Shown piece after piece: positions 1 to 64,000 of a stretch of DNA of 64,000 nt. The DNA comes from an uncultured Clostridia bacterium (lineage in GTDB: Bacteria; Bacillota; Clostridia; UBA1212; SIG427), in contig CAMFNB010000001.1 of NCBI GenBank assembly GCA_945965275.1, positions 25,221 to 89,220 of the forward strand. Direction: 5' to 3'. Numbering within the stretch: position 1 is the stretch's first letter; every line of letters begins with the position of its first letter. The notes beneath the pieces were generated by a model. The model was not told the DNA's origin. It ran no database searches and was given only the letters and a program-made list of their open reading frames with translations. Both the position numbers and the translations under genes were made by a program.

Positions 1-208
1 TTTGTCACTGTATTTATCCACTGCTTCCGCCGTTCTCCGCAAACAGATAAAGCTGTTGTTTCTCTGTCATTCTCCTTGTCATTATTTTACAAAAAACGAG
101 TGTACCAACTATGGTTCATTGGATTTGTTCGCGTCTTTGCATAACAATGATATCAAACGGCCTTTTGAATTTATTGACAAACTGTTGTCGTTTTTGTAGC
201 ATAAACAT

Positions 209-673
209 ATGCTTATCGAAAAAAGACGAAAAAAAACTGCACCCTCAAAGGTACAGATTCAGTTAATGATATATTTATGTATGTGTTGGAGCTGCGAAGT
301 GTGGGAAAATGACTACTTCAATATTTACTCGTGTTCGCCCCGCACTCTTTTCAGATATATAAAGGAACTCAACGAGGCTCAAACCGTATATCGCTTTCAC
401 CATGAAAAGAAAGCAAAGCTTTTTTATGCGGAGGTTTTGCAGGCACCGTCGGCAGAACCCGCTCAGGATTCACGCCTCGCCCGTCTTCTTAAAATCATCA
501 ATAAATATACAAAAAACAGCTTTTACCTGAATGACAAAAAACCGACCGCACAAAAGGTGCAGTCGGAAATTTTACCGAGCGTAAACATGCGTACTCTTCA
601 GCGTGATCTCAAAGACATAAACAAAGCAATGGATATGCTGTATGAGTATGCCTATGAGAATAATCTGATTTAG
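209..673 (+). CDS. hypothetical protein with two YafY/DeoR-like HTH-like segments (RTLFRYIKEL..., RTLQRDLKDI...)
   Basis: ORF track; short motifs resembling the HTH of YafY/WYL regulators; no clear RBS check possible. Confidence 0.3.
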   Translation: MLIEKRRKKTAPSKVQIQLMIYLCMCWSCEVWENDYFNIYSCSPRTLFRYIKELNEAQTVYRFHHEKKAKLFYAEVLQAPSAEPAQDSRLARLLKIINKYTKNSFYLNDKKPTAQKVQSEILPSVNMRTLQRDLKDINKAMDMLYEYAYENNLI

Positions 674-683
674 TTCTTTTCCT

Positions 684-2006
684 TTATAAAAACATTACAT
701 AATAAATAGGCAGATATACGATTTTGCCGTCTGTTTTGACTGTGCGTCCATTCGATATAACAACAGCCTTCTCTATGTGATAGTCTTCATTTTTTACAAG
801 GTTGCTGAGGGCACTGTGAACCGTATAGTCTTTGCCGGACTTAACCTCAATCGGAACCGCGGACAGACTTTCATAATCATCAATCAAATAGTCAACCTCA
901 CCCTTATTACGATTGTCATAATAGAAAAGCTTATGTCCGTGTGCTGCCAATTCACTTGCCACAACACTTTCATAAACCGATCCGAGATTGATGCTTCTTT
1001 CGTCGTTAATAACCGCACGAATATTATTTCCGTAAAGAATTCCCGTCAGAATTCCGACATCATTAAGATAGAGCTTAAGTAAATTCTTTCCGGCAGACTC
1101 AATTAACGGAAACTTCGGATTTGATATCGCCTGAACATTCAGAGCAATTCCTGCACTGATTAAATATTCAAACTCGTCCCGGTAATCCGTAAATGTCTTT
1201 CCCTTTTTATTCTCTATGCTCTGTGCAATCACTCGTTTTTTCTTATTTTCCATATTTGACGGAATCAAATCATACACACGTCGAATCTTCAGTTTTCGTT
1301 CTGCATCATATTTAGATGCGTCCGCAGCATAATACTCATGAATTTCGTTTTGTATTTCACGCACTCTTTGAATGTTTTTTGTTTCAAAATAAGCATTGAC
1401 TGCATCCGGAAGGCCTCCGACAAGCAGATACTTGCGAAACAAATCCGTCATTTTATTATGTACGGATTCCTCAAGCGCCTCCATGCGCTCAAACTTTTTT
1501 CGCATGGAAGAAATTACAATTTCACTCATGCCGCTTGCGTACAAAAATTCCTCAAAATCAAGCGGATACATTCTGATTTTACGAATGCTTCCCATTGGAA
1601 TGGATGTGGTCTCTGACAATGTAACACCAAGAAGGGACCCGCTTGCAATATATGTGTATTTATTGTCCTGCGAAAGAAATTTCAGAAGCGTAAGAAGATG
1701 CGGATATATCTGAATTTCATCAATGAAAATCAGTGTGTTTTCCCTTTCTTTCATTTTGTCGCCATGAAGCATGCTGACCTGTAGGTAGAAATCTTCAACA
1801 GTGCGTATATCAGCAAAAAGCTTTGAATCGAGTGAATCCTCTACCATATTCAATTCAATAAAATTTGAAAACAGCTTTTTCCCCACGTAGCGAATGATAT
1901 ATGTCTTACCAACCTGACGTGCACCGTCAACAAGAAGAATTTTTTGAGAATCCGATTTTAAGTGATCCTCAATTTGAGCTTCGATTTTCCTGTAAAGCAT
2001 TTTCAA
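684..2006 (-). CDS. AAA+ ATPase of the AAA_14/DUF4143 type (generic ATP-binding protein)
   Basis: Walker A-like LLVDGARQVGKTY near N-terminus, 440 aa, typical stand-alone architecture of this family. Confidence 0.8.
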   Translation of the reverse strand: MKMLYRKIEAQIEDHLKSDSQKILLVDGARQVGKTYIIRYVGKKLFSNFIELNMVEDSLDSKLFADIRTVEDFYLQVSMLHGDKMKERENTLIFIDEIQIYPHLLTLLKFLSQDNKYTYIASGSLLGVTLSETTSIPMGSIRKIRMYPLDFEEFLYASGMSEIVISSMRKKFERMEALEESVHNKMTDLFRKYLLVGGLPDAVNAYFETKNIQRVREIQNEIHEYYAADASKYDAERKLKIRRVYDLIPSNMENKKKRVIAQSIENKKGKTFTDYRDEFEYLISAGIALNVQAISNPKFPLIESAGKNLLKLYLNDVGILTGILYGNNIRAVINDERSINLGSVYESVVASELAAHGHKLFYYDNRNKGEVDYLIDDYESLSAVPIEVKSGKDYTVHSALSNLVKNEDYHIEKAVVISNGRTVKTDGKIVYLPIYYVMFL

Positions 2007-2088
2007 GCCTCCGTTTGACTTTTCAAGTATATTTTACAGCGATTTTTCTGATTTTTCAATACTTTTCAGAAGCAAAAATACTAACTTT

Positions 2089-3423
2089 TCAATATTCTCT
2101 CAGCGGTGCCCTTCCGCTTTTACCGACATTAAACGCTCTTTTTCTCGGGAAGCTGCGGCAGGCAATATTTTCAAATCCTTTGGTAACACTCAAAGCCTCT
2201 TCGTTTCCGTATACAATAAACCAGGGATCGGCGTTGCGACAGTACAGATTTTTAATTGTGAAATCCGTCGCAGTTCCTTCGTGAGTAATAATCAAAACGA
2301 GGGCCCGATCTTTGTTTCTCATATATCTTAAAATCGCGTCGCCGTGGGTTTCGTCTGAATTCTTCTCAATATTATTTATATCAACAATATTGATGTCTGT
2401 GCCGGACACAAAAGCCCTTCTCAAACGATTTACAACAGTTCTTCGAAAATCATCCTTTCCGTCCGTGCAGGCCGGCGGAGCATCAATAATAACCAGCAAA
2501 GAAACAGGGTCGCAGTCATTTTCGCGACTGACTCTTCTCATCACACCGCTGCCGTTATCCTGTCGGCGGATTGTTCTCGAACCGTCTGTCAAATTACTCT
2601 TTATATGATTCCTGATTCTGTTTATCGCAACATTTATGTCACTGCTGTTCGGGCGATACAGCCATTCGCATTCGTCGGTGCTTTTTACCTTGTACCATGT
2701 GCAACTATCGTAGCTGCTCCACTGGTGATTGTCTTCGCTCATCTGAAAATATTCCGGCTCCCTCATATGACCGAAGTATTCCGCAAACTCTTCCCTAAAG
2801 CCTTCAAGTCTCATATCCCTCGGAAAATACTCCAGCCTGCCGCTGTCGCATATAAAGTATCGGGTGTGAAGTGCATTAAGCAAAAGCCTGATATGTTCTC
2901 CCGAAACAAAGCTTCCCCCGAATCCGCCGCCGTATCTTATTCTCGTTACATAGTCCACGTGAATGCTGTTCGGAATAAGGAACTGCGTTGCAAAAGCAGT
3001 ATTCTCCGTTATGATGTAGAAGAAATCGGTCTCCCACTCACCGAATACATTGCTCTGAATTTTAACGCGACTGTAAAATACGTTTCCGAACATATCCTTT
3101 GACGGTAAAAGAATCAACCTCTCATCATAAGGAAGCTTCAGTTCTCCCGCAAGCTCCAGGTTCTCTGCAACAATGGAAGTCCTTTTGTCCTGATGAAGCA
3201 CCGCATTGATGCTTCCGTTTTTCAGAAATCCTTTTACCGCCCAGTCATCACAGTCGGTAAAAACAAAGCAGTCCGGCAGCTGTTTCTCTTCCCATCCCTG
3301 AGTTTTCAAATATTGCGGAGTTAAATAGAGCATCCCGTGAAGATCTGTTCCCGCTGACGGATACCAGCAAATGCTTTTATATGATTTAAGTTGTTCCTGA
3401 AGCTCGTATGAAATATCGTCCAT
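2089..3423 (-). CDS. uncharacterized 444-aa protein (no recognizable family); C-terminal alpha/beta region
   Basis: Long intact ORF downstream of WYL regulator and acidic protein, same strand; no motif recognised by eye. Confidence 0.5.
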   Translation of the reverse strand: MDDISYELQEQLKSYKSICWYPSAGTDLHGMLYLTPQYLKTQGWEEKQLPDCFVFTDCDDWAVKGFLKNGSINAVLHQDKRTSIVAENLELAGELKLPYDERLILLPSKDMFGNVFYSRVKIQSNVFGEWETDFFYIITENTAFATQFLIPNSIHVDYVTRIRYGGGFGGSFVSGEHIRLLLNALHTRYFICDSGRLEYFPRDMRLEGFREEFAEYFGHMREPEYFQMSEDNHQWSSYDSCTWYKVKSTDECEWLYRPNSSDINVAINRIRNHIKSNLTDGSRTIRRQDNGSGVMRRVSRENDCDPVSLLVIIDAPPACTDGKDDFRRTVVNRLRRAFVSGTDINIVDINNIEKNSDETHGDAILRYMRNKDRALVLIITHEGTATDFTIKNLYCRNADPWFIVYGNEEALSVTKGFENIACRSFPRKRAFNVGKSGRAPLREY

Positions 3424-3513
3424 GTGTTTTCTCCTTTAGTTGATATGCATAACATAGCAAAACCCCTGCACCATTTTAGGTACAGGGGCTTTCGAATCAA
3501 TGTGCATCAGTCT

Positions 3514-4017
3514 TTATTTCTCTTCTGCTTCGCATAAGATAAAAGTATCACGATGAATAGGATAATCATCATTGTCAAAGTCTTCGAATTTGAAATACAG
3601 AGGATATTTCTTTTCAGGATTTAAGAAGTTAAACTTCATCTTTTTGTAATATCCGTCTAATATAATTCTGTCTTTATCAGCTTCCGCTTCCGCATATTCG
3701 TCGACATCATTGTCGTAAAATGAGAAAGAGTCAGCATCTTCCAATTCTGAGTCAGGAACAAACAACGCGTCGTTGATGGTCTTTAAAAAGTCATATGCGG
3801 TTATATCGCCCTCTTCATATATTTCGTCCTCGGCTTCGTAGCCTTCGTAAAAGCCTTCCTTATGCGGGAAATATTCCGTTTCTTTTGCATACTTTGTTAT
3901 CTGGTTTCTGAATTCGGAATAAGCTTTCTCTTCAGAATCAAATATAACTGCAGAACGTGTGTCTTCGTTATGCATATTTTCTGGGTTTTCTAATGATTTT
4001 ACCAATACGTATTTCAT
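3514..4017 (-). CDS. highly acidic 167-aa hypothetical protein (D/E/Y/F-rich)
   Basis: ORF 22 nt downstream of WYL regulator gene, same strand; extreme acidic composition (many DE runs). Confidence 0.5.
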   Translation of the reverse strand: MKYVLVKSLENPENMHNEDTRSAVIFDSEEKAYSEFRNQITKYAKETEYFPHKEGFYEGYEAEDEIYEEGDITAYDFLKTINDALFVPDSELEDADSFSFYDNDVDEYAEAEADKDRIILDGYYKKMKFNFLNPEKKYPLYFKFEDFDNDDYPIHRDTFILCEAEEK

Positions 4018-4039
4018 ATTCTTGTCCTTTTAAAATAAA

Positions 4040-5188
4040 CTAATTTTCCTGATCATACGGAACGGCTCTGCCTTCCTTCATATCCTCTTCCGCCTGACGA
4101 ATCATATCCGGCAAGTCCTCATTAAACTGCAGCACATAAGAAAGATAATTTCGGAATTTCTCATTCATCTCCGTCGGTTTGTATATGCATATATACGGAT
4201 AATGCTGAAGTACAAATCTCGCAACCGCATCCTCTGTTGATTTGAATGTTATCTCCAGCGGGTGTGTTGCCATAAGTTGTCTCATAACACCGAGATTAAG
4301 TCCCCCTGTGTAAAACAGCCTGTCTTCGGTGGGAAGCTTCGGTAACTTCTTAATCTTTATGTCCTCTCCGAATTCCTGAATAACGTCATTCAGTTCCTCT
4401 TCCCCGCATACAATGGTGAACTCCTTCGGATTACCGTAAAAATATCCCACCATCATAATTCTGTTTGAAAGACTTGCCCTCGGGTCCTCCATGTCTTTCG
4501 AAATAAGATTTCTCTTTTTCTCGGCATCTGCCTCCTTCTCGATTTTTATATTTCGTATCATGCTTGCTCTGAAACCCTGTGTCTCAAAGTACGTTTTTTC
4601 TTCATCCAGAGCCCGGCCGCCGATCAGGATATAGTCATGGTCTGTCAAAACAAGCTGTATCGGAGTAAGTGTATAATCGGCGCCGTGAACCAGCTTCTTA
4701 TTTACGTCATATTTCATATATTCAAAGCTGATTTGCTTTTTCTCCTCAATCGCTTCGTTGATGATTTCAATGTTATTGAATATGTCTTTGCAGTCTGTCT
4801 TTCTCCAGTCTGCAGGTGTGTGCACATTTTTTGTGCTGGTAAAAAACTTCTTTGTCGAAAGTCCGGCAATCTTCTTCACCAGTTCGTCCGTGTATTTTTT
4901 AGAAATTGATTTATTGGAAATTACGCTGTCCGCAAGCACTCTCAGTTCGCCGTCATCGAAGGTACGCTCTGCAAGCCAACTGCCCTTACTGTCGTTTCTT
5001 ATGTCATATCCGGCTTCTTTGAGCAATGAAAGATTTGCGGAAATTGCTTTTCTTTCAATTTCAATTCCGTACCTGTCAAAAAGAATCTCGGAAAGTTCAC
5101 TCTGCTTTATGTGTCTGTCTGCATCTGATTCTTCTTCCAGAATTCTCAAAATTCTCAGAAGTGCCAGTTTCTTAGGTTCTGCGGGCAT
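4040..5188 (-). CDS. wHTH-WYL domain transcriptional regulator (BrxR/CapW-like architecture)
   Basis: N-terminal HTH (KKLALLRILRILEE...ERKAISANLSLLKEAGYDI) and central WYL-like segment (KQISFEYMKY...YTLTPIQLVLTDHDYILIG). Confidence 0.7.
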   Translation of the reverse strand: MPAEPKKLALLRILRILEEESDADRHIKQSELSEILFDRYGIEIERKAISANLSLLKEAGYDIRNDSKGSWLAERTFDDGELRVLADSVISNKSISKKYTDELVKKIAGLSTKKFFTSTKNVHTPADWRKTDCKDIFNNIEIINEAIEEKKQISFEYMKYDVNKKLVHGADYTLTPIQLVLTDHDYILIGGRALDEEKTYFETQGFRASMIRNIKIEKEADAEKKRNLISKDMEDPRASLSNRIMMVGYFYGNPKEFTIVCGEEELNDVIQEFGEDIKIKKLPKLPTEDRLFYTGGLNLGVMRQLMATHPLEITFKSTEDAVARFVLQHYPYICIYKPTEMNEKFRNYLSYVLQFNEDLPDMIRQAEEDMKEGRAVPYDQEN

Positions 5189-5279
5189 ACGATCAACTCC
5201 TTTTCTTTATTGAACAATAAAGTCCTTATATTGTCAACAAAATAATCAGGATACGCATAGCACGTCCTGCCTGTTTTTA

Positions 5280-6035
5280 TCAGTCCTCTATACCTGCCTG
5301 CAGACCGAAATGCGGAAGACTGTTTATGTCTCTGATAAAAACCACATGACCTGCCTGCGGAATAAAATATGTGTTGAACTCAGGATCATTGATTCCGATA
5401 AAGCAAATCATTTTACCGTCCTTTTCAACTGACTTTTCGTAAAATCCGATTTTAACGGTTATATCTTCATCCTTCACATCTTTCGGGAAATTATAGTATT
5501 TCTCAAACTCTATTTTTTCAATCTCACCGGCAACCACATGGTCCCCTCTTTTAGTCTTCAGACTTTCAAAGTCTTCTTCCATAACAATCTCATTTAAGAA
5601 AGCCGTTACTTTGCATTCACCGACAATGTCCCCGGCCATTCCTTTGTAATTCACAATCGGCGCCTTGAAGAATATTTGACAAACCTCTTCTCCAGCCGGG
5701 CAGCAGCTCTCTTTTACCGCATCTCTGTATTCGCCGCAATGGCGGCATTTCTGCAACATGAATCCGCTCTCACTGATTTCTCTGTTTTTGAATTTCCATT
5801 TGCAGTCCCTTGCAGTCATCCATTCATGTCCGTATATTTCACATTCTCTTTTGATTCGCGCCTTCTTTTGTTCATAAGTTTCATTTACGGTTTCCGGCAC
5901 CGGTTTTTTCTGCGGTCTTGTTACGGCATTCACAACAGCATTTGTCAATGCATTTTCCACGAGACGTGATCCGTCAATTCTTCCGCTCATTGCCTGATTT
6001 TTTAATTCATCCAAAACACTTCCCATGTTTGTCAC
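5280..6035 (-). CDS. uncharacterized Cys-rich protein (possible zinc ribbon CxxxxHEW...CRHCGE...CC)
   Basis: ORF abutting upstream membrane-protein gene (stop/start 6037/6035); multiple Cys/His clusters. Confidence 0.5.
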   Translation of the reverse strand: MTNMGSVLDELKNQAMSGRIDGSRLVENALTNAVVNAVTRPQKKPVPETVNETYEQKKARIKRECEIYGHEWMTARDCKWKFKNREISESGFMLQKCRHCGEYRDAVKESCCPAGEEVCQIFFKAPIVNYKGMAGDIVGECKVTAFLNEIVMEEDFESLKTKRGDHVVAGEIEKIEFEKYYNFPKDVKDEDITVKIGFYEKSVEKDGKMICFIGINDPEFNTYFIPQAGHVVFIRDINSLPHFGLQAGIED

Positions 6036-6036
6036 C

Positions 6037-6921
6037 TCACATAATTTCGTTATTCATAAAACGCTGTTCTGCTTCAAAAAGGTTAAGCGCTTCTTTGAGC
6101 GAATCAGCTCTTCCGTTTTTAAGATACTCTTTAAGTTTCATCACCGTTTCGGTACGTTTGTATTTCTCTGCTATGAAATCCTGCTTCTCCAGTTCTTCCC
6201 CGAGTGCACTTACTGCATCAAGACTGTCGGAAATCATCTTGTCAACAAATGCTATGTTTTCTTTGTACTTTTCGTTGTGCATTGCCTCAATCTCGGCACA
6301 TCTCTTTTCAAATTTTGCATTTGCTTCCTCAAGCTGAGTCGGAAGAGCCCCTGCAATCTTTTTCATTTCTTCTGTGATTGCATTTCTTTTTGTGTTAAGA
6401 GCAGCAATATCCATTTGATATTTTTTTATGTGCTTCGGCAATTCAACTTCGTTGAATTTTTTGGTGTTGTCGAATTGCTTTTTGTCTTCCGTATATCTTC
6501 CGAGCTTCGGATGTGTAACTGCACATATTACAATTACACCTATTGCAAGCACAACTCCCATAAAGCCCAAAAAGACAGCGCTTTGCGTGGCTGCCGCAAT
6601 GAATATAAAAAGAAAAGCCTGTGCTGCCATAATTCCCGCAGCGACATTCCAGCTCTTTATCGACGGGGGCAGCTTCGGTTCCGGGAAATAGAATCTCTGC
6701 GGAAGCGGCGGATTCTTTATGCTGTCAAGCTCGTCCTCAAGCTTTTGGATGCTGTTCTCATATTCCTGTAAAACAATGTCTCTCTCATCATTGTTCGGTG
6801 CATTAAACTTGAGCTGAACGCTTCTGTCTAACGACATATTCAAATTCTGATATGCTTCATCACTTTTTTTACAGATTTCATAAAGACCGTCAAGTTTTTG
6901 TAGCAATTCGTCTTTTTCCAT
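6037..6921 (-). CDS. membrane protein with two central TM helices flanked by coiled-coil regions
   Basis: Hydrophobic stretch AAGIMAAQAFLFIFIAAATQSAVFLGFMGVVLAIGVIVICAV; heptad-rich flanks; 15 nt downstream of WYL paralog. Confidence 0.5.
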   Translation of the reverse strand: MEKDELLQKLDGLYEICKKSDEAYQNLNMSLDRSVQLKFNAPNNDERDIVLQEYENSIQKLEDELDSIKNPPLPQRFYFPEPKLPPSIKSWNVAAGIMAAQAFLFIFIAAATQSAVFLGFMGVVLAIGVIVICAVTHPKLGRYTEDKKQFDNTKKFNEVELPKHIKKYQMDIAALNTKRNAITEEMKKIAGALPTQLEEANAKFEKRCAEIEAMHNEKYKENIAFVDKMISDSLDAVSALGEELEKQDFIAEKYKRTETVMKLKEYLKNGRADSLKEALNLFEAEQRFMNNEIM

Positions 6922-6936
6922 ATTTGTTCTCCTGTT

Positions 6937-8067
6937 TTATTTTTCTTTTTCTTCCGCTTCTTCCACAAGTTCGGGCAAATATGCGTGAAGCTCATAAAGA
7001 AGTCTGATGTCTTCCATTAAATTGTTTTTCAGTTCTTCGGGTTTCATAATGCAGACCAAAGGATACCTTCTGAGCACAAAAGATTTTGCTGCGTATCTTG
7101 TTGCCTTAAAGCTGATTTTAATTGCTGACTCTGCAAGCAGTTCCCTTGAAAGATCCACATTCAGGTCATGCAGTTCAAAAAGCTCTCCCTTCTTATTCAG
7201 GTTTTGAAGCTTTGTAATCTTTATGTCCGTCCCGAAAGCCTCTATGACATCGCCGATTTCCCATGACGGGCAAACGATAGTGATATTTTCAAGTTTATTG
7301 AAAAAGTATGATTCTATCGACGGATGCTCCATTACAAGTTGTCTCGCATCCAAGCCGTCTTTCAGCACATCAACCTGCGACTTGTCAATTGCATTGCGGT
7401 TTTCTTCGGTTGAAATGTCCTGTATGTAACTGAGCTTGAAAATACGGGCCTCATACTCCTTCTTTTTCGTAAGAGAACTCATTGATTCCCTGATTGCAAG
7501 AAGGTAGTAATTCTGCGGAGTCATAATCATCTGCACCGGCGACACAATGTATTCATGCTCCGGCTGAAGCTTTTTATCTACGGTGTATTTCATGTATTTA
7601 AATGAAATCTGCTTTTTCCGTTCTATTGCTTCGCTGATGACTTCTATGTTGAGAAACAGTTCGGGGCTCTCATTCTTTTGCCAGTCAAGTACTGAATGGA
7701 TATGCCGGGTACTCGAATAGAAATTCTTGTTCGCAAGCTTTGCGATTTTTTCCACAAGATCAGCCGTATGCTTTTTTGATATGTACTTACTTGAAAGCAC
7801 ACTGTCTATCAGGAGCCTGAGCTCGGATTTTTCAAAATCACGTGTGACAATGTAGCATCCGGTTCTCGTGGTTTCAATCTCATATCCTGCTTCCTTCAGC
7901 AGAGACAGGTTTGCGGCAATTGCCTTTCTTTCGATTTCGATGCCGTAGTTTTCCTTCAGCTTTTCGGCAATGACCGCCTGCGTAAGCGGACGGTCAATGT
8001 CGCTGTATTCTTTCAGTATCTGCAGTATTCTCAGTAATGCTAATTTTTTGGGTTCTGCTGCTCCCAT
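6937..8067 (-). CDS. wHTH-WYL domain transcriptional regulator, paralog of 4040-5188
   Basis: N-terminus MGAAEPKKLALLRILQILKE...IERKAIAANLSLLKEAGYEI nearly identical in pattern to the other copy; WYL-like KQISFKYMKYTVDKK...YYLLAIRE. Confidence 0.7.
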   Translation of the reverse strand: MGAAEPKKLALLRILQILKEYSDIDRPLTQAVIAEKLKENYGIEIERKAIAANLSLLKEAGYEIETTRTGCYIVTRDFEKSELRLLIDSVLSSKYISKKHTADLVEKIAKLANKNFYSSTRHIHSVLDWQKNESPELFLNIEVISEAIERKKQISFKYMKYTVDKKLQPEHEYIVSPVQMIMTPQNYYLLAIRESMSSLTKKKEYEARIFKLSYIQDISTEENRNAIDKSQVDVLKDGLDARQLVMEHPSIESYFFNKLENITIVCPSWEIGDVIEAFGTDIKITKLQNLNKKGELFELHDLNVDLSRELLAESAIKISFKATRYAAKSFVLRRYPLVCIMKPEELKNNLMEDIRLLYELHAYLPELVEEAEEKEK

Positions 8068-8086
8068 ATTTATCTTGCCCTACTGA

Positions 8087-8290
8087 TTATTTTTTCAGAA
8101 CCTGCCACAGTTCCCACTTGTTGCAGCAATCATAATGACGCATTGACCAGTTTGTCAGCGTGCAGGTTCCTTGTGCCAAGTGTTCAACATCAACTGCTCT
8201 GTTTCCCTGTGATAGTTTTCTCATACCCAGCCAATAGCCACATGTTGAGCACTTTTTATCGCATGAAAAAGTTAATGCCATGTCATCCAA
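8087..8290 (-). CDS. small Cys-rich protein (6 Cys; CDKKCSTCGYW...CTLTNW...CCNKW)
   Basis: 67-aa ORF 19 nt upstream of the WYL paralog, same strand; 9 nt downstream of repeat peptide. Confidence 0.4.
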   Translation of the reverse strand: MDDMALTFSCDKKCSTCGYWLGMRKLSQGNRAVDVEHLAQGTCTLTNWSMRHYDCCNKWELWQVLKK

Positions 8291-8299
8291 CCTCCTTTC

Positions 8300-8545
8300 T
8301 CAGTTGTTTGAATTTAAGTCAATCAACGATGCCGCAGCATCGCCCTTTGCGATAATGCGTCCGTAGAAATCTCTGGTTACATCCATACCGGCCTTGTAAT
8401 CTCCGAGAATCCTTCCGTAAAAATCTTTTACAAGTTTGTCACCGTTCGGCTTCACGATAATTGTTCCCTTGATTCTTCCGTAAAAATCCTTGATTTTAAT
8501 TTCCTGGTCCATTGTAAAATTCTCCTTTATTAATATTTCAGCCAA
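8300..8545 (-). CDS. 81-aa peptide with three tandem KDFYGRI(x)G repeats
   Basis: Internal repeats DFYGRIKG / DFYGRILG / DFYGRIIAKG visible in translation. Confidence 0.4.
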   Translation of the reverse strand: MAEILIKENFTMDQEIKIKDFYGRIKGTIIVKPNGDKLVKDFYGRILGDYKAGMDVTRDFYGRIIAKGDAAASLIDLNSNN

Positions 8546-8777
8546 TTATTGTTATAAATATACTGAATCCGATGTACTGATTTCCGTGCACTGAAAGTTT
8601 TACATCTTCATAAACTGTATATTTCTCAGGCTTACAATGTCAGTTTACGCATCGCCATGTATCATTTTTCGTGCATGGTTAATTTTTTTCGGTAAAAAAC
8701 GACAAAGCCCGTTGCACATCTCTGTACAACGGACTCTGCCGCAATATAATGCAGTATTTCAAAGGCACTGATTGTCG

Positions 8778-9080
8778 TTACTCAAACATCTTTAAGAATT
8801 CTTCTGCCGAAAGCTTTATAAATCCGCTGTGCGATGCCTCTGCTCCCGTCTTTCTGTACGGGTTTGCCGTCATATAATCTTTGAGATCATAGAACGGCAA
8901 TCGCAGCGTGGAATATGTCCCGTAATGCTTGATTTTGTATCCCGATTTATACAGAATCTTTTCAAGCTCTTTCGTATATTTCACTGCGTAGTTTCTGTCG
9001 TATTCTCTTCCGAGTCGCGGCAATACTTTTAACTTTCTTTTTTTGAACGGCTTTGAAAATATTTCTGATAGTATCCGCAT
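8778..9080 (-). CDS. hypothetical basic 100-aa protein
   Basis: ORF only; isolated in an 800-bp mostly non-coding stretch. Confidence 0.3.
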   Translation of the reverse strand: MRILSEIFSKPFKKRKLKVLPRLGREYDRNYAVKYTKELEKILYKSGYKIKHYGTYSTLRLPFYDLKDYMTANPYRKTGAEASHSGFIKLSAEEFLKMFE

Positions 9081-9345
9081 ATAAAAAGACCTCCGTCAGA
9101 TTTTCTAACGAAAGTCTATCATATGTTGTGTGTCAGATTCGGGGCATCATTAATCTTTGACGTTTTTATTGCGCTTTTATCCGACATAATTCTTCCTCTG
9201 TTTTCCCTGGTTTTTCCTGTCACCATAAAAAACCCCGAAAAAACATCATAAATTTATGGTGAAAATCCTGCATTTTTGGTGGTAAAACCCTCTTTTTGCA
9301 CTCTTTTCCCTTGCACACCACGCTTCAGAAATATACAATAATCGC

Positions 9346-10596
9346 ATGCAGAAAAAAATCCAGGCCATAAAAGAATATCTGTCAAAAGATTACCGACTGA
9401 TGTATCGTCCGTCAGGCGGAATACTCAATCATAAATTTCTCACCCCCGGAGCCTGCTACAGCGACTGCCTCTGGGACTGGGACTCATATTTTGCTGATGT
9501 GGCATTAAGACAGATTCTCCTCGAAAACGGCGAAGACACAAAAGAAGCCTCAGAATACGAAAAAGGAGGCATCCTAAACTTCCTTGAACACACCAACGAC
9601 GACGGCTTTATGCCCATAATGATTACCCGCGACATGACAGACGAAGGAATGATTCCGGTAAAATACCCGAACGAGAACATGCACAAGCCCGTAATTGCAC
9701 AGCATGCCGCATTTCTTGTAAAACAGGAAAACGGAAACGCCCACTGGCTTGCTCCGTATTTCGACAAACTTCGCAAATTCATAAACTGTTATTTAACCCG
9801 TCACACCCACATGGCCACAGGCCTTGTGTTCTGGCAAACCGACAATATGATCGGTGTCGATAATGATCCGTGCACATTTTACAGGCCGGACGGTTCATCC
9901 GCATCCATATTTTTAAACTGCCTTATGGTAAAAGAGCTTTCCGCCATGGCATATCTCGCAACCTGTTTAGGACGCGAAGAGGATGCCGCATATTATATAA
10001 AAGAACACGAGCGCCTGGCGACTGCAGTAAGAGAGCACTGCTATGATGAGCGGGACGGATTCTTTTACAGTGTTGATATTAATTTAAGACCGATTGATTC
10101 TTCCGAGTGGCTGCACTCCGGTGCCCCTCGCAACTGGGACTGCCTTATTCAGAGAATTGATTCATGGAGCGGCTTTGCCGCGCTCTGGGCCGGTGTTGCA
10201 ACAAAGGAGCAGGCAGAAAGAATTGCGACAAGGTTCGACGAAGAACAAACTTTCAACTGTGCCGGAGGCATTCGCACGCTTTCAAAACTCGAAAAGATTT
10301 ATCAGGTTGTTGCCTCAGGAAATCCTTCCTGCTGGCTGGGACCTGTCTGGATAATTTCAAACTATCTCACATTCAGGGGCTTACTCTGTTATGGCTTCAC
10401 CGAGCGGGCCCGGGAGCTTTGCGAAAAAACGATTAATCTTCTCGGTGAAGACGTAATCAAGAACGGCTGCATGCACGAGTACTATGATCCGGATACCTGC
10501 GAGCCCGTTATCAATGCCGGTTTCCTCAACTGGAACATGCTTGTTCTCAATATGGCGGCGTGGTATGAGGGCCGCGACTTCATTGAGGAATTCTGA
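9346..10596 (+). CDS. six-hairpin glycoside hydrolase (GH63/GH37 trehalase-like)
   Basis: Motif PGACYSDCLWDWDSYF resembles the trehalase/GH63 signature (PGGRFxExYxWDxY). Confidence 0.5.
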   Translation: MQKKIQAIKEYLSKDYRLMYRPSGGILNHKFLTPGACYSDCLWDWDSYFADVALRQILLENGEDTKEASEYEKGGILNFLEHTNDDGFMPIMITRDMTDEGMIPVKYPNENMHKPVIAQHAAFLVKQENGNAHWLAPYFDKLRKFINCYLTRHTHMATGLVFWQTDNMIGVDNDPCTFYRPDGSSASIFLNCLMVKELSAMAYLATCLGREEDAAYYIKEHERLATAVREHCYDERDGFFYSVDINLRPIDSSEWLHSGAPRNWDCLIQRIDSWSGFAALWAGVATKEQAERIATRFDEEQTFNCAGGIRTLSKLEKIYQVVASGNPSCWLGPVWIISNYLTFRGLLCYGFTERARELCEKTINLLGEDVIKNGCMHEYYDPDTCEPVINAGFLNWNMLVLNMAAWYEGRDFIEEF

Positions 10597-10714
10597 CATG
10601 TCCGTTTCAAAAAAACAAATGTTTTTTGCACTTTATCGCGGTAATGTATTAACAAACTAAAATCTTTGTGATATAATTCTCTCGTTTTTTACATATTATA
10701 TATAGGAGTATTTT

Positions 10715-12265
10715 ATGACTACTGCACTTTGGATTATTCTTGCAGCCATTGCACTTTATATGATCATAATGCTTGCAATCGGTTTCAAGTCAGCACAAAA
10801 AAATAAATCATCCAGTGACTTCTTCCTGGGAGGAAGAAAGCTTGGGCCTTTCGTAACTGCCATGAGCGCAGAAGCTTCCGACATGAGCGGATGGCTTCTG
10901 ATGGGACTTCCCGCTGTTGCAATGATGGGCGGTCTTGCAGAAGCAAGCTGGACTGCTATCGGTCTTGCCATCGGTACATACATCAACTGGCTCATCGTAG
11001 CTAAGAGACTTCGTGTATACAGCAGCAAGATTGATGCATTCACATTGCCTGACTTCTTCGCAAAAAGATTCGGTGACAGCAAACACATTCTCACAACTGT
11101 TGCTGCTTTGTTCATCATCATCTTCTTCATACCTTATACAGCATCAGGTTTCGCAGCCTGCGGTAAACTTTTCTCAACGCTGTTCGGCATTGACTACATG
11201 GTTGCCATGATTGTCAGTGCTGCAGTAATCATTCTTTACTGCACCTTCGGCGGTTTCCTTGCCGTATCAACAACAGACTTCATTCAGTCAATTGTAATGA
11301 CAATTGCACTCTTCGTGGTACTTGGTTTTACAGAAGGTATCACAAACGGTTTCGGAACCGTTTTCTCAAATGTTTCACAGCTTGACGGTTTCATGGATCT
11401 CTTCCGTGGCTATGACGTAGCAAGCGGAACAGCCGGTTCATACGGAGCTCTTCCTGTTGTGTCAACACTTGCATGGGGTCTCGGATACTTCGGCATGCCT
11501 CATATCCTTCTCAGATTCATGGCTATTGAAGACGAAAATAAACTTAAGACATCAAGAAGAGTTGCAAGCATCTGGGTTGTATTCTCAATGGGTATCGCAA
11601 TCACAATCGGTGTTGTGGGATATTCACTTATGCAGCAGGGTATTCTTCCCGTATATGAGAATGCATCAGCGGCTGAAACAATTATCGTAGACATCGCAAA
11701 ATATCTCAGCAAGTTCGGATGGATTCCTGCTTTTACAGGCGGTATCATCCTTGCAGGTATTCTTGCTTCAACAATGTCAACTGCAGACTCACAGCTCCTT
11801 GCGGCTGCGTCTTCAATTTCACAGAACCTTGTTCAGGAAACATTCAAGGTTAAGCTCAGCCAGAAGAAATCAATGGTTCTCGCAAGAGGATCAGTTATCA
11901 TAATTTCAATTATCGCGGTATTCCTTGCACGTGACCCAAGCAGCTCAGTATTCAGAATCGTATCATTTGCATGGGCAGGCTTCGGTGCTGCATTCGGACC
12001 GGTTATTCTCTGTGCTCTCTTCTGGAAACGCACAAACAAAATCGGTGCAATCGCAGGTATGATTTCCGGCGGTGCAATGGTATTCTTCTGGAAGTTCGTT
12101 ATCCGTTCTGCTTTTGCAGGATCTGTGCTTGATATCTACGAGCTTCTTCCGGCTTTCATTCTCGGACTCGTTGTTACAATCGTTGTAAGCCTTGTAACAA
12201 AAGCTCCTGACGAAAGTATCACAGCTGAATTTGAAGCCGTTAAAAAACAGCTTAAAGCTAAATAA
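10715..12265 (+). CDS. putP: sodium:solute symporter family transporter (PutP-like Na+/proline symporter)
   Basis: 516 aa, ~13 TM, N-terminus and SDMSGWLLMGLP region typical of SSS/PutP. Confidence 0.85.
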   Translation: MTTALWIILAAIALYMIIMLAIGFKSAQKNKSSSDFFLGGRKLGPFVTAMSAEASDMSGWLLMGLPAVAMMGGLAEASWTAIGLAIGTYINWLIVAKRLRVYSSKIDAFTLPDFFAKRFGDSKHILTTVAALFIIIFFIPYTASGFAACGKLFSTLFGIDYMVAMIVSAAVIILYCTFGGFLAVSTTDFIQSIVMTIALFVVLGFTEGITNGFGTVFSNVSQLDGFMDLFRGYDVASGTAGSYGALPVVSTLAWGLGYFGMPHILLRFMAIEDENKLKTSRRVASIWVVFSMGIAITIGVVGYSLMQQGILPVYENASAAETIIVDIAKYLSKFGWIPAFTGGIILAGILASTMSTADSQLLAAASSISQNLVQETFKVKLSQKKSMVLARGSVIIISIIAVFLARDPSSSVFRIVSFAWAGFGAAFGPVILCALFWKRTNKIGAIAGMISGGAMVFFWKFVIRSAFAGSVLDIYELLPAFILGLVVTIVVSLVTKAPDESITAEFEAVKKQLKAK

Positions 12266-12286
12266 GAAAAACAGCATATAATACCG

Positions 12287-12317
12287 AGAAGAGGGTTTCG
12301 GCCCTCTTCTTTTTTTG
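12287..12317 (+). terminator. rho-independent terminator after putP-like gene
   Basis: agaagaggg/ccctcttct 9-bp stem, 6-nt loop, followed by TTTTTT. Confidence 0.6.
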
Positions 12318-12509
12318 TGGAACAAAAACAAGCTGCACCTTTTAAGAGTGCAGCTTGTGAAATTTATGCCATATAAATATCTTTTATTTTTTTTGAGTTT
12401 GTTCTAAAAGTTTCTCATTTAATCTGCCAGAGAACATACAGCATATAAGTCAAGTCCTTTTTTGTGTGTAAATTCATCTTTCAGTTATTAACACTTCTTT
12501 CAACGAGCC

Positions 12510-13223
12510 TTACTCTTCCGTATACTCATGTGGGCGTTCTTTATAATCTTTAACTTTATACTCACCGATGGTATCATATTTGCTTGCTTTGGTTTCGGTT
12601 GGGGTGTCAGTTTCATTATCTTCACCGAGGATTGCATCGAAGAAGATGCGTTCAAGATATTCATATTTAGAATAGATACCTTGGGAAGCCCAAACGAGAG
12701 CGTTACGAACATAGGCGGAATTTGTTTTGAAAAGTTCGTGTTTAACTTCAAAGCCTAATGATTTTGCAAGAAGTACGGCGAACACAATAACCGTTCTTGT
12801 ATTGCCCTCGCGGAAGGGATGCGTCTGCCAAATACTTGCAATAATACGAACAAGTTTGAAAACTATATCCTTATCATTATCGCCGTTTTTTTTGAGTTTA
12901 GCGATTTCTTTCATTGTTTCATTCAGTTGCTTCTTTATTTCTTTAGGATAAGCATAACGAACAGTATCACCGCCAAGAACATCTTCGTATTTAACCATTT
13001 GTATAGTGCGGAATTCTCCTGCCCAATCAAATATTTGGCCAAATATATTTCTATGAATATCGCACAATGTCTCTGTATTGAATTTTTCATATTTTTGCTC
13101 GTAAATCGCAGACATAGCAAGATTAGTTATATCAGCCTCGGCTTTACGAAGCAATTCTGCATCTTTAATTTCGGCTCTGTTTTTTAACACCGAAACATCA
13201 TCATATAAATAAGGATCTCTCAT
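12510..13223 (-). CDS. Fic family protein (short Fic, E. coli Fic-like N-terminus RDPYLY)
   Basis: Fic motif variant HPFREGNTR (canonical HPFx[DE]GNGRxxR); N-terminus MRDPYLYDDVSVLKNR like E. coli Fic. Confidence 0.8.
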   Translation of the reverse strand: MRDPYLYDDVSVLKNRAEIKDAELLRKAEADITNLAMSAIYEQKYEKFNTETLCDIHRNIFGQIFDWAGEFRTIQMVKYEDVLGGDTVRYAYPKEIKKQLNETMKEIAKLKKNGDNDKDIVFKLVRIIASIWQTHPFREGNTRTVIVFAVLLAKSLGFEVKHELFKTNSAYVRNALVWASQGIYSKYEYLERIFFDAILGEDNETDTPTETKASKYDTIGEYKVKDYKERPHEYTEE

Positions 13224-13750
13224 TATCTTATCTCCACAGGAAAGCCATATCTTTTTAAGGTGTTTTCAAACACAGATAAAAATGTCTGTGTTCCATTCTT
13301 CCATGCATCAATTTCCGCACCAGTTTCTTTGCTTACAGGAACTCCTTCTATTGCATTCATTGCATAAGCAAATGACGAACAAGTTTCTTTCTCTTTCAAA
13401 GATAAGGAGTCCATTCCTGAGCTTAGTTTATACATTGTCAGATGACAGTATAAGTTTTTATCAATCAACTTTGCAGCTTGCTCAAGTTGCAATAATCTAT
13501 TTTTTATTTCAGATAATTCTTCAATTATTATTTTTCGCTTTTCGATTTTGTTTAAAATTTCTCCGAGTTCATCGCACCTTAAATACGAACTAACTATCTT
13601 GGCTCCATCGCGTCTTTGGAGATAATACTGTGTATTACCTTTAATTACTTTTTTAGAAATATAGCCAACAGGCAAAGAGAGTATTTCTTCCTCTAATTGT
13701 TGCTTTTTATTGATAAGCATATGATATTCTTTCGCTACTGACATCATCAT
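13223..13750 (-). CDS. Fic-partner protein (Fic_N / antitoxin-like, AIEG helix), translationally coupled to Fic
   Basis: Stop TAA overlaps Fic ATG (TAATG); GGAGG RBS before internal Met (MMMSV...); motif AMNAIEGV resembles the SxAIEGN inhibitory-helix motif. Confidence 0.5.
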   Translation of the reverse strand: MMMSVAKEYHMLINKKQQLEEEILSLPVGYISKKVIKGNTQYYLQRRDGAKIVSSYLRCDELGEILNKIEKRKIIIEELSEIKNRLLQLEQAAKLIDKNLYCHLTMYKLSSGMDSLSLKEKETCSSFAYAMNAIEGVPVSKETGAEIDAWKNGTQTFLSVFENTLKRYGFPVEIR

Positions 13751-14054
13751 ACCTATACCTCCATTTATCATTATTAATATTATATTACCAATTAACCTAC
13801 AAGTCAATATGTTTTAACTGTTCTGTAGGTTATCCAATCTCAGTTAAAATATTCGTCAAAAACAAAAAAACAAATAAAAATATCCGGATTTAGTAATGCA
13901 CTAAACCCGGCCATTTTTAATTAAGCATATATTAATTCTGTATATAACTTTATTTGCACTTAGTTTGATATTATTCTTTCCGCAAACCCATTCCAATTGA
14001 TTTTCTGCCTTGAGTTGTTCGGTGATGCTTTGCTTTTGCTTTTTACCGATAAAA

Positions 14055-15362
14055 TTAATCGTGAAGCTTTCTTCTGTCGATAACACGAACGGCCTTGCCT
14101 TCGCTTCTCTGGATTGTCTTCGGATTTACAAGGTGAACCTTTGGTCCGATTCCGAGCATTGTACGCATAGCTGCCTCAAGTGCCTTCTCCTTAGCCTGAA
14201 TATCTGATGTTACATCAGAGAACTGCTCAGGTGTAAGCTCAACATTAACATCAAGAGTATCAGTATTGTTTACACGGTCAACTTCGATGAGGTAGTTAGC
14301 TGAGTAGCCTTCATTAAGAAGAACTGCTTCAATCTGTGACGGGAATACATTTACACCACGAATGATGAGCATATCGTCGCTTCGTCCCATCGGCTTTGAC
14401 ATTTTAACATGTGTTCTGCCGCATGAGCATGGCTTACGTGTAAGTACGCAGATATCTCTTGTTCTGTAACGAAGAAGCGGGAATGCTTCTTTATCGAGGG
14501 ATGTAAATACAAGCTCACCCTTTGATCCTTCAGGGAGAACCTCTCCTGTTTCAGGGTCAATGATTTCTGCATAGAAGTGATCTTCGTTGATGTGCATGCC
14601 TGTCTGTTCTTCACACTCAAATGATACTCCGGGGCCGGAGGTCTCAGTGAGACCATAGATGTCGTATGCTTTGATTCCGAGACTTGCTTCAATGTCTCTT
14701 CTCATTTCTTCTGTCCAAGGCTCAGCACCGAAGATACCTGCCTTAAGTTTATTGTCTTCCGGCTTGTATCCCTTTTCTTTAAGAGTCTCACCGATATATG
14801 CAGCATATGAAGGAGTACAGCAAATGATTGTTGAACCGAGGTCCATCATAAACTGAATCTGTCTTTCAGTGTTGCCTGATGACATCGGAAGAGTAAGGCA
14901 TCCTACCTTGTGTGAACCGCCGTTAAGTCCGGGGCCGCCTGTAAAAAGTCCGTAGCCGTAACATACCTGACATACATCTTCATTTGTTCCGCCTGCCGCA
15001 ACAATGGCTCTTGCACAGCATTCTTCCCAAAGGTCGATATCATTCTGCGTGTAGAAAGCAACGACTCTCTTACCTGTTGTTCCCGATGTTGACTGAATGC
15101 GTACACAGTTCTTAAGATCTGTGCCGAGCAATCCGTAAGGATATGCTTCACGTAAGTCATTCTTTGTAAGGAAAGGTAACTTTTTAATGTCGTCAACTGA
15201 TTTGATGTCGTCAGGCGTAACGCCCTTTTCGTCCATCAGCTTCTTGTAGTAAGGCACATTCTCGTAAACATGCTTTACCTGTTTAACGATTTTCTCGTTC
15301 TGGATTCTGAGAATTTCTTCCCGTGATGCGGTTTCAATCTCAGGCTGGTAATAATTTGCCAC
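14055..15362 (-). CDS. paaK: phenylacetate-CoA ligase
   Basis: Full-length similarity pattern to PaaK (N-terminus ...ETASREEILRIQNEKIVKQVKHVYENVPYYKKLMDEKGV...). Confidence 0.85.
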   Translation of the reverse strand: MANYYQPEIETASREEILRIQNEKIVKQVKHVYENVPYYKKLMDEKGVTPDDIKSVDDIKKLPFLTKNDLREAYPYGLLGTDLKNCVRIQSTSGTTGKRVVAFYTQNDIDLWEECCARAIVAAGGTNEDVCQVCYGYGLFTGGPGLNGGSHKVGCLTLPMSSGNTERQIQFMMDLGSTIICCTPSYAAYIGETLKEKGYKPEDNKLKAGIFGAEPWTEEMRRDIEASLGIKAYDIYGLTETSGPGVSFECEEQTGMHINEDHFYAEIIDPETGEVLPEGSKGELVFTSLDKEAFPLLRYRTRDICVLTRKPCSCGRTHVKMSKPMGRSDDMLIIRGVNVFPSQIEAVLLNEGYSANYLIEVDRVNNTDTLDVNVELTPEQFSDVTSDIQAKEKALEAAMRTMLGIGPKVHLVNPKTIQRSEGKAVRVIDRRKLHD

Positions 15363-15584
15363 GAATCTTTCACTCCCTTTTTATTTTCTCTCTGATTTTG
15401 TTTAAATTAAATAAACACGATGCACTTTAGTGAAATAAAGTTAAGAATTATTTTACCATAAAAGTGCTGAGAAAAAAAGACAGGAAAAAGAAAAACCGAC
15501 ATCTGCAGGCAGCAAATGCCGGTCCTCCCGGAGCCTAAAAGAAAGGTGCAAAAACGGCTCCTGTCAAATAAGAAAGGGGTAAAA

Positions 15585-16478
15585 CTATGACCGTAGTCTC
15601 TTTTGTATTTCACTGACTCGTGCCTCTTCGACAGCAGTCAGCTTGTTCGTATAAGGGCTGTAATCCAAATGGTAATAACTTGTGGTTATTTCATCACCGA
15701 TCTCTTCGTCCGGATAAACCAGCCATCCCTCTAAACACATGTCGGAATTACAGCCGAGTTTTGTGTATTCATCTTTTTCTTCTTTTGTAAGTATCGGTTT
15801 GCCTTTTACGACAAACATGGATTCCTTCATGCCTGCCAGCCAGATAAGATCTCCCGGCTTGTAAGCCGTGGGAAAATCAAACCACATATTCCAAAAGGAT
15901 TCTCTGTAACTTTCAGTATCGCTGTCATATGTGTGGGTGTTTATCAGCCTATTTTCTCTGTCAAATACGAGCTGACCGATTGGCCTTTTATCAGGCTTCA
16001 TCTTATATATCATAAGTTCGTCTTTTTTTCTGTCTTTTTCAAACTCCATTGCTTTTTCAAATGAAGTGAACACACAGCAGCTTGCGGAAGTTGTGTAAAC
16101 ATACTCGGGGTCAAATCGACAAAACTCTTTTATGTCTTCGTTGATGCTTCGCATATATGCCTTCAGAAATTCAAATACCGTTCGCTTTCCTGTCACAGCT
16201 GCAAGCGGAGGCATGACTTCATCAGAAAGAGTATCCATAAGTTCAGCCCAGGCATCAAATCTTTCCTGCAGAGTAAGACCCTGTGCATGCCGAATAAGGT
16301 AAACAGCCTCAAGTGTGCTGAAGTCATAATTCACACAGCTCTCATAGTATGTACGTATATACGGAATGTTGATGTATTTAATTAAACTCTTTTTAAATTC
16401 GGAAATACTTATTGCGTCTTTCATAATAGGTTGCCGGGGACCCCTGATTGGAGGTTGCGGGATCCCCGCCTTTCTCAT
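15585..16478 (-). CDS. hypothetical protein, third gene of AAA+ operon
   Basis: ATG overlaps stop of upstream AAA+ gene (TGATG coupling). Confidence 0.5.
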   Translation of the reverse strand: MRKAGIPQPPIRGPRQPIMKDAISISEFKKSLIKYINIPYIRTYYESCVNYDFSTLEAVYLIRHAQGLTLQERFDAWAELMDTLSDEVMPPLAAVTGKRTVFEFLKAYMRSINEDIKEFCRFDPEYVYTTSASCCVFTSFEKAMEFEKDRKKDELMIYKMKPDKRPIGQLVFDRENRLINTHTYDSDTESYRESFWNMWFDFPTAYKPGDLIWLAGMKESMFVVKGKPILTKEEKDEYTKLGCNSDMCLEGWLVYPDEEIGDEITTSYYHLDYSPYTNKLTAVEEARVSEIQKRLRS

Positions 16479-18496
16479 CAGCAGAAGCCGATGCTCTTTC
16501 TGTTGTTACCGCATCCGATTACCGGTGCTTCAATATCCACCGCACGAATTGTTTTCACATCTTCGTCAGTAACGGAATCGTAATCCATATGAACCAATCT
16601 TGTTGCCTGTGCCAGCTTAGCCTTTTCCAAAATATTACGAACATAACGTCCGTTGCCGAAGTCAGTCTGTGCACGTGCCGCTTCAAAAATTCCTGTGAGT
16701 TTTACACAGGCTTCGTCATCAAGTCTGATTGACTTTTTACCGGCCATAAGCTTTGCAATGTCACAAAGGTCTTTGGCTGTGTAATCCTTGAAAGGAATGT
16801 GGAATGCAATTCTTGAACGAAGGCCCGGATTCTTTTGGAGAAACTGTTCCATCTTGTCAGGGTATCCCGCAAAAATGACAACAACGTCATTTCTGTGATT
16901 TTCCATTTCCTGAACAATGGTGTTGATAGCCTCGTCACCGAATGAACCGCTTCTGTCGTCGACCAGTGAATACGCCTCATCAATGAAAAGAACTCCGCCT
17001 CTGGCTTCCTTGAATTTCTTTTGAATTGTAGGTGCTGTCCATCCGACATATTTGCCTACAAGGTCACCACGGCCCACCTCAACAATGTGACCATACTCGA
17101 GAATCTTGTTCTCTCTCATAATTCTTGCGAAGAGTCTTGCCACGGTTGTCTTTGCAGTTCCCGGATTACCGGTAAAAATCATATGCATTGCGCCTTCTTC
17201 AGTATCAAGTCCTCTGTCAGCAAACATCTTCTTGGCCTTGAAAAAATCAAGTGCCTGGTTGATGACTTTCTTGGCATCCTCGATACCAATCATATTCATA
17301 AGCTCATCATATGCAGAACCCTTTGCCTGTTCTTTTGCAATTGTTTTCTTTGTGCTTTCAACCATCTTGTATTCAGGATAATATTTGTTCTTGATTTTCA
17401 TATCCTGCCAACGGGTGAAAAGACTGACAAGATCGGGACCGTAATAGTCCTTACCCTCTTCCACAGATTCAAATAATTTCTTGTCCGGTTTGATGTTGTT
17501 TTCTTTCGCAAGATATTTAAGATAATCACGTGCCTTCTCTCCGGACGCAGCTTCCTCCGTAATATGCACAAAGCTGATGTTCGAAAGATATTCGTTGAAG
17601 ATTGACTTGAGATTTGTGCAGGCCTTAGGCAGACAGAGAACGGTAAGAACCCTGTTGCGATTCTTATTCATAAAATTTGCAATCATTTCAACTAATTCTC
17701 TTGATGCGTCTGCAGTGTCATCTTCTGAATCTGCATCATAATCAAACCTGAGTACAACAGTACCGCCCGCGTTGCTTTCGTAAACAGCAGCAAGACCCCT
17801 CTGCGGAATGTTATTATCCTCGTTAACATCAATAAACGCATATCTTTTGTTTTCGATTCTGTTGTTCGCGTGGAGTGCTCTTAAGATATTCTTATATGTT
17901 TCTCTGCGACAGTCTCTGTCGTCCGTTTCAATAATGTAGTGTACGGGATGTCCGACAAAATGTCCTTTTCTTTTTACAGAATAGATTCTTTCAATTTCGG
18001 GAAGCAAAGACTGGTTTGTAAAAAGTCTCTGGGCCGCAAGCTGCAAAGATTCCTTCGAATAATCGTCAATAATGTTCTCAGAATAAGGGAAGCGAGGTCC
18101 GAATCTTCTGTTGATAAGAAAGTCAAGATTAAAGAAATTAATGACCTCATCTTCATCGTCTAAGATTTCCATTCTGTTTGCTCTTCTGAGATTTGCTTCA
18201 GTTGCTTCGAGGAGGATCTCATCCTCTGACTCTGCAAGCAATTCAAGTCCGAGTGCTTTTACATACGAATGAAAAAGCTTCTCCGGTGAAATCTTTGAAC
18301 GAATAATTGCAGTAAACTGTGCTTCGTTATGCTTTGCACCTGTGAGACAGATAAAATCATCAGGCTTGAGTCTGTTATTAAACTCTGCAGTAATATCCGC
18401 AATATCGTGACAGTAAATTCTGAAAGCTTCTCTGTCGTTGTATCTTTTATCCCACTCTTCATTTTTTATAACAGCATTAAATTCAAATAATTTCAT
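16478..18496 (-). CDS. SpoVK/CbxX-CfxQ-type AAA+ ATPase with ~400-aa N-terminal extension of unknown function
   Basis: C-terminal half aligns by eye with B. subtilis SpoVK (FTGNPGTAKTTVARL...GGVLFIDEAYSL...GYPDKMEQFL...GLRSRI...ANGRYVRNI). Confidence 0.8.
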   Translation of the reverse strand: MKLFEFNAVIKNEEWDKRYNDREAFRIYCHDIADITAEFNNRLKPDDFICLTGAKHNEAQFTAIIRSKISPEKLFHSYVKALGLELLAESEDEILLEATEANLRRANRMEILDDEDEVINFFNLDFLINRRFGPRFPYSENIIDDYSKESLQLAAQRLFTNQSLLPEIERIYSVKRKGHFVGHPVHYIIETDDRDCRRETYKNILRALHANNRIENKRYAFIDVNEDNNIPQRGLAAVYESNAGGTVVLRFDYDADSEDDTADASRELVEMIANFMNKNRNRVLTVLCLPKACTNLKSIFNEYLSNISFVHITEEAASGEKARDYLKYLAKENNIKPDKKLFESVEEGKDYYGPDLVSLFTRWQDMKIKNKYYPEYKMVESTKKTIAKEQAKGSAYDELMNMIGIEDAKKVINQALDFFKAKKMFADRGLDTEEGAMHMIFTGNPGTAKTTVARLFARIMRENKILEYGHIVEVGRGDLVGKYVGWTAPTIQKKFKEARGGVLFIDEAYSLVDDRSGSFGDEAINTIVQEMENHRNDVVVIFAGYPDKMEQFLQKNPGLRSRIAFHIPFKDYTAKDLCDIAKLMAGKKSIRLDDEACVKLTGIFEAARAQTDFGNGRYVRNILEKAKLAQATRLVHMDYDSVTDEDVKTIRAVDIEAPVIGCGNNRKSIGFC

Positions 18497-18526
18497 ATAG
18501 TCTTACCTTTCTGTAAAAACTCAGTT

Positions 18527-19051
18527 TCACGCACACTCACCGCTGTAGTATGCTCTGTCATCAGCAATATCTTCTTTAATCAGTTCAATTTTGTTTTCAA
18601 CCCAATCAATAACAGTTCTCTGCAGGGTTGAACCCTCAAACCTTACATAGTTCTTGTTTGCATATTCAGCTTTTACTCTGCCTGCCCTATCAACATAGTC
18701 AAGCGGTATTATGTTATATGCAGCCTTGCCAATGTCACCACAGTAAAGCAATGTTGCCACAGTGCCTTTAATGTCAATAACATCCCAGTCTTCTTCTATA
18801 AAGTTAAGTGGTTGTCCCACTTCAATCATCTCAGCCGTCGAGCCGAGGTCAACCCTGATAACAGGGCGTACGTATTTTCTTGTTGTAACATCTTGTCTGC
18901 TGTCTCTGCAGTCACCGTACTTTCTTACGGGCCCCAAAGAAGGTCTGCACCAAAAATCAATTGCACCGTTTTCCAGAATCTCTTCCGGAAGCTTGTTCTT
19001 TTCTTCAGCAGTTAAAACAGTTATTTCTAAAATAGAATCAAAATTAAACAT
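18527..19051 (-). CDS. hypothetical protein, first gene of AAA+ operon
   Basis: ORF 30 nt upstream of AAA+ gene, same strand. Confidence 0.5.
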   Translation of the reverse strand: MFNFDSILEITVLTAEEKNKLPEEILENGAIDFWCRPSLGPVRKYGDCRDSRQDVTTRKYVRPVIRVDLGSTAEMIEVGQPLNFIEEDWDVIDIKGTVATLLYCGDIGKAAYNIIPLDYVDRAGRVKAEYANKNYVRFEGSTLQRTVIDWVENKIELIKEDIADDRAYYSGECA

Positions 19052-19179
19052 AATCTTTAAGGCCCTTTCTTTATAAATTATTCAATAATTGAACAGGCTT
19101 AATGTATCATTGTATTTGTCCCTGATTAGGGACATTTTCTTCGCTGCCTGTCTTTTTCGAAGAAAATCTTTGTTGTATA

Positions 19180-20700
19180 ATGTTCCCTGTTATGATTCAT
19201 CTTTCCAAATCAAAATTTTTGAATCTTCACCAATGTCCGAAAAGGTATTGGCTTAACGAGAACAGCCCGGAGCTTGCATTTTACGATTCTTCTGAGGAAG
19301 CTCGTTTCGAAGCAGGTAACGAGGTGGGCGATCTCGCCTGCGGTTTGTTTGGTCCTTTTGTAAATGTTGAAGCATTTAAAGAGGACGGTCAAATCGATGT
19401 TCCCGCCATGCTTAAAAGAACGGCTGAAGAAATCGATAAGGGAACTGATGTCATCTGCGAAGCTGCATTCTCATATAAAGGAATGTATTGCGCAGTAGAC
19501 ATACTTCGTCGCGATCCGGAAAACCCGGAGGGCTGGCTGCTTTACGAGGTTAAAAGTTCCACCCACAATGAAAAGGATGTTTACATTGCGGACGTCGCAT
19601 ATCAAAAATATGTTTTGGAACACCTCGGGTTGAGGGTAAATTGTGTTTTTACCGTCTGCATAAATTCAGATTATGTCTTTGACGGTACCATTGATTTGAA
19701 GCAATTCTTCAAGGTTGTTGATGTCACTGATAAGGCACTCGGTATTATGGAAACCATACCGAAAAATCTGGCTGTTGCCGAGGAAATTTCAGGGGCTGAC
19801 ACGGAGCCCGAGATTGATATCGGCAAGCAATGCTTTACGCCTTATGATTGCCCCTTCTGGGAGCACTGCAGTAAAAGCCTGCCGACCCCTTCTGTCTTTG
19901 ACCTCACTCTTATGCCTTTGGAAAGACGAGTCAATTACTATAAGAAAGGTGTCCTTTCATTTGAAGACCTTGCTGCAACCGGGGATTCCTTCAGCGAAAG
20001 ACTAACCCGCCAAGTTGATTATGCCCTTCATGATCAGGGCGCATATATAGATAAAGAAGGTATTCGTTCTTTTTTAAAGACATTGTCTTATCCTCTCTAC
20101 TTTCTGGATTTCGAAACCATGATGCTTCCGGTTCCGAAATATCCGGGCACTAAGCCCTATCAGCAAATACCGTTTCAGTACTCTCTTCACTATATCGAGT
20201 ATGAAGGCGGTCCTTTGATGCACAGGGAATTTCTCGGAGACTCTGTTCACGACCCTCGGCGTGCCATTGCCGAAAGCCTTTGCAGAGACATTCCCGCTGA
20301 CGTTTGTGTTACTGCATACAATATGTCTTTTGAAAGCAGTCGTCTTAAGGAACTTGCCAAAGACTTTCCTGACCTTGCGGAACATTTAATAAGTATCGCT
20401 GCAAACCTCAGGGACTTCATCGTCCCGTTCCGTCAGGGCTTCTATTACAATGCCGCGATGGGAGGTTCATTCTCAATCAAGTCAGTACTTCCGGCTCTTT
20501 TCCCGGATGACCCGTCTCTTGATTATCACAACTTAGAAGGAGTTCATAACGGAAATGAAGCGAAGGAGATTTATCCTCTCATTGCCGATATGTCACCGGC
20601 AGATCAGGAACTGACCCGTAAAAGCCTTCTTAAGTACTGCGAGCTTGACACATACGCAATGGTCAGGGTTTGGCAGGATCTTGAGCGTGTGTCACACTAA
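19180..20700 (+). CDS. DUF2779-like domain protein
   Basis: N-terminal LSKSKFLNLHQCPKRYWL matches the characteristic DUF2779 start (SKSxF..G.QC.KRLWL). Confidence 0.5.
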   Translation: MFPVMIHLSKSKFLNLHQCPKRYWLNENSPELAFYDSSEEARFEAGNEVGDLACGLFGPFVNVEAFKEDGQIDVPAMLKRTAEEIDKGTDVICEAAFSYKGMYCAVDILRRDPENPEGWLLYEVKSSTHNEKDVYIADVAYQKYVLEHLGLRVNCVFTVCINSDYVFDGTIDLKQFFKVVDVTDKALGIMETIPKNLAVAEEISGADTEPEIDIGKQCFTPYDCPFWEHCSKSLPTPSVFDLTLMPLERRVNYYKKGVLSFEDLAATGDSFSERLTRQVDYALHDQGAYIDKEGIRSFLKTLSYPLYFLDFETMMLPVPKYPGTKPYQQIPFQYSLHYIEYEGGPLMHREFLGDSVHDPRRAIAESLCRDIPADVCVTAYNMSFESSRLKELAKDFPDLAEHLISIAANLRDFIVPFRQGFYYNAAMGGSFSIKSVLPALFPDDPSLDYHNLEGVHNGNEAKEIYPLIADMSPADQELTRKSLLKYCELDTYAMVRVWQDLERVSH

Positions 20701-21024
20701 TCAGCTCACATCAGCATCCTCAAACTTAAACTCGTCTTCATAGTAGTAACCCTCTGAAGATTTGTGTATGCCCATACCGAGTTTACTTAAGGACATCAGA
20801 TGTCTTCCAAGCGCTTTTCTTTCAATAACAACCTCAAAAGGCATTTTCGCCAGCCTTCTGATAAGTTCAGCCTGACGCATCGGGTGCTTTTTGTCAGTCT
20901 GTCTCTCTAATATCATATAGATAAAGAGAGGAACATTTGCCTTGCGGCTGTTTGCTTTTTTCTCGGCCGGAGCCTGAGATTTATCAAATTTCTCATAACA
21001 ATCAATCTTAAAAACTTTTGCCAT
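20701..21024 (-). CDS. small winged-HTH protein (likely start MAKVFK; ORF extends to 21111)
   Basis: C-terminal segment RQAELIRRLAKMPFEVVIERKALGRHLMSLSKLG resembles the wHTH of the WYL regulators; AAGAAAGG RBS before Met-30. Confidence 0.4.
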   Translation of the reverse strand: MAKVFKIDCYEKFDKSQAPAEKKANSRKANVPLFIYMILERQTDKKHPMRQAELIRRLAKMPFEVVIERKALGRHLMSLSKLGMGIHKSSEGYYYEDEFKFEDADVS

Positions 21025-21135
21025 TTTCTTGTGCCTTTCTTTTGTAAATCCTCGAAAAAGTGAGTCGCGTATAAAGCCTCCCGGTAAAAAGAGGTTTTGC
21101 TCCTGTTGCAATATTCAGTTGTTCAGAACTTTTTG

Positions 21136-21957
21136 TCACTTGTAGCAGCAAAAACGTGACACGAACTTTTTCGTAACTTCCAGTTCCTCGCCTTCAAGGT
21201 ACTGAAGTGCCTTCTCTGCAATGTCCTGCGGTATTCCGTAGAATGCTTCAGCCACTGCTCCCGTGATACAGGCAAGTGTGTCGGAGTCTCCTCCCACAGA
21301 TACTGCCGTCTTGATTGAATCTTCGAAATCCGTCGACTCGATGAAAGCAACTAATGCCTGGGGAACTGTTTCCTGACAGGTTTCATTGAACTCATAAGTC
21401 GGTCTGATTTCGGCGATGCTCTTTTTAAAAGCATCGGGGTAGTAATTGTTTTCGATATATAATTTTATTTCTTCTTTGCTGCTGCCTGTACGCGCCAGAT
21501 AAATTGCGGCTGCTGTACATTCAGCTCCTTTAATACCCTCAGGGTGATTGTGAGTCACCTCTGCGGTGAGTCTTCCGATGCGGATCGCATCTTCGAGACT
21601 TTCTGCAGCCCAGCCTGCAGGCGCACATCTCATTGCACTGCCGTTGCCGAAGCTGTTGTATGGCTCCCTTTCTTTATGTAAAAGCCACCGGTAAAAATGT
21701 CCGCCGTATCCGGCGTCCATGTCTGCTCTTCCGAACTTATGCATTGAATCAATAAGTTCTTCCTTAAAAGCAGGCTCATCATCAGTCCCGATTTTCATAA
21801 TTGCGTCTGCCACCGCGATTGTCATCACGGAGTCGTCGGTGCGAAAACAGGCGTCACGCGCAATGTCATCGTTTCCGAATAAATCGAATTCTTTACTTCT
21901 GTGGTTATTCCACTCGAAACGGCTTCCCGCTATATCGCCGATAATTGCACCTAACAT
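21136..21957 (-). CDS. ADP-ribosylglycohydrolase family protein (DraG/ARH-like)
   Basis: N-terminus MLGAIIGDIAGSRFEW and overall pattern typical of ARH family. Confidence 0.85.
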   Translation of the reverse strand: MLGAIIGDIAGSRFEWNNHRSKEFDLFGNDDIARDACFRTDDSVMTIAVADAIMKIGTDDEPAFKEELIDSMHKFGRADMDAGYGGHFYRWLLHKEREPYNSFGNGSAMRCAPAGWAAESLEDAIRIGRLTAEVTHNHPEGIKGAECTAAAIYLARTGSSKEEIKLYIENNYYPDAFKKSIAEIRPTYEFNETCQETVPQALVAFIESTDFEDSIKTAVSVGGDSDTLACITGAVAEAFYGIPQDIAEKALQYLEGEELEVTKKFVSRFCCYK

Positions 21958-22253
21958 TTTTAACGCTCCTTCCTGAAAATCGTGACTATATAATATACAG
22001 TATCCGGAATCAAATTCCCTTCTTTTTTTTCAGGAATTCTTTCCGAAGTATATACTATACTTTTAAAAGTCCGTTAAAACGGCCATTTAAAAATATGTAT
22101 ATTTCAAAGATCAAGGACGGATTCAAAACCGTCGCTATATATTATACGAAGCGACAGTCGCAAATCCCTTTTTTCTTTTTTCAAATTTCTTTCGTAAATT
22201 TCATGCGTACATTATATCAAATACCATGTGTCATTTTTGGTGCATGAATTAAA

Positions 22254-22895
22254 TTATTTTCTTTCTTCGTAATCCTGCACGATTTTTGCACACCAATCTT
22301 TCTGAATACGTTTGTTGCTTCTTATTTTACCGACGTTTTCCGCAACACAGTCATATAAAACAGCAGTACCGGCCTTATCCGCATGATAGTTAACTGCTCT
22401 GTCCTCGCGGATTCCGAAAGACTTTGCGGTTTCCACTGCATCAATGTTCGCTCCGATGAAAAGGAATTCCCACTTCTTTTTGTCTGTGAGCATTTTGATT
22501 TTCTTTTTCACGTCATCAGAAGAAAACTTTCTGCTGGCATTTTCCATACCGTCGGTTGTGATTACAAACATTGTGTGTGACGGCACATCCTCGGGACGTG
22601 CATATTTGTGAATTGTTTCAATGTGCTCAATGCTCTGACCGATTGCATCGATGAGTGCGGTGCAGCCTCTGACATAATATTCTTTTTCAGTAAGCTTAGG
22701 CACATCATTTAATTTGATTCTGTCGTGAATTGTTTCAACCCGGTCATCAAAGAGTACGGTTGTGATAAAGCACTCGCCCTCTTCTTTTTTCTGTTTCTCA
22801 ACAAGAGAGTTGAATCCTCCGATGGTGTCGGCTTCAAGTCCGCCCATAGATCCGCTTCTGTCTAAAATAAATACAAGTTCTGTGGTGTTGTTCAT
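22254..22895 (-). CDS. von Willebrand factor A (vWA) domain protein
   Basis: MIDAS motif DRSGSMGG at N-terminus, vWA-like fold pattern. Confidence 0.8.
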   Translation of the reverse strand: MNNTTELVFILDRSGSMGGLEADTIGGFNSLVEKQKKEEGECFITTVLFDDRVETIHDRIKLNDVPKLTEKEYYVRGCTALIDAIGQSIEHIETIHKYARPEDVPSHTMFVITTDGMENASRKFSSDDVKKKIKMLTDKKKWEFLFIGANIDAVETAKSFGIREDRAVNYHADKAGTAVLYDCVAENVGKIRSNKRIQKDWCAKIVQDYEERK

Positions 22896-23048
22896 TATAC
22901 TGTCCTCCTGTAAAAAAATAGAGTAATCGGTGTTTTCACCTTACGAGAACAGTTTAATATTTTTGCGCAGGCAATAGGTCGCTTCGCATGCGACAATTTG
23001 ACAACCTCCCCGGCGTGTATTACAATGTAATACGTAAGGAGTGATATT

Positions 23049-23270
23049 ATGGCAATTTCATTACGGCTCAGCGACGAAGATTCAACATTAATAAAAGACT
23101 ACGCAAAGGTTCACGGCATAAGTGTTTCTGAACTTATACGTCAGGCTGTCATGGAAAAAATAGAAGACGAATATGATTTAAAAGCATACGAAAAAGCAAT
23201 GAAAAAATATCAGTCCAATCCGAAGACCTATACTCTGGATGAGGTGGAAAAGGAATTGGGTCTGGTCTGA
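23049..23270 (+). CDS. relB: type II antitoxin, RelB/DinJ (RHH) family
   Basis: 73 aa, AISLRLSDEDSTLIKDYAKVHGISVSELIRQAV; 1-nt overlap with RelE-like gene. Confidence 0.7.
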   Translation: MAISLRLSDEDSTLIKDYAKVHGISVSELIRQAVMEKIEDEYDLKAYEKAMKKYQSNPKTYTLDEVEKELGLV

Positions 23271-23533
23271 TGTTTGTTGTAAAATTTACCTCTGATTGTT
23301 TAAAACAACTGAAAAAACTTGATAAGGGAACTGCCTCACTTATCACAGGATGGATTCGCAAAAATCTGGAAGGAACTGCAAATCCGCGTCAGCACGGCAA
23401 ATCGCTTACCGGCGATAAGTCCGGAAGATGGAGATATCGAATCGGCGATTACAGATTGATTTGTAATATTCAGGACAAAGAGCTGGTTATTTTGGCATTA
23501 AAGGTCGGTCACAGAAAAGATATATATAAGTAA
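23270..23533 (+). CDS. relE: type II toxin, RelE/ParE family
   Basis: 87 aa, WRYRIGDYRLICNIQDKELVILALKVGHRKDIY. Confidence 0.75.
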   Translation: MFVVKFTSDCLKQLKKLDKGTASLITGWIRKNLEGTANPRQHGKSLTGDKSGRWRYRIGDYRLICNIQDKELVILALKVGHRKDIYK

Positions 23534-23562
23534 GCACGTAACTGATTGTTATGTGCTTTTAT

Positions 23563-24141
23563 TTATGCTGCAAATAACGGCAAATCTCTTTCTGCCAGTG
23601 CGTCATCTATTTTGTAAATATCGTAGATGCCTTCTCTGATGAAATATTCAACAACAACGTCGAATAACAAGGAAGGAGACAATGTGTAGCCGGCTCTTCT
23701 GAGCAGGTCATTTGTCTCGTGTATGTCAAGCTCCAACGCAATGGCAAATGCAAGCGCCGTTTTTTTGGTCGGCTTGTAGTTATAGTCACTGCGCATTTTA
23801 GAAAACAATCGTCTGTCAATGTATGCCTTCTGATAGCATTCGACATCCGTCATGCCTTTTTGATCAATATATTTGAAAAGAGTTTCCACAAAAGTCTGTT
23901 CTGTATGAAACTCCTGAGGTGCGGCTGCTTCAAAAGATATTTTCCTGCTTACTTTTTCCTTCTGCCTTGCCTTTGAATCGGCAATCATCGCCCTGAGAGC
24001 TTTGCCGACAGGGCCCTTTGCGTTGCAAATAATTTCTTCGTCGCTTATGACCGGTGCAAACTCCGTGCCGCATTCTGCAACTGCAAGCGGCGGAGTCGGT
24101 TTCGGTTTATATGTTTTTGAAATGAATTCTTCAAGTGTCAT
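23563..24141 (-). CDS. hypothetical protein with C-terminal HTH-like region
   Basis: ORF; KKTALAFAIALELDIHETNDLLRRAGYTLS segment. Confidence 0.4.
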   Translation of the reverse strand: MTLEEFISKTYKPKPTPPLAVAECGTEFAPVISDEEIICNAKGPVGKALRAMIADSKARQKEKVSRKISFEAAAPQEFHTEQTFVETLFKYIDQKGMTDVECYQKAYIDRRLFSKMRSDYNYKPTKKTALAFAIALELDIHETNDLLRRAGYTLSPSLLFDVVVEYFIREGIYDIYKIDDALAERDLPLFAA

Positions 24142-24158
24142 TTTGCGTTCACCTCTTG

Positions 24159-24920
24159 TTATACAAGTATCATCTTTTTACCGGAAATGTCAATAACAAG
24201 AGTATCAAAATACAGTTCTTCTGCACCCATTATGGCCGTATCTTCGGGCAGGTTGTATGCGCCTTGAATCCTCGGATTCGTGCAGAATCTGAGTTTGAAG
24301 TCTTTGCCTGCGATTTTTGTTTCAACATTGTAATATACGCGGGACGTATCCCACTCATTTTGAAGAGCAAAATAGTCTTCTGTCGTGCCGCTGCTCTCAA
24401 GGCCAGCAAGCACGGACGGCGCGGCATAGCTGTTTGATGCACCTGTGTCAAGGAAGGCCGTAACCAGTCTGCCGTTTACCTCTGCATCAAAACTCAAAAT
24501 ACCTCGGGCCGTTTTGAGCGGCACGGTAATCGCATCTCTCATGCCTTCAAATTTATCTGTAAACTCTATCGTGCCGTGGTCTTTATGGTATTCGCGAAGA
24601 TTCTCGATTTTTTTAAGCTGCTCTTCATCGGCAATTTCAGCAATATCGAAAAAGCAAATGTCTTTTTCTATTACCACGGTAAAAAGGGAAATAATATCAA
24701 GGCCGATTATGCCGTCAACCTTCTCGTCAACCAGTTTTTCAGTGTTTTCTTTCATGCCGGGAATCGGTGATGCCTTAAGCTGAAAACTTTTATTTCCCAC
24801 CTCGATCTTGCCGGGATTTTCGAAAAAGAACGAAGAAGGACTGCCGGTGTCGAGAAGCATACTTTTACCGTCAATCTCAAAAACATAATGTCTGTTGCTG
24901 AACACAAGCGGATATTTCAT
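24159..24920 (-). CDS. aspartic peptidase with two DTG active-site motifs (pepsin/retropepsin-like, single-chain pseudo-dimer)
   Basis: MLLDTGSPSSFFF and TAFLDTGASNSYA ~125 aa apart, each hydrophobic-hydrophobic-D-T-G-S/A. Confidence 0.6.
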   Translation of the reverse strand: MKYPLVFSNRHYVFEIDGKSMLLDTGSPSSFFFENPGKIEVGNKSFQLKASPIPGMKENTEKLVDEKVDGIIGLDIISLFTVVIEKDICFFDIAEIADEEQLKKIENLREYHKDHGTIEFTDKFEGMRDAITVPLKTARGILSFDAEVNGRLVTAFLDTGASNSYAAPSVLAGLESSGTTEDYFALQNEWDTSRVYYNVETKIAGKDFKLRFCTNPRIQGAYNLPEDTAIMGAEELYFDTLVIDISGKKMILV

Positions 24921-25193
24921 ATATTTCCCCTTTCGGTTTTGTAATTTAAAATTGCGGCATGAAACCGAACTTCCGCCGCAAAAAAGTTTTCTCGATGATT
25001 CGCTCGGACGAGCCCTCGTTGGAACCTTACGTTAAACATATTACCAGGATAACCGGGCATAAGACTGAATAAACGGGTCAATAAAAAATAAAGGATCCAT
25101 GAGATTCGTGTCCGACCTGCCGAAAGCGGCAGGTGAATCACCGACGGAAAAATATTAAGTTTTAATTATTCTCTGCGCTTTGGGCAGAGCATC

Positions 25194-25700
25194 TTAAATA
25201 TTAACTTCAAAAGTTTCAGTTAAATTTAATTTATCAAGTGCTTTCTGCGCACGCGTTAAATAATTATTTAACTTTTTATACTCTTCAGTAACCTGCTCTT
25301 TATTGTAGTTTGTATATCTGTAATCAATATAAGTTGTTGCTTTGTTGTATGCTTCTACTCTTTCGCGCTCAGGCGCAAAATACATTTCACGCAGCTTGCT
25401 TACTCTTTCTGTAAGCTGCGGCATATACACCAGCATCTCATCAACTGTTTTGTCAAAGCCGGGCAAAACAGTTGTTGTGTTAAACACGTTTACTGCGTGC
25501 TTAATCTTACGTATTTTTTCTTCATATTCACACAGTTTTTTCTGTGTCTCTGCAAAATCATATGCAGGACGCAGCTCTTCTGCATTCTCAATGTTTGCAG
25601 CATTAAACATGCTGTTGTTCTCTTCGTCTTTTAATAAAAGACGAATATCTCTCTGTATTGTCTTAACCATTGTAATAGCATCTGAAACTGTCATCTTCAT
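25194..25700 (-). CDS. hypothetical protein (start at MKMTVSD; AAAGGTGG RBS)
   Basis: ORF with RBS. Confidence 0.4.
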   Translation of the reverse strand: MKMTVSDAITMVKTIQRDIRLLLKDEENNSMFNAANIENAEELRPAYDFAETQKKLCEYEEKIRKIKHAVNVFNTTTVLPGFDKTVDEMLVYMPQLTERVSKLREMYFAPERERVEAYNKATTYIDYRYTNYNKEQVTEEYKKLNNYLTRAQKALDKLNLTETFEVNI

Positions 25701-26069
25701 AGTGTTTTCCACCTTTCTGTAAAATATTATTTTGTTTTGTCGAAACTTTAGCAAAGGCCGTGCGACATAAGTGTCGCAGGCTGCTTGTGAGAGGTAAATA
25801 ATTATGATTTGTTTGGTTGATTGGTTTATGTGATTGATTATGCGAATATCATATCACAGTGCTTTCAAAAAATCATGTAAATGACTTTTACGGGCTTTAT
25901 TATATCAAAGCCATGTGACACATTCGGTACATAAAAATAAATCAGGAACGGAATGCATACAATAAATGTGAAAAGATCGGTCGTCGGTAAAAACAAAATA
26001 TCTTCCCTTGTTGTGTCTGCTTCGTTCATGTTAGAATAACAAAAGAGCTCGTTATTATACGAAAAGGGT

Positions 26070-26741
26070 GTGAACACTTTGAAGCGTTCGATTAAAGAAA
26101 CAGTTTTAAGACTCATCATTTTATTGTTTGGCCTTACCGTTGCACATTTTGGCGTAACACTTTTCCTGCTTGCCGATATCGGCTCCGATCCGTTTAATGT
26201 TTTGGTTCAGGGAATATTCAGAACCCTAAGCGGTTTCTGGTCCTTCTCTCTTTTGACACACGGAAATGTGCATATCGTAATGTGCTTTATTATTATCATT
26301 GCTCTGTTGTTCATCGACAGAAGCTATATAAAAATCGGAACTCTTGTCTGCATGCTCTGCGGCGGACCAATCATAGATTTCTTCACTTGGATACTGAATC
26401 CCCTGGGCATCGGCGGCACAGCACTCTGGGTAAAAATACTCTGCAATATCGCAGGCTGCGTGATTCTTGCAATCGGCATGGGCTTGGTTATTAAGACAGA
26501 TGCCGGCACCGGACCTAACGACCTGGTTGCAGTTGTAATCAGCGACAAGAGTCATAAGAAATTCGGAGTTATCAGAATAATAACCGATCTTCTCTTTATC
26601 TTAATCGGCTGGCTGCTTGGCGGCTCCGTGGGAATCGGAACGGTTATCTGTGCTTTCTTAGTCGGTCCTGTTGCGGACATCATGATGAAATTTGAGAAAC
26701 CGCTTGTTGATAAAATAATCGGAGTGTTTATAAATAAGTAA
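26070..26741 (+). CDS. integral membrane protein (YczE/YitT-like, ~6 TM)
   Basis: Hydropathy of translation. Confidence 0.5.
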   Translation: MNTLKRSIKETVLRLIILLFGLTVAHFGVTLFLLADIGSDPFNVLVQGIFRTLSGFWSFSLLTHGNVHIVMCFIIIIALLFIDRSYIKIGTLVCMLCGGPIIDFFTWILNPLGIGGTALWVKILCNIAGCVILAIGMGLVIKTDAGTGPNDLVAVVISDKSHKKFGVIRIITDLLFILIGWLLGGSVGIGTVICAFLVGPVADIMMKFEKPLVDKIIGVFINK

Positions 26742-26829
26742 TAAAACGCATCTGTCATCTTGTTGATTTTGCGTCCCTCATGTTAAAATATTTTTATTGA
26801 TCCGTATTAACAAAAAAGGAAGAAAAAAT

Positions 26830-28746
26830 ATGAACGCAATGAAAAAATTCGCATTTGTTTTGGCGCTGGTTATGCTTCTCAGCATGATTCCTTCAGTTGC
26901 CGCATCACCCTCTCCAGGTCTCCTCATTTCTGAGGTTTGCTACAATCCGCCGAACTTAACCGCATCTGATACTTACGAGTATATCGAAGTTGTCAATGTT
27001 TCAGATAAAGATATCGATATTTCGGGTTGCTATTTTACCGCAGCCCACGACGATGAGGAAGCAAAGAGAAATGATCTTGTAACTTATTCATCTTCTCCTG
27101 TGCTTCACCCCGACCAGGTTGCAGTCTTCCTTATATATCAGCTTTCAACTTCAAAAGAAGGCGTCGGCTATGCAAACGCAGCCGAAACGGAGACTCTTCG
27201 TCAGGCCTTCAATACAGCCTTCAAATCAAATGTTGATGCTGACTCATTCTTTGTAATTCCCCGTGCAAATAGCGGCGGTTCAAATATGAGCACCTGCTTT
27301 GCACTTAGCAATACTGCCGAAAAAACAGAAATAAAAATGTTCAGCAAAGACGGTGCTGTTATTGCTCAGGCAATTTACAGCCCGGCAAAAAATAACAGGA
27401 ACGGTTACAGCGTAGGCTTCTCAAGGACTGCAGAAGAACCAAATCGTGTATTCGGTCTCGTTGCAATGACGCCCGGCAGTTTTCCCCAGGGATTATATAA
27501 AGAGACTGTCGGTGATTTTACCGTGCCTATTAAAGCGATGACATATAACATCTGCGCATCAGGCGTTAAAGGAGACAAGGTTTCTGTGGATAAGGCGGAC
27601 GAGGGCATTCCGGATGCTTCTCTCTATATCGCAAACAGAGCTGACAAAATCATTTCCGTTATTAAGGAAGAGTCTCCTGACCTTCTCACCCTTAATGAGG
27701 TAAACGGCGAATGGTGGAAACTTCTCGAGCCGGTCCTTTCAGAGGAGTACGGATACTTCGGATACACAAACCAGGATCACGAGATTTCGGGTTCTCTCAC
27801 ATACAAGTGGGATATTGCTCCGGTGGTTCTCTATAAGAAAACCCGTTTTACCGAGATAAACAAATACCGTTTCTTCCAGTCAACAGATTCAAGGCTTATC
27901 AAAGCGGCAACCAATATGGCCATCCTTCAGGAGAATGAGACAGGCGCCCAGCTTGTGTTTGTGTCACAGCACATGACAACGGAAAGCGATGCATTAAGAC
28001 AGGAAGCCGTTGATATAACAATGGGAATGATTAATTCAAAGGGTCGCAATCTTCCTGTTATTATCATGGGCGACTACAACACATATGAAGGAACAGGCTC
28101 ATATAACAAGTTCCTTTCTTACGGCCTTACTGATGCCGCTGTAATGAATCCGTATATTTCAAGAACAGGCTCATATACCGACTGGAATCCGGAAGGACTG
28201 AGAGATGTAAATATTTATCTTCCTATTGATATCGCAATGTTTTCAACAGGAGACTTCAAGGTTCTCTCGTACAAGAACAGAATTGATCAGCTTTCTTCAG
28301 GCTATACTTATTCTGACCACATCCCGCTCATTCTTGAACTCGAAATGGTGAATAAGGTAACTGACCCGTTCAAGCTTGTAAAAGATGCCGCTGTATCAAT
28401 TAAGAACGGTTACTTCTTCTGCGAACATGATTTGACGGTAGCAGACGGTATGAAGTCTTTCCTGACTCCGGATGCTTACGAGACTGACTGCATTCAGTTT
28501 ATGTCTACCGGTAAAAAAATCACACGAAAAACAGATTCATCAACCGCACTTACTGTCATCGCGCGCTGCGATGTTTCAGGTGACGGTAAAATAACATCAG
28601 CTGACTACCTTATGATTAAGAAGAGTTTTAACGGAAGCCTTACTCTTAATGAGGTTCAGACTCTTGCAGCAGACTGCAACTCTGATACAAAGATTACTTC
28701 CGCTGACTACTTAACAATAAGAAAGATTTTCAAGGGCCAGGCATAA
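26830..28746 (+). CDS. secreted lamin-tail domain + endonuclease/exonuclease/phosphatase (EEP) domain protein with C-terminal type I dockerin
   Basis: Signal peptide; LTD (LLISEVCYNPP...YEYIEVVNVSD); EEP (KAMTYNIC...); dockerin repeats DVSGDGKITSADYLMIKK and DCNSDTKITSADYLTIRK. Confidence 0.75.
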   Translation: MNAMKKFAFVLALVMLLSMIPSVAASPSPGLLISEVCYNPPNLTASDTYEYIEVVNVSDKDIDISGCYFTAAHDDEEAKRNDLVTYSSSPVLHPDQVAVFLIYQLSTSKEGVGYANAAETETLRQAFNTAFKSNVDADSFFVIPRANSGGSNMSTCFALSNTAEKTEIKMFSKDGAVIAQAIYSPAKNNRNGYSVGFSRTAEEPNRVFGLVAMTPGSFPQGLYKETVGDFTVPIKAMTYNICASGVKGDKVSVDKADEGIPDASLYIANRADKIISVIKEESPDLLTLNEVNGEWWKLLEPVLSEEYGYFGYTNQDHEISGSLTYKWDIAPVVLYKKTRFTEINKYRFFQSTDSRLIKAATNMAILQENETGAQLVFVSQHMTTESDALRQEAVDITMGMINSKGRNLPVIIMGDYNTYEGTGSYNKFLSYGLTDAAVMNPYISRTGSYTDWNPEGLRDVNIYLPIDIAMFSTGDFKVLSYKNRIDQLSSGYTYSDHIPLILELEMVNKVTDPFKLVKDAAVSIKNGYFFCEHDLTVADGMKSFLTPDAYETDCIQFMSTGKKITRKTDSSTALTVIARCDVSGDGKITSADYLMIKKSFNGSLTLNEVQTLAADCNSDTKITSADYLTIRKIFKGQA

Positions 28747-28769
28747 TATAATACGTTGGTTATATTCAC

Positions 28770-28800
28770 GGGCGATGTACCTTTGTACATCGCCCTTTTT
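28770..28800 (+). terminator. rho-independent terminator
   Basis: gggcgatgtac/gtacatcgccc 11-bp stem, cttt loop, TTTTT. Confidence 0.6.
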
Positions 28801-28844
28801 GTGTGTCTTTTTACCGACTTGGGAAATAAATTGAAATTTTCTTT

Positions 28845-29663
28845 TTGCTGTGTTTTTATTCTCTTATGGATAAGATTTATTACAATTATTTGAATTATGT
28901 TTACGGCATTTATCAGCGGTATACGGAGCTTAAGGCGGAGTATGAAAGTATGCCGGAGGGACGACTGGAAATGTCTGTTTCAAGGAGGGACGGCAACAGA
29001 TATTTTATTTATCTGAAAGGCAGACGAAAGTATCTTTCTCCAAAAGATATAAACACAATAGATTTATTCAAAAAGAAAAAGAAAATTGAGGAAGTTTTGA
29101 ATACTGCGGAGGATATCCTTTCTGAAATACTTACCCCTGCCGTTAAAAAAATAATCAATCGTGCTCACTCAGAAAAGTGCTCGTTTCCGATTTCAGTAAG
29201 CGAGGAAAACTATCGTCGCGACGAATTAAAGCACAGAACTGCCCACGGTGAAATGGTTCGCTCAAAGTCAGAGGTTATAATTGCTGATATTTTGTATAAG
29301 CTCGGCATACCATATGTTTATGAGAAAAAACTCAAAACAAGGGAAGGTGCTGTCTATCCTGATTTTACTGTACGACATCCTTATGAGGGCAACACATATT
29401 ACCTTGAGCATGCGGGTATGCTGGATAAGGCAGATTATGCTGCTGATTTTTGTGTGAAACTTTCAAAGTATAAAAGCATAGGAGTCTCCGAAGATAATTA
29501 TCTTATTGTAACTGCCGAAGATAAAGGTAACATTGATGCTAATTTTGTTGAGAATCTTTTGAAAGATTTTTACCCTTGCTCGATTTCCACATGTCTTCAA
29601 AATATCCGCACACACAAAAAAAGAAATAATTTACACACATTGTGTGTAATATTTTTCAAATAA
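28845..29663 (+). CDS. hypothetical protein with Vsr/DUF559-like PD-(D/E)xK endonuclease-like C-terminal region
   Basis: SKSEVIIADILYKLGIPYVYEKKL...VYPDFTV...YYLEHAG resembles the E..L...G..F.RQ....DF....IEVDG pattern; C-terminus runs into hairpin repeats. Confidence 0.4.
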   Translation: MLCFYSLMDKIYYNYLNYVYGIYQRYTELKAEYESMPEGRLEMSVSRRDGNRYFIYLKGRRKYLSPKDINTIDLFKKKKKIEEVLNTAEDILSEILTPAVKKIINRAHSEKCSFPISVSEENYRRDELKHRTAHGEMVRSKSEVIIADILYKLGIPYVYEKKLKTREGAVYPDFTVRHPYEGNTYYLEHAGMLDKADYAADFCVKLSKYKSIGVSEDNYLIVTAEDKGNIDANFVENLLKDFYPCSISTCLQNIRTHKKRNNLHTLCVIFFK

Positions 29664-29713
29664 TGTGTGTTTACACACAAACAAAGCAAAAACCCACACA
29701 CATTGTGTGTAGG
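29607..29713. repeat. cluster of three (CA)n/(TG)n palindromic hairpins
   Basis: ttacacacattgtgtgtaa (29631-29649), tgtgtgtttacacaca (29664-29679), ccacacacattgtgtgtagg (29693-29713). Confidence 0.5.
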
Positions 29714-30146
29714 TTTTCAAATTTTTTTCGTGTAAAAAATCATACGCTTTCTGAATTGCTTCCTTCTTCAAGTATCTCCGTAAAATCTGAAGTATTTAAA
29801 AGTTTTTCTTCTTTGCCTTTTCTGAGATTAAGCAGTCCCTCTACCTGCACGCTGATTCCTGCTTGCACTCGCCGTCTTCCCATGAATTAACCGCATTTAC
29901 AAAGCCCTGAGTATCCTTGATGGTGTTGATTGTTTTCGGAAGTGCATTTATTACTTTTTCGACATATTTAAAAAATGAAATTCCCATTTGCCTGTTTTCC
30001 TTTCGATTGTATGATTAAGTATATCATATTTGGAGGCGGTAAGAAAAATGGGATTCAGAACGTTAGAATCCCATGATTTGACAAGTGCTTATTTAATGGC
30101 AATAATGTATGTATAAGATACGTTTTACCATATAGGGGTGATTTAT

Positions 30147-30782
30147 ATGAAAAAATTCATCGCAATTTTACTTATTACAGTTTTAGTCGTTTCTTTTACA
30201 GCATGCGGAAACAAGCCGGAGACAAAGCTTCCTGACAAAAAGGTTATTGAGGAAATTTTCAACACGGTAACACCTATAGAGGCTGCACGTAATGCCGCAA
30301 AGCAAGGAAATGTGGTTTTATTCGAGAAAATGGAATGCGTTGCGGGACAGGACATCTGGGACTCCTTCGTTGAAAAAACTTCAGAAGGCGAACCCTGTGA
30401 AGTGCTTGTCGCAAGGTATTATGATTTCACGGAACAGAACGCAACCCTTGAAGATAAAGAAGGTGTTGTTGACATATCCATGTTCTATTATCTTGTTGAT
30501 TTTGACGGCAAAGAATATCACGTAAAGGTGCGCATGACAGAAGAGGACTCACTTGACAGCGAAAAAACGTTCAAATACATGATGCACTTCGCCGGAGAAG
30601 GAAAACTTCCCAATGCAGCTCCCAGCACATATGATCGTTACGTTCTCACAGAGAAAAATGATGTCACCTGGGAAGATCTTGAATGGTCAACCCTTACATC
30701 TACATATGACCCGGATAAGGATGTAGGCGCATGGATGACGATTTACGAAAATGTAAATTTTGAAAATTCAGCAAAAGAATAA
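30147..30782 (+). CDS. lipoprotein (signal peptide + lipobox ...FTAC)
   Basis: MKKFIAILLITVLVVSFTACGNK; AGGGGTG RBS; ATG at 30147 (track start 30138 is GTG). Confidence 0.6.
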   Translation: MKKFIAILLITVLVVSFTACGNKPETKLPDKKVIEEIFNTVTPIEAARNAAKQGNVVLFEKMECVAGQDIWDSFVEKTSEGEPCEVLVARYYDFTEQNATLEDKEGVVDISMFYYLVDFDGKEYHVKVRMTEEDSLDSEKTFKYMMHFAGEGKLPNAAPSTYDRYVLTEKNDVTWEDLEWSTLTSTYDPDKDVGAWMTIYENVNFENSAKE

Positions 30783-30981
30783 AACGAACTATGAAAAACT
30801 GACTGCGATTGTCACGATAAAAGATCCATCATTTATTGGTGAGTGTCAATGTGGTTTATACATTAAGGAATAATTAAATGAAGGTATTTCGTTAGGTAAT
30901 AATAACAAATATATCTTTGATTCAAAACTTGTTTTTTATGATGTATAATTAATCCTATAAATTTAACGGAGAATATTTACC

Positions 30982-31623
30982 ATGAAAAAAATCTCAGTTA
31001 TTCTGCTTTCAATAATTCTTGTTATCTCTTTGGCAGGCTGCGGCTTCAGAGTCAAAAAGGCAGACTCTGCTCTTTGCGGAAAGTGGAAAGCAAATGTTAA
31101 TCTCTCTGATAAAATGTACGAAGGTCTGAAAGAATCCCTCAGCACAAATTTAAATTTTAACGATTTCAATATTGATGTTATTTTTGAATTCAAAGCAGAC
31201 GGTACCTTCGAAATAAAGGCGGATGCTGATTCAGTTGCCAAAGCGACAGAAAAAGCAGTCAGCGATATAAGAACAGCAGCGGAAGGCATATTAAAAAAAT
31301 ATGCAGACTTGCTTAATCTTGAAGGAACAGTTGATGAAATCCTGACTGAAACAGGAAGCTCTCTTGACGAAGCTTTGGCAAGTATCGAAGAGGCCTTCCG
31401 TAAAAATCTCAACAGTGACAGGCTATTTGATTTGATTGCATACAAAGGAAAGTACAAGACTGACGGCAACAAGTTGTATTTTACCCAACTTTCAGACGGC
31501 AAATTCCACGATGACATATATGACCTTTTCAGTATCAAAGACGGTCAGATAATACTGGAATCCACAACCGATGTTGACGGATTCCTTACAAATTCTTATC
31601 CGCTTACGCTGAAGAAATTCTGA
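30982..31623 (+). CDS. lipoprotein (lipobox LAGC)
   Basis: MKKISVILLSIILVISLAGCG. Confidence 0.6.
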   Translation: MKKISVILLSIILVISLAGCGFRVKKADSALCGKWKANVNLSDKMYEGLKESLSTNLNFNDFNIDVIFEFKADGTFEIKADADSVAKATEKAVSDIRTAAEGILKKYADLLNLEGTVDEILTETGSSLDEALASIEEAFRKNLNSDRLFDLIAYKGKYKTDGNKLYFTQLSDGKFHDDIYDLFSIKDGQIILESTTDVDGFLTNSYPLTLKKF

Positions 31624-31627
31624 TAAA

Positions 31628-33544
31628 TTATTCCGTATACCTGCAGACAACACCCTCTTCGGTCTCTGCAACAACCTCTCCCTCCGGCGCATAGCCCTTC
31701 GGGAAGAAAGTATAAATATTTTTACCGTGGCTGTCTCCGTAAACCGTGAGACGGCCGTTTTCATATGAACTGCAGAACAGATTTATTCCTCCCCAGACAT
31801 TTATATCAGAGTAAAGAAAGCAGGGTTCTTTCGGGGGCTTCACCACAACAAACATTGCTGCCGTGTGCGGATTGCACACTCCTGTTTCCACCATATCACG
31901 CGCACCCAAAAACGTTCCGCTGAAGCTGTCGATAACATAACCGCCGTCCATTCCGATTTTTGAAAGCTCGAATTTAATACTTCTCTGTCGATGATAATCC
32001 CAGTTGTATAAGGCAACAAAGCTTACATTGTCGCCGTATGTCGCATAAGATACCGACGGGCAGGGATCTTCGAAATAGTCATAGGGCTTTGCCGCAACGC
32101 CGACAGGATACATGAGCTTTGTGAAAAGCTCTGCTCTCTCAGGCGGCAGTTTGTCCAGATCTTCATTAACGAGAACAGGGCCGCCGCTCATTGCAACAGT
32201 CGTTGCCCAAAGCTTTGCTTCGTTATATGTAGCTTCAAATCCGTCTCCGCAGTCTTCTCCGCGGAGGCACAAGCCGTCCGCATCATTTCTGAACACGACA
32301 CCATTGTAAAAATACCTGTAAAGATCAGAAGCCGTTGTCTTTCTGATAAGCTCCCAGTATGTCGGAAAATTGTCGATCTTTCCCCAGACAATATCGCATG
32401 AAACTCTGATGCCGTTCATTATTCCGGCTCCGGCGAGCACCGGCGCACCGCAGGCAAGAAGATATGTATCCTCTCCCACTGCATCGCGGATTGTCTGAAG
32501 TGCCTTTCTGTAATATGCCATGGCATAGTCGCCGTCAAACGAGAAATATCTTCTTTTTCCTGAGAAATCCTTTATTGCTGACCATAGGAAGTCCAGCTTG
32601 AAATATGTAATATTGTAATTATTTTTAAGTCCTGTAAAAAGTTCCTTAAGATACTCATAAACTTCAGGCTTTGAAAAATCAAGCGGACAGCTGTTTGCAG
32701 TTGAAACATCTTCGATTAAAAGTCCCGCAACCTCGGGTTCTCCCGCACGTTCCTTGCTGACGATTAAAGGCGCCACCCATATTCCGAACTCCATGCCCTT
32801 GCTTCTCACATAATCTGAAAGACCCTTCATATCCGGGAATTTTTCTTCGTCAATCTTCCACGTACCGCAGAAAGAACCGCCTTCCTGCCAGCCGTCATCT
32901 ATCTGGAACAGGGTCGCTCCGCCCTCTCCGTACTTTTCCGTCTGATCTGCACCGCGACGCATCTTCTTCTCGTCAACATTATGGTAAAAATATGACCATG
33001 TGCAAAAGCCGGCATGGGTGTCCATTGCAGGCACTGCGTCATTTGCCTCGGCAACCAGCGACGCATACTCTTCAAGCATTTCGTGAACATCGCCGTTTTC
33101 TTTTACAAAGAACGGCTCAAGTTCGTAATCCTCTTCGGGATTTACGGCCTTGTTTTCCATTTCGTAGGTGAAAGTGATTTTTCTCCTGTCGATATTTATC
33201 ACAGACACAAAGCGATGTTCCCGAACAAAGCCGACAAACATCGTATCGCCCGCAGCATTTTTCATCACAGTACATTCTTTCGGCTCAAATCGCGTATTAT
33301 CGTCATATGGCCAAATCTCAATAATGTCATTGGTACAATTTCCGCTTGAAAGCAGCTTCATTCCTGTAAAAAATTCTTCATTCTTCTCAAGCGTAATCAC
33401 AATTTGGTCGATTGCGTCATTGACATGAGGCCTGAACACAGGTGTGAACACGCCGCTGCTTTCTTTTACCGTTAATGTGTATTTCCCGTTTGACTCATCA
33501 CATAAGATGCTGCCGTCTGTGTACTTAATTTCAAATTTAAACAT
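31628..33544 (-). CDS. alpha-galactosidase, GH36 family
   Basis: DDGW and KLDF motifs, catalytic-region pattern of GH36/melibiase. Confidence 0.8.
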   Translation of the reverse strand: MFKFEIKYTDGSILCDESNGKYTLTVKESSGVFTPVFRPHVNDAIDQIVITLEKNEEFFTGMKLLSSGNCTNDIIEIWPYDDNTRFEPKECTVMKNAAGDTMFVGFVREHRFVSVINIDRRKITFTYEMENKAVNPEEDYELEPFFVKENGDVHEMLEEYASLVAEANDAVPAMDTHAGFCTWSYFYHNVDEKKMRRGADQTEKYGEGGATLFQIDDGWQEGGSFCGTWKIDEEKFPDMKGLSDYVRSKGMEFGIWVAPLIVSKERAGEPEVAGLLIEDVSTANSCPLDFSKPEVYEYLKELFTGLKNNYNITYFKLDFLWSAIKDFSGKRRYFSFDGDYAMAYYRKALQTIRDAVGEDTYLLACGAPVLAGAGIMNGIRVSCDIVWGKIDNFPTYWELIRKTTASDLYRYFYNGVVFRNDADGLCLRGEDCGDGFEATYNEAKLWATTVAMSGGPVLVNEDLDKLPPERAELFTKLMYPVGVAAKPYDYFEDPCPSVSYATYGDNVSFVALYNWDYHRQRSIKFELSKIGMDGGYVIDSFSGTFLGARDMVETGVCNPHTAAMFVVVKPPKEPCFLYSDINVWGGINLFCSSYENGRLTVYGDSHGKNIYTFFPKGYAPEGEVVAETEEGVVCRYTE

Positions 33545-33551
33545 ACTTACC

Positions 33552-34001
33552 TCAGATAATTTTTTCGATAATTTTTACCAGATTTTCAAGTCCCTCTTTA
33601 TCCTCTTCGGTAAAACGACCGAGGTCGGGGCTGTCTATATCAAGGACGCCGAATATTTTACCGTCTTTATGAATCGGAACGACAATTTCCGAATTTGATG
33701 CGCAGTCACATGGGATGTGACCCGGAAACTCGTGGACATTTTTTACAAGCTGTGTCTCGCCCGTGGCTGCAGCCGTTCCGCAAACGCCTCTGCCGAAGGG
33801 AATGCGAACACAAGCGGGTTTTCCCTGAAAAGGACCTAATATTAATTCGTCTTTTTCCGTAATGTAGAATCCCGCCCAGTTAAGGCGGTCAAGTTCAGAA
33901 TATATCAATGCTGAAATATTTGCCAGGTTGGCCGTTATGAACGGAACGTCCTTCGTAAGGGTCTCTGCCTGCTTTAATATAAGTTCGTAATTTTTCGACA
34001 T
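33552..34001 (-). CDS. GAF domain protein (free methionine-R-sulfoxide reductase-like)
   Basis: 149 aa, conserved Cys pattern GRGVCG...HIPCDCAS. Confidence 0.8.
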   Translation of the reverse strand: MSKNYELILKQAETLTKDVPFITANLANISALIYSELDRLNWAGFYITEKDELILGPFQGKPACVRIPFGRGVCGTAAATGETQLVKNVHEFPGHIPCDCASNSEIVVPIHKDGKIFGVLDIDSPDLGRFTEEDKEGLENLVKIIEKII

Positions 34002-34152
34002 GCTGTTTCTCCGTTTTTTGTTTATGTTTCTATTTTACTAAAAATTCGGTCTGAAACCAACACGGAAATTGTCGAAAATATTAGCTAATATTTTAATTAA
34101 AATTTTAGCGATTTTATGTATAATTAAATTACAGACAGGAGGTGACTTTTGA

Positions 34153-34389
34153 ATGAAGGCAGCAACAGCAACAGAAGTTCAAAACCATTTTGGACAGTAT
34201 TTAAAATACGTCATGGAAGGAAATGAGGTTATGATTATGAAAAACGGAAAAGAAGTGGCTCGTCTTATTTCAAGAGACGCCACCGTATCTTTTCTTACCG
34301 ATGAGCTTCTCGGCGTCATAGACCATGATGTTGATGAGAAAGCAATGAGGGAAGAAAGGATAAGAAAAAAATATGAATGTATTGATTGA
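34153..34389 (+). CDS. type II antitoxin, Phd/YefM-like
   Basis: 78 aa, overlaps downstream PIN gene by 17 nt. Confidence 0.6.
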   Translation: MKAATATEVQNHFGQYLKYVMEGNEVMIMKNGKEVARLISRDATVSFLTDELLGVIDHDVDEKAMREERIRKKYECID

Positions 34390-34786
34390 TACAAATATTG
34401 TTCTTGATGTTCTGCTCTCCCGGGCAGGACTCAAAGAATGTTCTGCAAATATACTTAAATATTGCGAATCAAAAGTTATAAACGGATATATATCTGCTAT
34501 GACGGTTGCGAATATAACAAATATCTTAAGGAAGGATTTAAACAGAGAAAAGGTATTGGTAATACTTTCAAAAATCTTTTGCATTTTTAATGTCGAAGAT
34601 CTGAGGTCAGAAGACTTGCTTAATGCGGCTTCTCTTGATTTCTCTGACTATGAGGCTGCCGTTCAGGCGTCAACTGCGGAGAGGATTAAAGCAGAATATA
34701 TTGTTACGCGAAATCTGAAAGATTACAAAAACAGCACCGTTCCGCCAATTACGCCGGAAGAATTCTTAGAGAGCTTTGTAAAATAA
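34373..34786 (+). CDS. vapC: PIN domain toxin (VapC-like)
   Basis: MNVLIDTNIVLDVL N-terminal PIN signature with acidic residues. Confidence 0.7.
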   Translation: MNVLIDTNIVLDVLLSRAGLKECSANILKYCESKVINGYISAMTVANITNILRKDLNREKVLVILSKIFCIFNVEDLRSEDLLNAASLDFSDYEAAVQASTAERIKAEYIVTRNLKDYKNSTVPPITPEEFLESFVK

Positions 34787-34818
34787 AAAAGCCAAAACTC
34801 ATTTCTGAGCTTTGGCTC

Positions 34819-34909
34819 TGGCGGAAAGTTAGGGATTCGAACCCTAGGTAGGCGCGAACCTACGCCGGTTTTCAAGACCGGTGCCTTAAACCAACTCGAC
34901 CAACTTTCC
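34819..34909 (-). tRNA. tRNA-Ser (anticodon UGA), class II with long variable arm, CCA encoded
   Basis: Reverse complement GGAAAGTTGGTCGAGTTGGTTTAAGGCACCGGTCTTGAAAACCGGCG...GGGTTCGAATCCCTAACTTTCCGCCA; near-identical to E. coli tRNA-Ser(UGA) core; 7-bp acceptor stem GGAAAGT/ACTTTCC. Confidence 0.85.
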
Positions 34910-35013
34910 ATAGTCACTGCGGCTTAGCGCAAAAGTAAATATATCAAATTTTTACCGTCTTGTCAACGAAATATATTATGGTAGAATGAATAAAAAATGA
35001 GAGGAGTTTTACC

Positions 35014-35712
35014 ATGACCGTAATACTTACAGGGGCTTCCGGAGGAATAGGCTGTAAAATTGCCGAAGCCCTTTGCAATAAAGGATATAACGTAGTTATA
35101 ACAGGAAGAAACGAAGAAAAACTTTCTTCAATCGCGGATAAGCTTTCCGGCTGCGTCGCTGTTCCCGGAGATATTTCGGATCTTTCTTTCCAGGACGAGC
35201 TGCTTAAAAAATCCTTCGAGTGTTTTGGCTCTGTTGACTGTATCATAAACTGCGCAGGCATCGCACAACATAATGATTTTGCAGATACGGAAGAAAAGCT
35301 TTATGATGACATCATGAAGCTTAATGTGAAAGCTCCGTATTTCCTTTGCCAAAAGGCTCTTCCCTATCTCAAAAAGTCTGACGAGGCAACTATTATCAAT
35401 ATCGCATCGGTTGTCGCTCACAAGGGCTATCCCTGTCAGAGCGTATATGCCGCAAGTAAGCACGCACTCCTCGGTTTTTCAAAATCTCTCGCAAACGAAG
35501 TGTATAAAGACAATATTCGCGTTCATGTAATTTCACCGGGAGCTGTTTTCACGGAGATGGTTGCCCTTGCAAGACCTGATCTTACACCGGACGGCATGAC
35601 CCTCCCCGAAGATATCGCTGAGACTGTACTCTTCTTAATCAAGATGCGCTCAACAAACGCGGTAATTGACGAACTTCAGATTCACAGAACAAATAAGGAA
35701 CCTTTTAACTGA
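35014..35712 (+). CDS. SDR family oxidoreductase
   Basis: TGASGGIG glycine motif, catalytic YxxxK (YAASK). Confidence 0.8.
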   Translation: MTVILTGASGGIGCKIAEALCNKGYNVVITGRNEEKLSSIADKLSGCVAVPGDISDLSFQDELLKKSFECFGSVDCIINCAGIAQHNDFADTEEKLYDDIMKLNVKAPYFLCQKALPYLKKSDEATIINIASVVAHKGYPCQSVYAASKHALLGFSKSLANEVYKDNIRVHVISPGAVFTEMVALARPDLTPDGMTLPEDIAETVLFLIKMRSTNAVIDELQIHRTNKEPFN

Positions 35713-35721
35713 GGTGTTGAA

Positions 35722-36381
35722 TTGAAATACTCGAAAATCGTCGAAGGAAAATTTATCGACAGACCTAACAGATTCATAGCTCATGTGGAAATTGACGGTA
35801 AAAATCATACAGTTCACGTGAAAAATACCGGAAGATGTCGGGAATTGCTGATTCCCGGCGTTAAAGTTCTGTTGGAAGAATCCGACAATCCTCTTCGCAA
35901 AACAAAATATGATTTGGTGACTGTTTGGAAAAAAGGCATGGGCTGGATAAATATTGATTCCCAGGCTCCGAATAAGATTGCTGCCGAATGGCTCGCCGCG
36001 CAGGGTTTCGATTATGTGAAACCCGAATACACATACGGAAATTCACGAATCGACTTCTATATGGAGCGCGATGGTGAGAAATATCTCATGGAAGTCAAAG
36101 GCTGCACTTTGGAAATCGACAAAGTCGGATATTTTCCCGACGCACCAACTGAGCGCGGAGTGAAACATTTGAGAGAACTTATAAAAGCTGTTCGGGAAGG
36201 CTATCATGCATCAGTTGCCTTTGTGATTCAGATGAACGGCATCACCGAAGTAAGACCGAACGTCGAAACACATCCTGAATTCGGCGTTGCATGGCAGGAA
36301 GCCGCGGATGCCGGTGTGGAAATAAAGTTTATTCAGTGTAAGGTCGGTAAAAATACGGTAACTGCTATTTGTGATTATTAA
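35722..36381 (+). CDS. sfsA: sugar fermentation stimulation protein A homolog
   Basis: N-terminus ...GKFIDRPNRFIAHVEIDGK... typical of SfsA. Confidence 0.85.
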   Translation: MKYSKIVEGKFIDRPNRFIAHVEIDGKNHTVHVKNTGRCRELLIPGVKVLLEESDNPLRKTKYDLVTVWKKGMGWINIDSQAPNKIAAEWLAAQGFDYVKPEYTYGNSRIDFYMERDGEKYLMEVKGCTLEIDKVGYFPDAPTERGVKHLRELIKAVREGYHASVAFVIQMNGITEVRPNVETHPEFGVAWQEAADAGVEIKFIQCKVGKNTVTAICDY

Positions 36382-36739
36382 TAAAATTCAAAATTTCCTG
36401 ATATCCAGCACTTCCAGATGCCACCGACAAACTTAATTCTTCCAGTTCTTGTTGTGTATGTGACAAGGAAATATCGTTTACCTTCAAAGTTAGCAACATT
36501 GCAGAAACCCCAATACGTTTGTTTCCGTCTATAAATGCATGATTGCTTGTAAGAGAATACATAAGTCGTGCTGCTTTTTCTTCAACGGATGGGTATAATT
36601 CAAAATCGCCAAAGGCAGACTCTGTACTATATACAGCGGATTCGAGAAGACCTTGATCTCTGATACCGCTGCTGCCTCCAGTCTTTTCTGCTATTTTTTC
36701 ATGCAATCTGATTATTTCTTCGACCGTTAAGGTTATCAT
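36365..36739 (-). CDS. doc: Doc (death-on-curing) toxin, Fic/Doc family
   Basis: Doc motif HAFIDGNKRIG. Confidence 0.8.
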   Translation of the reverse strand: MITLTVEEIIRLHEKIAEKTGGSSGIRDQGLLESAVYSTESAFGDFELYPSVEEKAARLMYSLTSNHAFIDGNKRIGVSAMLLTLKVNDISLSHTQQELEELSLSVASGSAGYQEILNFINNHK

Positions 36740-37017
36740 TTCGCCAATTCCATCAGAGCTTCAAGATTTTCTTCAATTACTTCGTCGGCGAGTTTATCAA
36801 TTCTTTCTTTTCTCAGTTGTCTTGCAGCAGCAATAAAGTCATACTCCTCAAAATCAACTACAACATAACGTGGCTTATTGTTTTTCATAATAACAGCCAT
36901 GCCTTCTTCCTCTACAAGACGAGTGACTTTCGAAAAATTCTGATTTGCTTCTGTCATTGCTACAATTGTATTTGTATCTATGTTCATTTTTTTCACCTCA
37001 GATATATTATACGTCAA
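36736..37017 (-). CDS. phd: Phd/YefM-family antitoxin
   Basis: 93 aa, 4-nt overlap with doc, AVIMKNNKPRYVVV. Confidence 0.65.
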   Translation of the reverse strand: MTYNISEVKKMNIDTNTIVAMTEANQNFSKVTRLVEEEGMAVIMKNNKPRYVVVDFEEYDFIAAARQLRKERIDKLADEVIEENLEALMELAK

Positions 37018-37248
37018 ATATAGGATAAAAACAACCTATATTTATAAAATCTCTTTGTCCTCAATATATGCTTTAAAGAACAAATAGCATTCATATAAAT
37101 CTGCTTTTGATATCACTTCCATTTCTTTTTAAAATAGACAAATATATAAAATACACATTGGTATAACAAATTAATCTTTTTTCACAATTTACGCAATAAG
37201 GGAAGCCCATTCGGACTTCCCTTTCTTTTTACCGAATATATTCTTTTC

Positions 37249-38541
37249 TTATTTCTTCTCAGGAACCAAAACTTCCTTGCCGCCCATGTAAGGACGAAGA
37301 ACTTCGGGAATTGTAACCGTTCCGTCTGCCTGGAGATGGTTCTCTAAGAACGCGATAAGCATTCTCGGAGGAGCAACAACAGTGTTGTTAAGTGTGTGCG
37401 CGAAATATTTCTTCTTATCTGCGCCGTTTACACGAATCTTAAGGCGACGTGCCTGAGCATCGCCGAGGTTAGAGCAGCTTCCTACCTCAAAATATTTCTG
37501 CTGACGAGGAGACCAAGCCTCTACGTCATAAGATTTTACCTTAAGGTCTGCAAGGTCGCCTGAACAGCACTCGATTGTTCTTACCGGAATATCCATTGAT
37601 CTGAAGAGATCAACTGTGTTCTGCCATAATTTGTCGAACCACATCATGCTGTCTTCAGGTTTGCAGACAACAATCATTTCCTGCTTCTCAAACTGATGAA
37701 TTCTGTATACACCACGCTCTTCGATTCCGTGTGCGCCCTTCTCTTTTCTGAAGCACGGGGAATAGCTTGTAAGTGTGAGAGGGAGCATGTCTTCTTCTGT
37801 GATAGTATCAATGAACTTACCGATCATTGAGTGCTCACTTGTACCGATGAGGTAAAGGTCTTCGCCTTCAATCTTGTACATCATTGCGTCCATTTCAGCA
37901 AAGCTCATAACGCCTGTTACAACGTTTGATCTGATCATAAAAGGCGGAATGCAGTATGTGAAGCCTCTGTCAATCATGAAATCTCGTGCGTAAGATATAA
38001 CTGCTGAGTGAAGTCTTGCGATGTCTCCCATGAGATAGTAGAAACCGTTACCGGCAACCCGTCCCGCTGCATCAAGGTCAATACCGTTGAAGCTTTCCAT
38101 GATTTCTCTGTGATAAGGAATTTCATATTCCGGGACTACAGGCTCTCCGTAGCGTGTAATCTCAACGTTCTCGCTGTCATCTCTGCCAACCGGTACTGAC
38201 GGATCAACGATATTCGGGATTTTCATCATTACCTGTAAAAGTTCTTCTTCTACAGCCTTTTCTTCAGCAGTGAGTTCATCTGTTCTCGCACCTTTTTTGG
38301 CAATTTCTGCCTTTAATGCTTCGGCTTCTTCTCTCTTTCCCTGAGCCATGAGTCCGCCGATCTGCTTTGATGCAGCGTTTCTTTCTGCTCTGAGAGCCTC
38401 AACCTCTGATTTGATGGCTCTGTTTCTTTCATCAAGTTCAATTGCCTTATCTACAAGAGGAAGCTTCGCATCCTGAAACTTCTTTTTGATATTTTCTTTT
38501 ACAACATCCGGATTTTCACGGACAAATTTAATGTCTAACAT
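37249..38541 (-). CDS. serS: serine--tRNA ligase
   Basis: N-terminal coiled coil MLDIKFVRENPD..., class II aaRS core. Confidence 0.95.
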   Translation of the reverse strand: MLDIKFVRENPDVVKENIKKKFQDAKLPLVDKAIELDERNRAIKSEVEALRAERNAASKQIGGLMAQGKREEAEALKAEIAKKGARTDELTAEEKAVEEELLQVMMKIPNIVDPSVPVGRDDSENVEITRYGEPVVPEYEIPYHREIMESFNGIDLDAAGRVAGNGFYYLMGDIARLHSAVISYARDFMIDRGFTYCIPPFMIRSNVVTGVMSFAEMDAMMYKIEGEDLYLIGTSEHSMIGKFIDTITEEDMLPLTLTSYSPCFRKEKGAHGIEERGVYRIHQFEKQEMIVVCKPEDSMMWFDKLWQNTVDLFRSMDIPVRTIECCSGDLADLKVKSYDVEAWSPRQQKYFEVGSCSNLGDAQARRLKIRVNGADKKKYFAHTLNNTVVAPPRMLIAFLENHLQADGTVTIPEVLRPYMGGKEVLVPEKK

Positions 38542-38557
38542 TTTTTTACCTTCTCTC

Positions 38558-39475
38558 TTACCCTTTTATCTTACTTAACATATCAATAAGTCTTTCACGT
38601 TCATCTGCGGAATAGTACTCAATAACAATTTTACCCTTACCCTGGTTGTCTTCAAGCTTAACCTTTGTTCCGAGGGATTTCTTCAGGCTCTCCTGCACGG
38701 CTTTTACATCGCCTGCCTTGAAGAAATCATTATCAAACGGAATTGCTTTTGACTTTGAAGTCTTTTTATAATTGTACTTCTTAACAAGCATTTCTGTCTG
38801 ACGAACACTGAGTTGGTTCTTTATAACCTGCTTTGCACAGTCAATTCTGTCTTCTGACTTGGAAAGTCCGAGAATTGTACGTGCGTGGCCTGCTGAAAGC
38901 TCGCCTGAAACAAGATAGGCTCTGATTTCAGCTTCGCAGTTGAGAAGTCTCAGTGAGTTTGCAATTGCCGGACGGCTCTTCTTCATTCTTTCTGCCATCT
39001 CGTCCTGCGTGAGATTGAACTCCTTCATCAGGTTGTTATATGCCTCGGCTTCTTCGATAGGATTGAGATCTTCTCTCTGAATGTTCTCTATTATGGCAAG
39101 CTCCATAACCTCGCGGTTTGTTGCTTCTCTTTCAATTGCCGGTATTTTCTTAAGTCCCGCAACTCTTGCTGCTCTCCATCTTCTTTCGCCGGCAATGATT
39201 TTATATGTTTTGCCCTGTTTAGTGACAATAATAGGCTGAATTAATCCGTATTCTTTAATTGATTCAGCAAGCTCGTCTATCTTCTTTTTATCGAAGGTTT
39301 TTCTGGGCTGGTTGCTTGCAGGCTCAATCTCCGCAATGCTTATCTCTCTTACGCCCTTCTCCTTCTGTTCCTGGCTTATTTGGATTGCCGGTGCCTCTGA
39401 CGGTGCTGCCGCAGGCTTAATCAAGGCTCCGAGGCCTGATCCGAGGCCGCCGTTTCTCTTTGGTTTAGTAGCCAT
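38558..39475 (-). CDS. parB: chromosome partitioning protein ParB (Spo0J)
   Basis: GERRWRAA ParB box, HTH. Confidence 0.9.
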   Translation of the reverse strand: MATKPKRNGGLGSGLGALIKPAAAPSEAPAIQISQEQKEKGVREISIAEIEPASNQPRKTFDKKKIDELAESIKEYGLIQPIIVTKQGKTYKIIAGERRWRAARVAGLKKIPAIEREATNREVMELAIIENIQREDLNPIEEAEAYNNLMKEFNLTQDEMAERMKKSRPAIANSLRLLNCEAEIRAYLVSGELSAGHARTILGLSKSEDRIDCAKQVIKNQLSVRQTEMLVKKYNYKKTSKSKAIPFDNDFFKAGDVKAVQESLKKSLGTKVKLEDNQGKGKIVIEYYSADERERLIDMLSKIKG

Positions 39476-39519
39476 TATGCTCTCTCCTTGTTTGTTTTCT
39501 TCCTATATAAATAGCTCTT

Positions 39520-40290
39520 TTATTTAAGTGATGAAAGGAATTCGTCCGCAAGCTGGAGGTATGCCTCTGTTCCCTTTGATGACTGATCATATAAAAGAAT
39601 CGGTAACCCGTAACTGGGTGCCTCGCTGAGACGAATATTTCTCGGAATGATTGTTCTGTATACAAGCGGTCCGAAGTGTCTTCTTACTTCCTCAACAACC
39701 TCTATTGAAAGTCTTGTACGGATATCGAACATTGTCATTACAATGCCTTCTGTCTTAAGGCTTGGATTAAGGCCGGCATTCACAAGCTTTACTGTTTCCA
39801 CAAGCTGTGACACACCTTCTAATGCATAGAACTCGCATTGAATCGGTACAAGTACCGTATTTGCAGCTGTTAAAGCATTGAGTGTTATAAATCCAAGAGA
39901 CGGCGGACAGTCGATAAATATGAAATCATAGTTGTCCTTTATCTTTTCAATGGCGTCTTTAAGCTTGAATTCACGCCTTTCCTCGTTTACAAGTTCAACC
40001 TCTGCACCTGCAAGTGACATTCCGGACGGACAAAGAAACAGTGTCGGCTGCTTTGTTGCAACAGTAACATTATTAATATGCTCGCCGTTAATGAGAATAT
40101 CGTAAGATGAAAGCTGGGTTTCATTTTTATTGATACCCAGTCCTGTTGTGGCATTACCCTGAGGGTCCAAGTCAATAAGGAGAACTTTCTTTCCTCTGTA
40201 TGCTACGCATGAGCTTAAATTGATGGCTGTGGTCGTTTTTCCAACGCCGCCTTTTTGATTGGCAATAGCTATTACTTTGGCCATGTTCAT
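39520..40290 (-). CDS. parA: chromosome partitioning ATPase ParA (Soj)
   Basis: Deviant Walker A KGGVGKTT. Confidence 0.9.
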   Translation of the reverse strand: MNMAKVIAIANQKGGVGKTTTAINLSSCVAYRGKKVLLIDLDPQGNATTGLGINKNETQLSSYDILINGEHINNVTVATKQPTLFLCPSGMSLAGAEVELVNEERREFKLKDAIEKIKDNYDFIFIDCPPSLGFITLNALTAANTVLVPIQCEFYALEGVSQLVETVKLVNAGLNPSLKTEGIVMTMFDIRTRLSIEVVEEVRRHFGPLVYRTIIPRNIRLSEAPSYGLPILLYDQSSKGTEAYLQLADEFLSSLK

Positions 40291-40361
40291 AGCTTCCTTT
40301 CATTTTTCTTTTGTTCTGATGTTTGAATTATATCACAGCATATTTTTAAATACAATGAAAT

Positions 40362-40377
40362 TGTTTCACGTGAAACA
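40362..40377. promoter_or_regulatory. parS site (TGTTTCACGTGAAACA)
   Basis: Perfect 16-bp palindrome matching parS consensus. Confidence 0.85.
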
Positions 40378-40417
40378 TAACGATGTTTATCGACCGGATT
40401 ATTTGCTCTGTAAAAAT

Positions 40418-40433
40418 TGTTTCACGTGGAACA
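40418..40433. promoter_or_regulatory. parS-like site (TGTTTCACGTGGAACA, 1 mismatch)
   Basis: One mismatch to consensus. Confidence 0.6.
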
Positions 40434-40468
40434 TCAGGAACATTAAAAGAGCAGGGCAGTGTGGTTCT

Positions 40469-40484
40469 TGTTTCACGTGAAACA
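40469..40484. promoter_or_regulatory. parS site (TGTTTCACGTGAAACA)
   Basis: Perfect match. Confidence 0.85.
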
Positions 40485-40508
40485 TTTTGAACGCAAAACA
40501 AAAGGGAT

Positions 40509-40524
40509 TGTTTCACGTGAAACA
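40509..40524. promoter_or_regulatory. parS site within extended 26-bp palindrome gggattgtttcacgtgaaacaatccc
   Basis: Perfect match. Confidence 0.85.
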
Positions 40525-40553
40525 ATCCCGTCATCAATATTCGTTATTACTGA

Positions 40554-42787
<2,234 letters not shown>

Positions 42788-42828
42788 CTTTGCCTAAAAA
42801 TACACAATATATTGTAACATGTTTGGGA

Positions 42829-43914
42829 TTAAAATACAATATTTTCTTCCTTTATAAAAAAGGACTTCTCTCCGGCAGGAGATGTATTTTGAATATTTTC
42901 CGGATTGGTGCATGTTATAAACACCTGAGAATCCGTGATTTTACCGAGAAGAAGCTTTTGGCGTGTGTCATCAAGCTCAGAAAGAACGTCGTCAAGCAAC
43001 AGAACAGGGGTTTTTCCGGTAACATCGCGAAGAACAGTCAGCTCTGAGAGCTTCATGGCAATAATCAAGGTGCGCTGCTGTCCCTGTGAACCGTATTTTT
43101 TTATATCACCGGTACCCTCTAAAATAACATCAATGTCATCACGCTGAGGACCCACTAAAGACATATGTCTCTCAACCTCATGTGTTTTTTCTTTTTCAAG
43201 CTTTTCATAAAAAGCAGCTTTGTCAGAATCACATGAAGATATGTATTTTATTTTTACTTTCTCTTTTCCGCCTGAAATATATGAATGGAAGTCTGAAACA
43301 AGGGGAGTGAGTTTTTCGAAATATTCCTTCCTTGCTTCGACGATTTTTGCGCCATATTCGGACAATTGCTCATTCCAAATATCCAAAAGGGTATAGTCTG
43401 CGTTTTTCGGATTAATTTCCTTTAAAAAGGCATTTTTTTGATTAATTATTTTATTGTATTGCTGAAGATTGAAATAATATACCGGTTTCAGCTGAGAAAT
43501 TGCCATATCCATGAACTTTCTGCGTTCGCCGGGGCCCTGAGAGAGAAGGGACATATTTTGAGGAGAGAATATTACTCCCGGTAAAATACCCATTAGATCT
43601 CCCATTTTAGTAAGATAAATACCACTGATTGAAATGGTCTTTTTCTTGTTTTTATTGTATGTTATCTTAATTTCATTTTCTGCTTCAGTATCTGTAAAAA
43701 CCGTTACTTCATAAGAATCGCAGCCGTCTTTAATCATTTCAATGTCTTTGTTTGTTCTGAAGGATTTTCCTATAGACGAAAGAAACAACGCCTCAAGGAC
43801 ATTTGTCTTTCCCTGGCCGTTGTCTCCGTAAAATATATTTACACCGTTTGAAAATTCAAATTCTCTTTCCGTGTAATTTCTGAAATTTTTAAGTTTTATC
43901 TTTTTAACGTACAT
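42829..43914 (-). CDS. recF: DNA replication/repair protein RecF
   Basis: Walker A GDNGQGKTN, typical N-terminus. Confidence 0.95.
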   Translation of the reverse strand: MYVKKIKLKNFRNYTEREFEFSNGVNIFYGDNGQGKTNVLEALFLSSIGKSFRTNKDIEMIKDGCDSYEVTVFTDTEAENEIKITYNKNKKKTISISGIYLTKMGDLMGILPGVIFSPQNMSLLSQGPGERRKFMDMAISQLKPVYYFNLQQYNKIINQKNAFLKEINPKNADYTLLDIWNEQLSEYGAKIVEARKEYFEKLTPLVSDFHSYISGGKEKVKIKYISSCDSDKAAFYEKLEKEKTHEVERHMSLVGPQRDDIDVILEGTGDIKKYGSQGQQRTLIIAMKLSELTVLRDVTGKTPVLLLDDVLSELDDTRQKLLLGKITDSQVFITCTNPENIQNTSPAGEKSFFIKEENIVF

Positions 43915-45011
43915 TATCTCTTTGTGAGAACAGGCATTACCATGTATGTAAAGTCATCCTCGTTTTCGATACTCTTTATTACACAGGGACCCTGGTTTGT
44001 TGTGAACTTAATTGCAATTTCATCATCTTCAATTGCACGAAGTGCTTCAAGAAGGTTTCTTGAGTTGAAGCCGAGCTTAATGTCATCACCTTTAAATCCG
44101 GCACGAACAACTTCCTTATTTTCGCCACGTTCTGCATTTGCGCTGATTTCTATCTCATTTCCGCTGATTTCCATAATAAGCGGAACTTTTCTTTCATCAG
44201 TCATGACAAGAGTGGCTCTTTCGATGGCTGACATGAATTCTTTTGTCTTAACCGTAACTTCTGTGTTGAACTCTCTCGGAATCATTGTTCTGTACTTGAG
44301 ATATTCGCCTTTAAGAAGTCTTGAAACCATCATAAATGATTTGTTTTGGAACATAATCATGTTTTCATTGAGTGATATGATTATTTCTTCATTTTCATCG
44401 TTAATGAATTTTGCTACTTCTTCAAGAATTCTTGAAGGAATTACAACTGAAATCGGATTTTCCTGTCTGTCAATGCTCTTAACAGCCATCTTATAACCGT
44501 CAATTGCAACAAAATTAATTTCATTTCCGGTAATTTCCATGAATTCACCCTTTAAAATAGGTCTCATGTCTTCTTTACTTACCGCAAAAATTGTCTTTTT
44601 AATAAGATCCTTTAATTCTTTTCCCGGAAGTCTGTATGTTGAAGTTCCGACGATCGGATTTACCTTCGGATAACCTTCAGCATCCATTGTCTTAAGTTTG
44701 AATACTGATGCACCTGAATTAACTTCCAGAAGACCGTCATTTAATGTTCTGATTGTTACATATAAGTCAGGAAGCTTTCTGATAATATCACCAAAAGTTT
44801 TTGAATTTACAACAATGCTGCCTGCTTCTTCAATAATTGAAGGAACTTCATATACAATACCAAGCTCAGTGTCATTGCCGGTAAGCTTAAGTTCTTCACC
44901 TACTTCAAGTAAAATACCTTCGAGTGCAGGTATTGTTGACTTGTTTGCAACAGCTTTTTGAACAATGTTGATACCCTCTATTAAATTGTCCTTGTTACAT
45001 GTAAATTCCAT
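43914..45011 (-). CDS. dnaN: DNA polymerase III beta sliding clamp
   Basis: 365 aa, typical N-terminus. Confidence 0.95.
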   Translation of the reverse strand: MEFTCNKDNLIEGINIVQKAVANKSTIPALEGILLEVGEELKLTGNDTELGIVYEVPSIIEEAGSIVVNSKTFGDIIRKLPDLYVTIRTLNDGLLEVNSGASVFKLKTMDAEGYPKVNPIVGTSTYRLPGKELKDLIKKTIFAVSKEDMRPILKGEFMEITGNEINFVAIDGYKMAVKSIDRQENPISVVIPSRILEEVAKFINDENEEIIISLNENMIMFQNKSFMMVSRLLKGEYLKYRTMIPREFNTEVTVKTKEFMSAIERATLVMTDERKVPLIMEISGNEIEISANAERGENKEVVRAGFKGDDIKLGFNSRNLLEALRAIEDDEIAIKFTTNQGPCVIKSIENEDDFTYMVMPVLTKR

Positions 45012-45164
45012 ATTCTCGGTCCTCCCGATATTATATTATTTATATTTTTATCTGTTGTAGTAGTTGTAGTAGTATTGTGAATTCTGTTCAAAAGTCGGAT
45101 AAATCCCAATAAATTCACATTTTACCTGTGTATAATTTGTTTAAATCCTTGTTTATAAATTATA

Positions 45165-45255
45165 TCACTTATCCACAAAATGCACAGGTAAAAGTTATGC
45201 ACATTTTTATCAACAGGTTATGCACAAGTTATCCACAGGTTTCTGTGCATAACTT
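45165..45255. promoter_or_regulatory. DnaA-box cluster (oriC element, incC-like) between dnaA and dnaN
   Basis: TTATCCACA at 45169-45177 and 45229-45237; TTATGCACA at 45195-45203 and 45218-45226; TGTGCATAA at 45244-45252. Confidence 0.7.
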
Positions 45256-45263
45256 TTTTTCAG

Positions 45264-46613
45264 TCAGGCACTTATAATAGTGTTTTTGAGTTCTTCAAGA
45301 GTACTTCTGAGCTCTGAATCAATAGAAGCTGTATCTGTAATCTTGTTTACTCCATGCATAATTGTTGTATGGTTCTTGCCTTTAAATACTTCGGCAATCT
45401 CAGGATATGAATAATCAGTGAGAATTCTGCAGAAATACATTGCAACCTGTCTTGGAAATACAATTTCCTTATTTCTCTTGCCTGATAATATATCATCAAC
45501 TGAGACATTATAGTACCTTGAAATTACATCAATGATGATTTTAGGAGTAACTTCCTGTGTATTGCTTTCCAGGTGTCTCAGCGCATCCTTTACAACATTA
45601 ATAGTCGGTCTTCCAGCAGAAGAATCAGAAACATCTGATTCCTGGTTTTTAAACATGAGTATGTAGTTAATGATACCTTCAAGCTCACGGACATTGCTGC
45701 CGGTATGTCTTGAAATGTATGAAAGAACTTCATCACTGAGTTCAACATCCTTTTCGGAGGACTTTTTGTTTAAAATTGCAATCTTTGTTTCAAAGTCAGG
45801 GGACTGAATGTCAACAATAAGTCCGCACTGGAATCTTGTTCTGATTCTTTCTTCGAGAATGCTTACTTCATTCGGCGGTCTGTCAGATGTAACGACAATC
45901 TGTTTTCCGAGCTCGTACAATGAATTAAATGTATAGAAGAATTCATTCTGAAGAGCTTCCTTGTTTGAAAGGAACTGAATGTCGTCCATTAAAAGAACAT
46001 CGACTTTTCTGTACTTGTTCTTAAATGCGTCCATCTTCTTGTTTTCAATAGCATTGATAAACTCAGTAATGAAAGTTTCTGATGAAACATAAAGAACTTT
46101 CTTTCCTGTAAAATTAGCAGCGATTTCATTGCCGATGGCATGAAGCATGTGAGTCTTTCCGAGACCTGAAGATCCGTAAATGAAAAGAGGGTTGAAAGAC
46201 TTGCCGGGCTTTGCTGCAACTGCTTTTGCGGCAGAGTATGCGAATCGGTTGCTGTCACCGACAACAAAAGAATCAAATGTGTACTTGTCACTCAAATATG
46301 AAGAGTAGGCAGGCTTTTCTCTTGTTTCTTTTACAGCAGGAACTTCCTTTGCTTTATATTCACCCGTAAGGTAAAAATGCAGACGGAATTCCATACCGGT
46401 AACGTCGATAATGGTTTTTCTGATAAGCGGATAATACTTGGATTCAATTGTGTCAATTAAGAACTTCTGAGGCACTTCGAAAACAACAGTATCAGCACTT
46501 ATATCAACGGGTTTGAGATCGCGAATATAAGTGTTGAAGAATGTCTCCTGGAGTTCCTTCCTCAGCGCAGTCAGACACTTATTCCATTGTATGTTAAAGT
46601 CTGAAATCAACAT
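45264..46613 (-). CDS. dnaA: chromosomal replication initiator DnaA
   Basis: AAA+ Walker A GSSGLGKTH, C-terminal DNA-binding domain. Confidence 0.97.
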   Translation of the reverse strand: MLISDFNIQWNKCLTALRKELQETFFNTYIRDLKPVDISADTVVFEVPQKFLIDTIESKYYPLIRKTIIDVTGMEFRLHFYLTGEYKAKEVPAVKETREKPAYSSYLSDKYTFDSFVVGDSNRFAYSAAKAVAAKPGKSFNPLFIYGSSGLGKTHMLHAIGNEIAANFTGKKVLYVSSETFITEFINAIENKKMDAFKNKYRKVDVLLMDDIQFLSNKEALQNEFFYTFNSLYELGKQIVVTSDRPPNEVSILEERIRTRFQCGLIVDIQSPDFETKIAILNKKSSEKDVELSDEVLSYISRHTGSNVRELEGIINYILMFKNQESDVSDSSAGRPTINVVKDALRHLESNTQEVTPKIIIDVISRYYNVSVDDILSGKRNKEIVFPRQVAMYFCRILTDYSYPEIAEVFKGKNHTTIMHGVNKITDTASIDSELRSTLEELKNTIISA

Positions 46614-46919
46614 TTATTTCTTCCTCCGAAAGGTTAAAAAGGCGCATAAAAATATCCCCCTTCACTCATGGGGATTTATCTTTAGTAGAATATCATATAT
46701 CAGATTTGTCTTTCGACACGGAATAATCATCAATGTGTTTGAATAATATAGCAAAAAGAAATCGGGGTTTCAAGTGCCGAAATATCGTAAAATTTTACAG
46801 AAAATGGTAAAAAAATTCATTTTTTCAAAACATTGTGTCCTGTAAAAAAACAAACTGCAACATCTTGTGGAACACCCTCAAAAAAATTTTTTTCGTAAAT
46901 TTTACACAGTTTTCTTTTA

Positions 46920-46947
46920 TTGACACGAAAAAATCCTTTGATATAAT
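46920..46947 (+). promoter_or_regulatory. sigma-A-type promoter for rpmH (TTGACA-16-TATAAT)
   Basis: -35 ttgaca 46920-46925, -10 tataat 46942-46947; AGGAGG RBS at 46971. Confidence 0.5.
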
Positions 46948-46985
46948 AACTCCGTATGATTATATTTTAAAGGAGGTTTGCCGAA

Positions 46986-47120
46986 ATGAAAATGACATTT
47001 CAGCCTAAGAAAAGGCACAGTAGCAAAGTTCACGGTTTCAGAGCCAGAATGAAGACTGCTAACGGCAGAAAAGTTCTTGCAAGAAGAAGAGCAAGAGGCA
47101 GAAAGGTTCTTTCAGCTTAA
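46986..47120 (+). CDS. rpmH: 50S ribosomal protein L34 (44 aa; below ORF-track size cutoff)
   Basis: Translation [44 protein letters not shown]. Confidence 0.85.
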
Positions 47121-47164
47121 TTTAAAGTTTTATTGAAAGAACCTGATTGTCTTAATTTCAGTTT

Positions 47165-47551
47165 ATGAAAAAAACGTTTTCATTAAGAAACAATTACGAG
47201 TTTTCAAAAGTTTACAAAAGGGGAGAGTTCAAGGGCGGACAGTTCATTGTTGTTTATGCTTTAAAGAACAGAAACAGCAATATGCGCCTTGGAATAAGCG
47301 TCGGCAAGAAGGCCGGCAACAGTGTCCAGCGAAGCAGACTTACGAGACTTATCAGAGAAAGCTACAGATTGTTTGAGGATAATGTTCGCGAAGGATATGA
47401 CATTGTTGTATATGTAAAGCCTCTCAAAAGAGAAGCCGCAAGCACCAACCGAAAAATCAGAGCTGTTTCTCTTCCCGGATATTTCGAAATTGATGACGAA
47501 ATGAAAAGGCTTTTCAGTAAATTGAATCTTTTTAAGGAATCAGAAACGTGA
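47165..47551 (+). CDS. rnpA: RNase P protein component
   Basis: Conserved position and RnpA pattern. Confidence 0.9.
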
Positions 47552-47757
47552 AAAAGGTATTAACCGGACTAATCAAGTTTTACCAAAAAAAGATATCGCC
47601 GCATTTAGGAGACAGATGCAAATTCTATCCCACATGTTCACAGTATGCACTCGAGGCAATCGGGAAATACGGGGCCTTAAAGGGCACAGGCATGGCAATA
47701 TGGAGAATACTCAGATGTAACCCTTTAAGTCGCGGGGGATACGATCCGGTTAAGTAA
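47548..47757 (+). CDS. yidD: membrane protein insertion efficiency factor YidD
   Basis: Conserved Cys motif FYPTCSQY. Confidence 0.9.
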
Positions 47758-47768
47758 GGAGATTTATT

Positions 47769-48602
47769 GTGGATATTATTGCACGCCCGTTTGGCGTATT
47801 GATGGAATTTATATACAATAACCTGGCATTCCAAAATTACGGTATTGCCATCATTATTTTTACCATCATTATGAAAATACTTCTTGTGCCGCTTCAGATT
47901 AAACAACAGCGAAGCACAATCAAGCAGCAGGAAATGCAGCCTGAGTTGGAAGAACTTAAAAGAACATATGCCAACGACAGAAATAAACTGGCAGAGGAGC
48001 AGCAGAAGCTTTATGCGAAATATAATGTAAGCATGACAGCCGGATGTCTTCCTATGCTTATCCAGTTCCCGCTCCTGATCGGTTTGTATGAGGTTATCAG
48101 AAGGCCTCTTACATATATCTCAGGTCTTTCTGCAGAAACAATTGCAAAGTTTGCTGAAAATGTTCCGGGTGCGGTCAGCGGAAATGTTGTGAATGAGCTT
48201 GTTGTAAACGGCGCACTCACAGCAAAAGACGGCGCAATAAATATGAATTTCCTTAAAGTATTTGATCTTGGCATTACACCGGACTGGAAGGTCTGGTCAT
48301 GGGGAGCAGACTGGAAAGTCTTTTTACCGTTGTTCTTTATCCCTGTACTTTCATTTGCATCAGCGATGCTTATGCAGTACGCAACTACATCCAAAATGCG
48401 TAAAGAACAGAAAGCCAGTGGTCAGAAGCAAGGCGGAACGGCTAACTTATTGTTAAAGCTCATGCCGCTCATGTCACTGTTTATCGCATTTGCAGTACCG
48501 GCCGGTCTCGGCTTCTATTGGACTATCAGTAATGTCCTCTCACTTGTCCAGACGGTCTTCATTAATAAAATTTTCGCAAAACAGAAAGAGAGATTACTCT
48601 AA
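47769..48602 (+). CDS. yidC: membrane protein insertase YidC/SpoIIIJ
   Basis: YidC/Oxa1 core TM pattern. Confidence 0.9.
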   Translation: MDIIARPFGVLMEFIYNNLAFQNYGIAIIIFTIIMKILLVPLQIKQQRSTIKQQEMQPELEELKRTYANDRNKLAEEQQKLYAKYNVSMTAGCLPMLIQFPLLIGLYEVIRRPLTYISGLSAETIAKFAENVPGAVSGNVVNELVVNGALTAKDGAINMNFLKVFDLGITPDWKVWSWGADWKVFLPLFFIPVLSFASAMLMQYATTSKMRKEQKASGQKQGGTANLLLKLMPLMSLFIAFAVPAGLGFYWTISNVLSLVQTVFINKIFAKQKERLL

Positions 48603-49225
48603 TGGCAGAATACGTAGAGAAAGAAGCCAAGTCAGTTGAAGAAGCTGTTCAGCTTGCTCTCGAGGAACTTCAGGCCGAGATGGAAGACGTTGAGGTTGAA
48701 GTTTTAGAGGAAGGCACTAAGGCAGTTATCGGTCTCTTCGGCGGAAAAGATGCTAAGGTACGTGTTACAAGAAAAGTATCTTCACTTGACGTGGTAAATG
48801 CATTCTTAACAAAGCTTACAGAGACTGCAGGAATCGACGCAACATTCCAGATGTCTGAAAAAGACGATGTAATCGACGTAAAAATCTTAGGTGATGACGT
48901 AGGCGCTTTAATCGGTCGCCACGGCGACACACTTACGGCTCTTCAGTATCTTGCTAACCTCATGGTTAACAGATCTAAAGAGAACCACTACAAGGTTTAC
49001 ATTGATATCGAAGATTACAAAGAAAATCGCAAAGCAAAGCTTGAATCAATTGCCAGACGCACAGCTGATAAGGTAATGAATTCAAAGAGAGCGATTTCCA
49101 TGGATCCCATGTCTGCATACGAGCGTAAAATCGTTCACTCAGCACTTCAGAGCTACACTCAGCTTGAGACAGTAAGCTACGGTGAGGAGCCCGGCAGATA
49201 CATTGTTATCAAATATAAGGGATAA
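48602..49225 (+). CDS. jag: RNA-binding protein Jag/KhpB (KH + R3H)
   Basis: Jag_N, KH and R3H patterns. Confidence 0.85.
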   Translation: MAEYVEKEAKSVEEAVQLALEELQAEMEDVEVEVLEEGTKAVIGLFGGKDAKVRVTRKVSSLDVVNAFLTKLTETAGIDATFQMSEKDDVIDVKILGDDVGALIGRHGDTLTALQYLANLMVNRSKENHYKVYIDIEDYKENRKAKLESIARRTADKVMNSKRAISMDPMSAYERKIVHSALQSYTQLETVSYGEEPGRYIVIKYKG

Positions 49226-49228
49226 TTC

Positions 49229-50617
49229 ATGAATACTTTGATCGAAGGAGATACGATTGCCGCAATATCCACCCCAATGGGAAGCGGAGGCATCGGAATA
49301 ATTCGAGTAAGCGGCCCTGAGGCTTTTGCAACAGCAAAAAAGCTCTTCAGGGCTTCTTTGCATACAAACGAAGTGGAGTCTTCTTTGATATTTGACGCAC
49401 TTCCGAGCCACAGTCTCCGTCACGGCTATGTTGTAAGCCACAAGACGGGTGAAACTCTTGATGAATGTCTTTTCGGTAAAATGGCTGCGCCCCGCACATA
49501 CACATGCGAGGATGTTGTGGAAATAAACTGCCACGGCGGAACGGCGGTCATGAAAAGCATTTTACAGGAATTGTTTTCCCTCGGAGTGAGACCTGCAAAG
49601 CCGGGAGAATTCACTAAGAGAGCTTTTTTAAACGGAAGAATCGACCTCGCTGAGGCGGAAGGTGTAATGGATACCATCAATGCCGAAACCGAGCAGTCCC
49701 ACAAGGCTGCCGCCGTTCAGCTTGACGGAAGATTTTCAAAAGAACTCAAAGATATGAGAACGAAGCTCACTGAAGCAATCGGTGAGATTGAGGTGGCGCT
49801 TGCATATCCTGAATATGAAATGGATGTGCCGGCCTTCGAGCATACGAAGGAGTCGCTGACGGAAATAATCGAAAAGCTTGAGGCTCTTTCAAAATCCTAC
49901 GGAAGAGGAAGACTTTTGAGAGACGGCCTTAAGGTTGTAATCGCCGGTAAGCCCAATGCCGGCAAATCTTCACTTTTGAACAGGCTTACAGGGTACGAAA
50001 GAGCAATTGTTACGGATATTCCGGGAACAACAAGAGACATAATAGAAGAATTCACGGAAATTGACGGATATCCCGTTATTTTTACCGACACGGCAGGTCT
50101 TCGTGAGAGCGAAGATAAAATCGAAATGATCGGTGTCGACAAAGCAAAGAAAAAAATCGCGGATGCTGACCTTGTTTTCTTTGTGGCGGACCCCTTTGAA
50201 AAAGAACCGCAGCAGCCTGAAACCAAAGACTGCATCGTGGTTATAAATAAAACAGACAAAGCCTCTCCGGAAAAGATTTCAGACTGTAAAAAATTCTTCG
50301 ACGGATGGGAAATTCTCGAAATCAGTGCAGCAAACGGAAACGGTGTGGATGCGCTGATTGACAAGATAAAAGAAAAGTTCGACAGCGGAAAGTCCGGAAA
50401 CGACATGCTGCTGACGAATGCAAGACACAAGGACTTAATCGACAAATCCAGAGAAGCACTTCAGCGCGGCATAGATGCCTGCGAGGCGGGAATGCCGCTT
50501 GACTGTATCACCTATGATATGTGGGAGAGCGCAGGATTCCTGGGAGAAATCGTCGGAGAATCGGTAACGGAAGAGGTTATCGACAGTATATTTGAAAGAT
50601 TTTGTTTGGGAAAATAA
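49229..50617 (+). CDS. mnmE: tRNA modification GTPase MnmE
   Basis: G-domain [13 protein letters not shown]-terminal CLGK. Confidence 0.95.
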
Positions 50618-50618
50618 A

Positions 50619-52520
50619 ATGGAAACATTCATTGCGGGAGAATATGATATAGCCGTAGCGGGAGCGGGACATGCAGGATGCGAAGCTGCACATGCAGCAG
50701 CAAAGCTGGGCTTTAAGACTGTGCTTTTCGCCATAAACTTAGACAGTGTTGCGAATATGGCCTGTAACCCCAACATCGGCGGAACTGCAAAGGGACAGCT
50801 CGTCAGAGAGGTTGATGCCCTGGGCGGTATCATGGGAAAAATTGCTGATAAATGTACGATTCAGTCGAAAATTCTTAACAGCACAAAGGGTCCGGCCGTG
50901 TATTCTCTTCGTGCACAGACAGACAGAAGAAAATACCAGTCTGAAATGAAGCACGCCTTAGAGCGCACTGACAATCTTGATCTCAAGCAGGATGAGGTTA
51001 TCGATATCCTCTCCGAAGAGGGTGAGAACGGCAAGCCGTATATCACCGGCGTTGTAACCAAAACGGGTGCAGTATATAAATGCAAAGAACTGATTTTATC
51101 AACGGGAACATATCTCAAGGGTAAAATAATCATGGGTGACCTCACGTATGAGGGAGGCCCGGACGGACAGTTCGCGGCTACACAACTTTCTTCGGCAATT
51201 TCAAAGCTGGGATTTACAATACAGAGACTTAAGACGGGAACTCCGCCGAGAGTAAACGCGAAGAATATTGATTTTACCGTGATGGAGCCGCAGGACGGAG
51301 ACGCAAAGATTCAGCCGTTCTCATTTGAGAATGAGTCCTATGAAATGCCGCAGGTAAAATGCTGGCTTACCCACACAACAGCAGAGACAAAAGAAATTAT
51401 TCAGAAAAATATCCACAAATCTCCGATTTACAACGGATCAATCAAGGGTATAGGACCGAGATACTGTCCTTCTCTTGAGGATAAGATAATGAGATTCTCA
51501 GACAAAGAAGCTCATCAGATTTTCATTGAACCGATGGGAACAAACACAGACGAAATGTATCTTCAGGGAATGTCATCATCACTTCCCGTTGAGGTTCAGC
51601 TTCAGTTTGTACGCTCTGTTCCCGGTCTTGAGCATGCTGAATTCATGCGTCCTGCGTATGCAATTGAATATGATGCAATTGATGCGCGCCAGCTTAAAAA
51701 CTCACTTGAGTCAAAAATCGTGGACGGCCTTTTCTGCGCCGGACAGATTAACGGAACATCAGGCTATGAGGAGGCTGCGTCACAGGGAATCGTGGCAGGA
51801 ATCAATGCTGCGCTGAGACTTCGCGGAGAGGAACCGATGATTCTCGACAGATCTCAGGCATATGTTGGTGTTCTTATCGACGACCTTGTTACCGAGGGAA
51901 CAAAAGAGCCATACAGAATGATGACGGCAAGAGCGGAGTACAGACTTCTGCTCCGTCAGGACAATGCAGATGAGAGACTTACGCCAATTGCATATAAAAT
52001 AGGCATGATTTCAGAAGAGAGATATGCAAAATTTGTTGAAAAATACAAAGCAGTAGAAGAAGAGGAAACCCGAATTTCCTCGATTTTCGTTCCGAATTCA
52101 GACCAAATAAATGCTTTTCTGGAAGAAAAGAACAGTGCTCCTTTAAAGAGCGGTGCCTGCCTTGAGGACCTTCTCAGAAGACCTGAACTTAAATACGATG
52201 ATATCCGACATATTGAAAAGCTCGCATTCGGAGAAAAGGCGGCTGAAGTAAGTCTTCGCGAGGATATTACCACAGAAGTCGAAATCAGAATAAAGTACAA
52301 GGGATATATCAAACGTCAGGAAGAGGAAGTGCAGAAGTTCAGAAAGACAGAAGCAAAAAAACTTCCTGAGGATTTTGACTATAACACGGTTGAAACTCTC
52401 AGCCTTGAGGCAAGAGAGAAACTCAACAAAGTTAAGCCCGCATCAATCGGCCAGGCAGGCCGTATAAGCGGCGTAACACCTGCAGATATAATGGCACTTA
52501 TGATTCATCTTAAGAAGTGA
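50619..52520 (+). CDS. mnmG: tRNA uridine 5-carboxymethylaminomethyl modification enzyme MnmG
   Basis: FAD motif [11 protein letters not shown]; ATG at 50619 chosen over track start 50592. Confidence 0.95.
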
Positions 52521-52526
52521 GGAATT

Positions 52527-53168
52527 ATGGATCCGAGATTTGATAAATACGCAGAGCTCCTGAAAGACTGGAACACACGGATAAATTTAACGGCAATTAC
52601 CGACGATGAGGAAATCAGAGTAAAACATTTTGAAGATTCTCTCACCATACTTCCGTATATCAAGGAAAATTCGACACTGGTGGATGTGGGTACGGGAGCG
52701 GGATTCCCGGGAATTCCTGTTGCCATTGCGCGCCCCGATGTGAATGTAACTCTTGTGGATTCTCTTGAAAAACGCGTGAAGTTCTTAAACTGTGTGGTTG
52801 AGACTCTTGGACTCACAAACGTCACATGTATCCACAGCCGCGCAGAAGATTTCGGTAAAAATCCGGATTATCGCGAAAAATTCGATCATGCTACAGCCAG
52901 AGCCGTGGCTTCAATGCCGGTGCTTCTTGAATACTGCCTACCCCTTGTGAAAGCCGGCGGAAGCTTTATTGCAATGAAGGGTGCAAATGCAGCAGATGAA
53001 AAATTCGACAAAGCTCTTAAGGTGCTCGGCGGAAAACTCAAGGCAACAGACAAGTTTGTTTTGGAAGGCACTGATATGGAAAGATGCATTTTTACAGTGG
53101 AAAAGGCAGGAAAGACGCCTCCGCAGTACCCCAGAAAAGCCGGTCTTCCGACAAAAAAACCTCTGTAG
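52527..53168 (+). CDS. rsmG: 16S rRNA (guanine527-N7)-methyltransferase RsmG
   Basis: GidB pattern; SAM motif VDVGTGAGFPG. Confidence 0.9.
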   Translation: MDPRFDKYAELLKDWNTRINLTAITDDEEIRVKHFEDSLTILPYIKENSTLVDVGTGAGFPGIPVAIARPDVNVTLVDSLEKRVKFLNCVVETLGLTNVTCIHSRAEDFGKNPDYREKFDHATARAVASMPVLLEYCLPLVKAGGSFIAMKGANAADEKFDKALKVLGGKLKATDKFVLEGTDMERCIFTVEKAGKTPPQYPRKAGLPTKKPL

Positions 53169-53275
53169 AAATAAATCGAAAAAAATAGCAAAATTTTTAC
53201 AGAAAAACAAAATTTTTCACAGAATATTAACTCCCCTTCGGTATTTACGATAAAGTAAGGCCGAGGGGAGTTTTT

Positions 53276-54142
53276 ATGTTCGGCAAAGAAGAAGACAAAA
53301 AAATTGAGTACATTCCGATAAAGAAAGTTCTGGCAAATCCGTACCAGCCGCGAAAGGAGTTTACCAATCAGTCCATAAAAAGACTGTCTGATTCCATAAA
53401 AGCCTGCGGAATTATTCAGCCGGTGAATGTGAGAGTCAGAGATGACGGTAAATACGAGCTGATCTCAGGTGAGCGGCGGGTGAGAGCTGCAAAGGAGGCC
53501 GGACTTCATTACATACCTGCAATTGTTTCCAGACTGACGGACGAGGAATCTGCGGTTGCTGCCCTGGTTGAAAACCTCCAAAGAGAAAACCTTAATTTTT
53601 TCGATGAAGCCGAAGGATATTTTGCGCTTCTGACCGAACACGGATTCACGCAATCGGAGCTTGCGAAAAAAATCGGCCGCAGTCAGGGAACCATTGCAAA
53701 TAAAATACGTCTTCTGAAGCTTTATCCCAGAACAAAGGAGCTGATCAGAAAGCACAATTTAAGCGAACGGCATGCGAGGGCGCTTTTGAGGATAAACGAA
53801 GAGAAATACCAGGTACGCACGGCAGAGGCCATTTGCGAAAGAGAATATTCGGTAAAAAAAGCGGAGAGAATTGTAAGAGAGACAATTGACAGGCTTTCCG
53901 ACGCCAAGGCTTATGTTTTCTCCGACAGTCCGGCTCAAAGTGAATTCTACGGCTCGGATGAATACTCCGAAGCAGCGAAAAACGCGAAAAACATTAAAAT
54001 TTTCATCAACACAATAAAGGAAACGATTCGTCTGCTGAAACTGTCGGGAGTGGATGCAAAAGCAGCTCAGTTTGACCGCGGAGAATACTACGAATTTGTG
54101 GTCAGAATCCCGAAGGAGAGCAATAAACTCTCGGGCACATAA
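53276..54142 (+). CDS. noc: ParB-like protein (Noc-like nucleoid occlusion / second ParB paralog)
   Basis: ParB box ISGERRVRAA, HTH; position downstream of rsmG as for noc. Confidence 0.75.
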   Translation: MFGKEEDKKIEYIPIKKVLANPYQPRKEFTNQSIKRLSDSIKACGIIQPVNVRVRDDGKYELISGERRVRAAKEAGLHYIPAIVSRLTDEESAVAALVENLQRENLNFFDEAEGYFALLTEHGFTQSELAKKIGRSQGTIANKIRLLKLYPRTKELIRKHNLSERHARALLRINEEKYQVRTAEAICEREYSVKKAERIVRETIDRLSDAKAYVFSDSPAQSEFYGSDEYSEAAKNAKNIKIFINTIKETIRLLKLSGVDAKAAQFDRGEYYEFVVRIPKESNKLSGT

Positions 54143-54229
54143 TATAGTAGGAAACTGCTTAAAAATGTGGACTTTTACCACAATATATGATATAATTCAA
54201 GGGATTACGAAAGGAGCCTTTCTTTCATT

Positions 54230-56806
54230 ATGGCAAAGAAGAATGATGACGAATTAATCCAATATAATGTCCCTGAAGATTCAGTAATTCCGAGAGATAT
54301 AGAAGCTGAAATGAGACGTGCTTTCATTGAATATTCAATGAGCGTTCTTATTGACAGAGCACTTCCTGACGTCAGAGACGGACTTAAGCCTGTTCACAGA
54401 CGTATTCTCTATTCTATGTATACACAGGGAATTACGGCAGATAAACCATTCCGTAAGTGTGCTACAACCGTAGGTGACGTACTCGGTAAGTACCATCCGC
54501 ACGGCGACGCTTCAGTTTATGATGCAATGGTAAGACTTGCTCAGGATTTCTCAATGAGAGAGACTCTTGTTGACGGTAACGGTAACTTCGGTTCACGTGA
54601 CGGTGATCCGCCGGCCGCAATGAGATACACTGAGGCAAGAATGACAAAGATCTCTATGGAGCTTCTTTCCGATATCAACAAAGAAACCGTTGATTTCAGA
54701 CCTAACTTCGACGAACACGAAATGGAGCCCTCCGTCCTTCCTTCAAGATTCCCGAACCTTTTGGTAAACGGTTCTTCGGGTATTGCCGTAGGTATGGCTA
54801 CAAACATCCCGCCTCATAACCTCGGCGAAGTCATTGACGGTGTTATTGCGGTAATTGACAATCCTGAGATTACAATCGACGGAATCATGGAATACATCAA
54901 AGGTCCTGACTTCCCGACAGGTGCCAACATTCTCGGCAAACAGGGAATCCGCGAAGCATATATGACAGGACGCGGTAAAATTTTAGTTCGTGCAGAGGCT
55001 AAGATTGAAGAGGATGCTTCAGGTAAGCAGAGAATCATAATTACAGAGCTTCCTTATCTTGTAAACAACGCAAGACTTGTTGAAAAGATCATGGAACTTC
55101 ACAAAGACAAAAAGGTTGAGGGTATTACGGACCTTCGTGACGAATACGACAGAACAGGTATCCGTATTGTCATTGAGCTTCGCAGGGATGCGAACGCAGA
55201 GGTAGTTCTCAACCAGTTATATAACTATTCAGATCTCCAGCAGGCATTCAATGTTAATATGATAGCCGTTGTACCGGAGCAGGGAGACGGCGGAATTTAT
55301 CACCAGCCGAAGGCGCTTAACTTAAGAGACATTCTTGACTATTACATCGCCCACCAGAAGGATGTAGTAACAAGAAGAACAAAATTTGATTTAAAGAAAT
55401 CAGCAGACAGGGCACATATCTTAGAGGGTGCTTTGATTGCACAGGATAATATCGACGAGGTAGTAAAAATCATCAGAGCATCTAAGGGAGAGGCTGAAGC
55501 AAAGCAGGCTCTTATGGACAGATTCGGTCTTTCTGATGTTCAGGCACAGTACATCGTTGACATGCGACTCGGACGCTTGACGGCTCTTGAAAGAAGCAAG
55601 CTTCTTGAAGAATATGACCAGCGCAAAAAGGAAGTTGAATATTATACAAGCCTTCTTGAGGATGAAACAAAACTCATGGGCGTTATCAAAGACGAGCTCC
55701 TTGAAATCAAGAGAAAATATAACGATGAAAGAAGAACAAGACTTCTTCCCTACGACGGTGAAATCGACATTGAGGACCTTATCACGGAGCAGGAGGTTGC
55801 AATCACCCTTACTCATGCAGGCTATGTAAAACGTACACCGGCTGACACATATAAGGCACAGAAGCGCGGCGGCCGTGGTATTGCGGGTCTTAAGACAAGA
55901 GAAGAAGACTTTGTTGAAAATATTCTTCTTACGTCTTCACACAGCAATGTTCTGTTTATCACTAACCAGGGAAGAATGTATTCTCTTAAGGGTTATGAGA
56001 TTCCTGATGCCGGAAGAAATGCAAAGGGAACAGCTATTGTTAACCTGCTTAATCTTCAGGAAGGTGAAAAGGTTGCAACAATTATTCCAATCACCGACTT
56101 TGAGCAAAACAAGTACTTAATCATCGGTACCAAGAACGGTATCATCAAGAAGACTGAGCTTAAAGATTACAGCAACATCAGAAAGAACGGTCTTATTGCA
56201 ATTGAGCTTAAGGACGGCGATGAGCTTGTTAATGCAGGCCTCGGCGATGACGATATTGAAATCATGCTTGCAACCAGAAACGGCCAGGCCATCAGATTCA
56301 AAGAGCAGGATGTAAGAACAACAGGACGTTCTTCAATCGGTGTTAAAGGAATTACTCTTGCAGATGATGACTACGTAATCGCAATGAACATCTGCCGTGA
56401 GGGCGATACAATGCTTGTTGTAACAGAAAGAGGTTTCGGAAAACGTTCAGCTCTTTCTGAATACAAGATTCAGTCTCGTGGCGGAAAGGGTGTTATGACA
56501 TATCGTGTATCAGAAAAGACAGGCAAGCTTGTTGCAATGATGCCTGTTCAGGACAACCACGATATTATGCTTATCACATCTGTTGGTATCATCATTCGTA
56601 TCCATGCAGCTGAAATCAATGTAATAGGTCGCGCAACTTCAGGCGTAACACTTATGAAGACAACTGATGACAATTACATCGTAGGATGCGGACGCACTGA
56701 TCACGAAGAAGAAACTCCTGAGGGAGAGGCTGAAAATGCCGAAGGAACAGAAGCTGAAGCACCGAAGGAAAATACTGCTGAAGCAGAAAGTCCCGCACAG
56801 GAATAA
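54230..56806 (+). CDS. gyrA: DNA gyrase subunit A
   Basis: Full-length GyrA with catalytic Tyr region and acidic C-tail. Confidence 0.97.
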
Positions 56807-56823
56807 CACTGTAAAATACCTGA

Positions 56824-56860
56824 GCGACAGGAGCCGCCCGCACCTGTCGCTTTTCTTTTT
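56824..56860 (+). terminator. rho-independent terminator after gyrA
   Basis: gcgacagg/cctgtcgc stem, 11-nt loop, TTTTCTTTTT. Confidence 0.6.
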
Positions 56861-56878
56861 AATCAAAGGGAGAAAACA

Positions 56879-57538
56879 ATGATAACCGGAGCAATTTTCG
56901 ATTTAGACGGAACAATACTTGATTCGATGCCATACTGGGACTCTGTAGGGTCAGACTACATGGCGTCTTTAGGCTTTGTTGTACCTCCTGAAGTAAAAGC
57001 ACAAATTCAGGCAATAAGCATGTCTAAGGTTGCTCAGTTTTTAATTGACTATTACAGTCTTGATACAACAGTGGATCAGTTCAAAGCAGACGTTTACTTA
57101 ATGATGCAGAAGCATTACCTCGAAGATATTCCGATCAAAACGGGTGTTGATGATTTTCTTTGCAGGCTTAAAAACAACGGCGTTAAAATGTGTATTGCAA
57201 CTGCTACGGCAAAGTCGCTTGCTGATCAGGCTTTAAGAAGACTGGGACTCAGAGAATATTTTTCTGAAATTTTTTCAGTTGATGAAATCGGAGCGGGCAA
57301 GGGCCATCCTGATATTTACCGTGCAGCACTCAATCATCTGGGAACAAAGAAAGAAGAAACTTTTGTCATAGAGGATATTTGGAAGGCATTGGAAACCGCG
57401 AATAAAGACGGATTTGTTACGGTGGGCGTGTATGATGACCGTGAAAAGGCAAATCAGGACAGACTGAAGGAAAATGCCGACTACTATATAGAGCAATATT
57501 CTGACTTTGATAAGTTCTGGGAAACCCTGAATAAATAA
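56879..57538 (+). CDS. HAD-superfamily hydrolase (beta-phosphoglucomutase-like)
   Basis: Motif I FDLDGTILDS. Confidence 0.75.
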   Translation: MITGAIFDLDGTILDSMPYWDSVGSDYMASLGFVVPPEVKAQIQAISMSKVAQFLIDYYSLDTTVDQFKADVYLMMQKHYLEDIPIKTGVDDFLCRLKNNGVKMCIATATAKSLADQALRRLGLREYFSEIFSVDEIGAGKGHPDIYRAALNHLGTKKEETFVIEDIWKALETANKDGFVTVGVYDDREKANQDRLKENADYYIEQYSDFDKFWETLNK

Positions 57539-57539
57539 A

Positions 57540-58265
57540 TTAAATTACGAATCCGCCGTTTACTCCGAGAATCTGACCGGTAATAAAGCCTGCCTTGTCA
57601 GAGAGAAGAAACTTAACGGCTTCAGCAACATCATCGGGACTTCCGATTCTGCCAAGAGGTGTTTCGTCACAAAGGGCGGACAAATCCTCTTCGGAGAGGT
57701 GCCCATTCATAGGAGTATCTATAACTCCGGGTGTAACACAGTTCACGCGAATGCCGGAAAGGCCGACCTCTTTTGCAAGGGCCTTCGTAAAAGCAATGAG
57801 TGCTCCCTTTGTTGCTGAATATGCAACTTCACATGAAGCACCGACTTCACCCCACATTGAAGAAATATTCACTATTGCACCACTGTGGTTATGTATCATG
57901 TTTTTGAGAGCCGCTTTTGAAACAAGCATTGCGGCCTTAACGTTTACGAAAAAAATCTCATCAAGCTCATCTGCACTCATATCGGTAAAAAGACCGACTT
58001 TTGATATGCCGGCATTGTTAACCAAAAGCTCCGGAAGAAGATTGCGTGCAGCAAGTTCTTCAAAAAGGCGGGTGACTTCGGAATCCGAAGAGAGATCACC
58101 CTGAAAAACATATGCGGCACCCGAATCTGCCAAAGCCTCCGGGTTTTTGTTGCAGCAAAGTACCGGTCTGCAGCCCTCTTTCGCAAGGGAAGAAGCAATT
58201 GCTTTGCCGATACCGCCTGATGCGCCGGTAATTAATACAGTTTTGCCTGATAAATTAGTTTCCAT
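57540..58265 (-). CDS. SDR family oxidoreductase (FabG-like)
   Basis: TGASGGIGKAIA, YSATK. Confidence 0.8.
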   Translation of the reverse strand: METNLSGKTVLITGASGGIGKAIASSLAKEGCRPVLCCNKNPEALADSGAAYVFQGDLSSDSEVTRLFEELAARNLLPELLVNNAGISKVGLFTDMSADELDEIFFVNVKAAMLVSKAALKNMIHNHSGAIVNISSMWGEVGASCEVAYSATKGALIAFTKALAKEVGLSGIRVNCVTPGVIDTPMNGHLSEEDLSALCDETPLGRIGSPDDVAEAVKFLLSDKAGFITGQILGVNGGFVI

Positions 58266-58289
58266 AACTCAATTATATATTTTGCCTGC

Positions 58290-58491
58290 GCTGTTGTCCA
58301 CCTGAAAACGAGATATTGCAAAACAGTGGACAGAAGAGAAAGAGATTGTGCTTTTTTGTCCACTAAAATGAAAAACTACAGCACTTTGTGGCACCGCTTA
58401 AATAAAGGGTTTTCTAATAAAAAGTGCCCAAAAACCGCATAAACAAAGGGTGCCACCAAATTGATTTTTTTACCGTTTCAGTGGACAATTT
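58290..58491. promoter_or_regulatory. three copies of a 7-mer inverted-repeat unit (TGTCCAC/GTGCCAC - 24 nt - GTGGACA/GTGGCAC) in the SDR/ddl divergent intergenic region
   Basis: tgtccac 58295 / gtggaca 58326; tgtccac 58358 / gtggcac 58389; gtgccac 58450 / gtggaca 58481; constant 31-bp start-to-start spacing. Confidence 0.4.
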
Positions 58492-58583
58492 TTCTGTGAT
58501 ATGCACATGACGCTTCATGTTTGAATAATCTGCCCTGTTGTTGTAAAATAATTATGTATGTTTATATATAGAAGGTAGAAGAG

Positions 58584-59666
58584 ATGGGCAAAAAAAAGAT
58601 TGCAGTTCTTTTCGGCGGAATGTCCACAGAGCACAGCGTTTCATGCGTATCTGCAACATCCGTAATCAAAGGACTGAACAAAGATAAATATGATGTAATT
58701 CCTGTAGGCCTAGCCGAAAACGGAGACTGGCTTCCGTACAGCGGGGAATATGACAACATCAAAAACGGCACTTGGGAAGAGGATGCACGTAAGGAGAATA
58801 ATGTACCCTTTACAGAAGAAGGATGCATTATGGAACCGGGCATCAAAGCAATCAGAGACTGTGATATAGTTTTCCCGGTACTCCACGGAGCAGGCGGAGA
58901 AGACGGAACCGTTCAGGGACTCCTTGAGCTTATGAAGAAACCATACGTAGGCTGCGGCGTTCTTGCATCAGCGGTAGGCATGGACAAAGCATATACAAAG
59001 GTCGTGGTTGCTGAAAAGGGTATTCCGCAGGCAAAGCATGTTGTTGCACACAGAGAAGACATTCTGAGGGATAAGAATTGCTACACTCAGGAAATCTCAG
59101 AGAAGCTTGGTTTTCCTTGCTTTGTTAAGCCGGCAAACTCAGGATCCTCAGTAGGTGTGTTTAAAGTAGGCACAAAGGAAGAGCTTCCGGATATTTTACA
59201 GGAAGCACAAAAATATGACAGAAAAATAATTGTCGAAGAATTTATTGACGGCAGAGAAATTGAATGTGCGGTAATGGGCAATGCAGAACCCAAAGCTGCC
59301 ACACCGGGAGAAATCAAACCGTCAGCGGAATTCTATGACTTTGTTGACAAGTATAAGAGCGGTTCTTCAATTACGGTTATCCCCGCGGAGATTCCGCAGG
59401 AAAAACTTGAAGAGGTTCGCAGCAACGCACTTAAGATATATAAGGCGCTTGACTGCTCCGGACTTTCACGGGTTGACTTCTTCTATGAGGGAAACACAGG
59501 AAGAGTTATTTTCAACGAGATTAACACGCTTCCGGGCTTCACTGACATTTCAATGTACAGCAAGCTTTGGGCGGCAGAGGGAGTAGACTTCTCAGAGCTT
59601 CTTGACCGGCTCATTGATTACGGATTTATGAGAATACAGGAAAACGAAAGGATAGTTTCAAAATAG
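58584..59666 (+). CDS. ddl: D-alanine--D-alanine ligase
   Basis: N-terminus KIAVLFGGMSTEHSVS, ATP-grasp. Confidence 0.9.
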   Translation: MGKKKIAVLFGGMSTEHSVSCVSATSVIKGLNKDKYDVIPVGLAENGDWLPYSGEYDNIKNGTWEEDARKENNVPFTEEGCIMEPGIKAIRDCDIVFPVLHGAGGEDGTVQGLLELMKKPYVGCGVLASAVGMDKAYTKVVVAEKGIPQAKHVVAHREDILRDKNCYTQEISEKLGFPCFVKPANSGSSVGVFKVGTKEELPDILQEAQKYDRKIIVEEFIDGREIECAVMGNAEPKAATPGEIKPSAEFYDFVDKYKSGSSITVIPAEIPQEKLEEVRSNALKIYKALDCSGLSRVDFFYEGNTGRVIFNEINTLPGFTDISMYSKLWAAEGVDFSELLDRLIDYGFMRIQENERIVSK

Positions 59667-60488
59667 ATGAACAGAAAACCAATCGGTGTTTTTGATTCAG
59701 GCCTTGGCGGTCTCACCGTTTTAAAAGAGTTACACAAAGCTTTGCCGAATGAGGATTTAATCTACTTCGGTGATAACGGACGTACGCCTTACGGAACCAA
59801 GTCAAAGGAAACTGTCATTAAATATACACACCAGGACATTAACTTCCTTCTCAAACAGGACGTTAAAATGATTGTCATCGCCTGCAACACGGTAAGTGCA
59901 TGCAGCTATGACATAGTGACAAAGGAATACGACATTCCGATTATCGAGGTTGTGGGACCGGGGGCACGTGCGGCAGTACGAAACACCAGGGAAAAGCACA
60001 TCGGCGTTATCGCAACTCCTGCAACAATCGGAAGCGGAGTATATGAAAAAGCAATAAAGGATATTTTACCGGATGCAGTATGCAGCAATAAAGCATGTCC
60101 TATGTTCGTGCCTCTCGTAGAAGAGGGCTGGTGGGACAACGAGATTACCGAAGCTGTTGCCGAAAAGTATCTCGGTGAAATGAAGCAGGATGGCGTGGAT
60201 ACACTGGTGCTTGGCTGCACACACTATCCGATGCTCACAAAAGTTCTGGGCAGAGTGATGGGCGATAATGTTACGCTTATAAATTCAGCTTCAGTTGTTG
60301 CCGAAGAGGCTGCCGAAAAAATCAAGGAAATGAATCTTGCAAATGACAAGGAGCATCTCGGTAAAATAAAATATTTTACCAGTGACTCAGCGGAAAAATT
60401 CAAAACTCTTGCGGTTAATTTCATGAATGAGGAAATCGACAACGCAGAGAAAATCTATATTGAAAAAGAAAGTGTGGAAGCAAAGTGA
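59667..60488 (+). CDS. murI: glutamate racemase
   Basis: GVFDSGLGGLTV and CNT(V/A)S motifs. Confidence 0.9.
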   Translation: MNRKPIGVFDSGLGGLTVLKELHKALPNEDLIYFGDNGRTPYGTKSKETVIKYTHQDINFLLKQDVKMIVIACNTVSACSYDIVTKEYDIPIIEVVGPGARAAVRNTREKHIGVIATPATIGSGVYEKAIKDILPDAVCSNKACPMFVPLVEEGWWDNEITEAVAEKYLGEMKQDGVDTLVLGCTHYPMLTKVLGRVMGDNVTLINSASVVAEEAAEKIKEMNLANDKEHLGKIKYFTSDSAEKFKTLAVNFMNEEIDNAEKIYIEKESVEAK

Positions 60489-60913
60489 CAGATTGTGCTG
60501 CCAGAATGAAAATAGAAACAATAAGCGACAACGAGCCGAAGCTGACAAAGATTTGTCACGGCACCGTTTCCGAAGAAAACGGCGGCTTCGTTCTAAGGTA
60601 TGTTGAGGAAGCATCAGAATTTCAGAAGACAAAAACAAAGGTCACTCTGAAGGACGATTACATGAGCATACTCAGAACGGGATCCTTCAACAATAAACTC
60701 GAGTTCAGACTGGGTGAGCTTATTGAAGCATATTACGAAACACCCTTCGGACAGATTCAGATTGAAACTGATACAAGCGAAATAAAAATGGTGTATGAAG
60801 AGCATAAAAATATCATAAGATATGACATAAAATACCGTCTTATGATGGGCGGAACAAAGAATGAACTTTCGAATAAAGTTGTAAGCATTCTTGTAAAAAT
60901 CATGGAGAGATAA
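60485..60913 (+). CDS. hypothetical protein (possibly DUF1934-like)
   Basis: 142-aa ORF overlapping murI stop by 4 nt. Confidence 0.4.
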   Translation: MTDCAARMKIETISDNEPKLTKICHGTVSEENGGFVLRYVEEASEFQKTKTKVTLKDDYMSILRTGSFNNKLEFRLGELIEAYYETPFGQIQIETDTSEIKMVYEEHKNIIRYDIKYRLMMGGTKNELSNKVVSILVKIMER

Positions 60914-60914
60914 A

Positions 60915-62525
60915 GTGGCTGAAAAGAAGAACAGAGAAGAGAAAATCGAAAGCCTTGTAAACACCCCAAAGGGACAGGATCCGTGGGATGCCTATTTCAA
61001 TGCGAACAATCAGGCTGCTTCAACTCCCGGTAAAAAGAAAAAGAAGAAAAAGAAAAAGAATGTTTTCCTGGCTCCTTCTGTTATGATGTCAATCATCTGC
61101 GGACTTGCCATTATCATATCTTTAATTGCGCTCGGTACAACTGCATTCAGAATTGCAAGAGCCGAAGCAACCCCGACTCCAGAGATAATCGCAGACGGAG
61201 AACCGACCCCGTCACCGACCCCCTTCCCGTCACCTGTTCCGATTCAGGGTGTGGAATCTTTCTCGACACTTTCAGACGAACTTTGCACGCTTACAAAGAC
61301 GGATGAGGAGTGGTGTAAGAAAGAGGAGGATCCCTCTGACCAGGGACTCTATTTCATTTCAAAAGAATTAAGAGAAACTCTCATTTACCAGGTTGACGCA
61401 AACAGTCTTTGTAAAGGAGAATATTCACTTACTGATTTCAATTACATGTGGATAAACTCGGAAAATAACGGATTTAATGTTGTAATCAACATCGCCGGTT
61501 CAAAAATTGACCTTTCTGATTACTATATCTTAGTCCGTGACGAACAGGGACTTTACGCATCGCGAGTAATCATCAACTGCTATGAGGCAGATGAAGTAAT
61601 TCTTTCAAATGCAATCGTAACCGGAACAATACTCGCACCGAAGGCCACTATCAAGTGCGGTAATGCATTTGTTTACGGCCAGCTCATCGGTAAAAATTAC
61701 GAGGGAAATCTCAGATTTAAGAGAGATATTGTTTTTACAGGCTATGCGGACGTAATGGGAACAACGCATGGCGTGGACTTTACAAACACGGCAATTAAAA
61801 AGAGAGTAATCGAAGCACTTAAGAAGGCTGACTCAAGAACATACGGAAGCTATGGCATGGGCAGTGAGCTTCTGGAAAAGGACATCAAGAGAATATTCGA
61901 GCTTGATCTTTCTGATTTGGAAATCAAGGATTTTGCACATGACCTTGATCTCTTCTCGCATTTGCTTTCTCTCGACATAAGCGGAAATGCGATAACGGAT
62001 TTTGATCTTTCAAACTTCCCGAACCTTCAGGCTCTCTATGCAAGAGGCCTGCCAATCAAAGAGCTTGATATTTCTCCGTGCACTGCGCTCAGAATTTTGG
62101 ATGTAAGCTCAACAAGACTTAATTCGCTTCCGGATTTCTCAAAGGCACCGAAACTTGAATATCTCAATATTGAAGACACAGATATAAAAACACTTGATTA
62201 CTGGAGTCTTCAGAATTTAAAGAAACTTAATATTTCAAATAACTCACAGCTTTACGAGTTTGATGTAAGCAAGCTTGAACTGATTGAGCAGTTGGATATT
62301 TCATATTGCTCGCTTACGTCTCTTTCTCTTCAGGGTGCAAAGAATCTTGTTTACCTGAAGGCATCGGGAAATTCATACGAGTCAATCAGCTTAGATGATG
62401 CTCCGAAACTTGCGTATGCAGAAGTTTATACGGAATCTTTAAAAACGATTATGGCAAAGGACTTCTTAAAAAGAACAAACTCAAGACTTTATCGTCTTGA
62501 GTCTGCAACAGTTGTAAACAGCTGA
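60915..62525 (+). CDS. membrane-anchored leucine-rich-repeat protein with N-terminal poly-Lys tract
   Basis: KKKKKKKKK then TM helix; C-terminal LRRs (LxxLxLxxN/T...). Confidence 0.7.
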   Translation: MAEKKNREEKIESLVNTPKGQDPWDAYFNANNQAASTPGKKKKKKKKKNVFLAPSVMMSIICGLAIIISLIALGTTAFRIARAEATPTPEIIADGEPTPSPTPFPSPVPIQGVESFSTLSDELCTLTKTDEEWCKKEEDPSDQGLYFISKELRETLIYQVDANSLCKGEYSLTDFNYMWINSENNGFNVVINIAGSKIDLSDYYILVRDEQGLYASRVIINCYEADEVILSNAIVTGTILAPKATIKCGNAFVYGQLIGKNYEGNLRFKRDIVFTGYADVMGTTHGVDFTNTAIKKRVIEALKKADSRTYGSYGMGSELLEKDIKRIFELDLSDLEIKDFAHDLDLFSHLLSLDISGNAITDFDLSNFPNLQALYARGLPIKELDISPCTALRILDVSSTRLNSLPDFSKAPKLEYLNIEDTDIKTLDYWSLQNLKKLNISNNSQLYEFDVSKLELIEQLDISYCSLTSLSLQGAKNLVYLKASGNSYESISLDDAPKLAYAEVYTESLKTIMAKDFLKRTNSRLYRLESATVVNS

Positions 62526-62531
62526 TTTTAA

Positions 62532-63167
62532 TCACGGCTTATTATTCAACGTGGCAAGCAAAACGCCGTCGCCTGTTTCAAGCAGAGTGGCGGCGTAATC
62601 TTTGTCGCTCATTACTTTTTCCAGGAAAGCGCGAAGATTCGCGATTATAGTTCTGTGCTTGTGAGGTGCCTCTTCGGGAGAGTCGAAAATTTTACCGTAA
62701 TAGATAACATTGTCACAGACAAGCAGTCCTCCCTGACGGAGCAGCTTCTTTATGCAGTCATACATGAGTATGTATTGGCTTTTTGCGCTGTCCACAAAAA
62801 TCATGTCATAGGTTCCGTTGAGGCTTTCGAATACTTCGAGAGCATCTCCCACGATAACACGGATTCGTGAGGAAAGTCCTGCTTCCGCAATATTGCGACG
62901 GGCGGTCATTGCTGTGTCCGGATCTATTTCTATTGTGTCGATATGTGAAGAATTTGATTCATCGGCCTGTGCCATAAGAATGGAGGAGTAGCCAATGGCA
63001 GTTCCGGCTTCCAGTATTCTGGCAGGCTTGTGTGATTTTACAAGGAATCGTAAAAGTGCTGCCATATCCAGTCGAACGATAGGCACAAACTCAGCCTCTC
63101 CGTATGCACGGAGCTTCTGTAAAAATTCAGAGTCTTCTTTTAACAGATTCCTGAGATACTGATCCAT
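62532..63167 (-). CDS. class I SAM-dependent O-methyltransferase (YrrM/TrmR-like)
   Basis: O-MT family 3 pattern; adjacent to mltG as in Bacillus yrrL-yrrM. Confidence 0.8.
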   Translation of the reverse strand: MDQYLRNLLKEDSEFLQKLRAYGEAEFVPIVRLDMAALLRFLVKSHKPARILEAGTAIGYSSILMAQADESNSSHIDTIEIDPDTAMTARRNIAEAGLSSRIRVIVGDALEVFESLNGTYDMIFVDSAKSQYILMYDCIKKLLRQGGLLVCDNVIYYGKIFDSPEEAPHKHRTIIANLRAFLEKVMSDKDYAATLLETGDGVLLATLNNKP

Positions 63168-63170
63168 TGA

Positions 63171-64000
63171 TTAGAAACCGTTATGAGCCTTATGCTCGTC
63201 AAATGTACGAGAGAAGATATGGCCACTGGAGCCGTCTGTTCTCGCCACGAAATAATAGTAGTCGTGATGTGAATAATTAAGTACTGCCTCAATTGAGCTG
63301 AGACCGGGGTTACAGATAGGTCCCGGAGGAAGTCCTTTGTACAGATATGTGTTATATAAATCGTCAATCTTCGTATTTGCAGCTGTTACCGTTTCGAGTG
63401 TCTGCTGGAGCTTTTTTACGTAGATATATCTGATTGTTGCACATGACTGAAGTTTTTGAAGGTCTTTGCTGCGCAGACGGTTGATGAATACGCCGGCAAT
63501 CATGGGACGCTCGTTTTCAAGTATGGCCTCTTTCTCTACGAGAGAAGCAAGTATCATAACCTGATCCTGTGTGAGACCGATTTCTTCGGCCTTTGTAAAG
63601 AATTCAGGGGCATATACTTCGTTATACCTGTTAAGCATCTTGTAAATTATCGTATCCGGTGAAGAGTTAACTTCAAATTCGTAAGTATCAGGGAAGAGAT
63701 AACCGTCAAGACGATGATCTCTATTGTCATGCTTTGAAATGAATGTGTAGGATGTAAGGTCCTGGGTTTCCACTGCTGAAAGGAAGTCTTTGGCTGAACA
63801 TACCTTATTTGCTTCAAGGCGGGCAGCAATTTGTGCAGTGGTGAAGCCTTCGGGTATTGTTACCTTTACACTTTCAGGGTTACTTGTGAGAATAACCATG
63901 ATTTCTTCCTGAGAAAGGCCTTTTGCAAGTGTATATGTTCCGGCTTTGTAATTTCCGTCATATCCGTTGAACTTTGAGAGGAATTTGTAAATAAAGGTAC
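63171..64000 (-). CDS. mltG: endolytic murein transglycosylase MltG/YceG (partial, N-terminus beyond window end)
   Basis: YceG C-terminal pattern; reading frame stays open upstream of the listed Met (…YKAGTYTLAKGLSQEEIMVIL…). Confidence 0.75.
   Translation of the reverse strand, partial: TFIYKFLSKFNGYDGNYKAGTYTLAKGLSQEEIMVILTSNPESVKVTIPEGFTTAQIAARLEANKVCSAKDFLSAVETQDLTSYTFISKHDNRDHRLDGYLFPDTYEFEVNSSPDTIIYKMLNRYNEVYAPEFFTKAEEIGLTQDQVMILASLVEKEAILENERPMIAGVFINRLRSKDLQKLQSCATIRYIYVKKLQQTLETVTAANTKIDDLYNTYLYKGLPPGPICNPGLSSIEAVLNYSHHDYYYFVARTDGSSGHIFSRTFDEHKAHNGF

Follow-up and report, generated by a model that had tools for sequence, protein, structure and literature searches.

A WYL regulator and its neighbours in a gut Clostridia bacterium probably occupy a strain-variable hotspot of independent cassettes rather than one operon

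WYL-domain transcription regulators have been described in two settings that are relevant to the locus studied here. BrxR and CapW are wHTH-WYL-WCX proteins that repress defence islands, BREX and CBASS among them (PMC9122601, PMC9122589, PMC11662680). Their structures are available (7T8K and 7TB6, PMC11662680), their RWHVR motif holds two arginines that contact ssDNA (PMC11662680), and 97% of BrxR proteins sensu stricto come from Proteobacteria (PMC9122601). DriD and PafBC, on the other hand, are ssDNA-sensing WYL-domain activators of transcription (PMC9186387, PMC10853764), and DriD governs a small effector gene, didA (PMC9186387). An earlier note on a 64-kb stretch of DNA from an uncultured Clostridia bacterium (hereafter the window) had suggested that a regulator of this kind, here WYL1, heads an undescribed WYL-controlled system whose cargo would be a 167-aa acidic protein and a 444-aa protein. 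Our analysis favours another reading, to which we give a probability of roughly 0.6: the locus would be a strain-variable, defence-island-like hotspot of cassettes that are independently gained, lost or exchanged in this Clostridia-type gut bacterium, and not one operon.

ORF calling found the three genes exactly where the note had placed them, all on the minus strand (Table 1). WYL1 was said to lie immediately upstream of both cargo genes. This is accurate for the 167-aa gene, which follows the WYL1 stop codon after 22 nt, but not for the 444-aa gene, which is separated from the 167-aa gene by 90 nt with a predicted terminator inside. In an Rfam scan of the window, a tRNA-Ser (34819-34909) was the sole match.

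Table 1. Features of the WYL1 locus and its surroundings, in window coordinates.
Feature	Position	Strand	Basis or remark
AAA_14+DUF4143 ATPase (PADLOC PDC-S01)	684-2006	minus	PADLOC/Pfam profiles
444-aa gene (DUF7663)	2089-3423	minus	ORF call
444-aa protein, C-terminal region, residues 251-444	2089-2673	minus	lineage-specific, hypervariable
N-terminal DUF7663 domain of the 444-aa protein, residues 1-250	2674-3423	minus	
Predicted intrinsic terminator closing the WYL1-167 unit	3459-3492	minus	hairpin prediction and RNA fold
167-aa acidic protein gene	3514-4017	minus	ORF call
WYL1, 382-aa wHTH-WYL-WCX-type transcription regulator, opens two-gene unit	4040-5188	minus	ORF call and PADLOC/Pfam profiles
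Promoter-like region and candidate operator upstream of WYL1	5205-5237	minus	sequence reading
Second paralogous WYL cassette (WYL2)	5280-8545	minus	ORF calls and profiles
WYL2 cassette: 251-aa Cys-rich protein	5280-6035	minus	
WYL2 cassette: 294-aa transmembrane/coiled-coil protein	6037-6921	minus	
WYL2 regulator	6937-8067	minus	Pfam WYL
WYL2 cassette: 67-aa Cys-rich protein	8087-8290	minus	
WYL2 cassette: 81-aa protein, DFYGRI repeats	8300-8545	minus	
Terminator-like hairpin after 100-aa gene (8778-9080)	8699-8742	minus	hairpin prediction

That the head gene encodes a WYL regulator could be confirmed, and a wHTH-WYL type is supported. WYL1 matched the PADLOC WYL profile at 3e-13; with Pfam WYL (PF13280) it scored 20.7 bits, slightly below the cut-off of 21.8. 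Along its whole length it shares 45% identity with WYL2, which passes the same profile at 31.4 bits. Pfam matches to HTH domains were weak and restricted to WYL2 (HTH_12, 0.007; HTH_11, 0.064), and WYL1 itself gave no Pfam WCX match at E <= 0.1. More than 798 homologues of WYL1 were found, mostly of about 325 aa with PF13280 and PF25583; among the homologues listed, PF13280 is present in nearly all and PF25583 (WCX) in many. WYL1 is about 55 residues longer than these typical relatives, the N-terminal 90 residues are the best-conserved segment of the family alignment, and pN/pS measured against the L148 haplotype (see below) is 0.11. Judged by these matches, WYL1 is a member of a large Clostridia wHTH-WYL-WCX family.

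When the PDB was searched with the WYL1-family profile, the WYL-WCX region of DriD was matched at E ~1e-4 (7u02, 7tzv, 8tp8), with an alignment running through the WCX region, and PafC at 3e-3, whereas BrxR and CapW were returned at E <= 1 neither by phmmer with WYL1 nor by hmmsearch with the family profile. By profile, WYL1 thus appears closer to DriD/PafC than to BrxR/CapW. When placed through the family consensus and its DriD alignment, the position equivalent to RWHVR reads HDYIL in WYL1 and QNYYL in WYL2, against QRYYL for the consensus of the family. WYL1 nevertheless resembles BrxR and CapW in its predicted architecture (N-terminal winged HTH, central WYL, C-terminal extension), in being encoded by the first gene of a small same-strand unit, in the palindrome at its own promoter-like region, which is a candidate operator, and in having homologues that adjoin varied defence genes in mosaic islands. 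It differs from them not only by the missing RWHVR motif and the missing match to their solved chains, but also by its clostridial rather than proteobacterial family and by a cargo that consists of one ORFan and no recognised defence system. With DriD and PafBC, the nearest solved-structure relatives of the family by profile, WYL1 shares a WYL motif of the YYL/NYL type and, with DriD, the small size of the gene that it may govern; however, the similarity is remote, the N-terminal region is unmatched, and those proteins serve chromosomal DNA-damage regulons while the cassettes described here are variable.

The genomic surroundings of WYL1 homologues bore out the association of WYL regulators with defence that the note had taken from the literature. 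Same-strand neighbours, taken from 77 gut and rumen metagenome loci (110 non-redundant neighbours), were diverse and defence-rich: they included 15 GmrSD_N, about 10 IetA-like AAA, 6 Peptidase_M41, 4 PDDEXK_4 and 3 nSTAND3 proteins and 1 LlaJI. AddAB-type helicase-nuclease genes adjoin the closest long homologues of WYL1. This last arrangement would suit a different explanation, in which the WYL cassettes are DNA-damage or stress modules of the DriD/PafBC type, the ssDNA-bound WYL protein activating small stress effectors and anti-phage defence playing no part. The profile matches to DriD and PafC rather than to BrxR/CapW, the absence of the RWHVR motif and the control of didA by DriD point the same way. 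We consider it unlikely all the same: many homologues stand in operon-like arrays with GmrSD, IetA-like, PD-(D/E)XK, nSTAND and restriction genes, and a hotspot that varies by presence and absence and carries PADLOC candidates would be unusual for core stress regulons. A phage origin was also considered and rejected, a single WYL-family match being found in 2.9 million viral contigs.

The reading that we prefer, of separate cassettes, starts from the signals around the WYL1 gene. Upstream of it lie TTGACA (5232-5237) and TTCAAT (5209-5214), separated by a spacer of 17 nt, and this promoter-like region is partly kept in L148. A perfect 8+8 palindrome, CTTTATTG-TT-CAATAAAG (5205-5222), overlaps the -10-like hexamer and may be the WYL1 operator. 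Its core, TTATTGNNCAATAA, has a single perfect match in the 64 kb; a shared WYL operator ahead of the 444-aa gene was rejected on this ground, relaxed matches being at chance level. At the other end of the unit, the predicted terminator, which lies 36 nt before the start codon of the 444-aa gene, consists of a 14-bp stem with a loop of 6 nt, followed by UUUU. It folds at -30.2 kcal/mol (z = -4.3), and its stem is unchanged in L148, where substitutions are confined to the loop. Its U-tract, UUUUG, is short and may let some transcripts run on into the 444-aa gene. For this gene, a search for a promoter of its own turned up nothing convincing: the sole candidate, a 9/12 consensus match, lies in the terminator loop and is of a kind expected by chance at that frequency. 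Further on, no terminator was predicted between the 444-aa gene and the ATPase gene, and the next terminator-like site (542-566) lies downstream of the ATPase.

The WYL1 unit carries a single cargo gene, that of the 167-aa protein. This protein is strongly acidic, as the note had stated (pI 4.26; 45 D+E versus 19 K+R). It had no match in Pfam, PADLOC or the PDB and nothing meaningful in NCBIfam or PHROGs; tblastn found no counterpart among phage or plasmid records, and a search of 5.8 billion proteins returned only copies that are 98-100% identical, all within the species-level cluster. By these searches the protein appears to be an ORFan. An acidic partner is not a recurring theme of WYL regulators, since of 43 neighbours that lie downstream of WYL homologues none has a pI below 4.6. 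Our best guess, held with low confidence, is that the 167-aa protein is a nucleic-acid-mimic or inhibitor-type effector made on induction. In this bicistronic module, with its own promoter-like sequence, palindrome and strong predicted terminator, WYL1 would most likely bind the palindrome as a dimer and autoregulate. By analogy with the ssDNA sensing of CapW (PMC11662680) and DriD (PMC9186387, PMC10853764), a nucleic-acid signal such as ssDNA, received at the WYL domain, could then alter expression of the 167-aa protein, through repression or activation.

The 444-aa protein turned out to have a family. Residues 10-193 scored 114.3 bits (E 8e-33) with Pfam DUF7663 (PF24699), whose cut-off is 27, and the protein has every invariant residue of the family (Y21, D57, N141, WYPSAGxD and RYGGGFGG). 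Given also the large family of WYL1, the view that none of the three proteins resembles a family can no longer be held. A literature search found no paper on DUF7663; NCBIfam and PHROGs gave nothing meaningful for the 444-aa protein or for WYL1, and tblastn with the 444-aa protein was likewise negative for phage and plasmid records. Most DUF7663 proteins stand alone and are 250-280 aa long, whereas the 444-aa protein adds a C-terminal region of about 190 residues, so that one lineage of the family bears a hypervariable C-terminal domain. This region is basic (pI 9.06), is modelled by AF2 with low confidence and has no homologues outside the species cluster. Compared with the L148 allele, identity is about 93% over residues 1-250 and falls to 24-44% over residues ~251-400, except for 68% in 276-300. 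Residues ~265-400 are hypervariable and specific to this lineage, and the C-terminal domain may be an exchangeable module for specificity or effector function.

Structural comparison of the cargo, proposed in the note by way of AlphaFold and Foldseek, did not lead to an assignment at the level of significance: the 444-aa model had no match in the PDB or BFVD at E <= 0.001, and the AF2 single-sequence model of the 167-aa protein was unusable (pLDDT 44.5). Sequence searches of the PDB were likewise without significant result, whether the query was the 444-aa protein, the DUF7663 profile or a two-sequence profile of the C-terminal region. The model of the N-terminal domain tentatively suggests a class I methyltransferase-like Rossmann fold, which would be the first fold assignment for DUF7663. 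Set against the class I SAM-dependent methyltransferases Trm1, RsmD-like HI0767, RlmI and m4(2)C synthase, the conserved DUF7663 motifs would fall at the positions of motif I (the loop that follows strand 1), motif II (the acidic residue with which strand 2 ends) and motif IV (behind strand 4). There are differences: motif I reads SAGxD in place of GxGxG, (D/N)PP(Y/F) is absent, the Foldseek comparison with the PDB is not significant, and 0 of 93 DUF7663 family members match methyltransferase Pfam families, even at E 0.1.

Comparison between strains showed how the genes of the locus come and go; all cassette comparisons fall inside one species-level cluster and thus have little evolutionary depth. 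The window matches the related loci L001 and L002 at about 99% over 535-3423 and 8778-9155. Between these segments a block of 5354 bp (3424-8777), holding WYL1, the 167-aa gene and the WYL2 cassette, is absent from L001 and L002, where 25 bp with a ribosome-binding site stand in its place and the 444-aa gene, 99% identical, lies 25 nt behind another gene. A further 22 contigs were grouped with L001 and L002 by look-up. Because the 444-aa gene is kept at 99% in strains without WYL1, it does not depend on WYL1. A third locus, L004, lacks only the ATPase gene. L148 lacks the ATPase as well and keeps the order WYL1'-167'-terminator-447aa. All three genes are thus carried side by side by two haplotypes that have diverged, that of the window and that of L148. 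The divergence between the two is mosaic: pS is 0.35 for WYL1, 0.31 for the 444-aa N-terminal domain and 0.056 for the 167-aa gene, and the similar values for WYL1 and the N-terminal domain indicate that these have been linked for some time.

Conserved co-occurrence of the three genes across genomes, a check that the earlier note had named, was not found. We examined the genes within 6 kb of 47 DUF7663 loci from many phyla: a WYL-family ORF was present at one of them, as a weak match, and homologues of the 167-aa protein or of other window proteins at none. No family was seen more than twice among the 131 flanking proteins, and DUF7663 genes have no recurrent partner among the 47 loci. WYL1, the 167-aa gene and the 444-aa gene might still be one WYL-controlled defence operon, the hairpin being read through and WYL1 keeping a toxic cargo repressed until the cell is infected. 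There is a precedent in BrxR and CapW (PMC9122601, PMC11662680), members of the WYL family often lie beside defence genes, and the adjacency of the three genes on one strand, their presence in both haplotypes and the similar synonymous divergence of WYL1 and the 444-aa N-terminal domain are all in keeping with it. But a strong and conserved predicted terminator splits the 167-aa gene from the 444-aa gene, the latter is kept in L001 and L002, with which 22 further contigs were grouped, although WYL1 and the 167-aa gene are both missing there, no copy of the candidate operator lies near it, the 167-aa protein is an ORFan, and WYL genes are next to absent around DUF7663. We regard the single operon as quite improbable, and the trio that the note had proposed is not borne out as one WYL-controlled system. 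Taken together, the terminator, the presence and absence in strains and the cross-phylum neighbourhoods split the apparent WYL-headed trio into independent cassettes; a shared strand and adjacency in a defence-island-like region are insufficient to define a system.

The ATPase that the note had placed just downstream is indeed of the DUF4143 type, and matches PADLOC PDC-S01 (PDLC04792) end to end (6.3e-180, residues 3-440 to model positions 1-433 of 452). To our knowledge, PDC systems exist only as computational candidates. The ATPase, whose gene is deleted in L004 and missing from L148, is an independently variable neighbour of the trio and not a member of it. A restriction-modification-like pair, in which DUF7663 would protect self and the ATPase attack foreign DNA, was rejected as highly improbable. 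In its favour, the genes are same-strand neighbours at a distance of 82-88 nt, no terminator is predicted in the gap, and both are present in the window and L001 types; the tentative methyltransferase-like fold and a D...EVK pattern in the ATPase C-terminus (the likeness to PD-(D/E)XK nucleases is our own reading) could be accommodated as well. But the DUF7663 gene occurs without the ATPase in L004 and L148, an ATPase homologue lies near 0 of the 47 DUF7663 loci, and PADLOC models PDC-S01 as a single-gene candidate.

On the reading of independent cassettes, the region would comprise the WYL1-167 module as a first unit, a solitary DUF7663 gene, independent of WYL1, as a second, and the PDC-S01 ATPase, also variably present, as a third. 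A defence role of every component is suggested by association only. A bolder version, which we hold to be distinctly unlikely in its full extent, would see in WYL1-167 a new kind of two-gene module, where a nucleic-acid-sensing WYL protein switches on one highly acidic and aromatic-rich protein that works as a DNA or nucleic-acid mimic, an inhibitor-type defence effector or a counter-defence effector, and in DUF7663 an undescribed stand-alone island gene with a methyltransferase-like core and a swapping C-terminal specificity domain.

The PADLOC scan that the note had advised gave a divided answer: the neighbourhood contains the candidates PDC-S01 and PDC-S04, while the 444-aa and 167-aa proteins matched 0 families at E <= 0.1. 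In L001 a PDC-S09-type gene is inserted. Indels also affect 9156-9198 and 12329-14017, and one allele has been swapped for another at 8745-9076. The hotspot lies between a GH63-like gene (9346-10596) and an SLFN_AlbA_2 gene. A transposon-type insertion of the 5.35-kb block was rejected, as no terminal inverted repeats were found and no target-site duplication was seen at the junctions; a terminator-like hairpin lies just inside its upstream end (Table 1). The WYL2 cassette, which the note had overlooked, sits directly upstream of the trio, and its regulator heads a cargo of the 294-aa and 251-aa proteins. The cargo of both tandem WYL cassettes is without an assigned family, and new accessory or defence functions may be sought in them.

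The three open reading frames of the proposed WYL-controlled system, their coordinates and their shared minus strand agree exactly with an earlier note on this DNA, the observations of which were partly confirmed. The 382-aa protein (WYL1) is a WYL regulator, as proposed (PADLOC WYL, 3e-13; Pfam WYL, 20.7 bits, just under the cut-off of 21.8 bits). The 167-aa protein is strongly acidic (pI 4.26; 45 D+E vs 19 K+R) and a DUF4143 ATPase does lie downstream; it matches PADLOC PDC-S01, a single-gene candidate, at 6e-180. Two claims of absent families were refuted: the 444-aa protein carries Pfam DUF7663 (PF24699) over residues 10-193 (E 8e-33), and WYL1 belongs to a family of more than 798 members, mostly of ~325 aa, with PF13280 and PF25583.

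Features of the locus and its surroundings, in window positions
Feature	Position	Strand	Remark
Predicted terminator	542-566		3' of ATPase gene
ATPase gene	684-2006	minus	AAA_14 and DUF4143
DUF7663 gene, 444 aa	2089-3423	minus	ORF
Terminator-like hairpin	3459-3492		14-bp stem and UUUU tail; between 167-aa and 444-aa genes
Acidic protein gene, 167 aa	3514-4017	minus	ORF
WYL1 regulator, 382 aa	4040-5188	minus	ORF
Palindrome	5205-5222		overlaps -10-like hexamer upstream of WYL1
Second WYL cassette	5280-8545	minus	directly upstream of WYL1 unit
WYL2 (paralogue of WYL1)	6937-8067	minus	in second cassette
Small ORF, 67 aa	8087-8290	minus	6 cysteines; head of variable block
Small ORF, 81 aa	8300-8545	minus	three (K/R)DFYGRI repeats; head of variable block
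Fic-like protein, 237 aa	12510-13223	minus	PADLOC PDC-S04 3e-51; weaker SoFic match
tRNA-Ser (anticodon TGA)	34819-34909	minus	sole Rfam/ARAGORN match in window

WYL1 and the 167-aa gene are spaced by 22 nt. The hairpin (folding energy -30.2 kcal/mol; z = -4.3 vs shuffles) lies in the 90 nt that separate the stop codon of the 167-aa gene from the start codon of the 444-aa gene. 5' of WYL1, the sequence reads TTGACA, a 17-nt spacer and TTCAAT, and the -10-like hexamer is overlapped by a perfect 8+8 palindrome, CTTTATTG-TT-CAATAAAG. The palindrome core has a single perfect copy in the 64-kb window, where relaxed matches were at chance level and no copy was found near the 444-aa gene. Given the terminator at its end and the promoter-like region with a unique palindrome at its start, the WYL1-167 pair thus appears to form a closed transcription unit of two genes.

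The WYL1 family comes from sources labelled Clostridia, Oscillospiraceae or Acutalibacteraceae, and we sampled its neighbourhoods in 80 metagenome loci (gut, rumen) and one viral contig. Same-strand neighbours were often found on both sides, thus a WYL1 homologue does not always head its unit. After removal of redundancy, 110 same-strand neighbours remained, in 76 families (58 of them singletons), and defence-type domains were frequent: GmrSD_N (15), AAA (14 by Pfam, ~10 IetA-like by PADLOC), Peptidase_M41 (6), PDDEXK_4 (4), nSTAND3 (3), DUF2779 (2) and LlaJI (1). These neighbourhoods support, in general terms, an association of the WYL1 family with variable, defence-like cargo, as likewise described for BrxR (PMC9122601). 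That the module serves DNA damage or stress and not defence appears unlikely. A comparably acidic gene was found downstream of none of 43 other WYL homologues. The closest long homologues lie beside LRR_5 and AddAB-type genes, or within a mobile element. At four loci (L062, L064, L065 and L091), homologues of 383-405 aa are divergent from the gene of a small LRR_5 (BspA-type) protein and adjoin AddA/AddB-type helicase-nuclease genes.

Among PDB chains, the WYL1-family profile matched DriD (7u02, 7tzv, 8tp8; E ~1e-4) and PafC (3e-3), and no BrxR/CapW chain at E <= 1. CapW/BrxR repressors are defined by an RWHVR motif with two ssDNA-contacting arginines (PMC11662680); HDYIL takes its place in WYL1 and QNYYL in WYL2. 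BrxR homologues are 97% proteobacterial (PMC9122601). The profile matches, the replaced motif and the proteobacterial spread of BrxR set the WYL1 family apart from BrxR and CapW.

The partners of WYL1 differ greatly in their distribution. Among 5.8 billion proteins, the 167-aa protein has only copies 98-100% identical to itself, and nothing was found in Pfam, NCBIfam, PHROGs, PADLOC, PDB, phage records or plasmid records; by these searches it is an ORFan. For the 444-aa protein, a search of 1.84 billion cluster representatives gave 287 relatives, mostly stand-alone proteins of 250-280 aa. All align to residues ~8-250 only, and the C-terminal region has no relatives in the same set. We then scanned one genome per species and 6 kb around each DUF7663 gene. 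The 47 loci found are scattered across many phyla (Firmicutes, Bacteroidota, Verrucomicrobiota, Spirochaetota, Myxococcota, Planctomycetota and others). A WYL-family ORF lay within 6 kb at one of them (weak, 1.3e-7, opposite strand), and homologues of the 167-aa, 251-aa, 294-aa and 100-aa proteins or of the ATPase at none. Co-occurrence of the trio is therefore not conserved across genomes, an outcome that the earlier note itself named as a refutation. Its interpretation is supported in part: of the WYL-controlled three-gene system that it put forward, the regulator and the island context stand, the trio as one system does not.

DUF7663 flanks are housekeeping genes mixed with scattered restriction, RmuC, IetA and IS66 genes, and no Pfam/PADLOC family occurred more than twice among 131 flanking proteins. 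In seven loci (L020, L029, L032, L033, L035, L048 and L061), mostly labelled Bacteroidota or Ignavibacteria, an SNF2 helicase (948 aa) and a 609-aa protein precede the DUF7663 gene on the same strand, and three small conserved unassigned ORFs follow it. This order probably reflects common ancestry, because the rest of those neighbourhoods is housekeeping.

An AlphaFold2 model of the 444-aa protein, built on a 10-sequence alignment, was usable over residues 1-250 (pLDDT mostly 70-90) and poor beyond. The family has invariant Y21, D57 and N141 and conserved WYPSAGxD, PDxFxxTD, ENxxF and RYGGGFGG motifs, which, going by the predicted secondary structure, would fall at methyltransferase motif I, II and IV positions. 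Much speaks against such a fold: Foldseek returned nothing significant against PDB and viral structures, a 93-sequence profile had no match in PDB, and none of the 93 members matched methyltransferase Pfam families, even at E 0.1. The label methyltransferase-like is thus a tentative one for this fold, and we do not class the protein as a methyltransferase. Its C-terminal region is basic (pI 9.06) and hypervariable, and could be an exchangeable specificity or effector domain.

Exact-sequence look-ups in metagenome assemblies recovered three haplotypes of the locus. H1, the window type (L003-L011), has the full arrangement; one member, L004, shows a clean deletion of the ATPase alone. H3 (L001/L002, with 22 further contigs grouped by look-up) aligns to window 535-3423 and 8778-9155 at ~99%. 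The 5354 bp between (3424-8777), which include the 167-aa gene and the two WYL genes with their entire cargo, are swapped for 25 bp bearing a ribosome-binding site, so that the 100-aa gene is immediately followed by the 444-aa gene (98.9% identical). H2 (L148/L147) retains WYL1' (92% aa identity) and 167' (98%). Its terminator is the same, with all substitutions in the loop; its DUF7663 protein has 447 aa, and the ATPase is absent. The data thus show WYL1-167 to be a terminator-bounded pair from which the DUF7663 gene and the ATPase can each be separated, as they can from one another. With a terminator between its genes and H3 carrying only the third, a read-through operon of the whole trio is quite improbable. 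That the DUF7663 protein and the ATPase, between whose genes no terminator was predicted, form a restriction-modification-like pair is very improbable, the ATPase being lost alone in L004.

Between H1 and H2, divergence is mosaic: pS is 0.35 for WYL1, 0.31 for the 444-aa N-domain (residues 1-250) and 0.056 for the 167-aa gene. Since pN/pS is ~0.1 in all three, they behave as real coding genes. The low synonymous divergence of the 167-aa gene (3514-4017 vs L148 1320-1823), far below that of its flanking genes (0.31-0.35), suggests recent between-haplotype exchange of this segment alone. In the DUF7663 protein, residues 1-250 are ~93% identical and residues 251-400 24-44%, except 68% in bin 276-300. 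The sharp boundary to the C-terminal region (which spans window 2089-2673 vs L148 2665-3255) suggests domain replacement or diversifying selection.

We propose that a WYL1 dimer would bind the palindrome in its own promoter, and that ssDNA or a similar signal on the WYL domain would alter transcription of WYL1 and the acidic gene, as with CapW (PMC11662680) and DriD (PMC9186387, PMC10853764). The acidic, aromatic-rich 167-aa protein would be the sole output of this switch; with low confidence, it may be a nucleic-acid mimic or inhibitor. The DUF7663 protein would act alone, combining a conserved catalytic-like core with a fast-changing C-terminal module. WYL-regulator cassettes in mosaic islands are already known, and this one is a modest, uncharacterised addition; new here are the tentative fold assignment of DUF7663 and the hypervariable domain in one of its lineages.

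The earlier note described a single WYL regulator; WYL1 is there, and the paralogue WYL2 (45% identity, full length) was overlooked. Two small ORFs precede WYL2, neither with a family match, and a 294-aa then a 251-aa protein follow. The former has central transmembrane helices between coiled coils and a weak, probably compositional PADLOC LeoBC match (2e-6); the latter is Cys-rich, with no family match.

Exchange also affects the flanks. At window 9156-9198, L001 carries an 819-bp insert (8779-9597) encoding a 162-aa NTP_transf_2/Polbeta nucleotidyltransferase (PADLOC PDC-S09, 2e-14), and it lacks window 12329-14017 (1.7 kb), the segment with the Fic-like PDC-S04 gene. Window 8745-9076 is an allelic replacement in L003 (3255-3574): a 100-aa basic protein in the window and L001 vs an unrelated 98-aa protein in L003-type contigs. 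The locus is a hotspot of cassettes exchangeable independently of each other, and the whole region a mosaic hotspot. The tRNA-Ser, ~26 kb away, has no obvious relation to it. Within its DUF4143 region, the ATPase has GEVDYLID...PIEVKSGK, a D...E-x-K pattern reminiscent of PD-(D/E)XK nucleases. Further along, 15585-20700 encodes a 672-aa AAA protein (weak IetA match; its L001 counterpart is listed with AAA and AAA_lid_6 in public gene calls), a 297-aa protein and a 506-aa protein (DUF2779 per public gene calls); AAA_lid_6 and DUF2779 recur beside WYL1 homologues at other loci.

Follow-up and report, generated by a model that had tools for sequence, protein, structure and literature searches.

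WYL regulators described in the literature act as repressors of defence systems and as sensors of single-stranded DNA (PMC9122601, PMC11662680, PMC9122588), and those of the BrxR family adjoin variable accessory cargo (PMC9122601). We analysed a 64,000-nucleotide stretch of DNA from an uncultured Clostridia bacterium (hereafter, the window), in which 2 WYL regulators lie within a 5,354-bp accessory cassette (positions 3424..8777; all features described below are on the minus strand) that is present or absent between strains. The cassette holds 7 genes, p70, p67, WYL_A, TM294, C251, WYL_B, and ac167. We consider it a self-contained unit, for which the most likely role, at somewhat below an even chance in our judgement, is inducible defence or exclusion of the abortive-infection type.

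In 2 contigs lacking the cassette (L084 and L085), both flanks are approximately 99% identical to the window, and 25 bp separate the p100 stop codon from the ATG of the DUF7663 gene; the cassette junctions fall exactly at these stop and start codons. The cassette is present in L090, L002, and L003, the latter 2 matching the window at 99.8% from position 8744 downwards, and L086 is a deletion derivative, one of the 4 haplotypes found. Overall, the cassette is rare and restricted to one uncultured gut Clostridia lineage. Its site is chromosomal, approximately 37 kb from dnaA, and both edges are marked by terminator-like hairpins, one just after p100 at the upstream edge (8699..8742; 20-bp stem followed by a T-run) and the other at the downstream edge (3459..3492; 14-bp stem with 7 GC pairs). 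The neighbourhood contains toxin-antitoxin-like and defence-candidate genes, namely AAA_14/DUF4143, Fic, HTH-nucleotidyltransferase, and SLFN_AlbA_2, of which the AAA_14/DUF4143 gene, 2 genes from the cassette, corresponds to the defence candidate PDC-S01 (PADLOC, E 6e-180). In the cassette itself, PADLOC identified no validated defence system, the matches being confined to generic WYL profiles and a single weak one to LeoBC; a PHROGs search of the cassette proteins yielded nothing below E 0.02, and none of them matched a housekeeping family, as the original prediction required. The same prediction likened the duplication of the regulator to that of defence-island regulators; a defence-island-style reading agrees with the strain-variable hotspot and its conflict-type genes, but none of the proteins matches a known defence family.

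The cassette genes form 2 transcription units, p70-p67-WYL_A-TM294-C251 (unit 1) and WYL_B-ac167 (unit 2). All 5 open reading frames (ORFs) of unit 1, predicted to be tightly spaced on one strand, were found on the minus strand, with gaps of 18, 19, 15, and 10 nt between consecutive genes, and a simple scan of this strand from 8699 to 3492 revealed no terminator-like hairpin; such short gaps (10-19 nt), uninterrupted by terminators, speak for an operon. The description of this module as WYL-headed was wrong, with 2 small genes preceding WYL_A. The ORFs are real, but several of their starts required correction, based on the positions of ribosome-binding sites and gene calls on identical public contigs. 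The 81-aa reading of p70 starts too early, the likeliest start being ATG 8512 (70 aa), with AAAGGAGA located 8 nt upstream; p67, read as 67 aa, starts at ATG 8281 (64 aa), and C251, read as 251 aa, at ATG 6026 (248 aa) and is probably translationally coupled to TM294. A putative promoter and leader of unit 1 (8546..8698) contains one promoter-like site, CTGACA-18-TACAGT at 8643-8614, and a 16-bp imperfect palindrome, TTTCAGTGCACGGAAA, neither of which exceeds chance expectation or establishes an operator. The 91-nt intergenic region ahead of WYL_B (5189..5279) carries a promoter-like TTGACA and short palindromes, including a perfect 8+8 palindrome, CTTTATTG-TT-CAATAAAG, which is not kept in the 90%-identical relative L087. 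Searches for an operator, covering repeats between positions 2000 and 9400 as well as words and palindromes shared by the 2 promoter regions, returned nothing above chance and nothing conserved in L087; common 12-mers were at chance level, and no long inverted repeat was found upstream of the WYL genes, only the short 8+8 palindromes.

WYL_A (6937..8067) is a transcription factor of the wHTH-WYL-WCX type, as indicated by Pfam, PADLOC, and profile matches to DriD and PafC, and WYL_B (4040..5188) is its paralog. The 2 proteins are 45% identical (E 1e-91), are each other's closest relatives, and have in common 2 insertions (approximately 8 and 24 residues) absent from 23 other family members. Judged from their sequences, they are true lineage-specific paralogs, in line with the original prediction. 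The claim of a near-identical N-terminal helix-turn-helix (HTH) was overstated: it holds for the block YGIEIERKAI(A/S)ANLSLLKEAGY (21 of 22 residues), whereas identity over the whole N-terminal domain is 45/72. Both proteins have 376-382 aa with an N-terminal HTH-like region. Against the Pfam WYL profile (PF13280; cutoff 21.8 bits), WYL_A scores 31.4 bits and WYL_B, just under the cutoff, 20.7 bits, and both match PADLOC WYL profiles (E 5e-13 and 3e-13, respectively), with PDLC01652 spanning residues 140-355, including the WCX extension. Conservation within the family peaks in the N-terminal 75 residues, and the alignment to PDLC01457 begins at residue 13, with Pfam wHTH scores remaining sub-threshold (HTH_12, 16.7 bits, cutoff 21.4; HTH_11, E 0.064); a natural WYL_B variant in L086 is devoid of the HTH region. 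A phmmer comparison with solved WYL proteins detected no direct similarity. A family profile built from a 25-sequence WYL alignment has its positions 171-321 aligned to residues 196-340 of DriD (8tp8) and also matches the DriD C-terminal constructs 7u02 and 7tzv (E 3e-7 to 1.5e-6 for the DriD matches) as well as PafC.

Among GTDB representatives, the best WYL matches (39-44% identity) come from Oscillospiraceae, Acutalibacteraceae, and other Clostridia metagenome-assembled genomes. In 25 other Clostridia loci, the relatives stand ahead of unrelated cargo, including a SpoVK/CbbX-like AAA+ protein, UvrD-like, SNF2-like, and LRR proteins, and others, so that the picture of a duplicated regulator with different cargo holds. 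The cargo of WYL_B is ac167 (3514..4017), a very acidic 167-aa protein (net charge -26, 45 Asp+Glu), which follows WYL_B in every case seen and has no family matches in Pfam, PADLOC, NCBIfam, or PHROGs. The regulator class also bears on another reading, namely, that the cassette responds to DNA damage or stress as a regulon like those of DriD and PafBC. In such a regulon, the WYL paralogs, possibly as a PafB/PafC-like heterodimer, would activate genes after single-stranded DNA accumulates, and TM294 would be a membrane protein induced by damage, such as a division inhibitor, and not a defence effector. Among solved structures, the family profile indeed matches DriD (E 3e-7) and PafC best; PafBC consists of 2 WYL paralogs, DriD activates damage-response promoters (PMC11804915, PMC13004042), and UvrD-like and SNF2-like helicases often adjoin the WYL family in other genomes. 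However, a core response is not expected to be missing from most near-identical strains, the cargo is orphan and fast-diverging, and the cassette encodes no repair enzyme. We thus regard a damage regulon as unlikely.

The first gene of unit 1 encodes p70 (8300..8512), a 70-aa protein with 3 (K/R)DFYGRI beta-hairpin repeats, the predicted triplication being evident both in the protein and as three 20-nt DNA repeats (D4). The AF2 model (pLDDT 92) comprises 3 beta-hairpins and a helix (residues 62-68), with the D-F-Y-G residues falling in the stretches between strands. The window p70 does not match the Pfam beta-flower families PF21784 and PF21785; when 53 of its relatives were compared to the 2 families, 13 and 7, respectively, matched (best E 7e-4), with no Pfam score coming close to its gathering threshold (in the one match examined, Bflower_2 reached 13.6 bits, the cutoff being 38). 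A fold search in BFVD retrieved only uncharacterised weak matches. Assignment of p70 to YD/Rhs repeat proteins was rejected: p70 has neither a match to Pfam RHS_repeat nor a large many-repeat shell. The second gene encodes p67 (8087..8281), a 64-aa Cys-rich protein in which 4 of the 6 Cys are conserved in distant homologs. The homologs (L009/L010, L082, and L083; 31-39% identity) have the common motif KKCxTCxYWxGxR...GxC...CxK[WY]xxW. Scans of Pfam, NCBIfam, and PADLOC gave no match to p67, which represents a sparse four-Cys family. The 2 genes are adjacent elsewhere only in L009/L010. A linkage of the p70-p67 pair to WYL regulators was also considered and rejected, with p70 or p67 in 0 of 27 WYL-family loci and WYL in 0 of 46 p70 loci. 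Homologs scattered through other genomes, which the original prediction named as contrary evidence, are thus a feature of p70 and p67, which occur there without WYL, p70 mostly on phage contigs.

The p70 family includes at least 132 clusters, mostly from large uncultured phages, in which the gene lies beside those for SSB and NrdD. This distribution brings up the possibility that the cassette is a moron-like fragment of a phage or mobile element, with p70 and maybe other genes being phage-derived, the WYL proteins acting as repressors of the element and TM294 as a superinfection-exclusion or holin-like protein. Consistently, 43 IMG/VR contigs, often 100-200 kb long, carry p70 relatives in a conserved SSB-119aa-p70-NrdD block, 2 WYL homologs reside on viral contigs, and the cassette behaves as an indel between strains. 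By contrast, neither the cassette nor its flanks contain integrase, replication, packaging, or structural genes, the junctions show no target-site duplications or terminal repeats, and the GC content of the cassette is that of the flanks. Furthermore, viral contigs and GenBank phages yielded no relatives of TM294, C251, or p67, and p70 has no match in GenBank phages. An origin of the cassette as a fragment of a phage or mobile element is therefore improbable, and its interpretation as a prophage, given the missing mobility genes and junction repeats and the chromosomal site near dnaA, is weak.

The remaining cargo of unit 1 consists of 2 orphans. TM294 (6037..6921) contains a continuous 46-residue hydrophobic stretch (residues 92-137) with a polar TQS mid-way and is predicted to form a two-helix membrane hairpin flanked by helical arms, both on the same side of the membrane. 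The original prediction of a 2-TM coiled-coil protein thus stands for the hairpin and less so for the coiled coil, the basis of which is a crude heptad count and weak matches to coiled-coil families. A word-indexed search of 5.8 billion proteins returned only 2 relatives, both at least 84% identical, and searches of PDB, phages, plasmids, and viral contigs gave only near-identical relatives or chance-level matches. No GTPase or P-loop family matched TM294; its weak PADLOC LeoBC match (E 2.4e-6) pairs residues 24-221 with profile positions 398-585 of 601. C251 (5280..6026) displays a C-x4-H ... C-x2-C ... CC pattern and a C-terminal half predicted to be beta-rich; its AF2 model, with a pLDDT of 39, is too poor to use. 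An exhaustive phmmer search of 1.84 billion representative proteins found only its own cluster, and no relatives were detected by word-indexed search or in PDB sequences, Pfam, NCBIfam, PHROGs, PADLOC, or viral contigs. The predicted Cys/His richness is modest (the 251-aa reading contains 9 Cys and 5 His): C65-x4-H70 and C97-x2-C100 are kept in L001, the single diverged allele, whereas C78 and C119 are not. The C-x4-H ... C-x2-C pattern is the whole basis for calling C251 a putative zinc ribbon, and neither C251 nor p67 matches a zinc-ribbon Pfam family. Known abortive-infection and TM effector families showed no homology to the cassette proteins (PycTM, E 0.063, below its cutoff). Given that TM294 and C251 lack homologs beyond the cassette and are confined to a single lineage, guilt by association is not applicable to them.

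All 5 genes of unit 1 are real and under purifying selection, with dN/dS against L001 of 0.05 for p70, 0.35 for p67, 0.02 for WYL_A, 0.18 for TM294, and 0.19 for C251. In the same comparison, dS is 0.07 for WYL_A, 0.50 for TM294, and 0.37 for C251; along the cassette, it varies roughly eightfold. The cargo is thus far more diverged between alleles than the regulator, indicating recombination mosaicism. Such piecemeal recombination is what would be expected if the small genes, the regulator, and the 2 orphans formed no functional unit but had been juxtaposed in a recombination hotspot and were co-transcribed by accident; the occurrence of the p70 and p67 families elsewhere in unrelated contexts, and the single recurrence of their adjacency, fit this reading as well. 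Nevertheless, the order and spacing of the 7 genes are kept in every contig with any of them, down to approximately 90% nucleotide identity, and selection together with the operon-like spacing argues against accidental assembly, which we consider doubtful.

The interpretation of the cassette as an inducible defence or exclusion unit is supported by its presence/absence polymorphism, the bounding hairpins, purifying selection, the conflict-type neighbourhood, the WYL class of the regulators and the varied cargo of their relatives, the membrane hairpin and weak LeoBC match of TM294, and the beta-flower-like fold and motif of p70. It is weakened by the lack of a validated defence family and of a conserved operator, by the orphan status of TM294 and C251, by the absence of WYL genes beside p70 and p67 relatives elsewhere, and by the fact that DriD and PafC control DNA-damage responses rather than defence. 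Under this interpretation, the cassette would enter and leave, by recombination, a chromosomal hotspot in which conflict-type genes abound. By analogy to BrxR, CapW, and DriD, the WYL proteins may bind their own promoter regions, and the binding of a nucleic-acid-type signal, for instance, single-stranded DNA from phage attack or DNA damage, by the WYL domain would change expression. The unit 1 payload would act at the cytoplasmic membrane, with TM294 inserting its helical hairpin and holding 2 helical arms in the cytoplasm, and C251 serving as its partner or sensor; p70, beta-flower-like and with Lys, Arg, Phe, and Tyr at the hairpin tips, is a further candidate for membrane association. The analysis establishes how the cassette is built, that it varies between strains, to which class its regulators belong, and that its payload is orphan; the inducing signal, membrane action, and defence role are inferred. 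In a more specific version, which is a long shot, TM294 and C251 would pair as membrane effector and sensor, of a type not seen before, in a new inducible anti-phage system (abortive infection or exclusion), the 2 WYL paralogs would control it by acting together in a PafBC-like manner, and p70 and p67 would be co-factors or a captured phage component tuning the triggering.

If the inferred role is correct, the locus would represent a compact WYL-controlled cassette with a payload devoid of homologs among approximately 15 billion proteins, an example of lineage-private effectors arising in variable hotspots, and a case of dual-paralog WYL control outside Actinobacteria. Regardless of the role, 2 small-protein families are defined, the three-hairpin, beta-flower-like p70, conserved beside SSB in a clade of large uncultured gut phages, and the four-Cys p67 of approximately 65 aa. 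Ready comparisons are offered by the naturally occurring haplotypes with the cassette, without it, and with the HTH deleted.

Two-gene abortive-infection modules with a membrane effector are exemplified by RexAB and the TM effectors of CBASS and Pycsar. The cassette resembles these in having a small membrane protein beside a soluble partner, a repressor, and an accessory island setting, but showed no sequence relationship to them in HMM scans and carries no cyclase or other signalling gene. The C-terminal part of dynamin-like proteins comprises a helical trunk and a hydrophobic membrane paddle (PMC4159319). TM294 weakly matches the C-terminal third of the LeoBC profile and has a compatible layout; however, it lacks the GTPase domain, is half the length, and has no LeoA partner gene, and the match may stem from nothing more than a similar helical and hydrophobic composition. 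Beta-flower proteins feature hairpin petals with [DNEQ]xxG tips and a C-terminal hydrophobic helix (Durairaj et al. 2023, PMC10584680), and the hairpins, D-F-Y-G motif, and terminal helix in the AF2 monomer of p70 liken it to this group of the Tubby-like clan CL0395 (PF21784-PF21786). Unlike these proteins, p70 has only 3 petals (a "half flower") with no closed barrel in the monomer model, although a homodimer would provide 6, scores below the Pfam thresholds, and belongs to a largely phage-borne family. WYL_A and WYL_B share the WYL and WCX region with BrxR/CapW, DriD, and PafBC, carry a putative N-terminal HTH-like region, and, like BrxR-family regulators, stand beside variable accessory cargo. 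They differ from BrxR-type regulators in that no validated defence system adjoins them according to PADLOC, the nearest being the candidate PDC-S01, and from other wHTH-WYL-WCX regulators in their 2 insertions, in the absence of a long upstream inverted repeat, in the position of WYL_A as the third rather than the first gene of its operon, and in the presence of 2 paralogs 1.7 kb apart with cargo between them.

Window 3424-8777 is a self-contained accessory cassette of 5.35 kb that is polymorphic between strains, holds 2 paralogous WYL-type regulators (WYL_A and WYL_B) together with orphan cargo, and occupies a hotspot that also contains TA-like and defence-candidate genes. The segment is missing in 2 closely related strains (L084 and L085) that match the window at ~99% on both flanks, and 22 further places are similar to these. 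At the L084/L085 junction, 25 bp separate the stop codon of the flanking gene p100 from the start codon of DUF7663, the flanking gene on the other side. By comparison with the divergent allele L001, which is 92% identical in nucleotide sequence, dN/dS values of 0.02 to 0.35 indicate purifying selection on every gene of the cassette, and the ORFs are therefore real genes. Inter-allele dS is 0.56 for p70, 0.11 for p67, 0.07 for WYL_A, 0.50 for TM294, and 0.37 for C251, a mosaic of synonymous divergence that points to piecemeal recombination. In 3 other contigs (L090, L002, and L003), the cassette adjoins a p100 allele only 45% identical to that of the window. In a strain ~90% identical (L087), the order C251-WYL_B-ac167-DUF7663 is kept. 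L086 is a deletion derivative that has naturally lost everything from the nucleotidyltransferase gene through WYL_B codon 76, with the junction at window 4961; the resulting HTH-less WYL_B of 315 aa (L086 3382-4329) is followed by intact ac167 and DUF7663, a haplotype suggesting that ac167 is tolerated without an intact regulator.

All cassette genes are on the minus strand. The repeat peptide p70 (ORF 8300-8545), the Cys-rich peptide p67 (8087-8290), WYL_A (6937-8067), the 294-aa membrane-hairpin protein TM294 (6037-6921), and the orphan C251 (251-aa ORF, 5280-6035) are separated by gaps of 18, 19, 15, and 10 nt. Ribosome-binding sites and gene calls in identical public contigs place the true starts at ATG 8512 for p70, ATG 8281 for p67, and ATG 6026 for C251, with corrected lengths of 70, 64, and 248 aa. 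After a 91-nt gap containing a TTGACA element come WYL_B (4040-5188) and the acidic 167-aa protein ac167 (3514-4017). Terminator-like hairpins on the minus strand occur at 8742-8699 and 3492-3459, and no further ones were found on this strand between 8699 and 3492. Given this layout, the original prediction of a WYL-headed module was incorrect, WYL_A being located mid-operon. A fortuitous juxtaposition of genes appears unlikely; the tight spacing without intervening terminator-like hairpins speaks against it.

Downstream of ac167 are DUF7663 (2089-3423; PF24699, E 8e-33), for which a literature search found no paper mentioning the domain, and an AAA_14/DUF4143 ATPase (684-2006) matching the PADLOC candidate PDC-S01 (E 6e-180). 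In related strains, a gene with SLFN_AlbA_2 and HATPase_c_4 domains is found a few kb past the AAA_14 gene (L090 11491-12810; L087 3286-4605), a further sign of the conflict-gene character of this stretch. On the opposite side, p100 (8778-9080, minus strand) encodes a basic protein of 100 aa with a net charge of +11 and no family; its 45%-identical allele sits in contigs whose cassette matches the window at 99.8%, and in cassette-free strains p100 lies directly ahead of DUF7663, with a ribosome-binding site, as if in one operon. Between the glycoside hydrolase gene and p100, L084 and L085 carry an 819-bp insert (L084 8779-9597, equivalent to window 9156-9198, where only 43 bp are present) encoding a SHOCT-like 57-aa protein and an HTH-nucleotidyltransferase of the Polbeta/NTP_transf_2 type with an MntA-like layout. 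A second indel of the region, window 12344-14017 (1,674 bp), is likewise absent from these 99%-identical strains and encodes a Fic/DOC-family protein (12510-13223) and a protein of 194 aa (13223-13807). The locus is chromosomal, ~37 kb from dnaA-dnaN-recF-gyrB. These 4 genes occupy the minus strand at 40554-46613 and the cumulative GC skew reverses near 46-47 kb; thus, the window spans the chromosomal replication origin region.

Much of the cargo is orphan. Searched exhaustively against 1.84 billion representative proteins, C251 recovered only its own cluster, and its AF2 model fails (pLDDT 39); C65-x4-H70, C97-x2-C100, and C111-C112 are conserved in L001, with C78 and C119 variable. The zinc ribbon originally proposed for C251 would be a putative one. 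The acidic ac167 carries a net charge of −26 and matched no family in Pfam, NCBIfam, PHROGs, or PADLOC. A word-indexed protein search with TM294 returned only 2 relatives, both at least 84% identical. Its residues 92-137 form a 46-residue hydrophobic segment split by a polar TQS, so a membrane hairpin is predicted; the helical arms at residues 1-90 and 138-294 are acidic and would both be on one side of the membrane. The sole notable match of TM294 (E 2.4e-6) is to the last, C-terminal third of LeoBC as profiled in PADLOC, where bacterial dynamin-like proteins have their helical trunk and hydrophobic paddle (PMC4159319). No GTPase domain is present in TM294, which rules out membership in the dynamin-like group and limits the resemblance to layout. 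The abortive-infection effector/sensor pair originally suggested for the two proteins TM294 and C251 is a hypothetical reading.

The p70 family comprises at least 132 clusters, with a consensus of three (K/R)DFYGRI(I/L)G repeats. It is carried by 43 IMG/VR contigs, many of 100-200 kb, in a conserved block running from peptide deformylase to SSB, a 119-aa protein, p70, and NrdD; no member was found in GenBank phages. The family is a marker for one clade of large, uncultured phages with sizes of roughly 100-200 kb (IMG/VR and Logan contigs, L004-L008 and L039-L081); NrdD of the block is the anaerobic ribonucleotide reductase, and IMGVR_UViG_3300045988_157455 encodes 2 p70 copies. The beta-flower fold is described as hairpin petals with [DNEQ]xxG, Lys/Arg, and Phe at the tips and a C-terminal hydrophobic helix, and the description includes half-flower variants (PMC10584680). 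With 3 petals, p70 fits this description as a 'half flower'. Among 53 family members, the Pfam matches (Bflower in 13, Bflower_2 in 7) are weak, all far below threshold. Distant p67 homologs (31%-39% identity, 4 Cys conserved) occur in a Clostridia MAG (L009/L010) and 2 unrelated metagenome contigs, none of which has a WYL gene near the p67 homolog. Outside the cassette, p70 and p67 are adjacent only in that MAG, in the order p70-like, p67-like, 201-aa protein, and second p70-like gene (L009 5995-7566); the four-Cys p67-like gene is uncalled in the source annotation. Derivation of the cassette from a phage or another mobile element, which the phage distribution of p70 favours, seems doubtful: no direct repeats occur at the junctions, profile searches of the neighbourhood found no integrase or mobility genes, and the GC content is approximately that of the flanks.

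WYL_A and WYL_B are new members of a known regulator class. PADLOC WYL profiles match both, and the Pfam WYL threshold is passed by WYL_A and narrowly missed by WYL_B; a profile made from 25 members of the family matches the WYL+WCX region in DriD structures (E 3e-7) and also PafC. The paralogs are 45% identical. Their HTH had been considered near-identical, which holds for one stretch, YGIEIERKAI(A/S)ANLSLLKEAGY (21 of 22 residues), but overstates the N-terminal domain, with 45 of 72. Since 2 insertions (~8 and ~24 residues) are common to both and absent from 23 relatives, the sequences support a lineage-specific duplication. Relatives at 32%-44% identity occur in 25 loci from Oscillospiraceae, Acutalibacteraceae, Christensenellaceae, and other Clostridia MAGs, where the downstream genes differ (UvrD-like, SNF2-like, LRR, and other proteins) and homologs of TM294, C251, p70, p67, or ac167 were not found. 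A 672-aa SpoVK/CbbX-like AAA+ protein is encoded in 7 of these 25 loci. The window has its own 672-aa AAA+ gene (16478-18496; AAA and AAA_lid_6, with 18527-19051 and 15585-16478), lacking an adjoining WYL gene; its orthologs in the 7 loci are 41%-49% identical and within ~8 kb of WYL-family genes. No operator was definable from repeats across 2000-9400 or from words and palindromes in the promoter regions. A stress regulon of the DriD/PafBC type, a reading favoured by the DriD and PafC profile matches and by the UvrD-like and SNF2-like neighbours in other loci, is rather improbable. Drawing on how WYL regulators are described to behave (PMC9122601, PMC11662680, PMC9122588), on the genomic context, and on the membrane features that TM294 and perhaps p70 display, we tentatively favour, short of considering it probable, a cassette that the WYL proteins would control, that nucleic-acid signals would induce, and whose membrane-acting payload would serve a function of the defence or exclusion type. 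The cassette is rare and restricted to one uncultured lineage; its orphan payload and the half-beta-flower protein of a phage family merit testing. Compared with described systems, it differs in the mid-operon position of the regulator, the second paralog with its own cargo, and the orphan membrane payload.

Follow-up and report, generated by a model that had tools for sequence, protein, structure and literature searches.

The characterised members of the SpoVK/CbbX/EccA clade of AAA+ ATPases are single-client chaperones, which act on RuBisCO, MurG or T7SS substrates. The clade can be recognised by a GY sensor-1, an Asn at position -4 from the first arginine finger and a further arginine; its characterised members are described as specialised chaperones with few substrates, its N-terminal domains are thought to recruit narrow substrate sets, and an association with peptidases was not found in that study (PMC11513918). 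SpoVK-family tandem ATPases have also been described in extended Type III-A CoCoNuTs, where only the C-terminal module keeps Walker A/B; these SpoVK-like ATPases lie amid genes for VWA-domain proteins, in what is predicted to be a defence setting (PMC11090510). Here, we compare these systems with a gene, B, of a window of 64,000 nucleotides (by which we mean the whole stretch of DNA that was analysed). Gene B (16478..18496, minus strand) encodes 672 aa, comprising an N-domain, what appears to be a dead AAA-like module, and an active module of the SpoVK/CbbX/EccA clade.

The active-type module, D2 (residues 397-660; 16517..17308, minus strand), matches PF00004 (6e-17) and the AAA_lid_6 family PF17866 (1.2e-16), and the top PDB matches of B are CbbX (3syk, E 5.7e-57) and EccA1 (2.5e-43). 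Its motifs are intact, with Walker A GNPGTAKT, pore loop K-Y-V-G, Walker B DEAY, sensor-1 GY, N556-x3-R560 and R562, and sensor-2 R617/R620, and the chain ends at residue 672, about 12 residues past its lid. In 28 members of the B family, little or no variation is seen in Walker A, Walker B, the pore loop, the arginine fingers or sensor-2: the sensor-1 residues G544 and Y545, together with N556, R562, R617 and R620, are present in 28/28, and R560 in 26/28 (K in 2). Every signature listed for the clade (PMC11513918) is thus found, and B is a member of it, in agreement with the sequence-only reading, which had assigned the C-terminal part to SpoVK/CbbX/EccA-type ATPases. The closest match to residues 400-660 in both sequence and structure is CbbX (PDB 3syk, 3zuh), at 41-42% identity and a Foldseek E of 2.5e-21. 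Both show GNPGT.KT at Walker A, GY at sensor-1 and an AAA_lid_6 lid, and their aromatic pore loops (CbbX, GQYIG; B, GKYVG) coincide in position. However, CbbX is a single module of ~300 aa encoded with RuBisCO genes, whereas B has 395 extra N-terminal residues and no RuBisCO genes were seen in its annotated neighbourhoods.

That the best family scores of B come from SpoVK, CbbX and EccA models is consistent with B being a housekeeping paralogue that serves as a chaperone in secretion (EccA-like) or in sporulation (SpoVK-like), but we consider this highly improbable. B scores 265.1 bits with SpoVK proper (TIGR02881) against a cut-off of 422.95, 247.1 bits with the CbbX equivalog (TIGR02880) against 459.25, and 225.1 bits with the EccA equivalog (TIGR03922), of which the AAA part alone is covered, against 466.65; residues 1-393 gave no match to a TPR domain. 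SpoVK proper, the MurG chaperone of B. subtilis, would be expected to have ~320 aa, a short N-terminal domain and a sporulation context, whereas B is twice as long, lies outside sporulation loci among other neighbours and owes its spread to mobile elements. In the subset of neighbour families that was scanned, at ~160 loci, there was no WXG100, EssC, T7SS, sporulation or RuBisCO family. The relatives of B sit instead in mobilizable elements, a phage contig and variable islands, together with WYL regulators, nucleases and helicases, and their patchy distribution reaches the Negativicutes. Since the family is found on mobile DNA and in variable islands beside conflict-type regulators and nucleases, B is not a sporulation gene. 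The suspicion that it is no ordinary SpoVK is therefore borne out, and at the loci examined its relatives never occur in sporulation contexts.

The ~400 aa preceding D2 had been taken to be featureless. Residues 1-395 have no match in Pfam, NCBIfam, PHROGs or PADLOC, yet an AlphaFold model of the whole protein (pLDDT 83.5) and an in-register profile alignment indicate a domain of ~110 aa and a probable degenerate AAA-like module in this region. The N-domain (residues 1-110; 18167..18496, minus strand), modelled at pLDDT 84-95, appears to be a new alpha/beta domain with the topology strand-helix-strand-strand-helix-strand-helix and has no Pfam or PDB sequence match. By analogy with the variable N-domains of the clade (PMC11513918), it is a candidate site for binding a substrate or adaptor. 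The AAA-like module, D1 (residues 175-345; 17462..17974, minus strand), is modelled as five strand-helix units. It contains an invariant GHPVHY, an acidic T-D-D-R-D loop in place of Walker A, and R-[YF] where Walker B would have D-E; without the lysine of Walker A or the acidic pair of Walker B, it cannot bind nucleotide. Profile alignment by hhalign places D1 and D2 in register over 171 columns (P 6.8e-4) with an HHalign probability of just 27%, so that the description of D1 as AAA-like draws on the predicted structure together with a modest profile score.

An N-domain-D1-D2 layout, as predicted for B, is also that of the two-ring unfoldases. Foldseek aligned the B model with p97, Drg1, Rix7, NSF and ClpC over 560-600 columns, with E values of 1e-12 to 1e-9 for p97/Cdc48, Drg1/Afg2, NSF and ClpC, but identity is only 12-17%, differing domain orientations lead to a high rmsd, and D2 is of the CbbX clade rather than that of Cdc48. 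The CoCoNuT tandem ATPases are described with the dead-plus-live layout that is predicted for B, and genes of the VWA type lie near B in some loci, as they do around the CoCoNuT proteins. However, the CoCoNuT ATPases carry C-terminal LRR and beta-barrel domains and are part of McrBC-type operons, whereas B has none of these domains and no McrB/McrC genes were seen among its neighbours. With respect to its own clade, B conforms in having an N-terminal domain of its own and differs in its surroundings: the published study of the clade saw no association with peptidases (PMC11513918), whereas a soluble FtsH-like protease is encoded downstream of B in two loci (L007, L010) and a MoxR and VWA-metallopeptidase pair upstream of it in many. 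If the model is right, the B family would give the clade a new architecture, with a duplicated module, a dead first copy and a private N-domain.

The sequence-only reading had proposed a three-gene operon with TGATG stop/start coupling, and this stands. A, B and C are intact open reading frames of the window with the boundaries given there, all on the minus strand. Gene A (18527..19051, minus strand; 174 aa), without a known domain, comes first, and gene C (15585..16478, minus strand; 297 aa), from a large unnamed family, overlaps B by one base, which is shared by the stop of B and the start of C in ctgcTGATGagaa (TGATG). Just 3' of C, a strong hairpin of 18 pairs with a T-run (15489..15529, minus strand) forms a terminator-like end to the operon. 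In comparisons with the L012 and L163 orthologues, A has a dN/dS of 0.14-0.21, B of 0.14-0.16 and C of 0.12; because these values are low, all three are real genes and not chance reading frames, and purifying selection is seen on every gene compared, A, B and C included. Across three lineages, A shares 40-90% of its amino acids with the window copy, B 58-69% and C 47-59%, and in all of them the operon follows a divergent gene for a DUF2779 protein; the third lineage (L163, a 3.4-kb contig) shows DUF2779 and A-B-C only.

This upstream gene (19180..20700, plus strand) encodes 506 aa matching PF11074 at 1e-42, and its product is 86% identical in L012 and 55% identical in L010, with a further copy in L163. 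It is predicted to be a Cas4-like PD-(D/E)xK nuclease fused to a 3'-5' exonuclease (PMC13621843, PMC3985635). Next to it lies the gene for a small winged-HTH protein (20701..21024, minus strand; 107 aa from ATG, or 136 aa from an upstream TTG), which shows 34-38% identity (BLASTP) to residues 9-83 of WYL proteins in L007, L009 and L010. The regulator of the window is thus the wHTH part alone, homologous to the N-terminal DNA-binding part of the B-linked WYL regulators, and its counterpart in L012 is 97% identical with a dN/dS of 0.04. Beyond it is an ADP-ribosylglycohydrolase gene (21136..21957, minus strand; 273 aa, PF03747 at 6e-38), which has the same position in L012/L013 and whose family recurs in gene arrays seeded with C. 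L012/L013 preserve the whole order from ADP-ribosylglycohydrolase through HTH and DUF2779 to A-B-C, and two lineages preserve the block of HTH, DUF2779 and A-B-C. The functional unit is therefore probably larger than A-B-C, as the divergent nuclease and the HTH regulator travel along with it. The 128-bp intergenic region between the DUF2779 gene and A contains the perfect palindrome TGTCCCT-GATT-AGGGACA (19117..19134), a candidate operator, which has one match in the window versus 0.1 expected and whose half-sites, GTCCC/GGGAC, L012 retains.

The architecture of B defines an unnamed family of 29 protein clusters, all of 660-681 aa, with at least 275 metagenomic relatives, and its motifs are also found in Lachnospira eligens, Selenomonas ruminantium and one viral contig. 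In the window, the locus belongs to a strain-variable, origin-proximal chromosomal island with toxin-antitoxin pairs; the setting among such systems and other accessory genes, noted from the sequence alone, is confirmed by a ParE/RHH pair, Fic, PIN and NTP_transf_2. Elsewhere, the surroundings are diverse. In Selenomonas, B is flanked by a NERD helicase, a metallophosphoesterase, WYL and, here too, DUF2779; in L017, GmrSD genes and a SNF2/ResIII helicase flank it; and on the viral contig, it lies beyond an endolysin gene and beside a DNA methyltransferase gene. Neighbours were counted in 9 de-replicated B lineages, each flanked by 3 kb or more: a WYL/HTH gene is present in 7/9, DUF2779 in 5/9 (and absent from roughly half), and a C-family gene in 5/9, enrichment being a matter of judgement, and not of statistics, in this small sample (9-11 lineages). 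The WYL gene is often the next one after B, 28-30 nt away, and is adjacent to it in L. eligens. A wHTH-WYL-WCX gene is likewise a feature of WYL-regulated islands such as BrxR/BREX and CapW/CBASS, but BREX, CBASS and the other PADLOC systems gave no whole-system match. In PADLOC-DB v2, B has partial AAA matches only (IetA 3e-6, TRIP13 2e-3), A, C, DUF2779 and the HTH protein have no match, and the neighbour families of B have generic helicase, AAA or WYL matches alone.

The gene immediately downstream of B varies among WYL, the neighbour clusters c13, c14 and c19, C-family genes and the FtsH-like protease, and across its family B has neither a universal partner nor a constant neighbour. That B forms a fixed complex with the nuclease, or with A and C, is thus not established, which bears directly on the suggestion that A and C are dedicated clients of B. 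The translational coupling of B and C, the gene order conserved in three lineages and the narrow client ranges of characterised clade members (PMC11513918) all point in that direction; however, most B homologues lack A and an adjacent C, and the N-domain and GHPVHY are strictly conserved across lineages whose neighbours differ, which argues for a common target encoded elsewhere. Gene A itself has no match in Pfam, NCBIfam, PHROGs or PADLOC. An exhaustive phmmer search against 1.84 billion representative proteins returned only A itself, one spurious repeat protein and a sole distant relative (P0035, 40% identical), whose gene sits directly upstream of a 672-aa B homologue. C is also without a match in these four collections, but its family, with the motif MWFDFPTP[FY]..GD, comprises 100 copies in 65 species genomes, often as tandem paralogues; homologues are present in B-seeded loci, and the neighbour cluster c53 matches the family at an hhalign probability of 98%. 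The C family is larger than that of B and usually occurs without it, B being within 10 kb of a C-family gene in only 12 of the 65 species genomes. That C-family genes thrive without B, and that A has a single distant relative, leaves the client reading decidedly unlikely.

The same figures could be taken further, to mean that no dedicated triad exists: the three would be independent accessory genes, co-transcribed here by chance, with B acting alone or with host proteins and C one of many interchangeable paralogues. The differing neighbours of B, the scarcity of B near C and the restriction of A to three lineages are all in keeping with this. So is the synonymous divergence between the window and L012, which is uneven over the block (0.34 for A, 1.48 for B, 2.42 for C) and indicates that its parts have separate histories. 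Yet the order DUF2779, A, B, C is kept even where A is down to 40% identity, the one-base B/C overlap is retained in L012, L013 and L014, and C-family genes accompany B in over half of the lineages counted, so we regard the absence of any triad as unlikely.

Of the proposal that the operon is part of an undescribed system related to defence or to secretion and assembly, the conflict-related half is probably still the best reading, and the secretion half finds no secretion-system genes to go with it. With middling confidence, and arguing from sequence, we propose that A-B-C is the core of a horizontally mobile conflict module made up of the wHTH regulator, the DUF2779 nuclease and the operon with its remodelling motor B. 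B would be the conserved engine, most likely a hexameric motor, in which the dead AAA-like D1 could act as a scaffold while D2 uses its K-Y-V-G pore loop to thread or remodel one particular protein, selected as target by the new N-terminal domain. The regulator may hold the divergent promoters off, possibly at the palindrome 19117-19134, until a signal of invading or damaged DNA lifts repression, as with WYL regulators elsewhere. B would then remodel its protein target, helped by lineage-specific adaptors or clients (A, C), and this could either license the DUF2779 nuclease or disable a foreign protein.

The direction of such a conflict can be argued both ways. In one well-sampled element type, B heads a gene array that is divergent from a relaxase/ParB/ParM-like operon, and in another, PcfJ-like genes and MoxR and DUF2201 metallopeptidase genes lie directly upstream of B. 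B arrays also encode enzymes that can reverse damage inflicted by toxins, namely RtcB, ADP-ribosylglycohydrolase, metallophosphoesterases, PAD-like enzymes and an Rnl1-like ligase with a PNK-like kinase, and anti-defence genes are known to cluster co-oriented in the leading regions of plasmids (PMC11541004). These observations would suit a cargo of conjugative or mobilizable elements and phages that serves counter-defence or establishment, with B dismantling a host defence complex or refolding damaged proteins. However, the window copy is chromosomal, with no relaxase, integrase or transfer gene among the scanned part of the window's open reading frames, yet it is intact and purifying selection acts on it; defence islands are the more typical setting for WYL regulators and GmrSD neighbours; and the placement of B arrays in a leading region is a guess. 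Counter-defence is therefore possible, if on the unlikely side, and we lean toward defence against phages or plasmids.

On this conflict-module reading, a more specific and tentative suggestion is that the B family drives a hitherto unrecognised immune system of gut Firmicutes under WYL control. In it, B, as an ATP-driven unfoldase, would sense or remodel an invader protein and thereby unleash the Cas4-like/DEDD nuclease DUF2779, and the small genes that differ from lineage to lineage (A, the C family, c13 and c14) would be interchangeable specificity adaptors. If true, this would be the first defence role in the SpoVK-EccA-CbbX clade and the first function for DUF2779, and would take the clade into a new arena, that of gut bacteria versus their mobile elements. 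One recurring neighbourhood already unites several uncharacterised families, namely DUF2779, the C family and the soluble FtsH-like protease, and could yield a new mechanism of defence or counter-defence in abundant Firmicutes of the human gut and rumen. Distant versions of the module are carried by two strains in culture, Lachnospira eligens ATCC 27750 and Selenomonas ruminantium TAM6421, which makes the hypothesis directly testable.

The three genes that we refer to as A, B and C lie on the minus strand of the window as intact open reading frames at 18527-19051 (A, 174 aa), 16478-18496 (B, 672 aa) and 15585-16478 (C, 297 aa). A and B are separated by 30 nt, the stop codon of B and the start codon of C share one base in the sequence TGATG, a purine-rich ribosome-binding stretch precedes both A and B, and downstream of C a minus-strand hairpin of 18 pairs is followed by a run of T (15529-15489). 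Values of dN/dS of 0.12-0.21 for A, B and C, calculated against orthologues in two other lineages, indicate that all three are genuine genes. The sequence-only reading had described a three-gene operon with TGATG stop/start coupling, and the reading frames, the one-base overlap and the dN/dS values confirm this arrangement. The lineage L163, which has the most divergent triad, carries a GC-rich hairpin between A and B with a T-rich stretch after it (950-1070 of that locus); this element may act as an internal attenuator and has no counterpart in the short A-B spacer of the window.

The C-terminus of B had been assigned to the SpoVK/CbxX/EccA type, and the assignment holds, as residues 397-660 match PF00004 and PF17866, the NCBIfam models of SpoVK (265 bits), CbbX (247 bits) and EccA (225 bits), and the crystal structure of CbbX (E 5.7e-57). 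This live module contains a Walker A (GNPGTAKT), a Walker B (DEAY), a pore loop (K-[YF]-V-G), a sensor 1 (GY), an asparagine and a set of arginines (N556-x3-R560 with R562; R617/R620), and the catalytic motifs are retained in essentially all of 28 family members. These are exactly the signatures given for the SpoVK-EccA-CbbX clade (PMC11513918), and they identify B, on its sequence, as a member of this clade. B misses every equivalog cut-off by 160-240 bits and is therefore orthologous to none of SpoVK, CbbX and EccA.

The N-terminal ~400 residues of B had been read as lacking a recognizable motif, which is correct as far as family databases are concerned: residues 1-395, like the whole of A and C, have no match in Pfam (up to E 10), NCBIfam, PHROGs or PADLOC, and profile searches of PDB sequences with the C family and with the N-terminus of B returned only noise (Cdc37 at 0.015, PknG at 0.4). 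The structure model departs from that reading. Residues 1-393 used alone as a query recovered 29 protein clusters of 660-681 aa, all of which carry the same C-terminal AAA and lid domains, and only one of which bears a source name, the generic "AAA family ATPase". The model built from 28 of these clusters (mean pLDDT 83.5) predicts three parts, namely a compact alpha/beta domain (residues 1-110), a five-stranded alpha/beta module (residues about 185-345) and the canonical AAA+ module that the family matches also delimit (residues 397-660). Compared with its counterpart in L012, another lineage with A-B-C, B is 52-70% identical over the N-terminal 350 residues and 74-94% identical over the AAA module.

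The protein encoded in the window recurs identically in 53 indexed blocks of a public assembly collection, and the gene order of the window is common to the six contigs shown, out of 22 mostly redundant contigs read. A metagenome scan recovered at least 275 relatives of B, many in records labelled human gut. More distant relatives with the same motifs are found on the chromid of Lachnospira eligens ATCC 27750, on the Selenomonas ruminantium plasmid pSRC1, and in an IMG/VR viral contig, where the gene lies past an endolysin gene and adjoins a DNA methyltransferase gene. In L. eligens (NC_012780.1, 209865-214905), the order is HTH, ImmA/IrrE, WYL, an unknown gene and B, and in S. ruminantium TAM6421 (NC_017078.1, 256325-263603), it is a NERD helicase, B, a metallophosphoesterase, an unknown gene and DUF2779. 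The B family, widespread in gut Firmicutes and uncharacterised, can be tested in these two cultured strains, which are ready-made experimental systems.

Calling and clustering the genes of 98 loci revealed no fixed neighbour of B, and instead a recurrent set: wHTH-WYL-WCX regulators, DUF2779 and GmrSD; a SNF2/ResIII helicase of about 1,170 aa; a MoxR and DUF2201 VWA-metallopeptidase pair and a presumably soluble FtsH-like protease; metallophosphoesterases, ADP-ribosylglycohydrolase and RtcB or Rnl1-type RNA ligases; and the mobile-element genes for relaxase, ParB, a ParM-like protein, serine recombinase and a PcfJ-like protein. De-replication at 80% identity left nine lineages of B with at least 3 kb of flank. 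Seven of these have a WYL/HTH gene, five have DUF2779 and five have a C-family gene; these are raw counts, from which enrichment near B is a matter of judgement. No sporulation, RuBisCO or type VII secretion family occurs among the neighbour families scanned, which cover part of the clusters. The FtsH-like protein (AAA and Peptidase_M41, 436 aa) directly follows B in two loci (L007, 10070-11380; L010, 10057-11367), falls about 200 aa short of the usual membrane-anchored FtsH, and belongs to a cluster (c43) present in 15 loci. Its position is unusual because the SpoVK-EccA clade is reported without peptidase partners.

Within the window, the gene divergent from A (19180-20700) encodes a protein of the DUF2779 family, for which a fusion of a Cas4-like nuclease with a 3'-5' exonuclease is predicted (PMC13621843, PMC3985635), and the small HTH gene next to it (20701-21024) shares homology with the winged-helix portion of the WYL regulators found near B elsewhere. 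L012 and L013 repeat the order ADP-ribosylglycohydrolase, HTH, DUF2779, A-B-C, and L163, whose A is only 40% identical to that of the window, repeats the order DUF2779, A-B-C; the conserved unit therefore exceeds three genes. Between the window and L012, synonymous divergence differs widely from gene to gene (0.32 for HTH, 0.34 for A, 0.77 for DUF2779, 1.48 for B and 2.42 for C), which indicates that the block (15585-21024) is a recombination mosaic. The divergent promoter region between DUF2779 and A contains a perfect 7+7 palindrome, TGTCCCT-GATT-AGGGACA (19117-19134), which occurs once in the window against an expectation of 0.1 and whose half-sites are retained in L012. We regard this palindrome as a candidate operator of the neighbouring HTH protein.

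The two small proteins of the triad differ in their distribution. Word-indexed homologue searches with A and C returned only near-identical proteins, besides one 59% relative of C. When A was compared exhaustively with 1.84 billion representative proteins, one true relative emerged, and A is effectively specific to this lineage; a further library match, P0036, proved to be spurious and of low complexity. A resemblance of A to DUF6273-type "WWLRS...VRP" motifs was considered, was supported by no search and was dropped, and hhalign found no relation among A, C and the neighbour clusters c13, c14 and c19. The C family, first recognised through neighbourhood clustering only, is sizeable and is marked by the motif MWFDFPTP[FY]..GD; the neighbour family c53 is related to it. 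A genome scan seeded with C found the family in 65 species, in 100 copies that are often tandem, mostly in Clostridia with some in Erysipelotrichaceae, Spirochaetota, Coriobacteriia and Negativicutes; only 12 of the loci have B within 10 kb, and a viral scan for C returned nothing. C is, on this distribution, a widespread and diversifying accessory protein whose coupling to B is only occasional, which weakens the earlier proposal that C is a dedicated client of B. That the triad is merely a set of co-transcribed, independent accessory genes is a serious possibility. The predicted structure of C, from three sequences only, is unusable (pLDDT 43). In the C-seeded loci (L099-L162), long co-oriented arrays repeatedly bring C-family paralogues together with Metallophos, PAD_porph, RtcB, ADP-ribosylglycohydrolase, DUF2779, WYL, BspA-type LRR and FtsH-like genes. 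Such arrays are found in Clostridia, Erysipelotrichaceae, Spirochaetota and Coriobacteriia, and give the impression of a mobile toolbox that these groups share.

No system in PADLOC matches the module. The nearest described layout is that of the SpoVK-family tandem ATPases of extended Type III-A CoCoNuT loci (PMC11090510), in which, as in B, the C-terminal module alone is active and VWA genes lie around; compared by description only, these ATPases differ from B in having extra C-terminal domains and in belonging to McrBC-type operons. We place B in a known AAA+ clade, within which its architecture is new, as is its mobile, conflict-type context. Characterised members of the clade are specialised chaperones with few substrates, recruited via variable N-terminal domains (PMC11513918), and the intact pore loop and catalytic residues of B are consistent with this picture. 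Its strictly conserved private N-domain and the surface around GHPVHY, the invariant motif of its predicted dead AAA-like module, suggest one conserved target or partner. The mechanistic steps beyond architecture and context are ones that we infer. Because B is accompanied by a regulator and a nuclease, we propose a regulator-gated conflict module in which B would remodel a specific protein, either licensing DUF2779 or disarming a foreign factor, and A and C would be lineage-specific adaptors or clients. Four observations speak for a role in defence: B is associated with WYL genes, GmrSD and toxin-antitoxin genes are among the neighbours, the locus has been retained in a chromosome with no transfer genes among the ORFs scanned, and B has its place in a viral contig. 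Two others speak for counter-defence, namely the arrays close to relaxase genes and the occurrence in the same arrays of enzymes that repair RNA or remove ADP-ribose.

At 12510-13807, a gene for a Fic-domain protein (237 aa) shares one base with the DUF6788-like gene (194 aa) upstream of it, and the two look like a toxin-antitoxin pair. This pair is missing from some contigs with an identical B, so the island varies between strains; its absence from the otherwise identical L001-L004 and its presence in L005 and L006 indicate a recent insertion. A four-gene block at 4040-8067, in which WYL-domain proteins (6937-8067 and 4040-5188) flank unknowns of 294 and 251 aa, lacks counterparts at the matching position of L001, as judged by gene size, and may be a second WYL-regulated accessory module of the same island. 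A 213-aa VWA-like protein (22254-22895), which matches the phage family phrog_7371 (9e-55), is encoded 300 bp upstream of the ADP-ribosylglycohydrolase gene on the strand of the module. A ParE/RHH toxin-antitoxin pair (23049-23533) and a PIN-domain gene adjoining tRNA-Ser(TGA) (34373-34909) likewise point to an accessory or integration hotspot. A dockerin gene and a G+C content of 41% hint at a Ruminococcus-like Clostridium. The genes serS, parB, parA and gyrB (37249-46613) and a flip in the sign of GC skew near 46 kb place the island near the chromosomal replication origin.
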